The notes: generated by a model from the sequence alone, not told the origin. Shown: positions 1 through 64,000, counted from the stretch's first letter. The stretch is 64,000 nt of DNA from Gemmatimonadaceae bacterium (GCA_045803545.1 JBJMOW010000002.1:384001-448000); one strand, 5' to 3'. Numbers and translations are program-made.

Positions 1-3000
1 GACCTTTTCTGCCGCTACCGCGCCATGAGTGGCAACCATGTCGCGCGCAAAGCGGGGTGGGACACGCACGGCCTGCCGGTCGAAATCGAAGTCGAGAAGC
101 GGATCGAAACTGACTTCGGCATCCGCACCGCCAAGCAGCAAATCGAAAAGATCGGCGTCGAGCGGTTCAACGAGATGTGCCGCGAGAGTGTGTGGCGTTA
201 CAAGAACGACTGGGAATCGCTCAGCGAGCGCATCGGCTATTGGCTCGATTACAGCGATCCATACATCACATACTCCAACGATTACATCGAGAGCGTGTGG
301 TGGGCGCTGGCGACGCTCTTTCGGCGCGGCCGGTTATATCGCGGCCACAAGGTGCTGCCGTATTGCGCGAGATGCGGCACGACCCTCTCCAGTCACGAGG
401 TCGCGCAGGGCTACAAAGACGTCAAGGATCCCAGTGCGTTCGTCGCGCTCGACATCGTCGACGAGAAGACTCCTGGCCGCCGGCGAATCGTCGTCTGGAC
501 GACGACACCGTGGACGCTCGTCTCCAATGTGGCGTTGGCCGTCAATCCATCGCTCGAATACGTCGAGCTGCGAAAGAGAAAGTCCGAAGCCAACGAAACT
601 TTCATTCTCGCCCTGCCGCGGCTGCCAGCGGTGCTCGGCGATGATTTCGCGGATCGGTGGGAAACGATTCGCTCTTTCCGCGGCAAGGATCTGGTCGGGA
701 AGCGATACAAGCGGCCGCTCGACTGGGTTCCTTACAAGGACGGGAAGCACGAGATCATCGTCGGCGAAGATTTTGTCTCATCGGAGGAGGGAACCGGAGT
801 GGTGCACATGGCGCCCGCATTCGGCGCCGATGACTATGCCGCCGGACAGCGACATGGGCTCGACTTCCTCCAGCCTGTCAATCTTCGTGGTGAGTTCCCA
901 GCCGAGATGCCGCTCGTGGGCGGCAAGTTCGTCAAGGACGCGGACCCCATCATCATCGAGGAGCTGAAACGACGCGGGGTATTGTTCAAGACGACGGCGT
1001 TCGAGCATGCGTATCCGCACTGCTGGCGGTGTGAGACGCCGCTGCTCTACTACGCGCGAACATCGTGGTTCATTCGCACTACCGAGTTCAAGGACTCCAT
1101 GCTCGTGCGCAACTCGCGCGTCGACTGGCATCCGCCCGAAGTCGGAGCCGGTCGCTTCGGCGAGTGGCTGACGAACAACATCGACTGGGCAGTTTCGCGC
1201 GATCGGTATTGGGGTACTCCACTTCCCATCTGGGTCTGCGACCGCGACAGCTCGCACGCCGAAGCGATCGGCGGATATGCGGAGCTCGCTGAGCGTTCAG
1301 GCAAATCGCTCGGCGACGGGTTTGATCCGCACAAGCCATTCATCGATCGTTACTCGTGGCAATGCAGCTGCGGCGGGACGATGACTCGCACTCCGGAAGT
1401 TATCGACGCCTGGTTCGATTCAGGATCGATGCCCTTTGCTCAGTGGCATTTTCCGTTCGAGAACAAAGAGAAATTCGAGCGTTACTATCCGGCGGATTTC
1501 ATCGCCGAAGGAATCGACCAGACCCGCGGCTGGTTCTATTCGTTGCTCGCTATCGCAACCGGCCTCGGCGATGCGTTACCGAATAATCTTCTTTCGCACG
1601 AGTTGAACCTCGGCGCAGAGGGCGAGAAGAAGCCCGCCGGGGGAGCGAGCACCTACGCCGTCGACACCGCACCGTACCGATCGGTCGTCGTCAATGATCT
1701 GGTGCTCGACGCCGATGGACAGAAAATGTCCAAGCGACTCGGCAACATCATCAATCCGAGTACGGTGATCCCGCGCTACGGCGCCGACGCGGTGCGTCTT
1801 TTCCTCACAACTTCGAGCCAGATCTGGACGCCGCGCCGCTTCGATGAGGCGGGCATTCGTGATACCGCTGGCCGGTTCCTGCTCACTTTCAAGAACGTTT
1901 ATACAGGCATCTTCGCCGAGTACGCGAACTTTGGCTGGAGCCCCTCAGCCGACGATCCCGCAGTCAGGAATCGGCCATTGCTCGACCGCTGGATTTTGTC
2001 GCGGCTCGCGACGGTCGAGCGGGAAGCAAATGAGATGCTTGGGCGCTACGAGGCGACGAACGCCGCCAAATCGGTGATGAGCTTCTTCGACGAAGACGTG
2101 TCGAAGTGGTACGTCCGGCAAAGCAGGCATCGCTTTTACGATGTCGATGGAGAAGACAATCGCGCCGCGTTTGCAACGCTGCACGAAATCCTCGTCGTGA
2201 CGTGCCGGCTGCTGGCGCCGTTCGCGCCGTTTATCACCGACTGGGTCCACCGCGAGCTTACCGGGAAGTCGGTTCACCTGGTGCCTTACGCACGGGGTGT
2301 CAGCGCCGAGGGTGAATCCAATGTGGATTTTGAGCTGGCGATGTCACACGTGCGGGCTCTGGCGACCCTCGGTCGCGCGGCGCGTGAGGACGCCGGAGTG
2401 AAGGTGCGCCAGCCGCTTTCACGCATGGTGTGCGTGGTGCCGATGCACGGTGTCTTGCCGGTGGGGGCGGAGACATCTACCAACGTACTGCTGGATCAGC
2501 TAAGCCCGCTCTTGGCGGCCGAGCTCAACCTTAAAAAAATCGAGTTTATCACAAGCGCTGACGACCTAGTAACTTTAAAGGCTAGACCGAATTTCCGTTC
2601 GCTGGGTAAGAAATTTGGTAAAGCGACGCCACTCGCGGCGGAGGCAGTGCAGGCCTTGAGCAGCGAAGCGCTGAGAGATTTCGAGGCCGGCAAGCCGTTG
2701 TATGTGTCAGTCGAGAATGAGTCACGTGAGCTGAGTGCGGACGATCTGGCGATCACTCGCACTGCGGCGGGTGAACTCACCGTGAAGGAGGAAGCCGGCT
2801 ACTTCGCGGCGCTCGATCCGAAAGTGACGCGGGAACTGAGGTTGGAAGGCCTCGCCCGCGAAGTGGTGAGTCGGATTCAGCGACTCAGGAAAGAATTGGG
2901 TTTCGCCGTCAGCGATCGCGTTACGCTGTCTGTTGCCGGCGATGCGGAAATTGTCGAAGCGGTCAAGGCGTTCCAGCAGTGGATCGCCAGTGAAGTGCTC

Positions 3001-3102
3001 GCCGTAAGAATCTCGGTGAGTGAAAAGAACGAAACACACGCGACGCACACGTTCGACCTTGATGGACAGATCGTGCAAGTCGCCCTCGCGAGGGTTGGTT
3101 AG
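1..3102 (+). CDS. ileS: Isoleucine--tRNA ligase (type 2-like), 5'-truncated by the window edge
   Basis: GWDTHGLP, WTTTPWTL, GTGVVH, DWAVSRDRYWG, EGIDQTRGWF and KMSKR motifs; the frame is open back to base 1 (DLFCRYRAM). Confidence 0.97.
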   Translation, partial: DLFCRYRAMSGNHVARKAGWDTHGLPVEIEVEKRIETDFGIRTAKQQIEKIGVERFNEMCRESVWRYKNDWESLSERIGYWLDYSDPYITYSNDYIESVWWALATLFRRGRLYRGHKVLPYCARCGTTLSSHEVAQGYKDVKDPSAFVALDIVDEKTPGRRRIVVWTTTPWTLVSNVALAVNPSLEYVELRKRKSEANETFILALPRLPAVLGDDFADRWETIRSFRGKDLVGKRYKRPLDWVPYKDGKHEIIVGEDFVSSEEGTGVVHMAPAFGADDYAAGQRHGLDFLQPVNLRGEFPAEMPLVGGKFVKDADPIIIEELKRRGVLFKTTAFEHAYPHCWRCETPLLYYARTSWFIRTTEFKDSMLVRNSRVDWHPPEVGAGRFGEWLTNNIDWAVSRDRYWGTPLPIWVCDRDSSHAEAIGGYAELAERSGKSLGDGFDPHKPFIDRYSWQCSCGGTMTRTPEVIDAWFDSGSMPFAQWHFPFENKEKFERYYPADFIAEGIDQTRGWFYSLLAIATGLGDALPNNLLSHELNLGAEGEKKPAGGASTYAVDTAPYRSVVVNDLVLDADGQKMSKRLGNIINPSTVIPRYGADAVRLFLTTSSQIWTPRRFDEAGIRDTAGRFLLTFKNVYTGIFAEYANFGWSPSADDPAVRNRPLLDRWILSRLATVEREANEMLGRYEATNAAKSVMSFFDEDVSKWYVRQSRHRFYDVDGEDNRAAFATLHEILVVTCRLLAPFAPFITDWVHRELTGKSVHLVPYARGVSAEGESNVDFELAMSHVRALATLGRAAREDAGVKVRQPLSRMVCVVPMHGVLPVGAETSTNVLLDQLSPLLAAELNLKKIEFITSADDLVTLKARPNFRSLGKKFGKATPLAAEAVQALSSEALRDFEAGKPLYVSVENESRELSADDLAITRTAAGELTVKEEAGYFAALDPKVTRELRLEGLAREVVSRIQRLRKELGFAVSDRVTLSVAGDAEIVEAVKAFQQWIASEVLAVRISVSEKNETHATHTFDLDGQIVQVALARVG

Positions 3103-3104
3103 AG

Positions 3105-3524
3105 ATGGCAACAGCAGCCAGTAAGAAGCCAAAAGCGATGCCGAAGAAAAGTCTTCAGCATTTTGAGAAGCGCTTGCTCGAGGAGAGGAGGCGCGTTTTG
3201 AAGGAGCTGGGGCATTACGACGAGACTTTTGGATCGACGCCTCAGGGTGCTGACGGCGATCTGAGCGCATACTCATTCCACATGGCCGATCAGGGTACCG
3301 ACGCGATGGAGCGCGAGAAGGCATTCCTCTTCGCGAGCCAGGAGGGTCGTTTCCTGTGGCACATCGACGAGGCCCTGCGCCGGCTTTATCGAAACCCTGA
3401 GCAGTTCGGCAAATGCCATAACTGCGGCAAGGAAATCAGCTTCGAACGTCTCGACGCGCTGCCACACGCCAGATACTGCATCGAGTGCAAGCAGCGTGAA
3501 GAAGATGGAAAGCGGCAAGTCTAA
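3105..3524 (+). CDS. TraR/DksA-family C4 zinc-finger protein
   Basis: Coiled coil with HMADQGTDAMERE, then CHNC...ERLDALP...CIEC; sits between ileS and lspA. Confidence 0.9.
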   Translation: MATAASKKPKAMPKKSLQHFEKRLLEERRRVLKELGHYDETFGSTPQGADGDLSAYSFHMADQGTDAMEREKAFLFASQEGRFLWHIDEALRRLYRNPEQFGKCHNCGKEISFERLDALPHARYCIECKQREEDGKRQV

Positions 3525-4041
3525 CACGCCCCTCTTCTGGGGCACGCTGATTACGGTCGTAGCACTCGATCTCGTCACCAAACTGATTGCGGCGGCGACG
3601 CTATCGCCGCAACACGTTCCGCACGAAATCATCGGCAACCACCTGCGGTTGACGCTGGTTTACAATCCCGGCGCGGCGTTCGGCCTCAATCTCGGCATCT
3701 ACTCGCGCTGGATCTTCATGGCGTTGACTGCTGGCGCCCTGGTCATTCTTGGCAGGCTGTACAAGGCTACGCGTGATGGAGACTATCTGCGCGCAATCGC
3801 GCTGGGGCTGGTCTGCGGCGGAGCGGTCGGTAACCTGATTGACCGCGTCCGCTCAGCGGCCGGCGTTGTCGATTTCATCGACGTTGGCGTCGGTGATCTG
3901 CGCTGGCCGACCTTTAACGTGGCCGACATGGCGGTGAGCGTCGGTGCGTTTCTCCTCGCCTGGGTATTGTGGGGTGAAGAGCGGGCGCCAACCCCAGTCG
4001 TTGGAGCAACACCCGTATCGGACACGCCAGCGGAGAGCTAG
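3505..4041 (+). CDS. lspA: Lipoprotein signal peptidase II
   Basis: DLVTK, NPGAAFG, GNLIDR, VVDFI and FNVAD motifs; ATG at 3505 (GTG at 3496 is an alternative). Confidence 0.97.
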   Translation: MESGKSNTPLFWGTLITVVALDLVTKLIAAATLSPQHVPHEIIGNHLRLTLVYNPGAAFGLNLGIYSRWIFMALTAGALVILGRLYKATRDGDYLRAIALGLVCGGAVGNLIDRVRSAAGVVDFIDVGVGDLRWPTFNVADMAVSVGAFLLAWVLWGEERAPTPVVGATPVSDTPAES

Positions 4042-4043
4042 GC

Positions 4044-5018
4044 CTGAGCGACATTCGAGAGTTTCCCGTCGGGGCGGACAGCGATGTCCGCCTCGATTTG
4101 TTTGTAGCCCACCAGGCGGATCTGTCGCGGACTCAGGCGGCAACCCTCATCGCCAACGGCAACGTACTTGTCGACGGGCGCCGTGAACGGGCGAGCTACA
4201 AGCCCTTGAGTGGCGAAGTTGTGCGCGTCGAGATCCCGCGCGTAGAGAAGCGGGAGGTCCTTGGCGAGGACATCCCTGTCACGATCGTCTACGAGGACGA
4301 GTCGCTGCTGGTCGTCGACAAACCAGCCGGTATGGTGGTGCATCCAGCTCCCGGCAACTGGACGGGAACCCTTGTTAACGCATTGATTGGCCGAAGCGGG
4401 GGCCTGGCGAACGAGGGCGAGGAACCCGAGCGTGCCGGGGTCGTCCACCGCCTCGACAAGGAGACGTCCGGCCTCCTTATCGTCGCCAAAACGGATCGTG
4501 CCCATCGCCTTTTGAGCTCCGCCATCGCCACCCGACGGGTCACCCGGAGGTACGCGGTTATGACGTGGGGTCACCTGACATCGGATAAGCTGACTATCGA
4601 CAAGCCGATAGCGCGTGATCCGCGAGACCGGAAGCGCATGGCAATCGTCATTAAGGGTCGGCCGGCCAAGACCGACCTCATACGCCTTGCTCGGTTCGAT
4701 GCGGGGGACCTTCTTCGTGCCCATCTCCATTCCGGACGGACTCACCAAATCCGCGTTCATGTCGCGTCTATCGGCCATCCTGTCATGGGCGATGACACGT
4801 ATGGCGGGGGCGGAGGACGTCGTGTGGCCGGGCTTCCTCCCAAGCGGCACTTCCTCCACGCGGCCTGGCTCGCCTTCAATCATCCAGTGACAGGCAAGCC
4901 CCTCGATTTTCGCTCGCCTCTACCAGAGGATTTGCGCCGCTCACTCGATGTGATCGCCGGTCAACATTCATTGCCGGCCGCTGCCGATCCACTGGAGGCA
5001 TTCGGCTTCTATGAGTGA
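4044..5018 (+). CDS. rluD: RluA/RluD-family pseudouridine synthase with S4 domain; probable CTG start
   Basis: VRLDLFVA...LSR S4 motif, VDKPAGMVVHP, HRLDKETSG, GRTHQIRVH. The S4 RLD motif lies upstream of the ORF-track start at 4098. Confidence 0.92.
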   Translation: MSDIREFPVGADSDVRLDLFVAHQADLSRTQAATLIANGNVLVDGRRERASYKPLSGEVVRVEIPRVEKREVLGEDIPVTIVYEDESLLVVDKPAGMVVHPAPGNWTGTLVNALIGRSGGLANEGEEPERAGVVHRLDKETSGLLIVAKTDRAHRLLSSAIATRRVTRRYAVMTWGHLTSDKLTIDKPIARDPRDRKRMAIVIKGRPAKTDLIRLARFDAGDLLRAHLHSGRTHQIRVHVASIGHPVMGDDTYGGGGGRRVAGLPPKRHFLHAAWLAFNHPVTGKPLDFRSPLPEDLRRSLDVIAGQHSLPAAADPLEAFGFYE

Positions 5019-5502
5019 CGCGGTTACGCTGCCTCCAGAGCAAGAGGTTGCACAGGAAGCGCCGGTACCGACGCGACGCCTGCTGGTGTTCGACGTGGGT
5101 GGAACCCAGTTCGGTTGCGACATGGATGCGTTTCGCGAGATCGTCCCGACACCGCGATTAACCAGATTGCCCGGGGCGCCCGAGACGGTGTGTGGCCTGA
5201 TCAATCTTCGCGGCACCATCGTCACCGTTCTGGACGGCGGCCCGGTACTCGGAAGGCCTGCCTTCCGTCGCGCCGAGGGACTCGTCCTGATCATAGAGAG
5301 TCAGGAGCGATGGATTGGTATGGGCGTTGATGACGTGCGCGACGTCAAGGATGTACCGGTCGACAGCGTTCAACCCGCAGGTAGGCACAACGTACCGGTA
5401 GCGGCAGCGGTGACTGGAGAAGTGGAGATCGACGGCGAGCGCGTGTTTGTGCTCGATATCACAACGGTGGTTCAGCAAGTAATCGGAAAAGGGGGGAGAT
5501 AA
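5011..5502 (+). CDS. cheW: CheW coupling protein
   Basis: TRLPGAP...GLINLRGTIVTVLD and GMGVDDV motifs. Confidence 0.93.
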   Translation: MSDAVTLPPEQEVAQEAPVPTRRLLVFDVGGTQFGCDMDAFREIVPTPRLTRLPGAPETVCGLINLRGTIVTVLDGGPVLGRPAFRRAEGLVLIIESQERWIGMGVDDVRDVKDVPVDSVQPAGRHNVPVAAAVTGEVEIDGERVFVLDITTVVQQVIGKGGR

Positions 5503-5865
5503 GTGAGTAGCACTGTACTCGTTTGTGACGACGCCGTATTCATGCGGACGATGGTCAGCGACATCCTGTCGCAGGCTGGGTTTACCGTCGTTGGTGAAGC
5601 CGAGAACGGCAAGCAGGCGGTTGAGAAATACAAGCAACTCAAACCTGACCTGGTGACGATGGACATCATCATGCCGGAGATGGGCGGCATCGAAGCGGTG
5701 AAGCAGATCACCCAGGCCGATCCTGCTGCGCGAATTCTGATGTGCAGCGCGATGGGCCAGCAAGCGCTGGTGCAGGAGGCCCTGCAGGCGGGCGCGCGTG
5801 ATTTCGTGGTCAAGCCCTTCCAGCCGAGTCGAGTTTTGGAAGCCGTGCAACGGGTCCTCGCATAA
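5503..5865 (+). CDS. cheY: CheY single-domain response regulator (Thermotoga/Bacillus-like)
   Basis: VCDD, MDIIMPEMGG (phospho-Asp), MCSAMGQQ, VKPF; GTG start directly after the cheW stop. Confidence 0.93.
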   Translation: MSSTVLVCDDAVFMRTMVSDILSQAGFTVVGEAENGKQAVEKYKQLKPDLVTMDIIMPEMGGIEAVKQITQADPAARILMCSAMGQQALVQEALQAGARDFVVKPFQPSRVLEAVQRVLA

Positions 5866-7464
5866 GTGGATACCGGCCGCTATGCCAAGCTTTTTCTCTC
5901 CGAGAGCAAGGAAAACCTCGCCGAGATAAATGCCGCGCTCCTGGAACTGGAGCGGGGTGGCAGCGATGCGGCCGTTGCCCGACTTTTTCGGGCCGTACAC
6001 ACGCTCAAGGGAATGGGCGGGGCGATGGGCTATACGTCGGTCGCCGAGCTGTCCCACGAGCTGGAGACGCTGCTCGACAAGGTCAGGAACAGCGCAGTGG
6101 CAGTCACGCGGCCGATGATCGACACGCTCTTCGCGGGGGTAGACGCTCTCGAGCAGGCGGTCGAGGCCGCCACGGCATCCCCATCGGTGAATCTCGATGT
6201 CTCAGTGGTGATGGCGAAGGTTCGTGAGGCTGGAAGCGAAGAGAAGGCGCAGACTTTCGTCCAGGAGGTGTCGCCCGCGCCGCAGCCCAAACCGGAGCAG
6301 GAAGCGCCCGCAGCTCCTCCCAAAGCAACGCGTCAGATCAGAATCGATTCGAAGCGGCTCGACACCTTCATGAACGTGCTCGGAGAGCTCGTGATAGCGC
6401 GCGATCGGATTCAAAAGGCGGCTGAACGCATCGCCGATCCCGAGATGCTCGACGCGGTTCGTCACGCTTCGCAGATACTTGGCAATCTGCAGAATGAGGT
6501 AATGACCAGCCGCATGGTCCCGGTCTGGCAGGTCTTCGAGCGTTTCCCGCGGGTGGTGCGCGATACCGCGCGCACGCTGGGCAAGGAAGTCGACTTCAGA
6601 ATCGAAGGGCGCGACATCGAGCTCGATAGATCGATGCTCGACGAGATGGGCGAACCGGTGTTGCATTTGCTGCGCAACGCACTCGATCACGGCATCGAAA
6701 CACCGGCCGACCGTGAAAAAGCGGGGAAGCCGCGCACTGCCACGTTGATCCTCACTGCGGAGCGCGATCGCGCGACGGTCTTGATCCGGGTTACGGACGA
6801 TGGCCGCGGCATCGATCAAACGAAGGTGCTGCCGCGCGCCAAGAAACTTGGTCTCATCGACAAGACAACCACGAAACTGAATGAGCAGGAGCTGGTCGCA
6901 ATCATCTCGCGGCCCGGTTTCTCTACGGCGGACAAGGTTACCGAGATCTCGGGCCGCGGCGTCGGATTCGATATCGTCGCCAGCAGGGTGCGCGGACTCG
7001 GTGGCTCGCTCGAAGTGCACACCGATGCCGGGCTGGGCACTGCAGTCAGCATGCGCCTGCCGTTGACGCTGGCGATCTCCCGGGCGCTGCTGGCGAAAGT
7101 GGAGCGCGAGACCTATGCGATCCCGCTCACCCACGTCCTCGAGACTTTCAGTCTTTCCAAGCCGATGCTGCTGGAATCGAAGGGCAAGCCCGTCATAGCA
7201 ATTCGCGACGATCTTTTCCCGGCGATCTGGCTGCGCGAACGTGTCGGATTACCAGCACCGGATAATCCTGCGAGTGGTCAAGTGGTACTGGTCGAGCTCG
7301 CCGAGCGAAAAGCGGCGCTCATCGTCGATCAATTCGAGGGACAGCAGGAGATCGTCGTTAAACAGTTCGACGGCGTAGGTGGCAGCAAAACTTTATTCAG
7401 CGGCGCGACGATACTTGGCGATGGATCGCCCGCTCTGATCGTGGACGCTTCAAGCCTCCTCTAA
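5866..7464 (+). CDS. cheA: CheA histidine kinase (Hpt, dimerisation, HATPase and CheW domains; no evident P2)
   Basis: FRAVHTLKG (Hpt His), HLLRNALDHG, DDGRGID, SGRGVGFD, LPLTLAI, SGATILGDG. Confidence 0.96.
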   Translation: MDTGRYAKLFLSESKENLAEINAALLELERGGSDAAVARLFRAVHTLKGMGGAMGYTSVAELSHELETLLDKVRNSAVAVTRPMIDTLFAGVDALEQAVEAATASPSVNLDVSVVMAKVREAGSEEKAQTFVQEVSPAPQPKPEQEAPAAPPKATRQIRIDSKRLDTFMNVLGELVIARDRIQKAAERIADPEMLDAVRHASQILGNLQNEVMTSRMVPVWQVFERFPRVVRDTARTLGKEVDFRIEGRDIELDRSMLDEMGEPVLHLLRNALDHGIETPADREKAGKPRTATLILTAERDRATVLIRVTDDGRGIDQTKVLPRAKKLGLIDKTTTKLNEQELVAIISRPGFSTADKVTEISGRGVGFDIVASRVRGLGGSLEVHTDAGLGTAVSMRLPLTLAISRALLAKVERETYAIPLTHVLETFSLSKPMLLESKGKPVIAIRDDLFPAIWLRERVGLPAPDNPASGQVVLVELAERKAALIVDQFEGQQEIVVKQFDGVGGSKTLFSGATILGDGSPALIVDASSLL

Positions 7465-7465
7465 C

Positions 7466-8113
7466 ATGACTGACACGCGCAATACACCACCCGGCGAGAG
7501 CGGCACGACATTGCTGAGCACGGCGCGACTTGACGCACTACGTGAAGTCGCCAACATCGGCGCTGGGCACGCAGCAACGGCACTCTCCACGCTCACAGGC
7601 ACCCGCATCATGATCAGTGTGCCGATGGTCAACATCGTGCCGCCGGGCGATTTCGTGCCCGAAATCTCACCGGGCGCAGAGATCGTCTCGGTGCAGATGG
7701 CGATGAGCGGCGACATTGGGGGGCAGACCGTGTTTCTGCTCGACGTCCACGCGGGCATCCGGCTCGCTGAGCGAATGCTGCGGCGCAACCGCGGCACATC
7801 TCCGGACCTTGGCAAGCTGGAGCAATCGGCGCTGAACGAAGCCGGAAATATTCTCGCCGGCGCTTATCTGACGGCGCTGAGCGATTTCCTTGGCATGCGT
7901 CTGCTGTTGTCACCGCCGTCTTTGATACGAGGCGAATCGCGCGACGCGTTGAGGAGCGTCGGCGATCACGCACCGCGCGTAGACTCGCCCATTCTCTGCG
8001 TAGAGACCGAGTTTTTCCTCGACGAGCCGGCTGAGAGCCTGCACGGGTTCTTCCTGCTCGTTCCCGATCCCAAGGCTTTCGACGCCATCTTCCGCGCGGT
8101 GCGCGTAGAGTAG
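7466..8113 (+). CDS. cheC: CheC-family CheY-P phosphatase
   Basis: Two D/S-xxx-E-xx-N active-site motifs: DALREVANIGAGHAA and SALNEAGNILAG. Confidence 0.92.
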   Translation: MTDTRNTPPGESGTTLLSTARLDALREVANIGAGHAATALSTLTGTRIMISVPMVNIVPPGDFVPEISPGAEIVSVQMAMSGDIGGQTVFLLDVHAGIRLAERMLRRNRGTSPDLGKLEQSALNEAGNILAGAYLTALSDFLGMRLLLSPPSLIRGESRDALRSVGDHAPRVDSPILCVETEFFLDEPAESLHGFFLLVPDPKAFDAIFRAVRVE

Positions 8114-8117
8114 TCTC

Positions 8118-10562
8118 ATGAGCGCAGCGGCAACTGCCCGCCCAATGGCAGCCGCGCACGGCGGTGAGATCGACATCCTGCGTTCGTTTGCCCGCCGTAT
8201 CGATCCATCGGACGCGGGGGCATACAACAATCTCGGTGTCCTCTACTTCCGGAAGGGGCTGACCGACGAAGCCATCGTCGCATTTTCGCGCGCGTTGGCG
8301 CTCGATGAGCGCATGCACGTCGCGCGTCGGAATCTCGAGATCGCCTACGGTGAGAGCGGCTTGCTCGAACGCCGACTGCAGGAGCTCGAGGAGCGGCTGC
8401 GCACCAATCCGGCCGACGTCGAAGCGCTGGTGCAGAGCGGCATCGCCGAAAAGACGGCAGGACATCTGGAGCGTGCGCACTCGCTATTCCAGCGCGCGAT
8501 CGATCTCGATGCCGACAGCTCGGTCCTGCACTTTCTGCTGGCGGAAACACTTTACAATCGCGGCCTCCACGAAGAGGCTCTTCGATCGGTAAAACGCTCG
8601 ATCGAGCTGAATCCCGACAACCCCGACGCGTTGTATCTCATTGGCTTCATACTCGGCGATCTTGGCCGTGCCGAGGAAGCAGCAGACGCCAATCGTCGCG
8701 CCGTACAGCTGAACCCGACATTGGTGCGTGCGCAGGCGAACCTCTCGCTCGAGATGTATCGTCACGAGGTCACACCGAGCCAGGCGCACAAGACGTCAGC
8801 TGGCGCGCACATCACCCTTGGTCGCGCGCTCAGACAGAAAGGCTACTTCCAGGAAGCGCTGAAGGAGTACGAGCGCGCAATTGAAGGCGGCGAGGCCAAC
8901 GCGGAAGTCCTGCAGGCGATGCTCGAGCTGTACTTGCTCCAGCGCGATACCGGCGCCGCGATCGCAACAGCCGACCGCTTCGCGCGCGAGTTCTCTCCGA
9001 GCGCGAAGACGTGGAACGGTCGCGGCGTCGCGCTGCAACTGGCGGGGCGCCACGCAGAGGCGGAGCAGAGCTACAATCGCGCCCTCGAGGTGGACTCGAG
9101 CTATCCGTACGCGCACAACAATCTCGGCGTTCTGCTCTGGCACAAGCACGACACCAAGTCCGCGATCAACGCCTTCCGCCGCGCACTGCAGGCGCCGAAT
9201 CCCCCTGTCGAAGCCCGACTCAACCTCGCGCTCGGCTTGTTCCGCAGAAAGCACGTCGAGCTGGCGCTGGAAGCGTATCGACAGATACTTGCTGCTGCGC
9301 CAGAGCATCCGGTGGCGTGGAACGGTATCGGCTTGATCCTCGTCGAGCTGGAGAAGTACTCGGACGCCCGAAACGCGTTCGCTCGTGCCATTCAGGCGAA
9401 CCCTGATTTCGCTGAAGCGCATTACAACATGAGCTTCACGCTCTCGAATCTGGGCGATTTCACTGCGGCACTGCGCGAGACTAAGCGCGCGCTCGAGCTC
9501 GATCCGATGTACACGCCGCAGAAGCTGGAACTGGCGATCGAGCTGCCACACGAGGAGATCAGGCTCACTGTCGCTCCACCGATCACGGAGAAAGACGAAA
9601 GCGTCGACCATGTCGAGGACTTCCATTTCGACCCAGCGATCATCGAGGAGCTGTTTGCCGAGAAGCGATCGCGGAAGACACCATACACGCCGGAAGATCC
9701 GCTTGCTGGGTTTGCGCTCGCGCGCGACCTGATTACCAAAGGGCTGTACGACAGGGCGCAGGGTGAGATCGCGCGCGTCCTTGCGCGTGGTGGTGACAAG
9801 GTTCTGGGCCTCGTGCTGGCAGGCGATGGATTCGCCGCGCAGGGGTTGCACGGTGAAGCGCTCGAGCGGTATCGCCGCGCGTTGGAGATGGACGACAACA
9901 ACTCCTACGCACGACAGGGGATCGCACGCTCGCTGCTCGCCCTTGGCCGGCCGGATGAAGCGAGACCGTACGCGGAAGCTCTGGTTGCGGCGGGCAGCAC
10001 CGACGTCAACCTTCTGCTGCTTGCCGCGGAAGCGCGCGTTGCATCGGCGGATAAGTCCGGAGCGCGCGAGATCCTGTTCGCGCTCCAGAGTAGCGAGGGC
10101 AGGAATGCGAACGTTCTGAAACGCGTCGCGGATCTTTATGCCGCGCTCGACGACGTACTGGAGGCGATTGGTGCTTACCGCGCCAGCCTCAGCATCGACG
10201 AGCGACAGGTGGAGGGTCGTATCGCCCTCGGTAGATTGCTGGCGAAATCCGGAGACGATTCCAGCGCGATCCGCGAGCTCGAAGCGGTGCTCGTCACTGC
10301 ACCGAGCAATGACATCGCGGTAGTCGAACTCGTGGGGCCGTATCGGCGCACCGGCCGTTCGCGCAGCGCACTGCCGCGCATTGTGGCCTTGATCCGCCGC
10401 GACGTGTACCACTTCGCGGGGCTCATTGCTTTGGGTGAGATCCTGATCGACCTCGCCCGCGACAGCGATGCACTTCGGGCATTCGAGCGAGTGCTCCGGT
10501 TCGACCCCAACCACTCGGAAGCAATGCGGTACCGCCGGCTTCTACTCAGAGGCCGCGTCTAA
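8118..10562 (+). CDS. Large cytoplasmic tetratricopeptide-repeat protein
   Basis: Many TPR units (AYNNLGVLY, AHNNLGVLL, AWNGIGLIL, AHYNMSF); no signal peptide or TM segment. Confidence 0.88.
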   Translation: MSAAATARPMAAAHGGEIDILRSFARRIDPSDAGAYNNLGVLYFRKGLTDEAIVAFSRALALDERMHVARRNLEIAYGESGLLERRLQELEERLRTNPADVEALVQSGIAEKTAGHLERAHSLFQRAIDLDADSSVLHFLLAETLYNRGLHEEALRSVKRSIELNPDNPDALYLIGFILGDLGRAEEAADANRRAVQLNPTLVRAQANLSLEMYRHEVTPSQAHKTSAGAHITLGRALRQKGYFQEALKEYERAIEGGEANAEVLQAMLELYLLQRDTGAAIATADRFAREFSPSAKTWNGRGVALQLAGRHAEAEQSYNRALEVDSSYPYAHNNLGVLLWHKHDTKSAINAFRRALQAPNPPVEARLNLALGLFRRKHVELALEAYRQILAAAPEHPVAWNGIGLILVELEKYSDARNAFARAIQANPDFAEAHYNMSFTLSNLGDFTAALRETKRALELDPMYTPQKLELAIELPHEEIRLTVAPPITEKDESVDHVEDFHFDPAIIEELFAEKRSRKTPYTPEDPLAGFALARDLITKGLYDRAQGEIARVLARGGDKVLGLVLAGDGFAAQGLHGEALERYRRALEMDDNNSYARQGIARSLLALGRPDEARPYAEALVAAGSTDVNLLLLAAEARVASADKSGAREILFALQSSEGRNANVLKRVADLYAALDDVLEAIGAYRASLSIDERQVEGRIALGRLLAKSGDDSSAIRELEAVLVTAPSNDIAVVELVGPYRRTGRSRSALPRIVALIRRDVYHFAGLIALGEILIDLARDSDALRAFERVLRFDPNHSEAMRYRRLLLRGRV

Positions 10563-11308
10563 TGGCGATCGAAGGACCACTGCGCGAGCTGAGTATTCAC
10601 GACGTCTTCCAGCTGCTCGACCTTAGCCGGAAGACGGGAACGCTGCGCGTGCATTCGCCGGAGCGAAACAACGAAGGAAGCGTCTACTTCGACGCCGGCA
10701 CCATCGTCGCCGCGACGATGAAGAGCAACCCGCATCTGCTCGGGACGATTCTCGAGCGCTCGGGCAAGGCGACACCAGCTGACCTGGCGCGCGCGACCGC
10801 CATGCAGCGCGCGGGCGACAAGCGACGTGTGGGTGAGATTCTCGTTGCGCAGGGTGTGGTGACACCACGCGACATCGATCGATTCATGCGACTGCAGATC
10901 GAGACCGTGGTGTTCGATCTCATGTCGTGGTCGGAGGGATTCTTCTCGTTCACCGAAGAGCCGCCTCGCCCGATCAGAAAGGACATTGCGGTTCGCGTGA
11001 GCACGGAATCGCTGCTGATGGAAGGAGCGCGTCGCATCGACGAATGGTCGCGGATGGCCGACAAAATCCCGGATTCCCTTGTCGTACCACGTCTGGCACC
11101 GTTGGACGACGGACCCGAGTCGTTCATCGATCTGCTGCCGCGCGAATGGGAAATCCTTTCCATCATCGACGGTGAGCGCAGCCTGCACGAGATTGCGAAG
11201 CGGCTCGTTCTTCCCGAATTCGAGGTCGCCAAGATCATCTACGGTATGTTGAGCACTGGTCTGATCGAGATCACTCCACAGGAACATGACGCAGCCGCCA
11301 GTGTCTGA
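10562..11308 (+). CDS. DUF4388 (PATAN-like) domain protein with C-terminal wHTH-like segment
   Basis: MAIEGPLRELSIHDVFQLL...KTGTL, W.EG.FSF, LLMEGARRIDEW; internal RRVGEILVAQG motif. Confidence 0.85.
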   Translation: MAIEGPLRELSIHDVFQLLDLSRKTGTLRVHSPERNNEGSVYFDAGTIVAATMKSNPHLLGTILERSGKATPADLARATAMQRAGDKRRVGEILVAQGVVTPRDIDRFMRLQIETVVFDLMSWSEGFFSFTEEPPRPIRKDIAVRVSTESLLMEGARRIDEWSRMADKIPDSLVVPRLAPLDDGPESFIDLLPREWEILSIIDGERSLHEIAKRLVLPEFEVAKIIYGMLSTGLIEITPQEHDAAASV

Positions 11309-11681
11309 GGCCGCGCGCATGTTGTTCGCCACGGCGATCGGCGAAGCCGAGCAGACGGCATTGCTGCTCGACTCGGTCGGCGTCCCGCTGGCCGGGAGCT
11401 ACATCGACCAGAGTGGTCGCGACATCTCTGGTGAGATCGGCGCAGCGCTCAGCGGCGTCAGCAAGGAAGTCTCGCGGTCGATGCGGATGCTTGCGATCGG
11501 AAACTGGACCGCAGTCGTGGTCGAGACCGATGCGGCGACAATCGCCCTCGCTCCGGCAACGGACGATGCGGTCGTGCTTCTTGCTTCTTCGTCAACAGTT
11601 CCGCTCGGCCTCGTACGACGGGTGTTGACGCGCTCCGTCGCACTGGCAATCAACTGGATGCGTGACAGGATGGGCCGATGA
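11286..11681 (+). CDS. Roadblock/LC7 (MglB/MglC-like) protein
   Basis: 131 aa; LLLDSVGVPLA near the N-terminus and PLGLVRR in the C-terminal helix; mglA neighbourhood. Confidence 0.75.
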   Translation: MTQPPVSEAARMLFATAIGEAEQTALLLDSVGVPLAGSYIDQSGRDISGEIGAALSGVSKEVSRSMRMLAIGNWTAVVVETDAATIALAPATDDAVVLLASSSTVPLGLVRRVLTRSVALAINWMRDRMGR

Positions 11682-12037
11682 AAGACGTCGCTCAGATTGT
11701 TGGCTCCTTGTCACGCGTGCCTGGTGTCACCGTCGCTATGATCGTCGGCGCGATCGACGGCCTCATCGTCGAGGCGAGCCAGGTTCCCGGCGCGCAGACC
11801 GAGGGCGACCGCAAGAAACACACAGCGGCATTGGCGGCGTATCTGTACTCGAAAGTGACGCGGGCTTCGAACGCGGCGCGGCTTGGCGTGCCCGCCTTCA
11901 TGCGACTCGAGGCGGAGAAGGGGCACATCTGCGTCGTTGGCGCGCGCGAACTGGTACTGGTAACGATCGTCGCGCCGGATGCGAACCTGGGACGAGTGAG
12001 ACTCGAGATGATGACCGCAGCGAAAGAGGCAGCGTGA
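11678..12037 (+). CDS. Roadblock/LC7 (MglB/MglC-like) protein
   Basis: VPGV..AMIV..IDGLIVE, AALAA, ANLGRVRLEM; ATGA overlap with the previous gene. Confidence 0.82.
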   Translation: MKDVAQIVGSLSRVPGVTVAMIVGAIDGLIVEASQVPGAQTEGDRKKHTAALAAYLYSKVTRASNAARLGVPAFMRLEAEKGHICVVGARELVLVTIVAPDANLGRVRLEMMTAAKEAA

Positions 12038-12522
12038 GCGATCCGACGGTAGCGGAAGCCTGGGTGGCGGCGCCTTTGCGCCGTCTCATGGAAGATGCCC
12101 GATTGATTTCCGGCGTGCTGCTTTATCCAAGCGGCCGCGCTGTTGGACAGTTCGGCTTCAGCAACGCCGCCGACGTGATGTCGATCTGTGCGCTCACTTC
12201 GGCGATTAACGCGTCGGCGCGCGAGCTCGGCCGCCAGCTCGACGGCAAACCTTTTTACGAGATGCATCACGCCGGCGCCGAGCGCCAGGTTTTCATGGCC
12301 CGTGCATCGGCTGGCACACAGGAATTCCTTTTCGTCGGCGTCTTCGATCGCGAAAGCTCGCTGGGCGTGGTCGAGATGTATTTCACGGAATTCCAGAAAG
12401 CGCTGGAGAAACTTCGCCCCGATGTACCAACGACCACGCCCCCGATCAAACCGGGTGGCGATTTCGAGGGCGAGCTCAATCGCAGTCTCGACGCCCTCTT
12501 CGGACCGGTAGGAAAACGCTAG
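12034..12522 (+). CDS. mglB: MglB-like Roadblock protein with C-terminal helical extension
   Basis: GTG at 12034 overlaps the upstream [14 protein letters not shown] motif; Pro-rich linker then [14 protein letters not shown]; directly precedes mglA. Confidence 0.75.
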
Positions 12523-12523
12523 A

Positions 12524-13126
12524 ATGTCAGTCGTCAACTACGGCACGCGTGAAATCACGTGCAAGATCGTGTACTATGGTCCAGGGAGATCCGGCAAGAC
12601 GACGAATCTCCAGCATGTCTACTCGAAGCTCCCCGAGGAGCGTAAGGGAAAAATGGTCTCGCTGGCGACAGAGACCGACCGCACGCTCTTCTTCGATTTT
12701 CTTCCGCTCGATCTAGGAACGATCTCGGGTTTCGCGACGCGGTTCCAGCTTTACACCGTGCCTGGCCAGGTCTACTACGCCGCGACCCGCAAGCTGGTGC
12801 TGCAGGGCGTCGACGGTGTGGTGTTCGTCGCCGATAGCCAGTCCCGTCAAATGGCTGAGAACATCGAGAGCCTGCAGGACCTGCACGCCAATCTCGCCGA
12901 GGAAGGTCACGATCCGCGCAGCATTCCGCTCGTGATGCAGTACAACAAGCGCGACCTGCCGAAATCCGAGATCAGCTCCATCGAAGATCTGGACGAGACC
13001 CTCAACTTCAGGGGCGTTCCGCATTTCTCCGCCACCGCCGTCAGCGGCGGTGGAGTATTCGAAACGTTGCGCAGCATCTCGACCCTGGTGCTATCGAGGT
13101 TGAGCGCACCCGCGGGCAAAGCCTGA
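12524..13126 (+). CDS. mglA: MglA small Ras-like GTPase
   Basis: [16 protein letters not shown] (G1), [17 protein letters not shown] (G3), YNKRD (G4): Myxococcus/Thermus MglA signature. Confidence 0.96.
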
Positions 13127-13128
13127 CC

Positions 13129-13344
13129 GTGGCCGAACCGACGCGCAAGCAGGACGAAGAAGAAGGCGGAGAATTCGCCGAGTTCCTGGCTGATGTCAGC
13201 CACGAAATCGCCGCGCGCGTCGAGTCGCTGCAAACGCCATCACAGTCTACAGATCCCGTTAAGAAGACGCCTGTCGGCGCCGACGGCGGTGTAATCGTCG
13301 AGTGGCCCAACATCGCTGATCGCATGATAGAGGAATTGCGTTAA
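13129..13344 (+). CDS. Small acidic hypothetical protein (71 aa)
   Basis: Fills the mglA-to-DUF4388 gap exactly; TAATG overlap with the next gene. Confidence 0.65.
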   Translation: MAEPTRKQDEEEGGEFAEFLADVSHEIAARVESLQTPSQSTDPVKKTPVGADGGVIVEWPNIADRMIEELR

Positions 13345-14624
13345 TGGCGATCAAGGGCAGTCTCAAGGAAGCGAGTCTCCCCGACGTACTGCAGCTGCTG
13401 TCGATGGGAAAGAAAACCGGCTGTCTCGGTCTGTCGTTCCACGACAGCTTCGGCTCCATCTACTTCGACAACGGCCGCATTTGCCACGCGGCGATCGTAA
13501 ATCGGCCGCTCGACACCGAGAACTCGGTCTACACGCTTTTCACATGGACGAGCGGCACCTTCAACTTCGAAGCGAACGTCGAGCCTGAAGAAGGCGCCGA
13601 GCGCGTCTCGGTTGATCCACAGTCGCTCCTGCTCGAAGGTGCGCGTCGTGTCGATGAGTGGTCGCTGATCGAGAAGAAGCTGCCCAGCTTCGATGTCGTA
13701 TTCAGCCTGGACCGAGCGAAGCTGATGCTGAACCGCGATCCGCTTTCCCCGGAGCAGGAAGCGTTGCTCCCGTTGATCGACGGGCATCGCGACGTCAACG
13801 GTTTGATCCGTGATTCCGGCCTCGGCGAGTTCGAAGTTGGGAAAGCACTGTACGGTCTGCTGAATGCCAACTTCCTGCTGCCGGTCGGCCGCAAGCGCAC
13901 TACCCCGACGCTGCCACGGAACGCGAGCCCGCTCGAACGGCGAGAACTGGCGAGCGCCTTGTATCGCGCGGGGATGCACGACGAAGCTTTGCGTGAATTC
14001 CGCGCGATCGTAGAGGAAGCTGCTGATCCAGTCGCCTCGTTCCACCTTGGATTGATCGCGTTGCGCCAGAAGGAGTACTCCTCAGCGGTGAATTCCTTCA
14101 TGACGGCTGCGCCACACGCGCCGAGCAAGACGGCGCTGCTCCACAATCTTGCGCTGGCGTACGACGCGCTCGGCCAGCTCGAAAAGGCAAAGCTGGTCAT
14201 AGAGCGGGCGCTGAGCTCTGGCGGAAGCTCCGAGCCGCTGATTCAACTGGAAGGCGCCGTCGTAGCGCTGAGACTCGGCGACTATCAGACTGCGAAGATC
14301 CGTCTGAGCGAAGCGCGCAGCCTGTGGACGAGCAATCCTCCGCCCGCCATCTGGTTCCATTACGCCGCACAGGTCGCTGCGATGACGGACGACCCCGACC
14401 GCGAGATGCTTTTGCTGGCGGCGGCGACAGAGGCACATCCCGAGTCGGCAGTTCTTCTCAACAATCTGGCTGCCGCGAACCTCAAGCGAGAGGACTACGC
14501 TGCCGCGCGCGACGCCGCGGAGAAGGGAATCGCGATCGCTCCGGAATTATCTCAACTTCGGCGCAATCTGTCCGCGGCGCTCGAAGCGTTGTCCCACGCA
14601 GACCGTCAGGCGGCGAACCGTTGA
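13344..14624 (+). CDS. DUF4388 domain protein with C-terminal TPRs
   Basis: MAIKGSLKEASLPDVLQLL...KTG, W.SG.FNF, LLLEGARRVDEW; TPR-like LLHNLALAY and LLNNLAAA. Confidence 0.85.
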   Translation: MAIKGSLKEASLPDVLQLLSMGKKTGCLGLSFHDSFGSIYFDNGRICHAAIVNRPLDTENSVYTLFTWTSGTFNFEANVEPEEGAERVSVDPQSLLLEGARRVDEWSLIEKKLPSFDVVFSLDRAKLMLNRDPLSPEQEALLPLIDGHRDVNGLIRDSGLGEFEVGKALYGLLNANFLLPVGRKRTTPTLPRNASPLERRELASALYRAGMHDEALREFRAIVEEAADPVASFHLGLIALRQKEYSSAVNSFMTAAPHAPSKTALLHNLALAYDALGQLEKAKLVIERALSSGGSSEPLIQLEGAVVALRLGDYQTAKIRLSEARSLWTSNPPPAIWFHYAAQVAAMTDDPDREMLLLAAATEAHPESAVLLNNLAAANLKREDYAAARDAAEKGIAIAPELSQLRRNLSAALEALSHADRQAANR

Positions 14625-15454
14625 GCGCTGAAGTGATCAAAGCCGATGACGCGGGCTTTCGGACGCTGATGGAGAAAATCACGCGCGACAGCGGATTTCG
14701 CTGCGCGAGCTACAAGGATAAATGCTTGCGGCGGCGCATCGCCGTTCGGATGCGCGCGAAAGGCGCGTTCACCGCGACCGAATACGCGGGCGTTCTCGAC
14801 ACCGATCCGCGCGAGTACGAGCGGCTGCTGCGATCGCTAACGGTGAACGTGACCAAGTTTTTCAGAAACCCCGAGACTTACGCGGCAATCGAGAAGCAGG
14901 TAATTCCCTCGCTCTGGAGCTCGAGCGAAAACGGGATGCGCATCTGGAGCGCCGGATGCGCGTCGGGTGAAGAGCCATACTCGGTCGCGATACTGTTGGA
15001 CAAGCACGCGAGGGAAACGCGCAGTGAGAAGCGACTGCAGCAGGTCGATCTACTCGCGACCGACATCGACAGCGAAGTACTCGGCGAAGCGGAGCGCTGT
15101 TTTTATGCGGAATCGTCGCTGGCCGAAACTCCGCTTGCGCTCAGGGATCGGTATTTCCCGCAAGTCGCTGGTTTGAGGACCATGCTGCCCGAGGTGAGAC
15201 AGCTCGTTCGCTTTGAAAGCGATGATCTGCTCGGGTTCAGACCGCCCGTGTCCGAGGTTCACCTGATTCTCTGCCGAAACGTCATCATTTACTTCGAACG
15301 CGAAGCGCAGGACAGGTTGTTCGCCGAATTCCACCGTGTGCTTGCACCGGGTGGATTCATGGTCCTCGGCAAAGTGGAGACTCTGCTCGGCGAGGCGAGG
15401 GGACTTTTCACTCCCGTGAACGCACGCGAACGGATTTTCCAGAAGGCGTCGTGA
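14621..15454 (+). CDS. cheR: CheR protein-glutamate methyltransferase
   Basis: TVNVTKFFRN, IWSAGCASGEEPYS, ATDID, ILCRNVIIYF; start probably TTG 14621 (TTGA overlap) or GTG 14633. Confidence 0.94.
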   Translation: MSAEVIKADDAGFRTLMEKITRDSGFRCASYKDKCLRRRIAVRMRAKGAFTATEYAGVLDTDPREYERLLRSLTVNVTKFFRNPETYAAIEKQVIPSLWSSSENGMRIWSAGCASGEEPYSVAILLDKHARETRSEKRLQQVDLLATDIDSEVLGEAERCFYAESSLAETPLALRDRYFPQVAGLRTMLPEVRQLVRFESDDLLGFRPPVSEVHLILCRNVIIYFEREAQDRLFAEFHRVLAPGGFMVLGKVETLLGEARGLFTPVNARERIFQKAS

Positions 15455-16548
15455 TCGAGCTTGCCACAAACTCTGACGCAACGACGGTTCTCGTCGTCGA
15501 TGACAGCGCCTTCATGCGGAAGCTGATCGCCGAGCTGGTCGAAGCGAGTGGGCCATTCCGCGTAATTGGAACCGCATCGGATGGTGTCGAAGCCCTCCAG
15601 AAGGTGCGCATTCTCAAGCCGCAGATCGTCACGCTTGATATCGAGATGCCGCGCCTCAATGGCTTGCAAGCCCTCGAGCAGATCATGGCAGAGATGCCGC
15701 GCCCAGTGGTGATGCTCAGCGCCGCTGGTTCCGATCTCGGCAACGAGATGACGCTGCGCGCTCTGGAGCGGGGCGCGCTCGAATTCGTGCGCAAGCCTTC
15801 CGGACCCGTCAGCATTGATCTCTCGAAAGTACGCGAGCAACTGCGCTCAGCCCTCGAGGCCGCGCGAGCGGTGAACATGCAAAGCGTGACGACCGCGCCA
15901 CCGTCCACGCCGCCACCCCCGACCGTCGCCGAAGCGCCGTCGCCCGATGCTGCGACCCGCGTTATCGCGATCGCATCGTCGACAGGCGGACCACGTGCGC
16001 TCGCCGAGATCATTCCGCGACTTCCAGCAGAGTTGGGAGCGGCTGTAATCATCGTCCAGCACATGCCCCACGAGTTCACGAAGCTGCTGGCGTCGCGACT
16101 CAACGCGTTGAGTCAACTCTGGGTTGGCGAAGCGATCTCGGGGAAAACTCTTCGCGAGAATCGTGTCTATGTCGCGCCGGGAGGCCAGCACATGCGACTT
16201 CGCGGCTCGCCGGGAACTGCGACGATCGAGCTGGATAACACATCTCCGATGTGGGGCGTGCGTCCGGCCGCGGATCCGCTTTTTTTCTCGGTCGCCGAGT
16301 CGTTCGGCAGTTCCGCCGTCGGGATCGTGCTGACCGGGATGGGACGAGACGGCGCGGAGGGACTCAAGCGCATCCGCGACGCAGGCGGAGCTGCGATCGT
16401 GCAGGATCGTGAGAGCTCCTTGATTTACGGAATGCCACAGGCGGCGTTTGCCGCAGCCGGGGCAGATAGCGTCGCGACTATAGAAGAAATGGCGCCGACG
16501 ATCGTGAAGTTGTTATCAACCAAAGTGAGAAAAAAACAACATGCGTAG
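15451..16548 (+). CDS. cheB: CheB methylesterase with receiver domain
   Basis: REC domain (VDD, LDIEMP); catalytic motifs ASSTGGP, VQHMP, RPAAD and LTGMGRDG. Confidence 0.96.
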   Translation: MIELATNSDATTVLVVDDSAFMRKLIAELVEASGPFRVIGTASDGVEALQKVRILKPQIVTLDIEMPRLNGLQALEQIMAEMPRPVVMLSAAGSDLGNEMTLRALERGALEFVRKPSGPVSIDLSKVREQLRSALEAARAVNMQSVTTAPPSTPPPPTVAEAPSPDAATRVIAIASSTGGPRALAEIIPRLPAELGAAVIIVQHMPHEFTKLLASRLNALSQLWVGEAISGKTLRENRVYVAPGGQHMRLRGSPGTATIELDNTSPMWGVRPAADPLFFSVAESFGSSAVGIVLTGMGRDGAEGLKRIRDAGGAAIVQDRESSLIYGMPQAAFAAAGADSVATIEEMAPTIVKLLSTKVRKKQHA

Positions 16549-17671
16549 AATGCTGGTTACGGGCGCTGCCGGGTTCATCGGCAGCAACTTCGTTCAGTGG
16601 TGGGTCGAGCATCATCCCGGCGACATCGTTGTCGGGTATGATTCGCTGACTTACGCTGGCAACCTGGCCAGCCTCGAGCCGGTCGCGAAGAACAAGCAGT
16701 TCAGCTTTGTGAAAGGTGATATTCGGGATGGCGACGGGGTGCGGGAGATCCTGAAGCGCGATGGCATCGACACAATCGTCCATTTCGCCGCTGAATCACA
16801 CGTCGATCGATCCATTCGGGGTCCTGATCCGTTCATCGAGACCAACGTCGTGGGGACCCACGCGCTCTTGAAGGCCGCCCGCGATGTGTGGGGAGAGGAC
16901 TGGTCGGGCGGTGCTCGTCGCTTCCACCATATCTCGACGGACGAAGTGTACGGGTCGCTGGCTCCGACAGGGGCGCCGTTCACTGAAGACACGCCCTACG
17001 CGCCCAATTCGCCATATGCGGCGAGCAAAGCTGCCTCGGATCACCTCGTTCGGGCGTATCACCACACCTATGGGCTGCCGGTAACGACCACGAACACGTC
17101 GAATAACTACGGCCCTTACCACTTTCCGGAAAAGTTGATCCCGTTGGCGATCGTGAACGCGCTCGACGGCAAACAAATCCCGGTCTACGGCGATGGTTTG
17201 CAGATCCGCGACTGGCTATACGTCCGCGACCATTGTCGCGGGATCGAGAGAGTTCTGGAGAAGGGACGTATCGGCGAGACGTACAATCTCGGCGGCAACG
17301 CCGAGCGTAAGAACATCGAAGTAGTGAAGTCGATCTGCGCCCACATCAACAAGATCTTTGGCGCCGATCCAAAGATCGGCGAGCGGTTTTCCAAGTGTCC
17401 AGCGGCCACCGGCGGCGACGCGGGCGAGCTGATCAAATTCGTCAAGGATCGGCCGGGGCACGACCGGCGCTACGCTATCGACGCGATGAAGGCGACTCTG
17501 GAGACGGGGTACGGGCCGTCGGAATCATTCGAGACCGGCCTGTTGAAAACCATCAATTGGTACATCGCCAACGAAAAGTGGTGGCGCGCAGTGATGGACG
17601 GCAGCTATCGCGACTGGATCGAGCTCCACTACGCCGACAAGCCGCGCACTTCCAGAAAGACCACGGCGTAG
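16541..17671 (+). CDS. rfbB: dTDP-glucose 4,6-dehydratase
   Basis: GAAGFIG, HFAAESHVDRS, STDEVYG, YAASK, DRPGHDRRY. Confidence 0.95.
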   Translation: MRRMLVTGAAGFIGSNFVQWWVEHHPGDIVVGYDSLTYAGNLASLEPVAKNKQFSFVKGDIRDGDGVREILKRDGIDTIVHFAAESHVDRSIRGPDPFIETNVVGTHALLKAARDVWGEDWSGGARRFHHISTDEVYGSLAPTGAPFTEDTPYAPNSPYAASKAASDHLVRAYHHTYGLPVTTTNTSNNYGPYHFPEKLIPLAIVNALDGKQIPVYGDGLQIRDWLYVRDHCRGIERVLEKGRIGETYNLGGNAERKNIEVVKSICAHINKIFGADPKIGERFSKCPAATGGDAGELIKFVKDRPGHDRRYAIDAMKATLETGYGPSESFETGLLKTINWYIANEKWWRAVMDGSYRDWIELHYADKPRTSRKTTA

Positions 17672-17707
17672 GGAGTCTTTCTCGCGGGGAGCGTTGAGCG
17701 TTTCGGG

Positions 17708-17736
17708 TTGACACGCATTTCATCCAGCCCTACACT
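17708..17736 (+). promoter_or_regulatory. Sigma70-type promoter
   Basis: TTGACA (17708-17713), 17-nt spacer, TACACT (17731-17736); 9 nt before ATG 17746. Confidence 0.75.
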
Positions 17737-17745
17737 ACCTCGCTT

Positions 17746-17943
17746 ATGGCCAAGAATGATTTGGGCTCCGGCCCGCGCGTTGGCAGCGAGCCGGGCTCAC
17801 GCCGGGGCTGGTTGTATTGGACGATTGCGACAGTTGTGTTGCTCGCCGGCTTCGCAGACCTCGCTCGAGGTGGCGAGACCCTGGCGCCAATTCTCCTGGT
17901 TATCGGCTACTGTGTGCTCGTACCGCTGGCCATTCTCAGGTGA
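17746..17943 (+). CDS. Small two-TM membrane protein (65 aa)
   Basis: Two hydrophobic segments, ending LAPILLVIGYCVLVPLAIL; sits directly behind a good promoter. Confidence 0.7.
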   Translation: MAKNDLGSGPRVGSEPGSRRGWLYWTIATVVLLAGFADLARGGETLAPILLVIGYCVLVPLAILR

Positions 17944-17967
17944 CCGGATCGGCTCGTTTTCTGCACC

Positions 17968-18041
17968 GGGCGAGTAGCTCAGTTGGTTAGAGCGCCTGCC
18001 TTACACGCAGGAAGTCGGGGGTTCGAGTCCCTCCTCGCCCA
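17968..18041 (+). tRNA. tRNA-Val (anticodon TAC); CCA not encoded
   Basis: Acceptor stem GGGCGAG/CTCGCCC, D arm AGCTCAGTTGGTTAGAGC, anticodon arm CCTGC-CTTACAC-GCAGG, T loop GGTTCGAGTCC. Confidence 0.97.
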
Positions 18042-18111
18042 CTTAAACCACACGAGGACCCACAGATGACAGGTGGGGTACAGAATGTTTACTGATTGGG
18101 AGGTTACACCA

Positions 18112-19878
18112 TTGAAGGCCCGTCTACGTCTTCCAAGTCTCGTTCTAGCCTTTGCCGTGGTCGCAGCACCGCCGCTCCTCGCCCAGAACCAAAAGACTGG
18201 CGACAGAGTAATGGTCCCGACGCTGCAGAGCGCGGACAAGGATCTCGGTGTCCAGGCAGCTGAAGCGATTCGCAATCAGCTAACCAAGCAAACCAACCTT
18301 CGTGAGCTCGTCGTGGTTCCGAAGGCCGACATAAACAACAGCCTCCAGTCCTCCGGATACTCGACTACGGAAGCGCTCGCGCCCGGGGATGCAAAAGCGC
18401 TCGCCACACTGGTGCGCGCCCCGCAGTATCTCGAAGGCAACGTTTCCAAGACGCCGACTGGCTTCAAAATCGAGTCGCGACTCATCATTTCACGCGACAT
18501 GACGAAAGCCCAGGTTTTGCCGGTTGCACAGGGCGCCAAGCTGGACGATGCCGCGAACCAGGTCGCAAAGGCGATCAAGGATGCTCGTCGTCAGCTGCCG
18601 GATGAAGAGACCTGCCACAACAACTTCGCTCAGGGCAAGTATCAGGATGCGGTTAATGGCGCGCGTGCCGCGCTGGCGAGGAATGGCGGCGCCAACATCC
18701 TGGCGATGTGCCTCGCTGAATCGTACGACAGACTTCACCAGCCCGACTCCGCGATTGCTGTCGCAGAGAGGGTGCGCGCGACTGATCCGCGTAGCATCCC
18801 AGCTCTCAGGCTGCTTGCGACGACCTACCGTTCGATGATCGATTCTCCTCGGCCAGGCGTCACGCCAGCAGAATTGAGCCAGGACACCACCAGACTGCTG
18901 CAATCTCTCGCGGCGATGGCCGCAGCGGATCCGACCAACATCAAGTTGGTTCAGGACGTAATCAACACCTATCCGCAGCTCCACCGGCCGAAGGACGCAA
19001 TTCCACTCGTGCGCGATCTGCTCCAGAACAATCCAGGCGACCCAGCGTTGCTCAATCAGGCGTGGCTGGTTTACCTGAACGCGGGCAATTCCACGCTGAT
19101 GAGTGCGCGAACCCAGGCCGACACAACCGAGGCACGTGGCATGTTCCAGAGCGCGGTTGACGTCGGTACCGAGATGGCCCGGGTGGACACCGCTCAGGCG
19201 ACGATAGACTACTACCGGCGTTTGATGGCCGCTTATTCCGCGCTGCAGCAGCCGCAGAAAGCCTCTGAGGTCGCAGCGCTCGCTACCAGGAGATTCCCGA
19301 ACGACCCCACGCTCAGCGTCCTCAACGCGAACAACCTGTACAAGAGCGGGCAACTCCAGCTGGCGTTGGATGCGGTGAACAAGATTCTCGCGGCTGACCC
19401 CAAGAACGCGAACGGGTACTTCCTCAAGGCGCAGATCCAAGCCGGCTTGAACCAGAACGACGAGCTTGAAAAAACACTGCAGACCGCGAGGACCAACGGA
19501 GTTGATCCAGGTGCTCTGTCGCAACTCGCGCTCAAGGCGGGTAGCGATGCGTACAAGGCTGGCCAGGCGTCGAAGGATATTGCTGACTTCCAGCGCGCGA
19601 TTCGATTCCTGCAGCTCTCCGATCAGCTTCAGACCTCGGCCGACGCCAAGTTTCTGCTCGGGGCCAGCGCTTTCTCGGTTGGACAGACTGCAACTATCTC
19701 AGCTAACGACAAGAGAAGCTGCGAGCTCGCTCGTACCGCTCGTGACGCGTTCAACCTCGCGTCGATTAACCTGCCGGCGGGTGGGCAGAAGTATCCGAAC
19801 GAAGCCGCTCAGCTGCTGACGGCGATCCCACAGTTCACGCCGGCCGTCGACAACGAGGTGAAGCGCTTCTGTAAGTGA
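18112..19878 (+). CDS. Secreted/periplasmic TPR-like protein
   Basis: GGAGG SD then TTG 18112; Sec signal ending PLLA-Q; helical repeats (NGYFLKAQIQ, AKFLLGAS); GTGA overlap with rsmH. Confidence 0.8.
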   Translation: MKARLRLPSLVLAFAVVAAPPLLAQNQKTGDRVMVPTLQSADKDLGVQAAEAIRNQLTKQTNLRELVVVPKADINNSLQSSGYSTTEALAPGDAKALATLVRAPQYLEGNVSKTPTGFKIESRLIISRDMTKAQVLPVAQGAKLDDAANQVAKAIKDARRQLPDEETCHNNFAQGKYQDAVNGARAALARNGGANILAMCLAESYDRLHQPDSAIAVAERVRATDPRSIPALRLLATTYRSMIDSPRPGVTPAELSQDTTRLLQSLAAMAAADPTNIKLVQDVINTYPQLHRPKDAIPLVRDLLQNNPGDPALLNQAWLVYLNAGNSTLMSARTQADTTEARGMFQSAVDVGTEMARVDTAQATIDYYRRLMAAYSALQQPQKASEVAALATRRFPNDPTLSVLNANNLYKSGQLQLALDAVNKILAADPKNANGYFLKAQIQAGLNQNDELEKTLQTARTNGVDPGALSQLALKAGSDAYKAGQASKDIADFQRAIRFLQLSDQLQTSADAKFLLGASAFSVGQTATISANDKRSCELARTARDAFNLASINLPAGGQKYPNEAAQLLTAIPQFTPAVDNEVKRFCK

Positions 19879-20828
19879 TCGCCTCCGATGCCGTGACTGG
19901 CCCGTGGGATTCATCGTACCACGCGCCGGTCATGGTCGAGGAGGTTCTGAATCTCCTCGAAGGCACCAAAGAGATCCTGGACTGCACGTTGGGCGGTGGT
20001 GGCCACAGCGAAGCATTTCTCGCAGCAGGCGCTGATGTCACCGCTCTCGATCAGGATCAGGCGGCAATCGATGAAGCACGAATGCGGCTCGCAGCCTACG
20101 AGGCAGCGGGCCGCTTTCGTGCTTTGAGAGGCAATTTCAGCGACATCGACCAGTTGCCCGAGCTCCAGCATCGCCAGTTTCAGGGGATTCTCGCCGACCT
20201 CGGCGTTTCCTCACACCAGATCGACGCCGACGATCGGGGATTCTCGTTTCGCCCGGGTGCGTTACTCGACATGAGGATGGACAGTCGCTCTACTACCACC
20301 GGCGCCGATTTACTCAACACTCTCGATGAAGCAGCACTCACCCGACTTTTTCGCGAATATGGCGATGAGCCGCGCGCGAGCCGTCTCGCGCGCGAGGTTG
20401 TGCGCCGTCGCGCAAATCGACCGATGAGAGTGAGTGATGATCTTGTCGATGCGATTCGCGGGTCGTTTGGACCGCGCAGCGGGCCTTCCGATTTCGCGCG
20501 ACTATTTCAGGCCGTGCGGATCGCCGTCAACGACGAGCTCGGCGCTCTGGAGCGCGCGTTGCCGCTGCTGCGCAATCGTCTGGCGCCAAACGGGCTGATG
20601 GCAGTGATCGCTTACCATTCTGGCGAAGATCGCATCGTCAAGAACGCCTTCCGCGAATGGAGCCGGGATTGTGTCTGCCCCCCCAAGCACCTGCAATGCA
20701 CGTGCGGTGGCAAGAATTCGCTTGGACTGGTGGTGACGCGCAAGGCAATCAAGGCTGGCGCGGAAGAAATCGAAAAGAACTCACGCTCGCGCAGCGCGAG
20801 ATTGCGGGTATGGCGAAGGGCGGCGTAG
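19875..20828 (+). CDS. rsmH: 16S rRNA m4C1402 methyltransferase
   Basis: HAPVM, DCTLGGGGHS, DLGVSSHQ, LDMRMD, FQAVRIAVN, RSRSARLR. Confidence 0.97.
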   Translation: MIASDAVTGPWDSSYHAPVMVEEVLNLLEGTKEILDCTLGGGGHSEAFLAAGADVTALDQDQAAIDEARMRLAAYEAAGRFRALRGNFSDIDQLPELQHRQFQGILADLGVSSHQIDADDRGFSFRPGALLDMRMDSRSTTTGADLLNTLDEAALTRLFREYGDEPRASRLAREVVRRRANRPMRVSDDLVDAIRGSFGPRSGPSDFARLFQAVRIAVNDELGALERALPLLRNRLAPNGLMAVIAYHSGEDRIVKNAFREWSRDCVCPPKHLQCTCGGKNSLGLVVTRKAIKAGAEEIEKNSRSRSARLRVWRRAA

Positions 20829-20830
20829 GC

Positions 20831-21118
20831 ATGCGCGGTAGAAGTCTGATTGGCCTGCTCCTCGCCGCGTTTTTGGTTGTCGCGCTCTCGATCGTCTGGC
20901 GCCGCACCGTCGGCATCAAGCAGTCCGAGAGCTTGGCGGCCCTCGACGCGAAGAAATCGCAACTGGAGAGCGAGCGCGCGCGACTCGAAGGCGAGATCCG
21001 CGACGCTTCAGCGCGCCAGAATCTCGGCACCGTGGTGGAGCAACGGCTCGGCATGCACATCCCGACCGATCGCCAGGTAGTCATCCTTTCGCGCGGCGCC
21101 GAGCATGACAACCCCTAA
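20831..21118 (+). CDS. ftsL: FtsL-like cell division protein
   Basis: Single N-terminal TM plus coiled coil, ending RLGMHIP; lies between rsmH and ftsI. Confidence 0.8.
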   Translation: MRGRSLIGLLLAAFLVVALSIVWRRTVGIKQSESLAALDAKKSQLESERARLEGEIRDASARQNLGTVVEQRLGMHIPTDRQVVILSRGAEHDNP

Positions 21119-23135
21119 GCGCGTCGCCGTGATTCAGGGTTTCTTCTTGCTGTTTGCGCTCGCGCTCATCGCGCGTGCCGCAAAGGTGCAAGTCGCTGAC
21201 GGCAGCCAGTGGGTCGCGCGAGCGAAGCGGCAGCACTACGTCGCCACGGCGCAATCTGCGCCGCGAGGCGAAATTCTCGATGCGAGCGGCAATACGCTGG
21301 TGGAAAGCCAGGAGCTGACCCGGGTCGCCGTGGCGCTGCCGGAGATTCGCGACACCGCTTTCGTTGTCAGGGCGCTCCGGAAGGCGAAAGTGGACGCAGA
21401 CGTGCTCCACGCCGCCATCTCACGTCGGCGCCGCTGGATCGAGCTGCCCGGGCTTTATTCCGCTTCTGATGTCGCCTCGCTTTCAGGACTGAGCGGAATA
21501 CATCTCACTCCTGTGTTGCAGCGGGTGTATGCGAAGTCCGTCGGAATCCAGCGCATCGTCGGCGCGCTGGATACTCGTGGGAACCCCGTCACCGGACTCG
21601 AGCTCGCGCTCGACACGGTTTTGCGCGGCGATTCCGGTCGTGTGCGATTGGCCCGCGACAAGAATGGCCGCCCGCTCGATACGCCGGATGGCTGGGCCGA
21701 TGACGCGAAGGCCGGATCGACAGTTACTCTCACCATCAACAACGCTCTGCAGGACATTGCCGAGCGCCAGGTGGCGATCGCCGTCGACGATCTGCACGCT
21801 ATGGGCGGTGACATCGTGATCATGAATCCTCACACCGGCGAGATTCTGGCGCTGGCAAGTCGAAGGGTTGGAACCTCGTCGCTCGCCAACACCGCGGTCA
21901 CCGAGCCGTTCGAGCCCGGATCCACGCTCAAGCCTTTCGTCGCTGCAAGGCTGCTAGAGACGGGTCGCGCCAAGCCCAGCGATATCGTCAGCACCTACAA
22001 TGGTCAACTCGAGCTCGATGGACGCGTCATCACCGATACGCACAAGGCCGCGCAGCTGTCGTTGGCCGACGTCATTCGCTTTTCCAGCAACATCGGCATC
22101 GTCGAGTTCGGTCAGCGCCTGACGCCCGCGCAGAAGTATGAGATGTTCCGTGACCTTGGATTCGGGATGCCGCTCGGCGTTCCGCTACCCGCTGAGTCTC
22201 CCGGGACTTTGCGCGAGCCGAAAACGTGGTCCAGGCAAACACCAGCGTCAATTCTGATGGGCTACGAGATCGCGGTGACGCCGCTGCAGCTCGTAACGGC
22301 CTACGCCGCGATCGCCAACGGTGGCGAGTTGCTCGAGCCACATCTCGTGAAGGAGATCCGCAATAGCGACGGAAAGGTTTTGTACAAGGCCGAGCCGCGT
22401 GCAATTCGTCGCGTGATGTCCGGCGAGACAGCACGCACAGTGCAGCAGATGTTGCGCGCCGTGGTTGAAGAAGGAACCGCCACGAAAGCTGATCTTGCTA
22501 CGTTCGAGGTAGCGGGTAAGAGTGGAACCGCGCGACGGACGTCGGAGCATGCCGGCTACACGACCGGCAACTACACTGCGTCGTTCGTGGGACTTTTCCC
22601 GGGCAACGATCCGCAGTATGTGGTCCTGGTAAAACTCGACAGTCCGAAGGGAGCGCATTACGGGGGCGGCGATATCGCGGCGCCTGTAACGCAAGTCGTT
22701 CTGCGTGCTGCGCTCGCCGCGCGCGATGCCGCTCTGGATCGGCGTGACCTGGCGGCATCGGAGAAGACTCCGGTTAAGGATTCCGCTGCATCTTCGACGA
22801 GGGCACGCATTGCCGAAGCACACTCGGACGCTCGGGACACCAGGCAGCACCTAAGCGTGTTCGCGTACGACCCGAACCGCAACGTCGGTCACGCCGATGA
22901 ACCGCCGCCGGTGATCGTCGATCTGCCGTCCACATCGCGCGTGACCACGCCTCCATCTAATCTTCGCGCCGTACCCGATGTGCGCGGCCTCTCCATTCGC
23001 GCAGCGGTGCGCGCCATCCATCAGGCAGGTTTCCGCGTACGTTTGACGGAAGCCGCGGCAACGTATACCCTGCCGGCTGCGGGAGCGATGGCAGCACCTG
23101 GAACCCTGGTCCAACTCGCACATTCACCCGAATGA
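21105..23135 (+). CDS. ftsI: Class B PBP FtsI with C-terminal PASTA-like domain
   Basis: RGEILD, EPGSTLK (SxxK), SSN, KSGTA; C-terminal VPDVRGLS. Confidence 0.95.
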   Translation: MTTPKRVAVIQGFFLLFALALIARAAKVQVADGSQWVARAKRQHYVATAQSAPRGEILDASGNTLVESQELTRVAVALPEIRDTAFVVRALRKAKVDADVLHAAISRRRRWIELPGLYSASDVASLSGLSGIHLTPVLQRVYAKSVGIQRIVGALDTRGNPVTGLELALDTVLRGDSGRVRLARDKNGRPLDTPDGWADDAKAGSTVTLTINNALQDIAERQVAIAVDDLHAMGGDIVIMNPHTGEILALASRRVGTSSLANTAVTEPFEPGSTLKPFVAARLLETGRAKPSDIVSTYNGQLELDGRVITDTHKAAQLSLADVIRFSSNIGIVEFGQRLTPAQKYEMFRDLGFGMPLGVPLPAESPGTLREPKTWSRQTPASILMGYEIAVTPLQLVTAYAAIANGGELLEPHLVKEIRNSDGKVLYKAEPRAIRRVMSGETARTVQQMLRAVVEEGTATKADLATFEVAGKSGTARRTSEHAGYTTGNYTASFVGLFPGNDPQYVVLVKLDSPKGAHYGGGDIAAPVTQVVLRAALAARDAALDRRDLAASEKTPVKDSAASSTRARIAEAHSDARDTRQHLSVFAYDPNRNVGHADEPPPVIVDLPSTSRVTTPPSNLRAVPDVRGLSIRAAVRAIHQAGFRVRLTEAAATYTLPAAGAMAAPGTLVQLAHSPE

Positions 23136-24631
23136 CCGCGGATGTCGGAGCAATAAAAACCGCGCTCGCTGAGCACGGTTTGCTGGCCAGTGTGCGTGGT
23201 GAGGTTCCATCGCGTGCAGCCGGGATCACCGACGACAGTCGCCAGGTAAAGCCCGGCTACATCTTCATCGCCATTCGCGGGTCGATCACCGACGGTCACG
23301 ACTTCCTGAAGATCGCGGAGGCGAATGGCGCAACGGCCGCCATTGTCGAAGATCCATCGCGCACCTCGTTGCCGACGATCGCGGTTCGCGAAGGTCGGCG
23401 CGCCGCCGCGGTTGCGGCAGCGAACGTCTATGGCAAACCGGCGAGCACTCTGCGATTTGTTGGTGTCACCGGCACCAATGGAAAGACCACTACCACCTCG
23501 ATCCTGCGTCACATCTTCGATGATGGACGGGGATCGAGCGCTTCGATCGGCACACTGGGCGTTCTCCTTGGAAGCGCGGGCGATGTGCTGCCGGGTGGAA
23601 GTGGACTGACTACGCCAGGCCCGGTGGAGCTGCAGCGCGTTTTGCGCGATCTGGTCGATCGCGGCGTACGCAACGTAGCGATGGAGGTGTCATCGCACAG
23701 CCTGGATCAGCGTCGTATCGAGGGCATCACGTTCGACGTCGTGGTGTTCACCAACCTTACTCGTGACCATCTCGATTATCACGGCACGATGGAGAATTAC
23801 TTCCGGGCCAAGTCGCTGTTGCTCGACTACCTGAAGCCGGAAGGAACCGCCGTCGTCAATGCCGACGCCGCGGAGTGGTCAAGGCTCAAGTTGCCCAGAC
23901 GGTCATTGAGATTCGGCGTTCGCGCCCCGGCAGATTTCCGAGCCGCCAACATTCAATTCGAGCCGCATGGTTCCGAGTGGGATCTCGTCACGGTGGCCGG
24001 TTCGACCCATGTGTCGCTGCCGCTGATTGGCGATGTAAATGTCGAGAACGCGCTGGCCGCGGCGGCGAGCGCATCCGCGCTCGGAATGGAGGTTCAGGCA
24101 ATCGTGCAGCGTCTGAACACTGTCCCGCAGGTCGCCGGTCGGCTCGAAATCATCTCCGCAGATCCGACAGTTCTTCGTGACTATGCGCATACGCCCGACG
24201 CGCTCGAGCGCAGCCTGCGTACCGCGCGAGGCTTCACGCACGGCAAGCTCATCGTCGTTTTCGGCGCAGGAGGCGATCGTGACAAAGGGAAGCGCCCGTT
24301 GATGGGCGAGATAGCCGAACGCGACGCCGATTGCGCTATAGTTACCAGTGACAATCCCCGCACTGAAGACCCTGACGCCATCATCGACGACATTGAAGCA
24401 GGAATGAGACTTTCACATCACGAACGCGTTACCGACCGGCTCAGCGCCATCAAGCGCGCGTTGGAGATAGCAGAACCGAACGACATCGTGTTGCTCGCCG
24501 GCAAAGGGCACGAGACATATCAGATCCGTGGAACCACTTCGTATCCGTTCGACGAGAAGGAGATCGTGCGTCGGTTGGCGGGAGGGGAGCGGCGAGAGGC
24601 GGGAGGCGGAAAGAAGAGGCCGCTGGTATGA
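23132..24631 (+). CDS. murE: UDP-MurNAc-tripeptide synthetase (mDAP-type DNPR motif)
   Basis: GVTGTNGKTT, MEVSSH, TNLTRDHLDYH, DYAHTPD, SDNPR, GKGHETYQ. Confidence 0.97.
   Translation: MTADVGAIKTALAEHGLLASVRGEVPSRAAGITDDSRQVKPGYIFIAIRGSITDGHDFLKIAEANGATAAIVEDPSRTSLPTIAVREGRRAAAVAAANVYGKPASTLRFVGVTGTNGKTTTTSILRHIFDDGRGSSASIGTLGVLLGSAGDVLPGGSGLTTPGPVELQRVLRDLVDRGVRNVAMEVSSHSLDQRRIEGITFDVVVFTNLTRDHLDYHGTMENYFRAKSLLLDYLKPEGTAVVNADAAEWSRLKLPRRSLRFGVRAPADFRAANIQFEPHGSEWDLVTVAGSTHVSLPLIGDVNVENALAAAASASALGMEVQAIVQRLNTVPQVAGRLEIISADPTVLRDYAHTPDALERSLRTARGFTHGKLIVVFGAGGDRDKGKRPLMGEIAERDADCAIVTSDNPRTEDPDAIIDDIEAGMRLSHHERVTDRLSAIKRALEIAEPNDIVLLAGKGHETYQIRGTTSYPFDEKEIVRRLAGGERREAGGGKKRPLV
24577..24611 (+). 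repeat. Degenerate GGCGGGA heptamer tandem (5 units) inside the murE 3' end
   Basis: GGCGGGA-GGGGAGC-GGCGAGA-GGCGGGA-GGCGGAA in register. Confidence 0.65.
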
Positions 24632-25989
24632 GCGGCTTCTGGACATACGATCGTATCGCCGATGCTTTGGCGGAAGAAGCTGTCGGCAAATTGCCGCGCG
24701 GATCGACGGAGACGGCGGGGATCACGACCGACACTCGCAAAATTGCGAAGGGAAATGTTTTCCTCGCGCTCAGGGGCGAGCGGTTTGACGGGCATGACTA
24801 TCTGAGCGACGCGGTTCGCGACGGCGCCGCTGCGGTCATCGTCTCAAGGGCGCCGAAACTCAACGTGCTTGGCGTTCCCGTGTTCGAGGTGCGTGATACT
24901 CTGGTCGCGCTAGGCGCGCTCGGCCGCTATTGGCGCCGCGCCTGGGGAAAGCCGATAGTCGGCGTGGCTGGTAGTAACGGCAAGACCAGCACGAAGGATC
25001 TGCTCCGCGCCGCGCTCGGTCAGACCTTCAACATCCACGCGACGACCGGCAATCTCAACAATCGCATCGGAGTTCCGCTATCACTGCTTTCGATTCCCGC
25101 TGACGCGGAGATCGCAGTGATCGAGCTCGGTACCAGCCTTCCCGGTGAAGTTGCCATTCTTCGTGACATCGCGGAGCCTAACATCGCGCTCGTCACGTCG
25201 ATCGCTGAGGAACACCTGGAGGGTCTTGGCGATCTCGTCGGTGTGCTGAAGGAGGAAGTCGCAGTTTACGAAGGAGTCGAAGTCGGAATCGCACCATCTG
25301 CCCAGCCCGAAATTGCCGCAGCCGCACGCGGGAAAGCGCAACGCCTGATCGTGGCGGGTCTGGATAAGTCAGCGGACGTGACGCCGGCGCGATGGGAAAT
25401 CGGACCCGATGGGTTGGGCGTGATCGAGATCGAAGGTGTCACGGTTAAACCGCCGGTTCGCGGTGTTCATAATTTGCGCAACGCCATGCTCGCGCTCGCC
25501 GTTGCTCGGGAGTGCGGTGTGACGTACGAAGCCGCGGCAGAGGGCATCGCAAAAATGCCGCAGCCAAAGATGCGGTCGGCGTGGGAACAGGTGGGTGCAG
25601 TTACACTCATCAACGATGCGTACAACGCCAATCCTGGTTCGACACGTGCTGCGATCGAGCTCCTCAAGGCCACCGGTACCGGACGGCAGAGGGTAATCGT
25701 CCTTGGTACGATGCGGGAGTTGGGCGCCGCTTCCCAGCAATGTCACGCCGACATCGCTGAGTTGGCTCTGGCATCCGGCGCCGACATCGTTGCAGGAATC
25801 GGCGAGTTCGCGCCGGCATTGGAGAAGCGTGACGGCGGTGATCGAGTGATTACCGCTTCCGATGTCGACGAGCTCTGGCCGCAACTGCAGGCGCGGCTGC
25901 AGCGTGACGCAATTGTTTTACTGAAGGCATCTAGAGGTGTGCAGCTCGAGCGCATCGTTCCACACTTAACGACCTGGGCCACGGCATAG
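24628..25989 (+). CDS. murF: UDP-MurNAc-tripeptide--D-Ala-D-Ala ligase
   Basis: GERFDGHDY, GSNGKTSTKD, NLNNRIG, NDAYNANP, KASRG. Confidence 0.96.
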   Translation: MSGFWTYDRIADALAEEAVGKLPRGSTETAGITTDTRKIAKGNVFLALRGERFDGHDYLSDAVRDGAAAVIVSRAPKLNVLGVPVFEVRDTLVALGALGRYWRRAWGKPIVGVAGSNGKTSTKDLLRAALGQTFNIHATTGNLNNRIGVPLSLLSIPADAEIAVIELGTSLPGEVAILRDIAEPNIALVTSIAEEHLEGLGDLVGVLKEEVAVYEGVEVGIAPSAQPEIAAAARGKAQRLIVAGLDKSADVTPARWEIGPDGLGVIEIEGVTVKPPVRGVHNLRNAMLALAVARECGVTYEAAAEGIAKMPQPKMRSAWEQVGAVTLINDAYNANPGSTRAAIELLKATGTGRQRVIVLGTMRELGAASQQCHADIAELALASGADIVAGIGEFAPALEKRDGGDRVITASDVDELWPQLQARLQRDAIVLLKASRGVQLERIVPHLTTWATA

Positions 25990-27137
25990 TGCTGAACTAT
26001 TTGCTTGTTCCGTTCGTCGGAGTGCCTCACTTCGGGTTTCTGCGGCTGTTTCAGTGGATCACCTTCCGTGCAGCTGGCGCAGCTGTCACCGCACTGCTGA
26101 TTACCTGGCTGATTGGTCCCGGCATCATGCGCCGGCTGCGTCGCATGCGCCTCCATCAGGTGATTCGGGAAGGGACCCCCGACGCGCACCAGCAGAAGGG
26201 AAGGACGCCGACGATGGGCGGGCTCATCATTCTTGGCGCGACGTTGATCAGCACGCTCATGTGGGCACGCCTCGACAACCGCTACGTGTTGATTGCGATG
26301 ATCTGCATGGCGTGGATGGGCGCGATCGGCTTCCTGGATGACTTTCTCAAGCTCAAACAGAAGCTGGCGGGAAAGAAAAACACGGGTCTGGTGGAGAGCT
26401 ACAAGCTGGCGGGGCAGATAACGCTCGGTTTCGCCGTCGGATACTACCTCTGGAAGCACCCACTCTCCTCTCTACCAGGCGCATCAACGACTCTGCCGTT
26501 TTACAAATACATCCTCATCGTGCCCGTCACGGCAGGTCTCGGTTGGCTCTACGTGTTGTTCGTGACGTTCGTGATGACCGGCGCCAGCAATGCCGTAAAC
26601 ATCACCGACGGACTCGACGGTCTTGCGGCCGGTCTGACGGCGATTGCCGCGCTCACTTTTGCGTTCTACGCCTACGTCGTTGGGCGCGTCGATGCGAGTC
26701 AGTACCTGCACGTTTACTTCCTGCGTGGCTCGGGCGAGCTGACTGTGTTTTGCGCTTCGCTGATGGGGGCTTGTATCGGGTTCCTTTGGTACAACACCCA
26801 TCCCGCCGAAGTCTTCATGGGCGACACCGGATCACTCGCGCTCGGCGGAGCACTCGCGGCCGTGTCGATTCTGTTGAAGTCCGAATTCCTGCTGCTGCTC
26901 GTCGGTGCCGTATTCGTTGCGGAAATGTTCTCGGTCATTCTGCAGCGGTTCGTGTTCAAGTATCGGAAGCGGAGATATGGCCTCGAGTACGCGCGTGAGC
27001 ATCGAGTGTTCAAGCGAGCGCCTTTGCATCATCACTTCGAGGTGAAAGGCTGGGATGAGGCGCAGGTCGTGGTGCGCTTCTGGATCCTTGGCGTTCTGTC
27101 CGCCTTTATTGCCCTGAGCACGCTGAAATTGAGATGA
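25989..27137 (+). CDS. mraY: Phospho-MurNAc-pentapeptide transferase
   Basis: KGRTPTMGG, NAVNITDGLDGLA, FMGDTGS, APLHHHFE. Confidence 0.97.
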   Translation: MLNYLLVPFVGVPHFGFLRLFQWITFRAAGAAVTALLITWLIGPGIMRRLRRMRLHQVIREGTPDAHQQKGRTPTMGGLIILGATLISTLMWARLDNRYVLIAMICMAWMGAIGFLDDFLKLKQKLAGKKNTGLVESYKLAGQITLGFAVGYYLWKHPLSSLPGASTTLPFYKYILIVPVTAGLGWLYVLFVTFVMTGASNAVNITDGLDGLAAGLTAIAALTFAFYAYVVGRVDASQYLHVYFLRGSGELTVFCASLMGACIGFLWYNTHPAEVFMGDTGSLALGGALAAVSILLKSEFLLLLVGAVFVAEMFSVILQRFVFKYRKRRYGLEYAREHRVFKRAPLHHHFEVKGWDEAQVVVRFWILGVLSAFIALSTLKLR

Positions 27138-28510
27138 CCCCGCGCGAGCTCGCGCCGCGCGAGAGCGAGATCGCCGTGATCGGTCTCGCTCGCAGCGGTC
27201 GCGCCGTTGCTACACTCCTCAAAAAGCACGGCTACAAGGTTTATGCGTCCGACATCGCATCGTCTCCCGACACCGGTCTCGTTGCAGAGCAGTTGCGTGC
27301 GCTCGGCGTCGCGGTGGACATCGGCGTTCACGATCTGGACCGCATTGCCAAATCTGCGCTCGTAGTCACCAGCCCCGGTGTGCCGCCTACGGCCAAGCCA
27401 CTCGCGTTCGCGAGGGAAAAGGGAATTACAGTGGCTAGCGAGGTTGAGATCGCCCTCAACTTCCTCGACGCTCCAAGCATCATCGCTACGACAGGAACCA
27501 ACGGCAAAACAACGACTACTGCGTTGATCGCACATTTGCTGCGGGGGCTAGATCGCAACGCTGTGGAAGCGGGCAACATCGGCACTCCACTTTCGGAGAT
27601 CGCGCTCCGCGAGCAGCAACCGAAGTGGATCTCGCTCGAAGTCTCCTCGTTTCAGCTGCACGACACACCCGGTATCAAGCCGCTGGTCGGGGTTCTAACC
27701 AACCTGAGTCCGGATCATCTCGACCGCTACTCGAGCGTGCAGGAATACTACGCGGACAAGGCGCGCCTTTTCGCCAATGCTTACGGAGAGTCGGCGTGGG
27801 TTGTGAATGGCGACGACAAGACGGTGATGCAGATGGTCGCCGATGTGGCTGGCCACAAATACACCTTCTCGCTGGTCGACGAGGCCGACGCTTTTCTCGA
27901 CCCCCGCACCGGAGAGCTGGTACTACTCGGCGCGCCTTTGCTCTCGCGCAAGGATCTCCCGCTGCTCGGCGCACACAACGTGGCCAATGCATTGGCGGCA
28001 TCGCTCGCAGTGGCAGCCGCCGATCGCGAGCACCAAACCCCGCAGGCGCGCAAAGGAATCGCCAAGGCGCTGGCGACCTTCCGGTCGTTGCCACACCGGC
28101 TCGAGCTCGTTGGCGAGTTCCATGGTGTGCAGTGGATCAACGATTCCAAAGCGACCAATGTCAGCTCAGCCGCTGTCGCGATTGACGGGATGGAGCGTCC
28201 GACCGTCCTATTGCTCGGTGGTCGTCACAAGGGCGAGACGTACACAGGACTGGCCGAGCCGATTCGCAGCAAGGTGAAGCGGGTGATCGCATACGGGGAG
28301 GCGGCATCGATCATCGCGCGTGATCTGCGACCGATAGTCGACGTGCTGAGACTGGGTACGGATTTCAACGAAGTGATGCACGCAGCGCGCGCCGCCGCGA
28401 AACCTGGCGATGCAGTGTTGCTGTCGCCGGCGTGCTCGAGTTACGACATGTTCGCGAATTATGAGGATAGGGGTGAGCGCTTCCGCGCGCTCGCCGCACA
28501 AGAAGCATGA
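27134..28510 (+). CDS. murD: UDP-MurNAc-L-Ala--D-Glu ligase
   Basis: TGTNGKTTT, EVSSFQL, DHLDRY, NDSKATN, LSPACSSYDMF. Confidence 0.97.
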   Translation: MTPRELAPRESEIAVIGLARSGRAVATLLKKHGYKVYASDIASSPDTGLVAEQLRALGVAVDIGVHDLDRIAKSALVVTSPGVPPTAKPLAFAREKGITVASEVEIALNFLDAPSIIATTGTNGKTTTTALIAHLLRGLDRNAVEAGNIGTPLSEIALREQQPKWISLEVSSFQLHDTPGIKPLVGVLTNLSPDHLDRYSSVQEYYADKARLFANAYGESAWVVNGDDKTVMQMVADVAGHKYTFSLVDEADAFLDPRTGELVLLGAPLLSRKDLPLLGAHNVANALAASLAVAAADREHQTPQARKGIAKALATFRSLPHRLELVGEFHGVQWINDSKATNVSSAAVAIDGMERPTVLLLGGRHKGETYTGLAEPIRSKVKRVIAYGEAASIIARDLRPIVDVLRLGTDFNEVMHAARAAAKPGDAVLLSPACSSYDMFANYEDRGERFRALAAQEA

Positions 28511-29688
28511 GTGAAACTTCGATCGGCATAACACAACGCTGGCAAATGGGCGCTGAAGCGCGCGCGCTGGTAATCCTGACCGGCGTCATGCTCGCGTTCG
28601 GTCTGGCGTCGGTATACAGCGCCAGTGCCATCGTCGAGATGGAGGCGGGCTACGGTCACGCGTACCTGCTGCTGCGTCAGGTTGGGGGCATCGCGATCGG
28701 GATCATCCTGTTTGCCATCGCAGCGAAGGTCGACGCTCAGATCTGGGAGAAGTGGGCCGGGCCGCTGATGATACTTTCACTGGTTCTGCTCGCTATCGTC
28801 ATTCTCCCGTTCACAGCCGCGATTGCACCGCGGGTTCACGGGTCACGGCGTTATTTATTCGGTACTTCGCTTCAACCGTCGGAGCTCGCCAAACTCGCGG
28901 TCGTCGTCTGGACTGCGATGCTGGTAGTAAAGAAAGGCGAGATGCTTCGTCGGTTGACCAAAGGTCTCCTGCCATTCCTGGTTGTTATTGGCGCGTTGGA
29001 CCTGCTCGCAATGCTCGAGCCTGATTTGTCTACCGCGATGATGTTCACGCTGATGATGGGAATCATACTCTTTGCCGGGGACGTGCGGATTGGACATTTC
29101 GTCGCCCTCGGCGTGCTGCTGATTCCATTGGTTTACGTGAAGATCGAACGCCTGAACTACGTTTTGCTGCGGATGTCGGCTTTTTTTGATCCAGGCAAAG
29201 CACCAGAGGTGAACTACCAGCTCAAACAATCGTTGATTGCCGTCGGATCGGGTCAGATCTTTGGCGTCGGCTTTGGGAAGGGCAGACAGCAATACGGATT
29301 CCTCCCATTCGGATACGACGACTTCATCGCGGCCCATATTGGAGAAGAGTGGGGCTTTATCGGAATCGTGCTCCTGATAATTGCGTTCGCAGTTTTTGGT
29401 GCGCTGGGTTTCAGAATCGCGCGGAAGGCACGCACGCCCTTTCTCCAGCTCGTCGCCGTTGGGCTGACCGTCACTGTTGTGCTGACAGCTTACCTCCATA
29501 TCGGCGTGGCAATCGGTTTGCTTCCCACAACCGGGTTGACCCTCCCATTTATTTCTTACGGTCGCTCTAACCTTGTGCTCTCGCTCGTAATGACTGGCAT
29601 CCTCGTCAATATCGGCAGTACGCGCGGCAGTTCTTCGACGCGTACCACAACCGGCCCTGTTGGTCTGCTCGCGCTGCCAGCGCGATGA
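28507..29688 (+). CDS. ftsW: SEDS peptidoglycan polymerase FtsW
   Basis: Multi-TM protein; LQPSELAK, EPDLST, IGEEWG, TGLTLPFISYG. Confidence 0.95.
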   Translation: MSETSIGITQRWQMGAEARALVILTGVMLAFGLASVYSASAIVEMEAGYGHAYLLLRQVGGIAIGIILFAIAAKVDAQIWEKWAGPLMILSLVLLAIVILPFTAAIAPRVHGSRRYLFGTSLQPSELAKLAVVVWTAMLVVKKGEMLRRLTKGLLPFLVVIGALDLLAMLEPDLSTAMMFTLMMGIILFAGDVRIGHFVALGVLLIPLVYVKIERLNYVLLRMSAFFDPGKAPEVNYQLKQSLIAVGSGQIFGVGFGKGRQQYGFLPFGYDDFIAAHIGEEWGFIGIVLLIIAFAVFGALGFRIARKARTPFLQLVAVGLTVTVVLTAYLHIGVAIGLLPTTGLTLPFISYGRSNLVLSLVMTGILVNIGSTRGSSSTRTTTGPVGLLALPAR

Positions 29689-30785
29689 GGGTTTTCTTTG
29701 CCGGAGGCGGCACGGGTGGACACCTCTATCCCGGCCTCGCCATCGCTCGCGCACTCCGACAAGCTGACTCACACATAGAGCCATTCTTCATCGGCGCGCG
29801 CCGCGGGATCGAGAAAGACGTGTTGCCGCAAGCAGGATTCGCTTTCGAGCTGCTCGATCTCCATCCACTCTATCGCTCGCGTCCCTGGGAGAACTGGAAA
29901 ACCATTCGCGGCGCACTCGGTTCCTGGCGCCAGATTGCGGCTGAAGCGAGGAGCGAGGCGCCCGCGTGCGTCGTGGGCACCGGCGGCTATGCATCCGGGC
30001 TCGCGCTCGGTTACGCAACCGTGCACCACATTCCGTTCATCCTTCAGGAACAGAATAACTTTCCGGGAATCACAGCTCGCTTCTTCAGCCGGTACGCGTC
30101 TCAGGTACACCTCGGATTTCCCGAGGCGCGTCGATACCTGAAGCCGTCGAAGCAGACTGAAGTCTTTGACACCGGCAATCCGATCGAGCCGCCGCCTGCT
30201 GATGCTCAGAACAAGCGAGCGGGTCGAGCCCACTGGAAGTTCCCATCCGAAGGAAAGGTGCTGCTCGTCTACGGCGGCAGTCAGGGATCGCAGGCGATGA
30301 ACGAAGTCGTCGCAAAATGGATCGATAAGGGATTGCCACGCGATCTCCATATCATCTGGGCGACCGGCAAAGCGAATTACGATAAGCTGGCGCATTACGA
30401 AAGCGCGGCCGTCAAAGTGCGCGCGTACATCGCTCCAATTTCTGAAGCCTATCGCGCTGCGGATTTCGCATTGTCTCGTGGCGGGGCGATGGCGACCGCG
30501 GAGCTATGCGCGTGGGGCATCCCGGCAATCGTAGTCCCCCTACCGACTGCCGCCGCCGACCATCAAACAGCCAATGCAAAGGCGCTCGCCGCTGCCGGCG
30601 CCGCGGAGATGATTCGCCAATCGCAGCTCTCGGTCGACTCGTTATCGAGTTCGGTCGAGTCGATGCTGCGCGACCCCGCAAAGTTGACACAGATGCGAGA
30701 GAAAGCGCTGCAGCGAGCGCGGCCGAACGCAGCGGCGGACATCGCCAAACAGATCTTACGCCTCGTCGCTAGCAGCAAGCGCTGA
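29685..30785 (+). CDS. murG: Lipid I GlcNAc transferase
   Basis: GGGTGGHLYP, GTGGYAS, QEQN, GGSQGS, DHQTANA. Confidence 0.97.
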   Translation: MRVFFAGGGTGGHLYPGLAIARALRQADSHIEPFFIGARRGIEKDVLPQAGFAFELLDLHPLYRSRPWENWKTIRGALGSWRQIAAEARSEAPACVVGTGGYASGLALGYATVHHIPFILQEQNNFPGITARFFSRYASQVHLGFPEARRYLKPSKQTEVFDTGNPIEPPPADAQNKRAGRAHWKFPSEGKVLLVYGGSQGSQAMNEVVAKWIDKGLPRDLHIIWATGKANYDKLAHYESAAVKVRAYIAPISEAYRAADFALSRGGAMATAELCAWGIPAIVVPLPTAAADHQTANAKALAAAGAAEMIRQSQLSVDSLSSSVESMLRDPAKLTQMREKALQRARPNAAADIAKQILRLVASSKR

Positions 30786-30819
30786 GCACGCGGCCTGCGC
30801 GGCGCTTAACCTTCACACG

Positions 30820-32190
30820 ATGACCAACAACGACACGCGTCCGATTCACTTCGTCGGGATCGCCGGCGCGGGAATGCGTGCGCTCGCCGAGCTGCTGGTA
30901 CGTCGAGGCGTTGCGGTGTCCGGCTGCGATGCCAATCCCGGTAGAGTCGAAGATCTGGAGGCGTTGGGCATCAAAGTCCTGAAAGGACACAGCCCTGATC
31001 ACGTGGACAGCGCGCGCGAGCTCATTGTGACGTCGGCCATGAATCGCAATCACCCCGAGATCGTGCGCGCCCGCGAGCTTGGGATTCCGGTGACCCGGCG
31101 CGCGGAAGCGCTGGCCAAAGCCGTTGAGCACGGCAAGGTCGTCGGCGTGGCGGGCACTCATGGAAAAACCACGACGACCGTAATGACGACAGCCGCACTC
31201 GCAGGAGCCGGTCTCCACCCGACTGGAATTGCGGGTGGTCGAGTAGGCGAGTGGAACGGCAATCTGCGCTACGAGGGCGATGAACTATTTGTCGTGGAGG
31301 CAGACGAATATGATCGCTCTTTTCTGACTCTTTCCCCAACGATCGCCGTAGTAACAAACGTTGAAGCCGATCACCTCGACATCTATCGCGATCTCGACGA
31401 CATCCGATCCAGCTTCGCGCATTTCGTTCGCGGCGCTGCCGCGATCGTCCTTTGCGACGATGACGCCGGGGCTCACTCTCTCGAGCTGCCGCCGAGCGCT
31501 GAGGTGATTCGATTTGGTCTTACATCGCGCGATGCTCGCCTGGTCGCGCGCGATGTGAGACCGAGCGGCGACCGAACCCGCTTCTCGATCGAGTACGACG
31601 GTGACGCGCTTGGGGAGATTGACCTGCGGGTCCCTGGAAATCACAACATTCAGAACGCGCTGGCGGCGATTGGCGTCGGTCTCTCCCTCGGCGTAAAGGT
31701 GGAAGAGATGCGACTTGGGCTTGCAGGCTTCGGTGGGGTCGACCGGAGATTCCAGCGCCTTTGCGAGGTGAAGGGCGTGATCATCATCGACGATTACGCC
31801 CACCATCCCACTGAGATCATGGCGACGTTGCAGGCGGCGCGGTCTGCTTATCCAGGCCGCCGCATCATTGCGGCGTTTCAGCCGCATCTCTTCTCCCGAA
31901 CGCGTGACTTTGCGAGTGAGTTCGGCGGAGCGCTTGCGAAAGCCGATTCAATTTTCCTCGTGGAGATCTATCCGGCTCGAGAGCAGCCCATTGATGGCGT
32001 GTCGTCGGAGCTGATCGCGTCGGCTTTACACAACAATGGGCGTAGCACCGATTGGCAGGGCAGCCGAGCCGATCTGGCGCCGGCGCTTTGTGACTTCGTC
32101 AGGGATGGCGATGTCGTTCTGACGATCGGTGCCGGTGACATCACGAAAACCGGCCCGGAGCTCAGGACCGCTCTCGAAGCCAAGCAATGA
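30820..32190 (+). CDS. murC: UDP-MurNAc--L-Ala ligase
   Basis: HFVGIAGAGM, GTHGKTTTT, EADEYDRSF, DDYAHHPTE, FQPH. Confidence 0.97.
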   Translation: MTNNDTRPIHFVGIAGAGMRALAELLVRRGVAVSGCDANPGRVEDLEALGIKVLKGHSPDHVDSARELIVTSAMNRNHPEIVRARELGIPVTRRAEALAKAVEHGKVVGVAGTHGKTTTTVMTTAALAGAGLHPTGIAGGRVGEWNGNLRYEGDELFVVEADEYDRSFLTLSPTIAVVTNVEADHLDIYRDLDDIRSSFAHFVRGAAAIVLCDDDAGAHSLELPPSAEVIRFGLTSRDARLVARDVRPSGDRTRFSIEYDGDALGEIDLRVPGNHNIQNALAAIGVGLSLGVKVEEMRLGLAGFGGVDRRFQRLCEVKGVIIIDDYAHHPTEIMATLQAARSAYPGRRIIAAFQPHLFSRTRDFASEFGGALAKADSIFLVEIYPAREQPIDGVSSELIASALHNNGRSTDWQGSRADLAPALCDFVRDGDVVLTIGAGDITKTGPELRTALEAKQ

Positions 32191-32942
32191 TTCCTCGCGA
32201 ACGTCTTCACAAGCCAGGTTGGAAGATCCTTGGGGTTCTTCTCCTCGTCGCCATTATCATGGCCGCGGGCTATGGGGTGAGGGCGGCCGGTCGGGAGATG
32301 GCATTCTTCCGCATTCGCAAAGTCGAGATTCGCGGCGCGCGGTATTTGTCCAGCAGCGAAATCATCTCCCGTCTCAAGGTTGACACGCTCGCCTCGCTTT
32401 GGGATGACCTGGAGCCGTACCGCGAAAGGGTACGGCATCATCCGCAGGTCTCCGATGTCAAAGTTTCGCGTCGTTTGCCGGGCACACTGGTGGTCAGTAT
32501 CAGAGAGAATCCACCAGTCGCATTGATGCAGACATCGACGGGACTCCTGCCGTACGACTCACTCGGCAAGCAGCTTCCAATCGATCCGGCACGGACGAGC
32601 CTCGATCTTCCAATTGTTGCGACTGGCGATCCCGTTCTTCTTAAGCTCGTCGGGGCAATCCGTGCGGCCGAGCCGCAAGTGTTCGCGCGCATCGAGGAAG
32701 TGAGACGAACAGGGCGAGATGAGATACTGCTAACGCTCTCCCGTTCTCTCGATTCCGCCGGGCGCGTGAACGAATCTCCGACTGCGGCATCGCGAGCGTT
32801 GCACGTTCGCGTACCCGTAGGACTGTCAGTGGACCGGCTTGCCGATATCTTTCCCGTGGAAAGCGATCTCGCTCGCAGGCAGGTACACGTCGATGAGCTC
32901 GATTTACGTTATCGCGATCAAGTGATCGCAAGGCTGCAATGA
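32187..32942 (+). CDS. ftsQ: Cell division protein FtsQ/DivIB
   Basis: N-terminal TM, POTRA-like region (VSRRLPGTLVVSIRE), C-terminal LDLRYRDQVI. Confidence 0.9.
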   Translation: MIPRERLHKPGWKILGVLLLVAIIMAAGYGVRAAGREMAFFRIRKVEIRGARYLSSSEIISRLKVDTLASLWDDLEPYRERVRHHPQVSDVKVSRRLPGTLVVSIRENPPVALMQTSTGLLPYDSLGKQLPIDPARTSLDLPIVATGDPVLLKLVGAIRAAEPQVFARIEEVRRTGRDEILLTLSRSLDSAGRVNESPTAASRALHVRVPVGLSVDRLADIFPVESDLARRQVHVDELDLRYRDQVIARLQ

Positions 32943-34198
32943 CTTCGGAACGCATTATCATCGCTGGTCTCGACATTGGATCGGCCAAGACTACTGCCGT
33001 GATCGGGCAGGCTGTTTCCGCTGATGCCAGGAGCGGGGCCTATCTGAGAATCCTTGGTGTCGGCCAGGCGCGCACCACCGGCCTTCGCAAAGGAATCGTC
33101 TCGGACATCGAAGAGACGACGCGGTCGATCAAGAAAGCGATCGAAGACGCGGAGCGAATGGCGGGCGTGAAGGTCGATTCGATCTACGTCGGCATCGCCG
33201 GCGAGCACGTGCGAGCGATGATCAGCAAGGGTATAGTCGCGGTGAACGGCGACGAAATCTCAAAGGGTGATGTCGATCGCGCGAACGATGTGGCGCGTGC
33301 CCAGCCAGTTCCGCAGGACAGAGAGCTGTTGCACGCGATACCGCAGGAATACAGCGTCGACAAGAATCAGGGCATTCGCGATCCGATCGGCATGATCGGC
33401 ACGCGCCTCGAGACGGAGATGTATCTGGTCACGATCGGTGCATCGCCGGCGATGAATCTGCGCAAAGCAGTCGAGCGCGCCGGCTATCAGATTCGCGAAT
33501 TGGTGCTCGAGCCACTCGCCAGCGCGATGAGCGTACTCACCGAAGACGAAAAGGAGCTCGGTGTCGCGCTAGTCGAGATGGGAGCGGGGACGACCGACAT
33601 TGCCGTGTTCCACGAAGGGAAGATCCGATATCTCGGCACCGTCAACTACGGCGGCAACAATGTCACGAGCGACATCGTGCAGGGCATTGGCGTCACGCAG
33701 GCGGATGCGGAGCGATTGAAGGAAAGATTCGGCTGCGCCTACGAGCCGCTGGTCGATCCGAACGAAGTCATTCAGCTGCCGAGCACGGTTGCGCAGGGCG
33801 AGCGTCACGTTCCGCGCGAAGTCCTGGCGCACATCATCCATCAGCGGATGGACGAGATATTCAACCTCGCGCTCAGCGAGATTCAGCGCGCCGGTTTCGC
33901 GCAGCGTTTGAACGGCGGAGTGGTGATCACCGGCGGCGCTGGTGCGATGCAGGGTGTTGGCGAGCTTGCAGCGGACGTGTTCGGTACCGGCGTGCGCATT
34001 GGCTTACCCGAGGAGAACCTCGGCGGTTTGAGCGATGCCGTGCAGGCACCACGCTTTTCAACTGTCGTGGGGTTGGCTCTGTACGGTGCGCATCGGACGG
34101 CGGGTGACTTCGGTCAGAACGGCAAACGCGCGCTCGCCGGTGTTGGCGTCGATCGCTTTACGAAGCGAATCAAGACGTGGCTCGAGGATTTCTTCTAA
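32939..34198 (+). CDS. ftsA: Cell division protein FtsA
   Basis: GLDIGSAK, GAGTTDI, VITGGA, amphipathic C-terminal helix RIKTWLEDFF. Confidence 0.97.
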   Translation: MTSERIIIAGLDIGSAKTTAVIGQAVSADARSGAYLRILGVGQARTTGLRKGIVSDIEETTRSIKKAIEDAERMAGVKVDSIYVGIAGEHVRAMISKGIVAVNGDEISKGDVDRANDVARAQPVPQDRELLHAIPQEYSVDKNQGIRDPIGMIGTRLETEMYLVTIGASPAMNLRKAVERAGYQIRELVLEPLASAMSVLTEDEKELGVALVEMGAGTTDIAVFHEGKIRYLGTVNYGGNNVTSDIVQGIGVTQADAERLKERFGCAYEPLVDPNEVIQLPSTVAQGERHVPREVLAHIIHQRMDEIFNLALSEIQRAGFAQRLNGGVVITGGAGAMQGVGELAADVFGTGVRIGLPEENLGGLSDAVQAPRFSTVVGLALYGAHRTAGDFGQNGKRALAGVGVDRFTKRIKTWLEDFF

Positions 34199-34199
34199 G

Positions 34200-34398
34200 A
34201 ACTGCGAACTTAGAAGCGAACTACCGCGCTATTAGCTGATAGCAGCTAGCTGATAGCTATTCGCTGCCTGCGACGGGACAGACCTCGGTCCCATTCCACC
34301 ACACAACTGGTTGTCGTCAGCGCAGTCGCGATCTGTCCCGTTGCAGGCAGCCATCAGCTAACAGCCTGCTGCTATCAGCTATCAGCGGGGTCGTTCGC
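34200..34398. repeat. Long inverted-repeat element with heptamer-like (GCTGATA) arms
   Basis: Arms 34216-34282 and 34332-34398 are reverse complements at 56/67 positions with no gaps (manual alignment); 49-nt loop. Confidence 0.9.
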
Positions 34399-34449
34399 GT
34401 TTCTGCATTTTCGCCCGAAGAAATCATAAAGCTGAAGGCGCCAAGAGAA

Positions 34450-34458
34450 TGTGGATAA
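34450..34458 (-). promoter_or_regulatory. DnaA box (perfect TTATCCACA on the minus strand)
   Basis: TGTGGATAA on the plus strand, upstream of ftsZ. Confidence 0.6.
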
Positions 34459-34549
34459 CTCACTTGACACCCGTTGTACTTTTTTTCGCCCCTGCTCGTC
34501 TTTGCCTATGGTACGAATCGACTAACGGGCTTATGTTAGCCCGAGATTT

Positions 34550-34558
34550 TTTTCCACA
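34550..34558 (+). promoter_or_regulatory. DnaA box (TTTTCCACA, fits TTWTNCACA)
   Basis: Opposite orientation to the first box, exactly 100 bp downstream of it and 30 nt before the ftsZ ATG. Confidence 0.5.
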
Positions 34559-34588
34559 TACCCCGTTCGTCACGGAGTTTCCGACGCG

Positions 34589-35797
34589 ATGATTTTTGAA
34601 TTCGAGGAGAACACCTCGCAAGCCGCCAGAATGAAGGTGATTGGCGTTGGTGGGGGAGGTGGAAATGCCGTCAATCGGATGATCGAAGAGCACCTCGAAG
34701 GGGTCGAATTCATCTCCGTCAATACCGACGCACAGGCCCTCCTGAATTCGAAGTCAGATGTCAAAATTCAGATAGGTAAGAAGCTAACTCGCGGCTTGGG
34801 AGCTGGTGCGCGTCCCGAAATTGGCCGCCAGGCGATCGACGAAAGCAGGGAAGAAGTTGCTCGCGCGATGCACAACGCCGACCTCGTGTTTGTCACCTGC
34901 GGAATGGGCGGTGGAACAGGCACTGGTGCAGCACCTGTCCTCTGTGAGCTTGCCAGAGAGGCTGGGGCGCTGACCGTCGGCATCGTCACCAAGCCGTTCC
35001 TGTTTGAAGGCCGCAAGCGTATGCGCCAGGCCGAGCTCGGCATCGCTGAGATGCGGAAGAACGTCGACACGATGATCGTGGTACCGAACGAGAGACTGCT
35101 TGCCGTCGTCGGCAAAGGCATCCCGTTCCAGGACGCGCTCAAGAAAGCCGACGAAGTGCTGCTTCATGCCACTCAGGGAATCAGCTCGCTGATCAGCGTT
35201 ACGGGCCTTGTAAACGTCGACTTCGCCGACGTCCGCACCGTCATGCAGGAAGGTGGCTCGGCGCTGATGGGCACCGGCATTGGCCGCGGTGAGAACCGCG
35301 CCATTGAAGCCGCCCAGCAGGCGATTGCCAGCCCGCTGCTCGACAACGTGTCGATCTCCGGCGCTACCGGCGTTCTGGTCAACATCACCGGCGGGGCTGA
35401 CCTCACCCTGGGTGAAGTCCACCAGATCAACGAGATCATCCACGACGCAGTCGGGGAAGAAGCCGAGATCATCTTTGGCGCGGTCCACGAGCCTGCGATG
35501 CAGGGTGAGATCAGAGTCACCGTCATCGCGACGGGATTCGATCGGGCGCCCAGCCAGACGTCGGTTCCGGCCGCCCAGCCGGTTGCGACGCAGTCGCCGA
35601 TCTTGCGCGGCGCACCGGTGATTCCGCTCCGCCCGCCGCGTGCAAATGGGGTCACCAGACCACCCCTCGAACTGCCTCCAAGACGGAACACACCGACGAG
35701 TAATCCGCTGGTGACGCCAGAGCGAGATCGATCGTCTCCCGAGCAGGATCTCAGCGATATGGAGATACCGACATTTATTCGGAGACAGATGGATTGA
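34589..35797 (+). CDS. ftsZ: Cell division protein FtsZ
   Basis: [25 protein letters not shown]-terminal [13 protein letters not shown]. Confidence 0.99.
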
Positions 35798-36834
35798 AGC
35801 ACGCAACTGTACGACCGGTTAGTTACCTCGTCGTGGCGACCCTCGCAGCGGTCGCCATTTGGTTTACGCCCCAGCTGGAAAAGAAGCAGGTCTTCGCAAT
35901 GGAGCCGGTCGTTGTCTCCCGACCCGGCCTTGAACCCGCCGATTTCCTGTTGTCGCCTCTCGTCATCGAAGCCTCCAATCAGGAGCTCGTCGACACTCTC
36001 GCGATCGGTGGCGTCATCACCTCGAGTCTCTACAACGCTCTGAACGTCAGCGGTGCTGGCGTGCTTCCGCCGTCGGCTCGCCACCAGCTCGCCTGGTCGC
36101 TCGCCGACATCTTCGAATACAAAGTGGACATGAGCCGTGATCTCCACGACGGCGACAAGTTCCACCTGCTTGTCGAGCGTCTGCAGAAGCCAAACGGCGC
36201 GATCATCGTTAACAAAATCCTCGGGGCGAAGCTGGCTCTTTCAAACAGCCAGAATCCGATCGAGGCGATCAACTTCGACACCAAGGGTTCCAGCAGCGCC
36301 CAGTATTACGACGCGAGCGGCATGTCGCTTCGCGCCGCGTTCCTGCGTGCCCCAGTCGCTTTCCGCCGCATCAGCAGCGTGTTTGGCGCCCGCAAGCACC
36401 CGATCTTTGGTGAGTGGCGCAACCATACCGGTACCGACTACGCCGCGGCTGAAGGAACGCCGGTGCGCGCGATCGGTGACGGCGTCGTGATCTTTGCCGG
36501 CAGGAAGGGCGGCTATGGCAACATGATTGACATTCGGCACCGCAACGGCATGGTGAGCCGCTATGGCCATATGCGCGGCTTCGCGACCGGCATCAGGCCG
36601 GGCTCACACGTGGCAATGGGTTCGACGATCGGTTACGTCGGCATGACCGGTTGGGCGACTGGCCCGCATCTCCATTTCGAGATTCGCGTTGATGGTGTCG
36701 CAAAGAATCCGCGCCTGGCGCTGGAGAGCAGAAGCGGCGAGCCGATTCCAGCAGGTGAGCGCGCGCTGTTCCAGCGGATGCGGCAACAGACCTTGGCGAG
36801 CCTGAGTCAGGCGCATCTGGCCAACGCCGAGTAA
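35794..36834 (+). CDS. M23-family peptidoglycan endopeptidase (MepM-like)
   Basis: N-terminal TM/signal; HTGTD (HxxxD) and PHLHF (HxH) zinc motifs; TTGA overlap with ftsZ. Confidence 0.92.
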
Positions 36835-36864
36835 CGCCGCGACAGTCGCGCAGGATTTATCTTC

Positions 36865-36895
36865 AACCCGGACCCCGAGTCCGGGTTTTTCTTTT
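36865..36895 (+). terminator. Intrinsic terminator
   Basis: AACCCGGAC-CCCGA-GTCCGGGTT followed by TTTCTTTT. Confidence 0.85.
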
Positions 36896-36902
36896 ACGGC
36901 AT

Positions 36903-37027
36903 TGCGGACAACTGCAAAAGAAGGGATGCGGGTTGCCGGTTTTTGGTTACGGGTTGTCGGTAGCTGAACCCAAAACCCGCAACCATCAACAGGGAACCCG
37001 CATCGCGTTCAGTTGCATTTGTCCGCA
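36903..37027. repeat. Imperfect ~125-nt inverted-repeat element built from NNNGGTT heptamers
   Basis: TGCGGACAACTGCAA pairs with TTGCATTTGTCCGCA (14/15); inner GATGCGGGTT pairs with AACCCGCATC; heptamers GCGGGTT-GCCGGTT-TTTGGTT-ACGGGTT. Confidence 0.85.
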
Positions 37028-37043
37028 GTCCTTAACCGAAGCC

Positions 37044-37979
37044 ATGGCAAATCGAATCCTGCGCCGCGCAGGCGACGTACCGTCGCGGTCGTTGTGGAAG
37101 AAAATAAAAGACGTTGCCCTGATGGATGTCGCCGCGATCGCGCGTGCCGGCACAATTCAGGGTTCGTTGGAGAGGCTGGAGGAGCTGCTGCTCGAGGCTG
37201 ACTTCGGCGTTGCAACGACAATGCGACTCGTCGCCGAGATCGAAGGTCAGGCCAAACGCGGATTCATCAAGACCCAGGACCAGTTTCTCGAGTCGCTGCA
37301 GAAGGGAATCGAGAACTCGTTGCGCTCGGGCAACAGCGACCCGGCATTGTCGGTAGCTTCGAGCAATCCCACCGTGATCCTGGTCGTGGGCATCAACGGG
37401 GCGGGCAAGACAACCTTCATCGGCAAGCTATCCGACTTTCTGAGAACGAATAAGATGTCGGTGCTGGTCGGGGCAGCGGATACCTTCAGAGCCGGCGCAA
37501 TCGACCAGCTACGGGCGTGGGCGCAGCGCACCGGCGCAGACTTCGTCGGCGGCGCACCAGGGTCGGACCCGGCAGCAGTCGCCTTCGACGCTGTCGACGC
37601 TGGTATAACCCGAAACAAGAACGTCGTGATTGTCGACACTGCCGGCAGATTACATACGAGCGGCTCCCTGATGGAAGAGATGAAGAAAATCAATCGTGTG
37701 ATTGGGAAACGACTCGTCGGCGCGCCGCACGAAACCCTTCTCGTCCTCGACGGCACCATTGGACAGAACGCCGTCGCACAAGCGAAGACATTTGCCGAAG
37801 CGATCCCGATCACGGGACTCGTCGTCACCAAGATCGATGGCACCGCCAAAGGCGGTATCGTCCTCGCTGTCCACGATGCGCTGAACATTCCGGTAAAGTT
37901 CATCGGGATTGGCGAAAAGGCGACCGATCTCGAGTCGTTTGATGCAAAGGTCTTCGCCCAAGAGGTGCTCGAAGGATAG
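37044..37979 (+). CDS. ftsY: SRP receptor FtsY (NG domains, no long acidic domain)
   Basis: LLEADFG, GINGAGKTT, DTFRAGA, DTAGR, TKIDGTAKGG; ATG 37044. Confidence 0.96.
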   Translation: MANRILRRAGDVPSRSLWKKIKDVALMDVAAIARAGTIQGSLERLEELLLEADFGVATTMRLVAEIEGQAKRGFIKTQDQFLESLQKGIENSLRSGNSDPALSVASSNPTVILVVGINGAGKTTFIGKLSDFLRTNKMSVLVGAADTFRAGAIDQLRAWAQRTGADFVGGAPGSDPAAVAFDAVDAGITRNKNVVIVDTAGRLHTSGSLMEEMKKINRVIGKRLVGAPHETLLVLDGTIGQNAVAQAKTFAEAIPITGLVVTKIDGTAKGGIVLAVHDALNIPVKFIGIGEKATDLESFDAKVFAQEVLEG

Positions 37980-40073
37980 ATGACGGCCGGCACCGAGCCG
38001 CGCCGCGGCAAAGTGTACCTCGACATGCCCGTCAATTATCTGAAGGGCGTCGGGCCGGCGCGAGCTGAATCACTCCGCCGCCTCGGCATCATCACCGCGC
38101 GCGATCTGCTGTACCACATTCCGCACCGCTACGAGGATGCGAGCACCATCGCTCCTATCGCTTCGCTCGAACCAGGAATGGATGGAACGATCATCGGCAA
38201 GGTGATCTCAAAGGGAATCATCCCGACGCGCAAAGGTTTGAGGATCTTTCAGGCGGTCCTGCAGGACGACAGCGGGATGATCGAGGCGTCGTGGCCGGGC
38301 CAGCCGTTCCTCGATCGCAGCATCGAGAAGGGCGACATCATGCTTCTGACCGGATCCGTCCGTTTTTTTCACGGGCGCCAGTTGCAACCCCGTGAATTCA
38401 TCCAGCTCGGTCGGGATGAAGACGACATCAAAAGCGGTAAGGTCCTCGCGGTTTATCCAGCCACCGAGGGCCTCTCATTCAAGGTCATCCGCGGCATCAT
38501 CGACGCGCATCTAGCTTCGCTGCTGCCGCTGGTGACAGAGTATCTGCCCGCGGCACTGCTGCGTGACGTGGGCGTCCCGCCACTGCGTGAAGCGATTCGA
38601 ATGGTGCACCGCCCCGAAACGATTGCCGAAGGCACACTGGGCAGGGGCCGACTGTCTTTCGAAGAGCTTCTCTTCGTTCACATGCTGCATCGCCGAGCAA
38701 ATGCACTCAAGCGTCAGCGGCGCACGGGAATCTCATTCGAGAATCGACGTCAACTCACCACCGGACTGAAGAAGAATCTTCCTTTCGCGCTAACCAATGC
38801 GCAGACCAATGCGTTGCGCGAGATCGTTGTAGACATGGTGAGCGACCGGAAAATGCATCGCCTGCTTCAGGGCGACGTCGGAAGCGGCAAGACAATCGTC
38901 GCAGTCTTCGCCGCGCTGCTGGCGATGGAGAATGGTTACCAGGCGGCGATCATGGCTCCGACCGAGCTACTCGCCGAGCAACACATGCGCACGCTCACCA
39001 GACTGCTGCAGCCGCTCGAGATTGAGCCGATCCTGGTCACTGGCAGCATGAACAGTCGCGCTCGCAAGGAAGCCGCTGAGAAAATGGCACTCACCGAGCC
39101 TTTGCTGGTCGTCGGCACTCACGCCCTGATTCAGGGGGGAGCGACCTTCGGCCGGCTCGGCTTCGTCACCATCGACGAGCAGCATCGATTTGGTGTCGAG
39201 CAGCGCGCAGCGATCTCGGCCAAAGGGGAATCACCCGACGTTCTACTCATGAGCGCGACCCCGATTCCGCGATCGCTGGCGCTGACCATTTATGGCGACC
39301 TCGACGTCAGCACGCTCGATGAACGCCCTGCCGGTCGCCAACCGGTGACAACGGTGATGCGTCCCGAATCAGCGCGAGATCGAGTACTCGAATTCGTCGC
39401 CAGCGAGACCGAGAAGGGCAGGCAGGCCTACATCGTGTACCCGGTCATCGAGGAGTCAGAGAAAACGGATCTCAAGGCGGCGACCACGATGTACGAGCAG
39501 CTCTCCGCGGGTCCATTTGCCGGCCGTGTCGTGGCGCTCATTCACGGCCGCATCCCCGCCGACGAGCGCGAGACAATTATGCGCGCGTTTCGAGACGGCA
39601 AGATTGACATCCTCGTCTCAACGACTGTCATCGAGGTGGGTATCGACGTTGCGAATGCGACGGTGATGCTGGTCGAACATCCCGAACGGTTCGGTCTGTC
39701 GCAGCTGCATCAGCTGCGCGGGCGCGTCGGGCGAGGCGCCGAGGCGTCGTACTGCATACTGCTCGGGGACGTTGGTGAAGAGGCTTACCAGCGCTTGCGG
39801 ATCTTCGTCGACACCGACGACGGCTTTGAGATTGCGCGCGCCGATCTGAGACTTCGCGGCATGGGGAATCTCTTCGGGCAGGAGCAGAGTGGTGAAGCCA
39901 CTTTCAAGATCGCCGACCCAGTGCGCGACGAGGAGCTCAATATCAAAGCGCGCGCCGCCGCCGAGCAACTGCTGGACAAAGATCCGGAGCTGACGTCAAA
40001 GGAAAACGCCGGTATCCGGAAAGTGCTGAGCGCGCGGTATGCTCGCGCGCTCGATTTGTTCAGGGTGGGGTGA
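37980..40073 (+). CDS. recG: ATP-dependent DNA helicase RecG
   Basis: QGDVGSGKT, DEQHRFG, SATPIPR, QLHQLRGRVGRG, DLRLRG. Confidence 0.97.
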   Translation: MTAGTEPRRGKVYLDMPVNYLKGVGPARAESLRRLGIITARDLLYHIPHRYEDASTIAPIASLEPGMDGTIIGKVISKGIIPTRKGLRIFQAVLQDDSGMIEASWPGQPFLDRSIEKGDIMLLTGSVRFFHGRQLQPREFIQLGRDEDDIKSGKVLAVYPATEGLSFKVIRGIIDAHLASLLPLVTEYLPAALLRDVGVPPLREAIRMVHRPETIAEGTLGRGRLSFEELLFVHMLHRRANALKRQRRTGISFENRRQLTTGLKKNLPFALTNAQTNALREIVVDMVSDRKMHRLLQGDVGSGKTIVAVFAALLAMENGYQAAIMAPTELLAEQHMRTLTRLLQPLEIEPILVTGSMNSRARKEAAEKMALTEPLLVVGTHALIQGGATFGRLGFVTIDEQHRFGVEQRAAISAKGESPDVLLMSATPIPRSLALTIYGDLDVSTLDERPAGRQPVTTVMRPESARDRVLEFVASETEKGRQAYIVYPVIEESEKTDLKAATTMYEQLSAGPFAGRVVALIHGRIPADERETIMRAFRDGKIDILVSTTVIEVGIDVANATVMLVEHPERFGLSQLHQLRGRVGRGAEASYCILLGDVGEEAYQRLRIFVDTDDGFEIARADLRLRGMGNLFGQEQSGEATFKIADPVRDEELNIKARAAAEQLLDKDPELTSKENAGIRKVLSARYARALDLFRVG

Positions 40074-40074
40074 G

Positions 40075-40102
40075 AGCGGGAGGCGGGAGGCGGGAAGCGG
40101 GA
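40075..40102 (+). repeat. RGCGGGA heptamer tandem (4 units) between convergent genes
   Basis: AGCGGGA-GGCGGGA-GGCGGGA-AGCGGGA. Confidence 0.85.
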
Positions 40103-40108
40103 AACAGT

Positions 40109-40678
40109 TTAGCCGTTCGGGTTGGCTAGCCGTTTCTTGATTCGTTCCAGTTCCGCGCTCACCTTCGCCAGTTCGTCCTTGCTCTTCGCGAGCTGTTCCT
40201 TGAGGCTCGCTATTTCCTCGTCGCGGGATTTGCTGACGACGACCACGGTGTCTTTCGTTGCCGTGCCGGCGGGAACGCTGTCGACGGCAACACGCAGCGT
40301 ATTGTTCACGCTTTGAGCTACCGCTGCGGTGCGACGCAGCAAGGTCGCTTCGTCCCGGTACATCCCGTTCGGATTTGACGCCAGATAGGCGTCGAGTTGA
40401 GTGATTCCATCGCCAAGAGAGCCGCGCTCATTGGCGGGGTCTACGGTGTATGCCGCTTTCCAGAAAGCGGTCTCATTGGCCTCGGTCGTTCCCGGATGGG
40501 TGCGCACATACTCGTCAAGGAGCTTGTCGGCCGCGTAATAGTTATGACCGTCAACGTTTTGACGGGCGTTATACAACGTTTTGTCCCAGTCGCTTGGTTG
40601 CGGCTTGGTGACGTTCTGCAGAGTAGCGCAACCCGCGAACACCGTTGCGACGACCACGGTTGGCAGAAATCTGTTCAT
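40109..40678 (-). CDS. Alpha-helical lipoprotein with C-terminal coiled coil
   Basis: Lipobox VFAGC; TPR-like middle; heptad C-terminus IASLKEQLAKSKDELAKVSAELERIKKRL; overlaps the kinase stop. Confidence 0.8.
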   Translation of the reverse strand: MNRFLPTVVVATVFAGCATLQNVTKPQPSDWDKTLYNARQNVDGHNYYAADKLLDEYVRTHPGTTEANETAFWKAAYTVDPANERGSLGDGITQLDAYLASNPNGMYRDEATLLRRTAAVAQSVNNTLRVAVDSVPAGTATKDTVVVVSKSRDEEIASLKEQLAKSKDELAKVSAELERIKKRLANPNG

Positions 40679-42171
40679 TTAGCTTCCTCAGTCGATGCTT
40701 GTAGCTCACGCTGTCGCTGCGGCCGCTTCGGATCGACGGGTAGGGTCACTGTAAAAGTCGTTCCCTCACCCACCGTGCTCTCCGTCGTGATGTCGCCGCC
40801 GTGAGCTTCGACGATTTCCTTCGCAATCGCCAGGCCTAATCCCGTGCCTTTGGTGGCGGCCTGAGCCTGATTGTCCGCCTGGAAGAACTTGTCGAAGATG
40901 TGCGGTAGTTGGTCAGGCGGAATTCCCGCGCCGGTATCCACCACCGTGATGGTGACCCTGTCCTGGTCGGCCGTGACTGTAAGTCCGACTTTGCCACCGC
41001 GCTCGGTGAATTTGAAGGCGTTCGAGAGCAGGTTGCCGAGCACTTCGTTGATGCGATCCTCATCCCAGAAGACATGTTCGGGAAGGCCGGGACGGTGGTC
41101 GATGCCGAATGATATCCCTCGCTGCATTGCCAAAACCGAGAACGAGCTTTCCAATGTGCTGAGGAAGCGCTGCAAGTTCGTCTCACGGATGTCGAGCTTG
41201 CCGCCGCTGGCCTCGAACCGGCTGACGTCGAGCAAACGCTTCACCAGTCGGGTGAGGGTATTTGCCTGTTTGCTGATGGTGTCGAGAATTTGTTTCTGCT
41301 GGTCAGTCATTTCGCCGTAGAGACCTTCCTTAAGCAGGTCCAGATAACCGATGATGACGTTGATCGGTGTCTTCAGCTCGTGTGATGCGACGCTCACGAA
41401 CTCCGCGCGCAGTCGCTCCAGCTCCGCCAGCTGACGCGCCATTGTTTGGTAGCTTTTCGCAAGACGACCGAATTCGGTTTGTTCGTTTGCCTGCAGCCTC
41501 AGCCGGTACGCGAGATCTCCATCCGCAATTGCGCGCATGCCGCGATCGAGCTCTTTGACAGGGCGTCCGATCGAGCGCACCAGCCAGAGCGCGATCACCG
41601 CGGCGATCAGTAACGCCACCAGCAAGGCGCCGGCGGCGAGGCGCTCAGCGTTCAGCGTAGCCGTTGTAGCGTCGTTGATGCGCTGGCGTGTGCGAGTGCG
41701 TAACAGCGCGGCGCTTGCCTCGATTGCGCTATCGACCATGGCCACTGACGGCCGCGTGCGCTGAGAGGAAATCATTTCGGCGACTGTACTACGGCCGGCC
41801 GCGGCTTGCTCATATTCGTCGCGAGCGGCACCGCGCAGCGCGTCGAGCGAGGCGCGAATCTGCGAAGCCGGCAGCTCCAGGCGATAACGCTGGAGCGAGT
41901 CGCTGAGAATGAACAGTGTGTCGATCTGGCGCTGCATGCGTGCCGCGCTCTTCTGATCGTGAATGAAGAGCAGCGCATCTTCGGCGCGACGGGTGTCGTC
42001 GGTGCGCTCGCGGAAAGTCCCAAGGAGCAGCGACGCTGCGAATTCACGGTCGCGCAGCAACCGCGTCGTTCCGTAAAGCTGCTCGAGCGACCTAATCGAT
42101 AGCAGCAACGGAATGATCAGCACCACGGCGATGGCGAGCAGGCCCCACCCGAGGCGGGCGCGCAGAGTCAT
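40675..42171 (-). CDS. Membrane sensor histidine kinase (two TMs, helical periplasmic domain, HAMP, HisKA, HATPase)
   Basis: ASHELKTP, NLLSNAFKFT, DTGAGI, GTGLGL. Confidence 0.94.
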   Translation of the reverse strand: MTLRARLGWGLLAIAVVLIIPLLLSIRSLEQLYGTTRLLRDREFAASLLLGTFRERTDDTRRAEDALLFIHDQKSAARMQRQIDTLFILSDSLQRYRLELPASQIRASLDALRGAARDEYEQAAAGRSTVAEMISSQRTRPSVAMVDSAIEASAALLRTRTRQRINDATTATLNAERLAAGALLVALLIAAVIALWLVRSIGRPVKELDRGMRAIADGDLAYRLRLQANEQTEFGRLAKSYQTMARQLAELERLRAEFVSVASHELKTPINVIIGYLDLLKEGLYGEMTDQQKQILDTISKQANTLTRLVKRLLDVSRFEASGGKLDIRETNLQRFLSTLESSFSVLAMQRGISFGIDHRPGLPEHVFWDEDRINEVLGNLLSNAFKFTERGGKVGLTVTADQDRVTITVVDTGAGIPPDQLPHIFDKFFQADNQAQAATKGTGLGLAIAKEIVEAHGGDITTESTVGEGTTFTVTLPVDPKRPQRQRELQASTEEAK

Positions 42172-42257
42172 ATCAGGCGAATTGGTTGGGGCGAGGTCCG
42201 AAAGTTATCGCAGCCAGCAAGTAGACGGAATTGAATCCGGCTGCTACTGTCGTTGCT

Positions 42258-43592
42258 ATGACATCCAAAATCTCACTGCCACTAATTTGCAGGCGGATCG
42301 CCTGCGCCGCGCTCGCGGTAACAGCGATTCTTTCGACCGCATCACGGCGGGCGAAGGCACAGGCCTCCCCCAGCGCACGCTTAACCCCCATCGAGCAGAA
42401 GATTCGCGACTATGTGCGCGCGCACGAAAGCGAGCAGATCACCTTCCTGGAAAAAGCCGTGAATATCAGTAGCGGCACGCTCAACCTCGCCGGAGTCCGT
42501 TCGGTGGGGCGACTGTTTGCTCCCGAGTTTGCGTCGATCGGTTTCGACACGACGTGGGTTGCCTTACCGGACGCCGTCGGGCGGGCCGGACATCTTTTCG
42601 CCGAGCGCAAGGGTGATCGAGGAAAGCGACTCATACTGTTAGGTCATCTCGACACGGTGTTCGAGGGCGAAGGCGAAAGGTTCGTGCGTCTCGACACTCT
42701 GGCTGCAGGGGCAGGCAGCTCGGATATGAAGGGTGGTGACGCTGTGATTCTTTACGCGCTCAAGGCGTTGCAAAGCGTCGGCGCTTTGAAGGGCACGCGG
42801 ATCGCGGTAGCGCTGATGGGCGACGAGGAAGATGCCGGACCGCTCGATAAGGTTTCCCGTCAGCCGCTGATCGACCTTGCGAAGCGCAGCGATGCTGCGC
42901 TGGGCTTCGAGGAGGACGCTGGGAAGGGAACAGTCGCCCGTCGCGGGTTCAGTGGTTGGCAGCTGACTGTGACCGCGCGACAGGCGCATTCCTCGGGGAT
43001 TTTTCAGCCGGGCTCGTCGGACGGCGCGATTTACGAAGCAGCGCGGATTCTAAACACGTTTCGAGAGCGATTGTCGAGCGAGCAGTATCTGACGTTCAAT
43101 CCGGCGATCATAGTCGGCGGCACTGACGTCACCTACGATTCGACCAAGATCTCCGGCACGACTGCGGGGAAGGACAACATCATCGCGCCAAAGGCATATG
43201 CGCGCGGTGATCTTCGCTTCATCTCCGACGAGCAGCTGCAGAAAGCGCGCGAAACGATGCGTGCGATCGTCGCCGACCATTTACCCGGCACGACAGCCAC
43301 GATCACCTTTGAGGACGGAAATCCGGCGATGCCGCCAACGAAGGGCAACATGGCTTTGCTGGCCGTCGAGGACGCGGTGAGCAGGGCTTTGGGTCAAGGC
43401 CCGGTCGAAGCGCTCGACCCCGGACGACGTGGCGGCGGCGATATCTCCTACATCTCCCAGTATCTCGATGCTCTGGATGGACTGGGTGTCATAGGAATGC
43501 GCTCTCACACGCCCGACGAGCGCGTCGATCTCCGGTCGATTGTCCCGGCGACCGAGAGAGCGGCGCTCCTTATTTACAGGCTGACGAGATAG
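42258..43592 (+). CDS. Secreted M20-family peptidase (glutamate carboxypeptidase-like)
   Basis: GHLDTVF, DMKGG, DEE, FEE, HTPDE metal ligands; signal peptide ending AKA-Q. Confidence 0.9.
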   Translation: MTSKISLPLICRRIACAALAVTAILSTASRRAKAQASPSARLTPIEQKIRDYVRAHESEQITFLEKAVNISSGTLNLAGVRSVGRLFAPEFASIGFDTTWVALPDAVGRAGHLFAERKGDRGKRLILLGHLDTVFEGEGERFVRLDTLAAGAGSSDMKGGDAVILYALKALQSVGALKGTRIAVALMGDEEDAGPLDKVSRQPLIDLAKRSDAALGFEEDAGKGTVARRGFSGWQLTVTARQAHSSGIFQPGSSDGAIYEAARILNTFRERLSSEQYLTFNPAIIVGGTDVTYDSTKISGTTAGKDNIIAPKAYARGDLRFISDEQLQKARETMRAIVADHLPGTTATITFEDGNPAMPPTKGNMALLAVEDAVSRALGQGPVEALDPGRRGGGDISYISQYLDALDGLGVIGMRSHTPDERVDLRSIVPATERAALLIYRLTR

Positions 43593-43632
43593 AAAAAAAC
43601 GGCACGCCAGGATCGGCGTGCCGTTTCTCTTT
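43593..43632. terminator. Bidirectional intrinsic terminator
   Basis: A7 run, AAACGGCACGCC-AGGATC-GGCGTGCCGTTT stem-loop, T-rich tail; lies between convergent M20 and susD genes. Confidence 0.88.
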
Positions 43633-43647
43633 CAAGCGCGGCAAGAA

Positions 43648-45036
43648 TCAGTACCCGGGATTCTGTACCATGTTTGGTGAAACGTCGAGCTCAGACTGAG
43701 GAATCGGCAACAGATCCTGTGCTGCTGGGATGTTCGCCAGTCCAGTGTTCGTGCGGATCATGTCCGGCCAGCGATCACCCTCGAATGCCAGCTCCAGCCG
43801 GCGTTCGTTGGCAATTGCTGCCAGCGCCTGCGCCTGGGTTAGCGTGGTCGGGTCGGGTGCAACACCCGCTCTCACACGCAGCCGGTTGTATTCGGCGACT
43901 GCTTCCGGAACACGATTGAGGCGCGCCAATGCTTCGGCGCGAATCAGGATTACCTCGGCAAGTCTGATCACGTGCAGATCTTCGTCGCCCGCCGGATTTC
44001 TGAACTTCGCGGCGTAGGTACGCGTTCCCGCGCGAGCAATTGAATACTTGCCGCGCAGATCGGTTGGATTGTAGGTGGCAATGTTGCCGCCCGACGCAGG
44101 ATCGAATGCGGCAATAATGCCGGTGGTGCCCAAGGTGTTATCGATGCTGGTGGTCGGAGCGACCTCGTACCTGCCACCCAGTGCCTTTGGCAAATAGTAA
44201 ATACTTGCGGCGTGCGCCTGGGTTGGAGTGAAGGTCACTCTGAAGATGTCTTCCGGCGTATTGCTGCCTGTGGCATCGAAGAGATCCGAGAAGGTGGGTG
44301 CGAGTGAATACCCCATCCCCTCGGTTACGGCAGCAGCCGCTTCGGCGCCGGCATAGTCACCGTTGTACAGCCTCACGCGCGCCTCGATTGCGGAAACGGC
44401 ACCGAGTGAGGCCTGGCGTGTCTGGCTGCGCCCGGCCGTAATCAACTGCTTGGCCTGCGCGAGATCAGCAAGGACCTGCGTGTAAACCGCCGAGCCGGCT
44501 GCCCGTGTTGCCTCGTTTGCCGCACTCGCACTTGTCACCGGCGCCAGAATCAAGGGCACACCTAAAGCCCCGGTGTTGCCATAGAGCTTCACGAGATCAT
44601 GGTAAGTCAGCGCGCGCAGGAAATACGCCTCGCCGAGCGTCTCGTTCTTCTCGGCGTCGTCCATGTCGGTGAGAGCAGGAACCTTATCCAGGATCTGATT
44701 CACTCGATTGATTTCGTTGTACGCAGCATCCCAGATCGCCGTCGCTCGAAAGTTATCGGAGCGAAGGAGGTGTTGGTCGGCGTCCGCATAATCGTCGAAC
44801 GTACCGACCCAACGCGCGTTGTCGGACAGGACTTCGGTCCAGTCGACGAGGTCGTGACCGTACAGCCCAGCCGCCTGCAGCCCTGCGTACGCGCCCTGAA
44901 GAGCGGCGCGCGCCCCGACAGCGTCGGAGATCGCAGTCCCGGAGGCGATCGAGCTGGTTGGCGGAACATCGAGCGTATTGCTGCACGCGCTCAGTCCCAC
45001 CGCCGCAAGCACCAGCAAAAGTTTATTGATTCGCAT
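43648..45036 (-). CDS. susD: RagB/SusD-family outer-membrane lipoprotein
   Basis: Lipobox LSAC; GEAYFLRALTYHDL, RLAEVILIRAEA, ERRLELAFEGDRW, C-terminal QNPGY. Confidence 0.93.
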   Translation of the reverse strand: MRINKLLLVLAAVGLSACSNTLDVPPTSSIASGTAISDAVGARAALQGAYAGLQAAGLYGHDLVDWTEVLSDNARWVGTFDDYADADQHLLRSDNFRATAIWDAAYNEINRVNQILDKVPALTDMDDAEKNETLGEAYFLRALTYHDLVKLYGNTGALGVPLILAPVTSASAANEATRAAGSAVYTQVLADLAQAKQLITAGRSQTRQASLGAVSAIEARVRLYNGDYAGAEAAAAVTEGMGYSLAPTFSDLFDATGSNTPEDIFRVTFTPTQAHAASIYYLPKALGGRYEVAPTTSIDNTLGTTGIIAAFDPASGGNIATYNPTDLRGKYSIARAGTRTYAAKFRNPAGDEDLHVIRLAEVILIRAEALARLNRVPEAVAEYNRLRVRAGVAPDPTTLTQAQALAAIANERRLELAFEGDRWPDMIRTNTGLANIPAAQDLLPIPQSELDVSPNMVQNPGY

Positions 45037-45079
45037 GATTTGATTGGTTCGAGAGTTTAGACGTGTCATGATATGCGGC

Positions 45080-48000
45080 CTACCAGTCCGTGCTCAGGCC
45101 AACCATCCACGTGCGGGCCAACGGATAGGAGTAGAACTCCTGACCGAGCGAAATGTTCGACCCCGAGCCGTTGCTGTTTACATCAGGGTTGTAGCCCTTG
45201 AAGTTGGTCCACGTCTTCAGGTTCCGACCACTCACGTACAAGCGGGTGTTGTCCAGGCCAGCGAAGCGTGCGACCCTGGCCGGCACCTTCATTCCGAGCG
45301 TGACTTCCTGCAGTCGAGTGTAGTTACCCGGCTCGACGAACCTCGAAGAGTTGATGTAGCCCTGCGAAGTCCCGTCCCAGCTCGGACGCGGCTCGTCGGT
45401 GATATCACCTGGCTGCTGCCAGCGACGTAACGCGTACGCGAACTTGTTGTCGCGATTGAAGCCCGCGTCATCAGAGAACTCTCTGACGCCGTTCCAGATC
45501 TGGTTTCCGCCGCTGAATTGAACGGCGGCGCGCAGATCGAAGGGTCCCGCGGTAAAGGTATTCGTTACGCCACCCCAGACTGTTGGCTGCGGGCTACCGA
45601 CAACGACGCGGTCGTCGGCGTTGATCGCGCCATCGCCGTTCGTGTCCTGGTACATGGCGTCGCCCGTTTGGGGATCCACCCCGAGGAACTTGATCAGATA
45701 GAACGCTCCCAGCGGCTCGCCAACACGGACCGAGTTCACACCGTCGACGCCGCTATAGATCGGCTGATTCTGGTATAGCGCGGTCACGCGATTCCTGTTG
45801 TGCGAGTAGTTGTAGCTCGTCTGCCACGAGAAACTCCCCGGTCCGCTGCCGCGAATAAGGTCTGTGGTTAGCTCGAGCTCGACACCCTGATTCTCAATGT
45901 TGCCGATATTGTCCGTAAACGACGTGAACCCACTGGTCGCACTAATCGGTCGAGTGACCAACAGGTTGGATGTTTTCTTCCTGTACCAGTCGCCGACAAT
46001 CCCAATGCGGCCGTCGAACATCGTCCAGTCAAAACCTAAGTCGGTCTCTCTGGTCTGCTCCCACTTCAGGTCGCGATTACCGAAATTGTTCGGTGCGATT
46101 CCGCCGGCCTTGCCATAGTTCGCGGAGCTATCCGTAGCGCGGAATGCCTGGTTACCGATGCCCTGGTTGCCGGTCGTGCCGACGCTACCCCGAAGCTTGA
46201 TCGAACCGACCCTGGAAAGACCACTCAACATCGGTTCTTGAGTGATTACCCACCCAAGAGAGAAGGCAGGGAATACGCCCCAGCGGCTGTCAGGGCCGAA
46301 TCTCGAGGAGCCGTCCGCGCGCACGCTGGCGCTAGCCAGATAGCGCTCTGCGAGATTGAGGTTTGCACGCGCAAAGTAGGAAAGAAGATTGTTCGCGCTG
46401 CGGCTTCCGTCGTAGACCACCGGGGTAGTCGCGCTGCCGACGTCGTGGAGCGCCGGACTGCTGAAGCCTTGACCCTCAATCCGGTTGAGTTCTTGTGTAT
46501 TGCGTTCGGTGCTCGCACCAAGCGTGGTGGTAAGCGTTCCTCTGCTGCTCCCGGAGAACGGAGTCAGTGTGAAGAAGCCTTCGCCTACAAAGCGACTCCC
46601 GGTGTTGTATGCCGAGGTGGCATCACCGCCCACGCCTCCGTTCTCATCGACTACGAGCGGCGAACCCCAAAGGCGTTCGTGCAGCACGAGGTTGTCGCCA
46701 GAGAGGCGCGTCGTAAACTGCGCCCAATTCGCCAAATTGTAATTGCCTTCAACGTTCGCCAGGACTCGGTTCGTCGTCGTAGGGTTATAGTCGTAGGTCG
46801 CGATGGCCAGCGGGTTGGTGTACTGAATGCCGGTGACGTCGTTTGTGCTGAACGTCCCATCGGGATTGTAGACCGGCATGTTCGGCTGGTCAGCAATCGC
46901 ATTTGGACCGGTTCCGCTAATTGTGTTATCGCTCACCTGGCGATAGTTGACCTCGCGGGAAAGGCCCACTGAAGCCTTGATGGACAGTCTGTCAGTCGGG
47001 TCGAAGTCGATATTGGCGCGGCCGCTCGACCGATTGTACGAGGTGGCGAGCTGAATGCCCTCCTGACCGAAGTACGAGCCCGAGACGTAGTACTTCACTC
47101 TGCCGCTGCCACCGGTCAAGCCGATATTCGCATCACGAACTGGGGCCGTCCTATAAACGAGGGACTGCCAATTGGTGTTGAATTGGTCGTCAATCCCAAC
47201 TCCAAAGCCGGTGTCGATAATGTCCTGCGGTGTATAACCGTCATTCGTCATGCCCTCGGCCATGTAGGCGACGTACTCAGTACCGGTGAGCATGTGCAGG
47301 AGCTTCTCCGGCTTCTGCCATCCCGTGTATCCGTTGAATGTGATACGGTTGTTGCCGGCGATACCACGCTTGGTCGTGATCATGACAACGCCGTTGGATG
47401 CGCGCGAGCCATAGATGCCGGCCGACGCAGCGTCCTTCAGGATGGTGATCGACTCGATTTCGTCCGGATTCAGGTTTGTAACTGCCGTCAAATCCTGGCC
47501 ACCGAATCCGACCTGCGTGAAATCCTCCGTCTGTACTGGCACGCCGTCCACCACGAACAGCGGCTGGTTACTGGCGGTCAGCGATGAGGCTCCGCGCACG
47601 CGAATGGAAATGCCGTTGCCCGGATTACCAGCGTTCTGCGTCACCTGAACGCCAGCGGCTTTGCCCTGTAGTGCGGCATCGATGCCCGCGATCGGAATGT
47701 TACGGATGTCAGATGCGGCGACGGTTGTCAGTGCGCCGGTTACTTCGGAGCGATTGCTCGATCCATAACCGACAACAACCACCTGCGACAGCGTTGGGAT
47801 GACCGAACGCAACATCACGTCCGCTCCCGCAGTCGCACCATCCGCAACGCTCACAGTCGCTGTCTGCTGCGCGAATCCGATCTTCTGAATCCGCACCGTC
47901 GCAGTGCCAGCCGTTACGCCGGTGAAGCGATAAACGCCGGACGCATCGGTGAAGGTTGTGCGATTCGTGCCGACGAGCTGCACCTGCGCTCCGCCAACCG

Positions 48001-48130
48001 GCTGCTGCGTCGTTGAATCGACTACTGTCCCGCGAATAGTCCCGGTGCCCTGGGCGTGCGCGGTTCGCAGAGGCAGCAACGCCACTGCGGCTACAACGAG
48101 AAATTTCCAACCAATCTTCAAGCTTTTCAT
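45080..48130 (-). CDS. susC: SusC/RagA TonB-dependent transporter
   Basis: Signal peptide, N-terminal extension domain, VVVVGYG, IESITILKDAASAGIYGSRASNGVVMITTKRG, terminal W; SD AGGAGG before ATG 48130. Confidence 0.95.
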   Translation of the reverse strand: MKSLKIGWKFLVVAAVALLPLRTAHAQGTGTIRGTVVDSTTQQPVGGAQVQLVGTNRTTFTDASGVYRFTGVTAGTATVRIQKIGFAQQTATVSVADGATAGADVMLRSVIPTLSQVVVVGYGSSNRSEVTGALTTVAASDIRNIPIAGIDAALQGKAAGVQVTQNAGNPGNGISIRVRGASSLTASNQPLFVVDGVPVQTEDFTQVGFGGQDLTAVTNLNPDEIESITILKDAASAGIYGSRASNGVVMITTKRGIAGNNRITFNGYTGWQKPEKLLHMLTGTEYVAYMAEGMTNDGYTPQDIIDTGFGVGIDDQFNTNWQSLVYRTAPVRDANIGLTGGSGRVKYYVSGSYFGQEGIQLATSYNRSSGRANIDFDPTDRLSIKASVGLSREVNYRQVSDNTISGTGPNAIADQPNMPVYNPDGTFSTNDVTGIQYTNPLAIATYDYNPTTTNRVLANVEGNYNLANWAQFTTRLSGDNLVLHERLWGSPLVVDENGGVGGDATSAYNTGSRFVGEGFFTLTPFSGSSRGTLTTTLGASTERNTQELNRIEGQGFSSPALHDVGSATTPVVYDGSRSANNLLSYFARANLNLAERYLASASVRADGSSRFGPDSRWGVFPAFSLGWVITQEPMLSGLSRVGSIKLRGSVGTTGNQGIGNQAFRATDSSANYGKAGGIAPNNFGNRDLKWEQTRETDLGFDWTMFDGRIGIVGDWYRKKTSNLLVTRPISATSGFTSFTDNIGNIENQGVELELTTDLIRGSGPGSFSWQTSYNYSHNRNRVTALYQNQPIYSGVDGVNSVRVGEPLGAFYLIKFLGVDPQTGDAMYQDTNGDGAINADDRVVVGSPQPTVWGGVTNTFTAGPFDLRAAVQFSGGNQIWNGVREFSDDAGFNRDNKFAYALRRWQQPGDITDEPRPSWDGTSQGYINSSRFVEPGNYTRLQEVTLGMKVPARVARFAGLDNTRLYVSGRNLKTWTNFKGYNPDVNSNGSGSNISLGQEFYSYPLARTWMVGLSTDW

Positions 48131-48205
48131 TCCCCCTCCTCCGTTGGAACGGTCTACTGCATTGGCGGCCACGTGCCGCCGACGATCAAGGTGCTTGGTG
48201 CATCA

Positions 48206-49132
48206 TTACCGCGAACCCGGAAGTAACGCCTCCCCGGTCCGCGGATCGTACGCGCTCCCCGCTGGAAGGAGCGACAGCTTCACGCCGGTTGATCCCAAAA
48301 CGCCGGCGGTTGCGGATGTGGTTCGCGAACCACGCGCGTCCAATATCATCACCACGCTTCTTCCCAGTACCAGCCATTTCCCGTCCGGCGTTACCTCCAG
48401 CGCGGTGCCTTCATCGATTCCCACGCCCAACAGCGACGGCCTCTCCAGCACGACACTGATCAAGCGGTTCGCCCGCTGCCGCCTTATGAAGTGCTGGTCG
48501 ACAATTGCGTTGTGGACGAAGCCCAGTCCCGGCACAATCTCGATCACGTGACGGCCAACTCGGGTGAAATTCGACGAGTCGAGCGCTGCTGCCGAACCCG
48601 GATAAAACTGATTGCCGGTAATCATCGAGTCGCTCATCACCGCCGCGCCGGCCGACGTGCCTCCGACGACTGCGCCGGCGTTGTAGCGGTCGTGAATCGC
48701 CCGCAATACCGCAGACCCGCCGAGAGCTCCCGTCAGCAGCGATTGATCGCCACCGGGGAACCAGATTCCACTCGCTGTTTGAACTTTCCTGACAAGAGAA
48801 TCGTCGTCAGCGCGCGAGCGAGGAAAATTCAGAACAAATGAATCGGCACCGAGGCTATCGAGCTGCGCCTCCTTTTCCGCGCCGGCTTCAGCTGCTTCCG
48901 ATGTCGCCATCGGCAGAATTGCGATTCGTGCCTTACCACGCCCGCCGGCCAGATCGACGAAATGCTTGACCAGCTCATCGGGCTGCGAGCCACCCCCGAC
49001 GATCAATAGGGTACCGCGTGGAGCGGCCGGGGTAGATCGCTCAGAAAACATTGCGGTGCGCGATGCTGCCGTGGATGCACATCCAGCGACGACGAGGCAC
49101 GTCAGTACGCGACCCGCATGACGCGCGATCAT
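48206..49132 (-). CDS. Cyanophycinase (S51 family), probable lipoprotein
   Basis: LIVGGG, PGGDQ, GGTSAGA (Ser), DQHFIRRQRANR (His), GIDE (Glu); N-terminal LVVAGC; ATGA overlap with the IclR gene. Confidence 0.88.
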   Translation of the reverse strand: MIARHAGRVLTCLVVAGCASTAASRTAMFSERSTPAAPRGTLLIVGGGSQPDELVKHFVDLAGGRGKARIAILPMATSEAAEAGAEKEAQLDSLGADSFVLNFPRSRADDDSLVRKVQTASGIWFPGGDQSLLTGALGGSAVLRAIHDRYNAGAVVGGTSAGAAVMSDSMITGNQFYPGSAAALDSSNFTRVGRHVIEIVPGLGFVHNAIVDQHFIRRQRANRLISVVLERPSLLGVGIDEGTALEVTPDGKWLVLGRSVVMILDARGSRTTSATAGVLGSTGVKLSLLPAGSAYDPRTGEALLPGSR

Positions 49133-49941
49133 GACGCTACCTTCGGCCGATGGCCGTTTGTCAATCTCACTGATGGCGCCGCGCCAAGCCGACGCGAGAC
49201 CCGAGTCGCGGCTTCGCAAAGGCCGGAAAGAAGCTCACGCCGCCGCTTCGGTGTGAGACGGGAACCCGGTCCGTTGATACTGATTGCAGCCGCTACGTAC
49301 CCGAGATGATTGCGAATCGGTGCCGCCATCGCGACCAGGCCGGGCTCGAGCTCATCGACCGCGAACGCGTATCCGTGCTGCTTCACCCGCGCGAGCTCCC
49401 GCTCCAGCTCCGTCCTCGTGACGATCGTACGCTTCGAGAAGCGGGTGAGGCGTGGCAGTGGACGTCGCGGCTCCGAGAACGCCAGCAGGATCTTTCCGGT
49501 CGACGTTGCGTGAATGGGCCACCGACGGCCGATTTCGGGAGTGGCGCTAAAGAGAAATTTGCCCTGTACCTCATCGACCACCAGCACATCGCCGCCGGTC
49601 AGGATTTCGAGTGTCGATGTCTCCCCGGAGTCATCGGTAAGTCGGAGCAGCTCCTGATGAGCAACCTCCCGCAGATCGGTCGTCGAGAGCGCTGACGCTC
49701 CGAGGGTGATGATCTCCGGACCGAGCCGATAGGCGCCGTTGACACCATCGCGGGCAACCATTCCCTCGTTTTCCAGCGCACCAAGCAGCCGGAAGACGGT
49801 CGCCTTGCTGAGGCCCGTCGCCGTGCCCAGCTCGGTGATGCCATACGCGCTGGACGAGCGTCCAAGCGCCTTCAGGACGGTCACAGCACGTACTACTGCC
49901 CGCGTGCCTGTGAGAGGACGCAAATTGGAACGGCGTTTCAT
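49129..49941 (-). CDS. IclR-family transcriptional regulator
   Basis: HTH GLSKATVFRLL, YRLG, HATSTGKILLA, GYAFAVDELEPG, AAISING. Confidence 0.93.
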   Translation of the reverse strand: MKRRSNLRPLTGTRAVVRAVTVLKALGRSSSAYGITELGTATGLSKATVFRLLGALENEGMVARDGVNGAYRLGPEIITLGASALSTTDLREVAHQELLRLTDDSGETSTLEILTGGDVLVVDEVQGKFLFSATPEIGRRWPIHATSTGKILLAFSEPRRPLPRLTRFSKRTIVTRTELERELARVKQHGYAFAVDELEPGLVAMAAPIRNHLGYVAAAISINGPGSRLTPKRRRELLSGLCEAATRVSRRLGAAPSVRLTNGHRPKVAS

Positions 49942-50060
49942 AAAGAGCGGCTACATTGTTTCGCCGCTCAATAGTTGTCAAGAATTCTTTTGTTAACGGC
50001 GTGTGAATTTTAGCGAACGGCGACGCGCGCTTTTCGGGAGCAGCGGAGCGTTGGCGGCGG

Positions 50061-50090
50061 TTGACACTGCCCGGCGGAACTGCCTACCTT
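50061..50090 (+). promoter_or_regulatory. Putative sigma70 promoter for asnS
   Basis: TTGACA, 18-nt spacer, TACCTT. Confidence 0.55.
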
Positions 50091-50120
50091 GCCGCGCGAG
50101 ACGCGCCCCATCACCACTAC

Positions 50121-51422
50121 ATGCCAGCTAAGTACTCACGTATCTCGGAGTTACCGTCCAGCTCCGGTCAGACCGTTCGCATCCGCGGATGGGTAACTCA
50201 CGTACGCTCGTCCGGAAAAGTCGCCTTCGCTGTCATACGGGACGGAACAGGTATAGCGCAGGCTGTTTTTGTAAAAAGTGTGGTCAGTCCCGAAACGTGG
50301 GATGCTTTTGCCCGACTGACGCAGGAGACGTCTGTCGACATCGAAGGCGACGTCAGGGCTGACGCCCGCTCGCCGGGCGGGTATGAGATTTCGGTGAAGG
50401 CCATGTCTGTGGTTGGCGAGAGTCCAATCGACTATCCGATCCAGCCAAAGGAGCACGGGATCGATTTTCTGCTCGATAACCGACACCTCTGGCTGCGCTC
50501 TCCGCGTCAGCGTGCGATCGCAAAAATTCGCGCCGAAGTTGAGCAGGCGATTCACGATTTCTTCTACGAGCGCGATTTCACTCGCGTTGATACTCCGATT
50601 CTGACGGGTGCGATCGGCGAGCGTAGCGGGTTGTTCGAAACGGAATATTTCGACGAAGGCAGCGCCTACCTGGCGCAGACGGGACAGCTCTATGGCGAGG
50701 CCGCCGCTGCCGCGCTCGGCAAGATCTACTGCTTCGGTCCAACGTTCCGCGCAGAGAAGTCAAAAACCCGGCGCCATCTCACAGAATTCTGGATGATAGA
50801 ACCCGAGGTCGCATTCAACGACTCGGATGACAACATGCGGCTCCAGGAGGATTTCGTCTCCTACATCGTCGCGCGCGTGCTGGAGCGCCGACAGCCGGAG
50901 TTGAAAGAGCTCGAACGCGACACATCCAAGCTGGAAAGCATCAAGCCACCCTTTCCGCGCATCAATTACACCGAGGCAGTGAAGATTCTTCAGCAGAAGG
51001 GGAGCTCTGTAAAATGGGGAGATGACCTCGGTGCCGAGGATGAGTCACTGCTTGTAGAAGGTCACGACCGACCGGTATTCATCTTCAACTATCCCAAGCA
51101 AGCGAAGGCGTTCTACATGAAGGAAAATCCAGAGGATCCGCGCACAGTGTTGTGTGATGATCTACTGGCTCCCGAGGGGTACGGCGAGATCATTGGCGGA
51201 TCGCAGCGCGAGGATGACTACGACAAGCTGGTGGCGCGTATCAAGGAAGAAGGCCTGCCCATGGATTCGTACGGCTGGTACCTGGATTTGAGGAAGTACG
51301 GCACCTTCGTGCACGCCGGCTTTGGTCTGGGCCTGGAGCGAACAGTCGGCTGGATTTGCGGAATTCATCACATCCGCGAAGCGATTGCGTTTCCGAGGAC
51401 GATGAACCGCTTGCGCCCCTGA
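50121..51422 (+). CDS. asnS: Asparagine--tRNA ligase
   Basis: OB domain (RGWV), RHLWLRS, FRAEKSKTRRHLTEFWMIEPE, EIIGGSQRE, GFGLGLER. Confidence 0.97.
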   Translation: MPAKYSRISELPSSSGQTVRIRGWVTHVRSSGKVAFAVIRDGTGIAQAVFVKSVVSPETWDAFARLTQETSVDIEGDVRADARSPGGYEISVKAMSVVGESPIDYPIQPKEHGIDFLLDNRHLWLRSPRQRAIAKIRAEVEQAIHDFFYERDFTRVDTPILTGAIGERSGLFETEYFDEGSAYLAQTGQLYGEAAAAALGKIYCFGPTFRAEKSKTRRHLTEFWMIEPEVAFNDSDDNMRLQEDFVSYIVARVLERRQPELKELERDTSKLESIKPPFPRINYTEAVKILQQKGSSVKWGDDLGAEDESLLVEGHDRPVFIFNYPKQAKAFYMKENPEDPRTVLCDDLLAPEGYGEIIGGSQREDDYDKLVARIKEEGLPMDSYGWYLDLRKYGTFVHAGFGLGLERTVGWICGIHHIREAIAFPRTMNRLRP

Positions 51423-51454
51423 TTTTGCAACGATGGTCTCTGTAGGAGAGTCGA

Positions 51455-51772
51455 ATGGGTTTTGATCAATATCACGAGCCGCCGGATGAACTCTCTCCAA
51501 AGACGCGGACTTTTGCGCGCATGATCGCCTCGCTGATCGAGGAGGCGGAAGCGATCGGCTGGTACGAGCAGCGTTTGGCGGTCGAACAGGACAAGGAGGC
51601 GCGGGCGATCATGCGCAACGCTCAGCACGAGGAATTCAAGCACTTCGGAATGGACCTCGAGTTTCTACTGCGGCGGACTCCTAAATGGCGCGAGACGCTC
51701 AAGGGGATTCTGTTCAAGTCGGGCGACATCGTCGAGCACGCCGAGGAGGCGGAGGAAGAATCGGACGACTAG
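51455..51772 (+). CDS. Encapsulated-ferritin-like protein (EncFtn/Flp family)
   Basis: YHEP, SLIEEAEAIGWYEQR and HEEFKH ferroxidase pattern; SD AGGAG. Confidence 0.85.
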   Translation: MGFDQYHEPPDELSPKTRTFARMIASLIEEAEAIGWYEQRLAVEQDKEARAIMRNAQHEEFKHFGMDLEFLLRRTPKWRETLKGILFKSGDIVEHAEEAEEESDD

Positions 51773-51814
51773 CGACACTGGCGCTTTTCATCTCGGGAAC
51801 AGACTTTAACTGAC

Positions 51815-52183
51815 ATGATGGTACTCTCTTCACTGCGCCCCGACGCGAGTATTGTCGAGTATCTCGAGCACCGCGCACGCGCGGAATCGCTGCGCGGGCT
51901 CGTCGCGCGGAGTCTGCTGGCGCTTGCATTCGTGATTGGTGGACTTGGCCCGATTCCGGTAGGCAAGCCAATCGTCGTTAGCCTCGCCTTCACCTACTTC
52001 TGTTATGCAGTCTGGGGTTTGCTGGACCGCGCCCGCTCCCGTTCTCAGAACGGTCGCTCGAGCTTCAGCGTCAGCGTGTTGAGCTTTCTGTGCACATTTT
52101 TCGTATGGCTCGGCGTGCTCTCCGGGATTGGTTTCCTGATGTCCCTCGGCTTTATGCTGCTGGGCGCACCCTGGATCCTTTGA
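51815..52183 (+). CDS. Hypothetical membrane protein (about three TMs)
   Basis: Hydrophobic segments; fills the gap between co-oriented genes. Confidence 0.6.
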   Translation: MMVLSSLRPDASIVEYLEHRARAESLRGLVARSLLALAFVIGGLGPIPVGKPIVVSLAFTYFCYAVWGLLDRARSRSQNGRSSFSVSVLSFLCTFFVWLGVLSGIGFLMSLGFMLLGAPWIL

Positions 52184-52190
52184 GGCGTTA

Positions 52191-52778
52191 GTGGGACAGC
52201 GTGATCCCCGAGTCGATGCCTATATCGCAAAGTCCGCCGAGTTTGCGCGCCCCATCCTCGATCATGTCCGCGAGATCATTCACGACGCGATCCCCGAGGT
52301 CGAAGAAGACATCAAATGGGGCGCGCCGTTCTTCAATCATCAGGGCGTGATTTGCGGAATTGCGGCGTTCAAACAGCACTGCGCGATCAACATGTGGAAG
52401 GCGTCGCTGATTCTGGGCGAGAAGCAGAGAGATTCTGCGGGGCACTTTGGACGAATTACGAGACTCTCGGATTTGCCAGCCGACGCGAAGTTGAAGGCTT
52501 ATTTCGAGGAGGCTGCACGGCTGAACGAGAGCGGCGTCAAGCAGCCACGCGCGAAGAAGCCCGCCGCGACACTGAAAGTTCCTCGCGAGCTACAACAGGC
52601 GTTGAAGTCGAATAAGAAGGCCGCCAGCGCGTTCGAGAGATTTCCGCCGAGCCACAAACGCGAGTACGCGCAATGGATTGCCGAGGCAAAGGGCGAAGAC
52701 ACTCGCGCACGCAGGGTGAAGACGGCGATCGAGTGGATTGCGGAAGGAAAGGGGCGCAACTGGAAATACGAGAGGTAG
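52191..52778 (+). CDS. DUF1801 plus YdeI/OmdA-family protein
   Basis: VDAYI, EEDIKWGAP, AAFKQHC; C-terminal PPSHKREYAQWIAEAKGEDTRARR. Confidence 0.88.
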   Translation: MGQRDPRVDAYIAKSAEFARPILDHVREIIHDAIPEVEEDIKWGAPFFNHQGVICGIAAFKQHCAINMWKASLILGEKQRDSAGHFGRITRLSDLPADAKLKAYFEEAARLNESGVKQPRAKKPAATLKVPRELQQALKSNKKAASAFERFPPSHKREYAQWIAEAKGEDTRARRVKTAIEWIAEGKGRNWKYER

Positions 52779-52790
52779 GCTTAATCGGCG

Positions 52791-53591
52791 TTAGTCCCCG
52801 CCAGTCGTACGGACCTCAGAGCCTTTCGCTTCCTCCCACATTTCGTCCAGCTTCTCGAGTCCTGCGTGGGTAACATCTATCCCGCGCTCTTTCGCCATGC
52901 GTTCCACACTCTGAAATCGCTTTTCAAATTTCGCGTTAGCCTTGTCGAGCGCGATGGACGCATGCACCCCTGCTTTGCGACAGAGATTCACCACCGCGAA
53001 CAGCAGGTCGCCTAACTCCTCCTCCAGCGCATAATGTTTTTCATCGAGAACCGGCGGACCCCCTCGCTTCGCTTTCGGCATTCTCTCCAGCTCCGCACGG
53101 ACCTCGGTCAGCTCTTCCTCGACTTTTTGCGCGGGGCCGTCGACGTCGGGCCAATCAAAGCCAACACCCGCGGCGCGATCCTGCAGGCGATGCGCGCGGT
53201 GCAGCGCCGGCAGGCCGGACGCCAAACCGTCGGAGATGCTCTTCCGATTCTTTGATTTCATTCGCTCCCACGGCTCGCGCGCCGAGTCGCCGTAGAGGTG
53301 AGGATGGCGGCCCTTCATCTTGGCAATCAGTCCAGTCGCCACATCACCGAAGTTGAATGCGCCGCGCTCTTCCGCGAGCACCGAATGAAAGAGCACCTGC
53401 AGCAGAAGATCGCCGAGCTCCTCCCGCATCAACTTGTCATCCTGCGCGAGGATCGCGTCATCGAGCTCGTGGGACTCCTCGATCAGATAAGGCCGAAGAG
53501 TCTCGTGATTCTGCGCGGCGTCCCATTCGCAGCGCGCGCGCAAATCGCGCATCAACGCCAGTGTATCGTCGAGGAAATGCGTTTCAGTCAT
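52791..53591 (-). CDS. mazG: Nucleoside triphosphate pyrophosphohydrolase MazG
   Basis: LRARCEWD, EESHEL, EELGDLLLQV, GFDW, second EELGDLLF. Confidence 0.95.
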   Translation of the reverse strand: MTETHFLDDTLALMRDLRARCEWDAAQNHETLRPYLIEESHELDDAILAQDDKLMREELGDLLLQVLFHSVLAEERGAFNFGDVATGLIAKMKGRHPHLYGDSAREPWERMKSKNRKSISDGLASGLPALHRAHRLQDRAAGVGFDWPDVDGPAQKVEEELTEVRAELERMPKAKRGGPPVLDEKHYALEEELGDLLFAVVNLCRKAGVHASIALDKANAKFEKRFQSVERMAKERGIDVTHAGLEKLDEMWEEAKGSEVRTTGGD

Positions 53592-53666
53592 AGCGTGCCG
53601 AGGCAGTGGTACGTTTTCTTTATGTCGAGTCTCGGAGCAGACACGAGCAACATAACCTAGCAGATA

Positions 53667-54749
53667 ATGAGCCCTCCCTTGTTACGCGGACGCGTTGAGA
53701 TCGATCTCGGCGCAATCCAGCGAAACGCAGCGACTGTTGCGCGTCGTGCTGGCGTGCCGCTGCTGCCGATGGTCAAGGCCGACGCGTACGGACTCGGTGT
53801 CAAAGAGGTCGTGGCTGCACTCGAATCGATTGACCCGTGGGGCTATGGCATCGCGAGCGTCGAAGAGGGAGTGGAGCTCCGCGATGTTGGGGTGACCAGG
53901 CCGATCCTCGTGTTCACGCCGTTGCTCGAGCCCGACTTGAAACGCGCGCGGGTCGCGAAGCTGACTCCAACGTTGGGCTTTGCCGACGAGATCGAAGCCT
54001 GGCGACGCGCCGGAGGCGGGGCCTGGCACTTCGCGATCGATACCGGCATGAGCAGAGCAGGAATTCCGTGGCGCGAAGTTCAACGGGTGCGACAGTTACT
54101 CGAGGTGATGCCACCCGAAGGCGCCTTCAGCCATTTTCACTCGTCAGAGCTGGACAATGGTACGATGGCCGCTCAGGAGAAGCTGTTTCGCGAAGCAATC
54201 GCATCGCTGCCCTCACGGCCTCCGCTTCTTCACACCGCCAACAGCGGCGCGATCGCGCGGCAAGGTCGGAGTCCGTGGGATCTGGTGCGTCCCGGCATTT
54301 TTCTCTACGGCGTCGGTAGTGGGCGCAGCGCGGCGATTCAGCCTGAGCCCGTTGTCCATTTGCGGGCACCGATCGTCGAGATCAGAGATCTGCAACCGGG
54401 AGATACCGTCAGCTACGACGCGACGTTTCGGGTGGACCGCCCGGCACGAATTGCGACGACCGCGGTCGGTTACGCCGATGGGTACCCCCGCGCTCTCAGC
54501 GAAGCCGGATCGGTTCTCGTAAATGGTGCATTGGCCCCGGTCGCCGGCAAAGTGACGATGGACATGACGATGGTGGACGTGACTACGATCAAGTGCGCCA
54601 TCGGCGACACCGTGACCTTGATCGGACGCGCTGGCGATACGGTGTTGACAGTGGAACGGGTCGCAGATGACGCGGGAATGTCGCCGTACGAACTGCTAAC
54701 AGGACTTCGGTCGCGGGCCCAGCGACTGTACACAGGAAGACGAAACTGA
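53667..54749 (+). CDS. alr: Alanine racemase
   Basis: VKADAYGLG (PLP Lys), DTGMSR, VRPGIFLYG, VSYD, GYADG, GKVTMD. Confidence 0.96.
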   Translation: MSPPLLRGRVEIDLGAIQRNAATVARRAGVPLLPMVKADAYGLGVKEVVAALESIDPWGYGIASVEEGVELRDVGVTRPILVFTPLLEPDLKRARVAKLTPTLGFADEIEAWRRAGGGAWHFAIDTGMSRAGIPWREVQRVRQLLEVMPPEGAFSHFHSSELDNGTMAAQEKLFREAIASLPSRPPLLHTANSGAIARQGRSPWDLVRPGIFLYGVGSGRSAAIQPEPVVHLRAPIVEIRDLQPGDTVSYDATFRVDRPARIATTAVGYADGYPRALSEAGSVLVNGALAPVAGKVTMDMTMVDVTTIKCAIGDTVTLIGRAGDTVLTVERVADDAGMSPYELLTGLRSRAQRLYTGRRN

Positions 54750-55912
54750 AGCGAGCGGCAATCATAGTTCTGGACGGCGTCGGAATTGGCGAAGCACCAG
54801 ACGCCGGCGAGTACGACGACCTCGGCAGCGATACACTCGGCAACGTCGCGCGCGACGTTGGCGGCCTCAAGCTGCCCCGGCTTGAGCGGTTTGGCCTGGG
54901 CAACATCAAACCACTGATGGGAATGGCCGCCCGCGGGGACGCCGCGGGCGCGTGGGGAAGCATGCGCCCAGCGTCCGCGGGAAAGGATAGTACGAGCGGG
55001 CATTGGGAGATCGCCGGCGTTCACCTCGAGCGCCCGTTTCCAACCTATCCGAACGGATTTCCTGAGAAGCTGCTCGAGCATTTTTCGCGGAAAACTGGCC
55101 GAACCATCATCGGCAACGTCGTCGGCAGCGGGACGGATGTGATCGACCGTTACGCGGAAGATCAGCGTCGCACCGGGGGCTGGATCGTTTACACCTCCGC
55201 GGATTCCGTCTTTCAGATTGCAGCAAACGAAGATGTAATCCCGCTGGCCGAGCTCTACGCAGCGTGCGAACAGGCGCGGGCGATGCTGGTTCCACCGAAC
55301 GACGTGTCGCGCGTCATTGCGCGGCCGTTCGTCGGTGAGCCGGGCGCTTACCAGCGGACATCAAATCGTCGCGATTATTCGATCGCCCCACCGTCCGAGA
55401 CGTTGCTCGACGCGCTCGCAAGCGCGGGAATTCCTCGATCGGGAGTCGGCAAAGTCGACGATTTATTCGCTGGCCGCTCGATCACCTCGGCACACACTGC
55501 GTCCAATGCTGATGGAATAGCCCTCATCAAACAGTGGCTGGGGAGCGCGGAAAGTGGGTTCCTGTTGGCCAACCTAGTAGATTTCGACCAGCAGTTTGGG
55601 CACCGCAACGACGTTGCGGGGTTTTATGGTGCGCTACGCGAATTCGACGCGGCCATACCCTCCCTTACATCGCGACTCCGAGAGGATGATCTGATTTTCA
55701 TTACTGCCGACCACGGCAACGATCCAACTACGCCTTCGACGGATCACGCCCGTGAGTGTGTGCCGCTATTGGCCGGCGGGATGCGTGTAGTGCCTCGCGA
55801 TCTCGGGGAGCGCCCGACCTTTTCGGATCTCGGCGCGACCGTTGCGGAATGGTTTGGCCTTTCTTTTCGGGGGCGCGGCAACTCGTTCCTCGCCGAGCTG
55901 ATCGTTCGATGA
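54746..55912 (+). CDS. deoB: Phosphopentomutase; probable CTG start
   Basis: KRAAIIVLDGVGIG N-terminus (upstream of the ORF-track start), GKDSTSGHWE, YTSADSVFQ, DQQFGHRND, TADHGNDP. Confidence 0.95.
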   Translation: MKRAAIIVLDGVGIGEAPDAGEYDDLGSDTLGNVARDVGGLKLPRLERFGLGNIKPLMGMAARGDAAGAWGSMRPASAGKDSTSGHWEIAGVHLERPFPTYPNGFPEKLLEHFSRKTGRTIIGNVVGSGTDVIDRYAEDQRRTGGWIVYTSADSVFQIAANEDVIPLAELYAACEQARAMLVPPNDVSRVIARPFVGEPGAYQRTSNRRDYSIAPPSETLLDALASAGIPRSGVGKVDDLFAGRSITSAHTASNADGIALIKQWLGSAESGFLLANLVDFDQQFGHRNDVAGFYGALREFDAAIPSLTSRLREDDLIFITADHGNDPTTPSTDHARECVPLLAGGMRVVPRDLGERPTFSDLGATVAEWFGLSFRGRGNSFLAELIVR

Positions 55913-56331
55913 AGCGCACATCTGAAAACCAAGCCACCTCCCCGTTGAAGGAGGCGGCTCTTCGCGCGCTGGACAACGCGTATGCGCCGTACTCGAACTT
56001 CCGGGTTGGTGCGGCATTGCGCACCCGCCGCGGGGAGATCGTCGTCGGCAGCAATATCGAGAATTCTGCCTACGGCCAGGCAATTTGTGCGGAAACCCTT
56101 GCCGTTGCCTCTGCTGTCTCACAAGGACTCAAGGACTTCGAGGAGATTGCAATCGCGACCGATGATCGGGAGCCGACTCCGCCCTGCGGAGCTTGCCGGC
56201 AGGTGCTAAGCGAATTCGCGCCGAACATCAGGGTGTCGAGTTACACTCGCAACGGCAAGGAAGCGGTGTGGTCACTGGGTGAGTTACTGCCGCACGCGTT
56301 CGTGCTCAACCATTCACGTGGAAGATCGTAG
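55909..56331 (+). CDS. cdd: Cytidine deaminase (tetrameric type)
   Basis: AYAPYSNFRVGAA, NIENSAY, CAE, PCGACRQ; ATGA overlap with deoB. Confidence 0.95.
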   Translation: MKRTSENQATSPLKEAALRALDNAYAPYSNFRVGAALRTRRGEIVVGSNIENSAYGQAICAETLAVASAVSQGLKDFEEIAIATDDREPTPPCGACRQVLSEFAPNIRVSSYTRNGKEAVWSLGELLPHAFVLNHSRGRS

Positions 56332-57590
56332 TGAAGCTTTCGTCAATACTGTCACAAGTCGCTATCAGCGCGGCTTTGTTCGTTTCGATATCGTCTTGCT
56401 CCGAAAATCTGGACAGCTCCGGCGTCTGCGACGTCCTGTGTCCGCCGATCGGCGGCAGCGTCAAGACGGTGACCATCGACGCCGTGTTGGTAGACACCAC
56501 CGTGCAGGCGCTGTCAGGGCTCGGGACCGAGCCGGCGCTCTTGCTCGCCAATCGCGGCGACACCCTCGATACCCGCGTCGTCATTCGCTTCGACTCGCTG
56601 CCGCAGAAGTTCATTCCGAAGAGCGACACATCGCAGGATATCCTGAGCGTCGACAGCGCGTACATCCTGCTGCGCCTCGATACGCTGGATATCAAGGGCA
56701 GCGATGTCATAACGATCGAGGCCTACGACGTCGACACCACTGCGAACGACACATCGACCGCCGACGTGCTCGCGCTGTTCCGGCCTGACCGTTTTATCTC
56801 GTCGCAGACCTACGCCCGGTCCCAACTGACTGACTCGCTCAAGTACTACATCGACAACGCCACAGTTTTGTCGAAGCTGCAGAATGGCAAACCGCTCAGA
56901 ATTGGGTTGAGGGCTACAGGAAACTCGTCATCACAGCTGGTGTTCTTCTCAGCCGAGGGCGGGTCATCGCCGGTAATGTTTTTCCGCGCGACGCCGGACA
57001 CGGCGACGGCACCGCTGGCCGTCGTGCCGTTCTCGAGGACACCGACAAGCGAATCTCTCGTTGCCCAGCATCTGAGCGATTACACCATCATCGCAAAGGG
57101 ACCGCCCGAGGCACCACCAAGCGTCCTCTCAGTCGGTGGACTGCCGCCGCGCCGCGTGTACGTTCGCTTCGACATTCCCTCGATGATCATCGATTCGTCG
57201 ACTGTAGTGCGCGCGACGTTGCTACTCAATCAGATCCAGAATAATTCACTCGATCCAGGCGACACCATCCGTGTCGTACCGCAGGTCGTGCTTGCCGGAA
57301 CTGCAGTGACTGATCCGTCGAAGGCGGCGCAGATCATCGGCAACATTTCCGCGGACACGCTCAAGATCACCGCCGGGCACGCCGGCAACGTCGACGTTGA
57401 ATTGGCGAACGCGTTCACTCTATGGCGGACACAACAGCCGGACACGCTTCCGCGCGCAATTGTCCTCAAGTCAGCGGTCGAAGGCACGTCGGCGATCGAG
57501 ATGCGCTTCTCCTCGAGCGAAGACATCGCGGCACTGCGTCCTCGTTTGCGAATCAGTTACACTACGCGGGTTCCACTCGGACTTCCATGA
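56331..57590 (+). CDS. Beta-rich lipoprotein of unknown function
   Basis: Signal peptide ending ISSC; CDVLC motif; C-terminal RPRLRISYT. Confidence 0.75.
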   Translation: MKLSSILSQVAISAALFVSISSCSENLDSSGVCDVLCPPIGGSVKTVTIDAVLVDTTVQALSGLGTEPALLLANRGDTLDTRVVIRFDSLPQKFIPKSDTSQDILSVDSAYILLRLDTLDIKGSDVITIEAYDVDTTANDTSTADVLALFRPDRFISSQTYARSQLTDSLKYYIDNATVLSKLQNGKPLRIGLRATGNSSSQLVFFSAEGGSSPVMFFRATPDTATAPLAVVPFSRTPTSESLVAQHLSDYTIIAKGPPEAPPSVLSVGGLPPRRVYVRFDIPSMIIDSSTVVRATLLLNQIQNNSLDPGDTIRVVPQVVLAGTAVTDPSKAAQIIGNISADTLKITAGHAGNVDVELANAFTLWRTQQPDTLPRAIVLKSAVEGTSAIEMRFSSSEDIAALRPRLRISYTTRVPLGLP

Positions 57591-58783
57591 CGCGCTTCTC
57601 ACTAGTCGCCGCTCTGGCTTTCATATCGGCTTCCTCTGCTTACGCGCAGGGAGCGTTGAGCACACAAGGCCTGGGCTATCCGGCGGGCGAGATGAGCGCC
57701 CGCGCCGAGGGCACCGGCACTGGCGTCGCGGACTTCGACGCGCTGAGTCTCACTTCGCCGGCAGCCATCGCCGGCGTCGGGTCGGCCGCGGTCTACTTCC
57801 AGTATTCGCCGGAATTCCGTCGCGTCACTACGGTGGGTGGTCATGCAAGCACGACGACTGCGCGCTTCCCGGTCGTGCTCGGCGTACTGCCGATGGGTCA
57901 GTCGTGGACGCTCGGGCTGAGCTCCTCGACTTTTCTCGATCGCTCACTCGAGACAAGCCTGAATCGGAAAGAGGTGATTGGCGCCGACACCGACACCGTG
58001 GTCGTGACGGAGCGAAATAACGTGCTTGGCGCAATCAACGATATTCGATTGGCGCTGGCGTGGTCGGCCGGACCGGCGTTCCGCATTGGATTCGGTGGGC
58101 ACGTTTTCGCGGGCAGCAACCGGATCACGCTTTCGCAGCTCTATCCCGACAGCTCCAAGTACATCAGCAATGCGCAAGTCAACCGAATCAGTTATGCGGG
58201 CTTGGCGGCTTCAGTGGGACTCGAGTACCATCCTTCGCGAACGTTCGGGTTCGCGCTGGCAGCGCGCAAAGGCGGTGATCTGCGCGCGCAGTCGAACGAC
58301 ACGACCATTGGCAGCGGACGCCTACCGGATCACTATTCCGGATCGATTACGTACGAGGGACTTCCCGGCACGATTATCTCAGCCCGGCTGGCGCACGACT
58401 CCTGGAGCTCGCTGAGCACGTTGTCATCGACCGGTATTCAGGCTTTCGATGGTTGGGACGGTGGGTTCGGTATCGAGGCGAGCGGTCCGCGATTGCTGCA
58501 ACGCATTATCACCGTGCGCGCTGGTGCACGGTTCCGCACCCTGCCGTTCGGCGCGCCAGTCGTAACGCAGACCTGCGACGTCTCAGGCTTTTGTACGGTT
58601 GTGGTGTCTAGCACAACGGCCAGCAAGGTATCCGAGCGCTCCTTTGCGGCCGGACTTGGGATTCCGTTGACGCGGGATCGCGCAGCCCTCGATGTTTCCT
58701 TGCAGCGCGCAACTCGGGATGCTGGTACTAACGTGAAGGAGCGCGGTCTCATTTTGAGCTTCGGCCTCAGAGTATCGCCCTGA
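57587..58783 (+). CDS. Outer-membrane beta-barrel protein (FadL-like by pattern)
   Basis: Signal ending AYA-Q; N-terminal SARAEGTG...SPAAIA hatch-like motif; alternating beta strands; C-terminal LILSFGLRV. Confidence 0.7.
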   Translation: MTRFSLVAALAFISASSAYAQGALSTQGLGYPAGEMSARAEGTGTGVADFDALSLTSPAAIAGVGSAAVYFQYSPEFRRVTTVGGHASTTTARFPVVLGVLPMGQSWTLGLSSSTFLDRSLETSLNRKEVIGADTDTVVVTERNNVLGAINDIRLALAWSAGPAFRIGFGGHVFAGSNRITLSQLYPDSSKYISNAQVNRISYAGLAASVGLEYHPSRTFGFALAARKGGDLRAQSNDTTIGSGRLPDHYSGSITYEGLPGTIISARLAHDSWSSLSTLSSTGIQAFDGWDGGFGIEASGPRLLQRIITVRAGARFRTLPFGAPVVTQTCDVSGFCTVVVSSTTASKVSERSFAAGLGIPLTRDRAALDVSLQRATRDAGTNVKERGLILSFGLRVSP

Positions 58784-58784
58784 T

Positions 58785-59984
58785 ATGGCGGAATCGGCCA
58801 CGGCAAAGTCCGAGCTGATTCTCGTCGCCGACGACATTCCGGCAAACGTCGAGCTGCTACTCGATCAGCTCAATAGTCTCGGATACGAAACTACTACGGC
58901 GGTGGATGGTCCTTCCGCCGTTGCGGCCGCATTCGAAAGGCACCCCGACCTCTGCATCCTCGACGTTGCGATGCCGGCGGGCAATCTCGGTGTCGATGAC
59001 CGATCGACCGGCTTCGAGGTGTGTCGCCGAATCAAACGCGATCCGCGCACGTCGCGCATCCCGGTTATTTTCGTCACCGCGCTAAACGACACCAGCGACC
59101 GTGTCCGCGCCATCGAAGCGGGCGGCGATGATTTTCTGACCAAGCCGCACAATCGGCTCGTGCTTGGCGCGCGCGTCCGGAGTCTGCTCAAACTGAAGGC
59201 TGCGACGGACGCACTCGAGGACAGCCTGCGCAAGCTCCGCGAGCTCGAGAAGGTTCGCGACGATTTGATGAAGATGATCGTGCACGACCTCAAGACACCT
59301 TTGACGTCGGTGCTTGCCACCCTGGAGATGCTCTCGGACGGCGATTTCGGCGACGTGTCTATCAAACAGAAGGCGGCGATCGGCGACGCGGAGACTAAAG
59401 CCGAAGATTTGCTGGCGCTCATCGAGGACATACTGGAGGTTGCGCGGATCGAGGAAGCCACGATCTCGCTATCCCTCGGGCCCATCGCACCGGGCGCGTT
59501 GCTGGCGGAGTTGATTCACGAATGGGGGCACCGCTTCCAGCAGGAGCGGACGACAACCGAAGTCAACGTCGCCGATGATGCACCGGTGTTCAGTGGCGAC
59601 AAGAATCTGATCAAGCGCGTTTTTTCGAATCTCATTCAGAACGCCGTCGCGCACTCGTCACACCCGGTGCGCCTCGACCTCTCGGCACGGAAAGCTGGAC
59701 ATGGAGTCTTGTTCACCGTCAGTGACAACGGGCCGGGCATCCCGCCTGAGTACCACGAAGTGATTTTCAGAAAATTTGGTCAGGTCGAGATGCTGCGAAC
59801 GCCTCGCACTCGCAGCTCGGGCCTGGGCCTTACGTTCTGCAAGCTCGTGGTCGAGCGACACGGCGGTCGGATCTGGGTGAACAGCGCTGAGGGGAAGGGA
59901 AGCTCGTTCTACATCGAGTTGCCTGCTGATCCAGCTTACTTCGAGTCGACGGTGGGTGCAGGCGCGGGCGCAGCGCGAAGCTGA
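58785..59984 (+). CDS. Cytoplasmic hybrid REC-HisKA-HATPase kinase
   Basis: ADD, LDVAMP, TKP; VHDLKTP, NLIQNA, DNGPGI, GLGL. Confidence 0.92.
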   Translation: MAESATAKSELILVADDIPANVELLLDQLNSLGYETTTAVDGPSAVAAAFERHPDLCILDVAMPAGNLGVDDRSTGFEVCRRIKRDPRTSRIPVIFVTALNDTSDRVRAIEAGGDDFLTKPHNRLVLGARVRSLLKLKAATDALEDSLRKLRELEKVRDDLMKMIVHDLKTPLTSVLATLEMLSDGDFGDVSIKQKAAIGDAETKAEDLLALIEDILEVARIEEATISLSLGPIAPGALLAELIHEWGHRFQQERTTTEVNVADDAPVFSGDKNLIKRVFSNLIQNAVAHSSHPVRLDLSARKAGHGVLFTVSDNGPGIPPEYHEVIFRKFGQVEMLRTPRTRSSGLGLTFCKLVVERHGGRIWVNSAEGKGSSFYIELPADPAYFESTVGAGAGAARS

Positions 59985-59992
59985 CCGATAAT

Positions 59993-60072
59993 TGTCCCGT
60001 CGCCTGAAGCGAATAGCTATTAGCTAGCTGCTATCGCTACCAGCGCGGTAGTTCGCTTCTAAGTTCGCAGTT
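59993..60072 (-). repeat. Solo copy of the ftsA-ftsZ repeat arm
   Basis: 60042-60072 is the exact 31-nt reverse complement of 34200-34230; similarity continues to 59993 (TGTCCCGTCGC). Confidence 0.9.
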
Positions 60073-60084
60073 AGCTTTCTAAGA

Positions 60085-61425
60085 ATGTCCGACCACTCCC
60101 GACCGACCGTCTACATCGAAACCTACGGGTGCCAGATGAACGTCAGCGATACCGAGCTGATGCTCGGCAAGCTCGCGGACTCCGGCTACCAGTCGGTAGA
60201 TAAGCCTGATGGTGCGGACGTGATTTTGATCAACACCTGCGCGATACGCGATCACGCGGAGCAGCGGGTGATTGGGCGACTCGGCGAGATCAAGAGCAAG
60301 ATGAAGCGTGACGCCGTGCTCGGGGTTACGGGATGCATGGCGCAGCGCCTTGGAACGCAATTGCTCGATCGCGTCAAACATGTGAGTCTGGTGATTGGTC
60401 CCGACGGATACCGCGAGCTCCCCTCACTGATCGAAAACGCGCGCAACGGCGAGCGCTCGACCGCCGTCGAGTTTGATCTGGAGGAGCACTACGAAGACTT
60501 CAGTCCTCGCCGATTTGACGGGGTAAAAGCCTGGATTCCGGTGCAGCGCGGCTGCGACTACAAGTGCACCTACTGCATCGTGCCGACGACGCGCGGTCCC
60601 GAGCGCAGCCGTCAGCTCGCAGATGTCGTGCGGGAAGTTGAGTCGGTCGTCGAGTCCGGGATTTCGGAAGTCGTGCTGCTCGGCCAGACCGTGAACTCCT
60701 ACTTCGATGGTGAGTACGATTTCGCTGCGCTGTTGCGCGCAGTAGGCAGCGTGCGTGGGATTCGCCGGCTTCGCTTTACAAGTCCACACCCGAATGATTT
60801 CACCGACGCTGTGATCGGAGCGATGGCGGAAACGGAAGCGTTTTGCGAGCACGTTCACTTGCCGATGCAGTCGGGCTCGACTCGTACCCTCAAGCGCATG
60901 CTGCGCCGTTACACGCGCGATGATTACTTCGAGTGTGCCGAGCGGCTGCGAAAAGCGATTCCAGGGCTGGCGCTGACGACGGACATCATCGTCGGGTTCC
61001 CCGGTGAGACGGAAGAAGACTTCGAGGAGACGCTGAGCGCGGTGCAGGCGCTGGAGTTCGAGGACGCGTACACCTTCAAGTTCTCGCCACGCGCTGGCAC
61101 ACCCGCGACCCGCTTCCCGCCGACCGACACGATCCCGGACGAGGTCGCGAGCGCGCGACTCGATCGACTGATCAAAGCCGTTCGTTCCGGCAGTCGTGAG
61201 CGCAATATCACGCTGCTCGGCCAGCGGCGGGAAGTGCTCGTCGAGAAAGCGGCGAAACGCGGTGGCCTGCTGCAGTCTCGCACGCGCGACTTCAAGACTG
61301 TGATGATCCCTGGCGATGCATCGTTGATCGGCAGGTATTTTCAGGTCGAGCTCACTGGCACCACCGGATCCACTTTCCTCGGACAGATCGTCGCCCAGCG
61401 GGCGGCGCTACCGCTAGCCGGCTAG
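60085..61425 (+). CDS. miaB: tRNA ms2i6A37 methylthiotransferase MiaB
   Basis: TYGCQMN, NTCAIR, GCMAQ, CDYKCTYC radical-SAM motif, DIIVGFPGE, C-terminal TRAM-like domain. Confidence 0.96.
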   Translation: MSDHSRPTVYIETYGCQMNVSDTELMLGKLADSGYQSVDKPDGADVILINTCAIRDHAEQRVIGRLGEIKSKMKRDAVLGVTGCMAQRLGTQLLDRVKHVSLVIGPDGYRELPSLIENARNGERSTAVEFDLEEHYEDFSPRRFDGVKAWIPVQRGCDYKCTYCIVPTTRGPERSRQLADVVREVESVVESGISEVVLLGQTVNSYFDGEYDFAALLRAVGSVRGIRRLRFTSPHPNDFTDAVIGAMAETEAFCEHVHLPMQSGSTRTLKRMLRRYTRDDYFECAERLRKAIPGLALTTDIIVGFPGETEEDFEETLSAVQALEFEDAYTFKFSPRAGTPATRFPPTDTIPDEVASARLDRLIKAVRSGSRERNITLLGQRREVLVEKAAKRGGLLQSRTRDFKTVMIPGDASLIGRYFQVELTGTTGSTFLGQIVAQRAALPLAG

Positions 61426-61512
61426 AGCGCATATCGTCTCTGCGCGCGCGAGATCGGTGTCGCGCGCGTCCATGCCACAAGCGAATGTCGGGCAGCACAA
61501 TTCGGAGCTCGG

Positions 61513-63525
61513 CTGCCGCTCATCACTGGCGCATATCTCGCCTACCTCGCCGGTTCGCTGGCGGGTTTTACGGATTTTGCCTGGGCCGCAGTCCTCGGCG
61601 CGGCAGTAGTTGTCGTAGGTGCAATTATCCGTCGACGAGCTGATTGGGCGAGCTACGCGGCGCTGGTCGCCGCAGCCGCCGTCGTCGCGCTTGCCACGCC
61701 AGATCCGTCCAGACCGGCGGCTGGCGAAAAAAAGGCTAGTCCGGACTTCCTGACGCGCGTGCGCTTGCGCGCCGGGCGAGCGATCGACCGGACCTTCGTC
61801 GATGACGCGCCGCTCGCGAGAGCGCTGCTCATCGCCGATCAGCATGAAATCCCGACGGAAATGCGCGATCGCTATGCGGCAGCGGGCATCATCCACATGC
61901 TGTCGATCTCCGGTTTGCATGTAGCTGTAATTGCCGCAGCGATCGAGCTTTTGTTTCAAGTCGCGCGATTATCGAGAAGGACTTCGTTAATCGGCGCTTT
62001 CGCCGTGACCGTCGCCTATGTCGCGGTGATAGGCGCGCCCGCCCCCGCCGTGCGCTCGGCTACAATGCTGGGGGTGGCGATTCTCTCTCGCCTCGCGCAA
62101 CGACCCACCTCCGTGTGGGCCTCGTGGGCACTAGGTGCCTTTGTACCGCTCGTCAACCCTCGTACTGCGCTCGATGTCGGCTACCAACTGAGCGTGATCG
62201 GGATGTGCGCGCTCGTCGCGGCAGGTCGTTTGTGGAACCGTCGCTTCTCCGGCAAGATCGACGGGCTGAAGGGAAAGATTGCTCGCGAGCTCATGACGTC
62301 TCTCGTTGCCTGCGCAATCACGGCGCCTCTCGTGGCGTGGGTATTCGGCAGGGTAAGCCTGATTGCGCCGCTGGCGAACCTCGTTGCCGCGCCGGTGATC
62401 ACGTTGGCGCAACCAATCCTCTTTCTCGCGCTCGTCGCAGCCCCCGTGGGCGCGGTCGGACAATTCTTTGCGCAAGCAGTGCATCCGCTGCTCTTTGCGT
62501 TCGACTGGATCTCATGGACGGCTGCGTCTATTCCGTATGCTTCTATTACGGTTGGAGCTACGCCGGTGACCGCATTGCTCGGTGCAGCGGCAGCTGTGGC
62601 GCTGATCATTGCCTGCACCACGAGACATCCTGCGCGTCCCGCGATTATCGCGCTCGCGGCGGTGTCGTTGATGGCGTCGGCGCCGTTTCTGCCTCAACCA
62701 GACGACCATCGTGTCGAGCTAGATGTGCTTGACGTAGGTCAGGGTGATGCGATTCTCCTGCGCACCGATGCTGGACGCTGGGTAGTGTTCGATGCAGGAC
62801 CCGCGTGGCGCGGTGGTGACGCTGGCCGATCGAACATCATGCCGTTCATTCTCCGCCGCGGCGGTGAGGTTGATGCATTCGTTCTGTCGCACCCTCACAC
62901 CGATCACGTCGGCGGCGCGGCGAGCGTGATCAACGCACTACACCCGCGGGTATATTGGGATGCTGCTTTTGCGGGCGGCTCGGAAGCCTACAGTTCGTCG
63001 CTACTCGCTGCGGAACGCAGTCACGTCGAGTGGAGAAGAGTGCATCCCGGAGATTCCATTCAGCTCGATGGAGTCACTGTCTCTTTCCTCGCCCCCGATT
63101 CCACCTGGACGGTCGGCCTGAAGGATCCGAACCTGTCGAGCACCATTGCCCTGATACAGTATGGAACGGTCCGGTTTCTCCTTGTCGGCGATGCCGAGGT
63201 GGAAGAAGAGAACTGGCTGCTCGAGCACTACGGTGACGGGCTCCGCGCGGACGTGCTCAAGGTGGGACATCACGGCAGCTCCACCAGCAGCAGCGACGCT
63301 TTCCTGCGCGCGGTTCGGCCGTCGCTCGCACTGATTTCGGTTGGCGCAGGCAACATGTATGGTCATCCAAGCGAAGACGTCCTATACGCTCTGCGTCGGA
63401 GTGGCAGCGAGATACTTCGCACTGACCAAGCGGGAACGATTAGCATTCGGACTGACGGACAACACATCGAAGTAGCGACGAGAGCGAGTAAATGGGAATT
63501 GGTGCGCGGGTCATTGGGGCACTGA
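61513..63525 (+). CDS. comEC: ComEC/Rec2 DNA-uptake channel with metallo-beta-lactamase domain; probable CTG start
   Basis: GIIHMLSISGLHV, DVGYQLS, DVGQGDA, SHPHTDH, KVGHHGS, YGHP; an in-frame hydrophobic N-terminus extends upstream of 61759. Confidence 0.92.
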   Translation: MPLITGAYLAYLAGSLAGFTDFAWAAVLGAAVVVVGAIIRRRADWASYAALVAAAAVVALATPDPSRPAAGEKKASPDFLTRVRLRAGRAIDRTFVDDAPLARALLIADQHEIPTEMRDRYAAAGIIHMLSISGLHVAVIAAAIELLFQVARLSRRTSLIGAFAVTVAYVAVIGAPAPAVRSATMLGVAILSRLAQRPTSVWASWALGAFVPLVNPRTALDVGYQLSVIGMCALVAAGRLWNRRFSGKIDGLKGKIARELMTSLVACAITAPLVAWVFGRVSLIAPLANLVAAPVITLAQPILFLALVAAPVGAVGQFFAQAVHPLLFAFDWISWTAASIPYASITVGATPVTALLGAAAAVALIIACTTRHPARPAIIALAAVSLMASAPFLPQPDDHRVELDVLDVGQGDAILLRTDAGRWVVFDAGPAWRGGDAGRSNIMPFILRRGGEVDAFVLSHPHTDHVGGAASVINALHPRVYWDAAFAGGSEAYSSSLLAAERSHVEWRRVHPGDSIQLDGVTVSFLAPDSTWTVGLKDPNLSSTIALIQYGTVRFLLVGDAEVEEENWLLEHYGDGLRADVLKVGHHGSSTSSSDAFLRAVRPSLALISVGAGNMYGHPSEDVLYALRRSGSEILRTDQAGTISIRTDGQHIEVATRASKWELVRGSLGH

Positions 63526-63878
63526 TTGGTGAGCCGGTCCAGCTTCCTGTCGAGTTGGTGCAACGCTTTCCCGAGTTGCGGAAGGCCAGGTACAGGCGAG
63601 GCGGGCTCCCTGTCCGAATAGGTGGCTGGTCACTTGGGACCAGCAGTGCTGCGGCAATTACGCTCTGGCGCACTGTGTTCATCTCACCCCGCACGGCTCT
63701 TACAGCGGAACTGCTCTTGCACGAGTTGAGACACGTTCATCAATTTTCGGAGAGCTGGGCCTTTCCTTTCAGCTACCTCTGGCAATCCATTCGTTACGGT
63801 TACAGCCGTAACGCTTACGAGGTTGATGCGCGTCGCTACTCGGCGGTCCGCCTCAATACGGCCAAAAAGGAATCATGA
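63492..63878 (+). CDS. Small HEXXH zinc-peptidase-like protein (DUF4157-like)
   Basis: AAITL, LLLHELRHVHQF, YSRNAYEVDAR. Confidence 0.75.
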   Translation: MGIGARVIGALIGEPVQLPVELVQRFPELRKARYRRGGLPVRIGGWSLGTSSAAAITLWRTVFISPRTALTAELLLHELRHVHQFSESWAFPFSYLWQSIRYGYSRNAYEVDARRYSAVRLNTAKKES

Positions 63879-64000
63879 GTGGTTAAGCACACTGCGACTT
63901 CCGTCGTAACAATCGACCGTTTCATCATCGAGCAGGAAAAGCTTCACCCGGAAGCCACGGGCGAGCTCTCCGGTGTGCTCTATGACCTGGCCCTTGCCGC
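63879..64000 (+). CDS. fbp: Class 1 fructose-1,6-bisphosphatase, 3'-truncated by the window edge
   Basis: GTG 63879 opens [40 protein letters not shown], the typical FBPase-I N-terminus. Confidence 0.85.

Follow-up and report, generated by a model that had tools for sequence, protein, structure and literature searches.

A reduced chemosensory block built around a second MglA/MglB module in a Gemmatimonadaceae bacterium, with type IV pili as a possible output

The window analysed here is a 64,000-nt stretch of the genome of Gemmatimonadaceae bacterium GCA_045803545.1 (JBJMOW010000002.1:384001-448000), whose relatives are Gemmatimonadaceae. It contains a compact block of chemosensory (Che), MglA/MglB, DUF4388/PATAN and TPR genes, listed below with the features that follow it (positions are counted from the first letter of the window).

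5011-5502, + strand: cheW (PF01584, E 8e-28)
5503-5865, + strand: cheY, stand-alone receiver, D54/K104 present
5866-7464, + strand: cheA, Hpt-dimer-HATPase-CheW, F1-like, P2 domain absent
7466-8113, + strand: cheC phosphatase, two E-x-x-N motifs
8118-10562, + strand: 814-aa multi-TPR protein, recognized by its TPR content, position conserved in relatives
10562-11308, + strand: DUF4388/PATAN protein, MshEN-like insert with c-di-GMP motif, winged helix at the C-terminus
11286-11681, + strand: Roadblock/LC7 protein 1 (Roadblock-1)
11678-12037, + strand: Roadblock/LC7 protein 2 (Roadblock-2)
12034-12522, + strand: Roadblock-3, MglB homolog with a C-terminal helix (6izw_B, E 1.1e-5)
12524-13126, + strand: mglA paralog, MglA family small GTPase (5ymx, E 9e-78)
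13129-13344, + strand: 71-aa ORF, ATPase remnant with EFxxFLxD and WPxxxxRxxEE motifs
13344-14624, + strand: DUF4388/PATAN-wHTH-TPR protein (DUF4388-TPR), MshEN-like insert deleted
14621-15454, + strand: cheR methyltransferase, TTG start, SAM motifs
15451-16548, + strand: cheB, receiver and methylesterase, S/H/D present
16541-17671, + strand: NDP-sugar 4,6-dehydratase, rmlB-like, a coupled passenger outside the conserved block
17708-17736, + strand: sigma70-like promoter match, TTGACA-17-TACACT
17968-18042, + strand: tRNA-Val(TAC)

All 14 reading frames from cheW to cheB are open, and their 13 junctions measure, in order, 0, 0, 1, 4, -1, -23, -4, -4, 1, 2, -1, -4 and -4 nt. The original prediction had proposed such a run of co-oriented, overlapping or abutting genes in this order, with intact catalytic motifs, and both points hold, the motifs being seen in CheA, CheY, CheC, CheB, CheR and MglA. 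Continuity with ileS-lspA-rluD is likewise borne out: rluD overlaps cheW by 8 nt. Conserved housekeeping genes flank the block, ileS-dksA-lspA-rluD before it and rsmH-dcw after it, and at its far end cheB overlaps rmlB by 8 nt. Three features had been missed: the block is receptor-less, a larger gene has left the 71-aa ORF as its remnant, and tRNA-Val and a promoter-like site stand before dcw, which follows within about 3.3 kb. The site and the tRNA are likely to form a boundary between the block and the TPR-rsmH-dcw run, and they weaken the link to dcw that had been drawn. The sigma70 and terminator scans gave no more matches than shuffles did; thus, the lone promoter match is weak by itself. 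As to ancestry, horizontal acquisition was considered and rejected: GC is flat (60–63% in the block versus 58–63% in the remaining window), 20 of 20 loci have the same flanks, and the divergence of CheA is in line with that of IleS and RluD (50, 49 and 51%).

The Che core, which includes CheC, resembles the proposed Bacillus/Thermotoga (F1) type in its nearest NCBIfam and PDB matches. The top NCBIfam matches are CheA_Halo, CheY_Halo and a Thermotogales CheC, each under its equivalog cut-off; CheA scores 458 bits with CheA_Halo versus 328 with the E. coli-type model, the class being judged from these nearest matches, and its top PDB chains are 3ja6/1b3q, which we take to be T. maritima proteins. 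CheA consists of Hpt, dimer, HATPase and CheW domains only, with H45 and the H and G boxes present and a C-terminal receiver absent. CheD and P2 are typical of class F1. P2 is present in relatives with the full form of the block and absent in the window's genus; CheD, whose gene follows cheR in relatives, is present in all 42 full-form loci that extend to cheB and absent from the block here, with no relocated copy found in a search of the host's own genome and none in five of five further genomes searched. The cheW and cheA genes are the sole ones of their kind found in the genome (for cheW, by tblastn).

Such F1-like content (CheC, CheD and P2) is presumably typical of flagellar systems, and the window's copy has lost several parts, so that the block might be read as ordinary flagellar chemotaxis genes or as their decaying remnant. 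We disfavour this reading as very improbable. No flagellin or FliM/N was found in the host genome, which is 93% complete, and flagellin is absent from 64 of the 84 genomes that carry the block's marker gene. Of three flagellated genomes examined, two encode a second CheA no more than 7 kb from flagellin, and a separate che cluster is present in the third as well. Furthermore, the open frames, intact motifs and purifying selection on the motifs of the 71-aa stub all argue against decay.

Where the signal enters is suggested by genes outside the block. No fetched operon locus gave a match to a receptor (MCP) gene, and two orphan chemoreceptors are encoded elsewhere in the genome. One of these is colinear with T. 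maritima TM1143 (2ch7), which we take to be a 44H-class receptor, over 294 versus 294 aligned residues; a long segment precedes its HAMP domain, its gene lies behind that of a periplasmic binding protein, and it may pair with the block's CheA. Among non-flagellated genomes, an MCP occurs in 59 of 64 with the marker versus 1 of 25 without it, although these genomes are related and the counts therefore not independent.

A Dif-like pathway has to be weighed at this point, one that regulates exopolysaccharide or surface matrix while pili and the Mgl/PATAN proteins act upstream as a surface-contact input. The cheW-cheY-cheA-cheC order is presumably that of the M. xanthus dif locus, a sugar dehydratase gene overlaps cheB, and the host genome gives several GGDEF matches. 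In Geobacter, Dif-like clusters are described as combining CheA, W, Y, C and D, CheR and a 44H receptor (PMC2577667), and the receptor aside this is the full-form gene set. The likeness thus covers CheW, CheY, CheA and CheC, a receptor of 44H length and a probable non-flagellar output, with CheD and CheR added in full forms. However, a Dif-like cluster would contain a gene for a 44H receptor with a tiny periplasmic domain, whereas the block has no receptor gene in any fetched locus and the orphan MCP has its long pre-HAMP segment. The dehydratase, moreover, is limited to the window's subclade (16 of 17 loci of the same type and 0 of 26 others), and the match of CheY to EpsW is weak, at 58 bits for a cut-off of 200. 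Unlike Dif-like clusters, the block also has CheB, an inserted Mgl/PATAN/TPR module and a DnaA-type ATPase or its stub. We thus regard a Dif-like role as quite unlikely.

The Mgl genes lie inside the che run, after cheC and before cheR. The operon MglA belongs to the MglA family small GTPases (Group 1), in which MglB stimulates GTP hydrolysis and the GTPase localises to the pole. It is a single-domain GTPase with the G1, R53/T54, Q82 and NKRD motifs present, and it is close to the MglA proteins of M. xanthus and T. thermophilus (E 9e-78 against Myxococcus MglA); R53 presumably occupies a position with a role in MglA. One nucleotide upstream lies the gene for Roadblock-3, which has no Pfam match and matches M. 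xanthus MglB across its full length (6izw_B, E 1e-5). Roadblock-1 lacks the N-terminal TPR head of its relatives. The canonical mglBA forms a second copy elsewhere in the genome, behind dnaX-ybaB-recR. The single-operon circuit envisaged in the original prediction is thus retained in part: Che and Mgl genes do form one coupled block, but it is not self-contained, as receptors and canonical mglBA are encoded elsewhere. For the 814-aa TPR protein, a role like that of the SgmX/Bd2492 effectors may be proposed by analogy, MglA-GTP being described as stimulating pili with the TPR protein SgmX (PMC7519303); no SgmX model is among the NCBIfam matches listed.

Two DUF4388 proteins complete this module. 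The family profile of the first matches PilF (E 8e-12) and MshE 5HTL (E 8e-6), and its insert scores 34.4 bits with NF053729, below the curated cut-off of 38. MshEN, a c-di-GMP receptor, is described as two 24-residue RLGxx...LxxxLxxQ motifs (PMC5013675); in the insert, motif 2 reads RVG..Q and motif 1 is without its Arg. Full-form relatives have a longer version of the protein, which continues into a TPR tail. In the second, DUF4388-TPR, the MshEN-like insert is cleanly deleted in 28 of 28 reduced loci. PATAN, the same domain as DUF4388, is reported to bind PilB1 and PilC (10.1101/2021.06.11.447907). The host encodes the type IV pilus proteins PilB/PilT/PilC and PilM. PilM is, however, near-universal in the phylum (82 of 84 marker-positive genomes; 115 of 121 genomes overall), and its presence thus does not single out pili as the target.

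On sequence evidence, the 71-aa ORF is what is left of an AAA+ ATPase of about 650 aa with tandem DnaA-type domains. The stub keeps the EFxxFLxD start of a mid-helix and the C-terminal WPxxxxRxxEE; both ATPase domains are gone, and AAA+ domain III is absent from it. Of 40 full proteins, 38 place its N-terminal half on this mid-helix, the match of its C-terminal motif to the ATPase tail has a probability of 96%, and both motifs are under purifying selection (pN/pS 0.11–0.18 among the five closest relatives). The full-form ATPase contains Walker motifs in two modules of the DnaA domain III type (TM-score 0.93 to the B. subtilis domain) and adds a helical middle domain and the C-terminal motif. 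Querying the ESM Atlas with the middle domain returned nothing usable, and a fold search of the ATPase model returned DnaA and p97-type AAA+ folds with nothing specific for that domain. The tandem ATPase was not found relocated in the host's own genome, and the true dnaA is on contig C2. A stub is also present in L117; there the best tree requires two origins and the AU test fails to reject one (p 0.29), so that independent, convergent origin is suggested only. We predict that the stub is a docking piece of the lost ATPase.

A cell-cycle or division circuit would make different use of this ATPase: its two DnaA-derived modules, together with a position before dcw, would tie polarity to replication or asymmetric division. 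Full-form relatives do carry DnaA-type AAA+ modules, for which DnaA domain III and Hda are the closest known parallel, and dcw is near. On the other hand, DnaA domain IV, the DNA-binding domain, gave no Pfam match in either of the two full ATPases scanned, the window's whole genus has dropped both ATPase domains and retains only the 71 residues, a promoter-like site and a tRNA intervene before dcw, and the marker is absent in 37 of 121 genomes. This explanation is thus improbable.

The block order is common to most Gemmatimonadales. cheA lies inside the block in all 65 loci long enough for testing, mglA in 73 of 80, and 18 of 23 further loci, drawn from several families, have both. The window's genus has a reduced form of this conserved, Gemmatimonadales-wide block, without cheD, the CheA P2 domain, one MshEN-like insert and the ATPase domains. 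This reduced form is new; we found no published description of the block in the literature searched. In the 28 reduced loci, which form one clade and thus one lineage, loss of cheD and P2 on the Che side goes with loss of the ATPase, TPR head and insert on the Mgl side wherever testable. The proposed co-conservation of the two halves stands as far as one fixed order across order and class is concerned, but the halves are separable. mglA is missing from seven of the 80 loci, with only canonical mglA and no relocated second copy found in five of five such genomes searched, and Roadblocks persist where the operon mglA is lost; L133 has the Che core and no Mgl module, L117 has mglA and no cheW/Y/A/C, and L121, L131 and L132 have lost Roadblocks and cheR.

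Separate loss in several lineages counts against an obligate circuit, and it is what one would expect if two or more modules, an F1-like pathway of unknown output and a spare Mgl/PATAN module, merely shared a transcription unit in an old housekeeping supra-operon while working largely apart; conserved housekeeping genes on both sides can by themselves hold gene order. The nesting of Mgl genes between cheC and cheR, each gene's stop overlapping or abutting the start of the next, and the coincidence of losses on both sides in the reduced clade argue the other way, and we consider such independence unlikely. Sequence identity is of little help here: CheY is the block's most conserved protein (median 79% identity to full-form relatives versus 49% for IleS), but CheY and MglA may be slow-evolving families, so that high identity need not mean coupling.

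The reading we favour, with confidence somewhat short of an even chance, is that a reduced form of the conserved block encodes an F1-like, receptor-less chemosensory pathway around a second MglA/MglB module and two PATAN scaffolds, which probably sets where or when type IV pili, not a flagellum, work; pilus control is its likeliest output. One or both orphan chemoreceptors would signal through CheW and CheA to CheY, with reset by CheC and adaptation by CheR and CheB. With no FliM found, CheY-P would act on products of the operon itself, among which the DUF4388-TPR scaffold is the likeliest target. Contact with the pilus motor PilB/PilC would be made by PATAN domains, as in Synechocystis, and MglA and its MglB-like partner would limit that contact to one pole, with the large TPR protein as an SgmX-like effector. 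The 71-aa stub could be a passive adaptor that keeps the docking role of the lost ATPase, and c-di-GMP may tune the first DUF4388 protein, whose motif is imperfect here. The canonical mglBA elsewhere could do the polarity job alone, a point that speaks against the pilus-circuit reading.

A bolder reading, possible but doubtful, is that the products of the block form a single physical machine. In it, a chemosensory kinase without a flagellum to steer would drive a dedicated Ras-like switch via PATAN-TPR scaffolds. A co-opted replication-initiator fold would have served as its remodelling ATPase and been reduced, perhaps on two occasions, to a two-motif adaptor of 70 residues, the acidic C-terminal tail of which docks on a TPR protein. 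Hsp70 and Hsp90 tails dock on TPR proteins in a comparable manner.

We finally compare the block with known systems. First, M. xanthus Frz, which acts on MglA/MglB/RomR, resembles it: in both cases a genome that encodes type IV pili has a chemosensory pathway, an MglA GTPase and a Roadblock partner of the MglB type. FrzE, however, is described as an ACF-class CheA with a fused C-terminal receiver, with FrzZ as its neighbour (PMC3441718), whereas the block's CheA is receiver-less and F1-like, with CheC; a RomR/RomX link to MglA is a further trait of the Frz system. M. xanthus mglA is described as not adjacent to its partners (PMC4316618); the block has a second mglA/mglB nested in che genes with PATAN, TPR and extra Roadblock genes. 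Second, it shares with class F1 (Bacillus, Thermotoga, haloarchaea) its nearest NCBIfam matches, none of which reaches its equivalog cut-off, and CheC, and in full forms P2 and CheD, but no flagellar motor target was found and the window's copy is without CheD and P2. Third, DUF4388 is encoded in a che locus as for the cyanobacterial PatA-type (PATAN/DUF4388) Tax regulators (10.1101/2021.06.11.447907); the block's DUF4388 domains, on the other hand, are fused to wHTH/TPR and not to a receiver, with the MshEN-like insert kept or lost.

Every functional step assigned to the block is inferred, and cultured or tractable strains are few in the host group. The 2012 account of Frz, in the part available, leaves open the route from chemosensory output to the MglA polarity switch in Myxococcus (PMC3441718). 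In this abundant, little-studied group, the candidate parts are gathered in a single block and make up a short list of proteins; the block also provides a likely F1-type pathway whose output is non-flagellar. Furthermore, the window holds a natural minimal version: the survivors of CheD, P2, ATPase-domain and insert loss, above all DUF4388-TPR and the two-motif stub, hint at the parts that matter. If the block does encode one physical machine, this series of deletions found in nature would outline the core of a new path by which chemoreceptors reach cell polarity.

Judged from its genes, the block would work like a chemosensory-to-polarity circuit, and it is a real and conserved arrangement of known parts that has apparently gone undescribed. 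First of all, ORF calling and domain annotation of the window confirmed the 14 predicted ORFs in presence, place and order, together with their tight packing (13 junctions, with at most 23 nt of overlap and at most 4 nt between genes), an unbroken join to rluD upstream and catalytic motifs that are intact on inspection. GC content is flat over the block. Pfam assignments comprise CheW, receiver, CheA, CheC, TPR, DUF4388 (twice), Roadblock (twice), small GTPase, CheR and CheB; Pfam gave no match for Roadblock-3, which resembles Myxococcus xanthus MglB (E 1e-5), and the GTPase resembles MglA (E 9e-78). The frame of rluD (4044-5018) is open 5' of the listed TTG (4098), as far as a CTG (4044) that lies two bases past the lspA stop; the added residues resemble the RluD N-terminus, and a 'terminator' hairpin at 4068-4097 would fall within the gene if this CTG were the start. 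Downstream, the gene run passes directly into a sugar dehydratase gene. This rmlB-like gene (16541-17671) occupies the slot of the TPR gene found 3' of cheB in other lineages; such a dehydratase follows cheB in 16/17 window-type loci as against 0/26 others, 22 of which have the TPR gene there.

Second, a search with the first DUF4388 family gave 80 loci, nearly all in records titled Gemmatimonadota or one of its subgroups (one is titled Planctomycetota and one Longimicrobiales), and the nearest relatives by this family are Gemmatimonadaceae. An Atlas cluster whose commonest taxon is WOR-3 fits a range wider than Gemmatimonadota. CheA is matched in 38 of 41 genomes (own genome counted), and the order ileS-dksA-lspA-rluD-cheW-cheY-cheA-cheC-TPR-DUF4388-Roadblocks is kept in all 20 loci fetched from CheA-positive genomes, with mglA in 16 of the 20 fetched via CheA. 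In an even draw of 121 Gemmatimonadota genomes scored for the DUF4388 marker, 84 were positive (23/28 and 54/55 in the two largest families, 0/15 outside the class). PilM occurs in 82 of these 84, receptor in 79 and flagellin in 20, and among non-flagellated genomes a receptor accompanies 59/64 marker-positive as against 1/25 marker-negative ones, all of these figures being descriptive since the surveyed genomes are related. Three flagellated genomes each have a separate che cluster, at most 7 kb from flagellin in two. A literature search found no description of the block. In PMC4316618 Wuichet and Sogaard-Andersen note PATAN genes near some Group 1 mglA genes, and its supplementary file 3 enters Gemmatimonas aurantiaca GAU_1409 as PATAN>MglA>-PATAN and holds no che or dnaA entry; we infer that GAU_1409 is the operon mglA paralog of the block.

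The own genome (93% complete) contains a single copy each of CheA, CheW and CheC, and two receptors, both on contigs other than the block's. Two more CheR/CheB-type gene pairs, without CheA, lie at C2 513702-514967 and C4 1224203-1226051. The original prediction of a Bacillus/Thermotoga-type core is supported in that the best models for CheA, CheY and CheC are haloarchaeal and Thermotogales, all scoring under the model cut-offs, and we tentatively read the core as F1-like. One receptor aligns with T. maritima TM1143 (294 against 294 residues), its gene coming after a periplasmic binding protein gene. At C4 1208665-1211594 (locus L004, 5666-8595) a chemoreceptor gene shares 4 nt with the gene of a periplasmic binding protein, which may be a sensory input. 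Following established chemosensory biochemistry, the orphan receptors would signal to CheW-CheA-CheY, with CheC, CheR and CheB serving reset and adaptation. Flagellin and FliM/N gave no match in this genome, and CheY would thus need a target other than the flagellar switch; that the genes are flagellar or decaying is very improbable. Pilus genes comprise six PilB/PilT-type ATPases, PilC and PilM; the genome also has nine GGDEF matches, and a canonical second mglB-mglA pair sits behind dnaX-ybaB-recR. Compared with MglA of the operon and of M. xanthus, the MglA of this pair (C6 128269-129449; L003 7269-8449) has ~25 residues inserted close to its C-terminus. In Synechocystis, PilB1 and PilC are binding partners of PATAN domains (10.1101/2021.06.11.447907), and M. 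xanthus MglA-GTP works on pili via the TPR protein SgmX (PMC7519303). The simplest reading, which we hold tentatively and at somewhat less than an even chance, is that, through the nested genes, CheY-P would act on both a second MglA switch and the pilus motor. Two additional PilB-like ATPases (C4 1246397-1247542 and 830184-831326) carry fused tails, MshEN-T2SSE-receiver-GAF (902 aa) and MshEN-T2SSE-NUDIX (712 aa), and could serve the system as targets or inputs. By membership the block belongs to neither the Frz nor the Dif systems, and control of surface polysaccharide in a Dif-like manner is an unlikely role for it.

The predicted single-operon Che-Mgl circuit is partly supported by the nesting of the Mgl genes in a contiguous block of fixed order, with cheA inside it in 65/65 loci having sufficient upstream sequence, but its halves are lost separately in several relatives. 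Among 23 further loci (one interrupted by a contig end), 18 have both cheA and mglA; L120 and L133 keep the Che core and lack mglA, L117 has mglA without cheW/Y/A/C, and L115 has neither. Roadblock and cheR gave no match in L121, L131 and L132, nor did cheW, cheR, cheD and cheB in L116 and L128, where MglA has diverged. Such separate losses count against a single obligate circuit; shared transcription of modules that are not coupled is a rather unlikely account of the block. DUF4388-TPR occurs in 23/23 of these loci, a putative hub role that is partly a sampling effect because 20 were fetched through a DUF4388 hit. The window's first DUF4388 has a c-di-GMP motif under the curated cut-off, with the first Arg missing.

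The block was also placed just upstream of dcw, which does lie downstream, but tRNA-Val and one further feature intervene:

17708-17736, promoter-like site between block and dcw, from a sequence scan

Taken alone this site is weak, as the scan found no more sites than in shuffled sequence; a link to the cell cycle is improbable. A 65-aa hydrophobic ORF (17746-17943) lies between the site and tRNA-Val, with similar small ORFs at the same place in L017 and L117. The dcw cluster (19875-35797) runs from rsmH to ftsZ with no mraZ match directly upstream, and ahead of rsmH lies the gene of a TPR protein (601 aa) that probably carries a signal peptide.

Finally, the window holds a minimal variant of the block. 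From 100 loci, 2 duplicates and 18 not reaching the second DUF4388 gene were removed; the remaining 80, which over-represent close relatives, split into 52 full, 21 window-like and 7 reduced and also without mglA. In full forms the slot of the 71-aa ORF (13129-13344, +) holds a ~650-aa protein bearing two Bac_DnaA domains, Roadblock-1 has a TPR head, DUF4388-TPR has an MshEN-like insert (51/52), and CheA is longer with a P2 domain (one protein scanned); P2 is dispensable (PMC10782961). The ATPase domains, head and insert are missing from 28/28 reduced loci, and cheD lies between cheR and cheB in 42/42 full forms reaching cheB as against 0/25 reduced ones. In a tree of flanking housekeeping genes the reduced loci that it includes form one clade, thus one lineage and not 28 independent losses. 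No relocated copy was found of cheD or the tandem ATPase in the own genome, of cheD in five further genomes or of a second mglA in five genomes whose locus lacks mglA. L112, L114 and L123 appear to encode the tandem protein in a version with one AAA+ module; 3' of cheB, additional cheW genes occur in several full forms.

Over its C-terminal 22 columns the 71-aa ORF aligns with the tandem ATPase's tail (probability 96%, E 5e-9), and a profile of its N-terminal half matches the same mid-protein site in 38/40 full proteins, the score in 36 of these exceeding 3.2 bits, the highest reached by shuffles. In an AlphaFold2 model of one full protein (mean pLDDT 81), whose AAA+ modules resemble DnaA domain III, a confidently modelled middle domain has the first motif at the start of a long helix; the second is on a tail of low confidence whose end forms a helix. 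The pN/pS of the two motifs is 0.11-0.18 against five closest relatives and 0.40-0.69 against nine distant ones, and that of the linker 0.51-1.47, values that are indicative since synonymous sites are near saturation and motif columns were picked by conservation. Both motifs recur in a stub of L117, from another genus, which the best tree places apart from the window's clade, a single origin not being rejected (AU test p 0.29). The contribution of this window is the minimal variant and the identity of its 71-aa ORF, a remnant of the tandem ATPase that may act as a docking adaptor.
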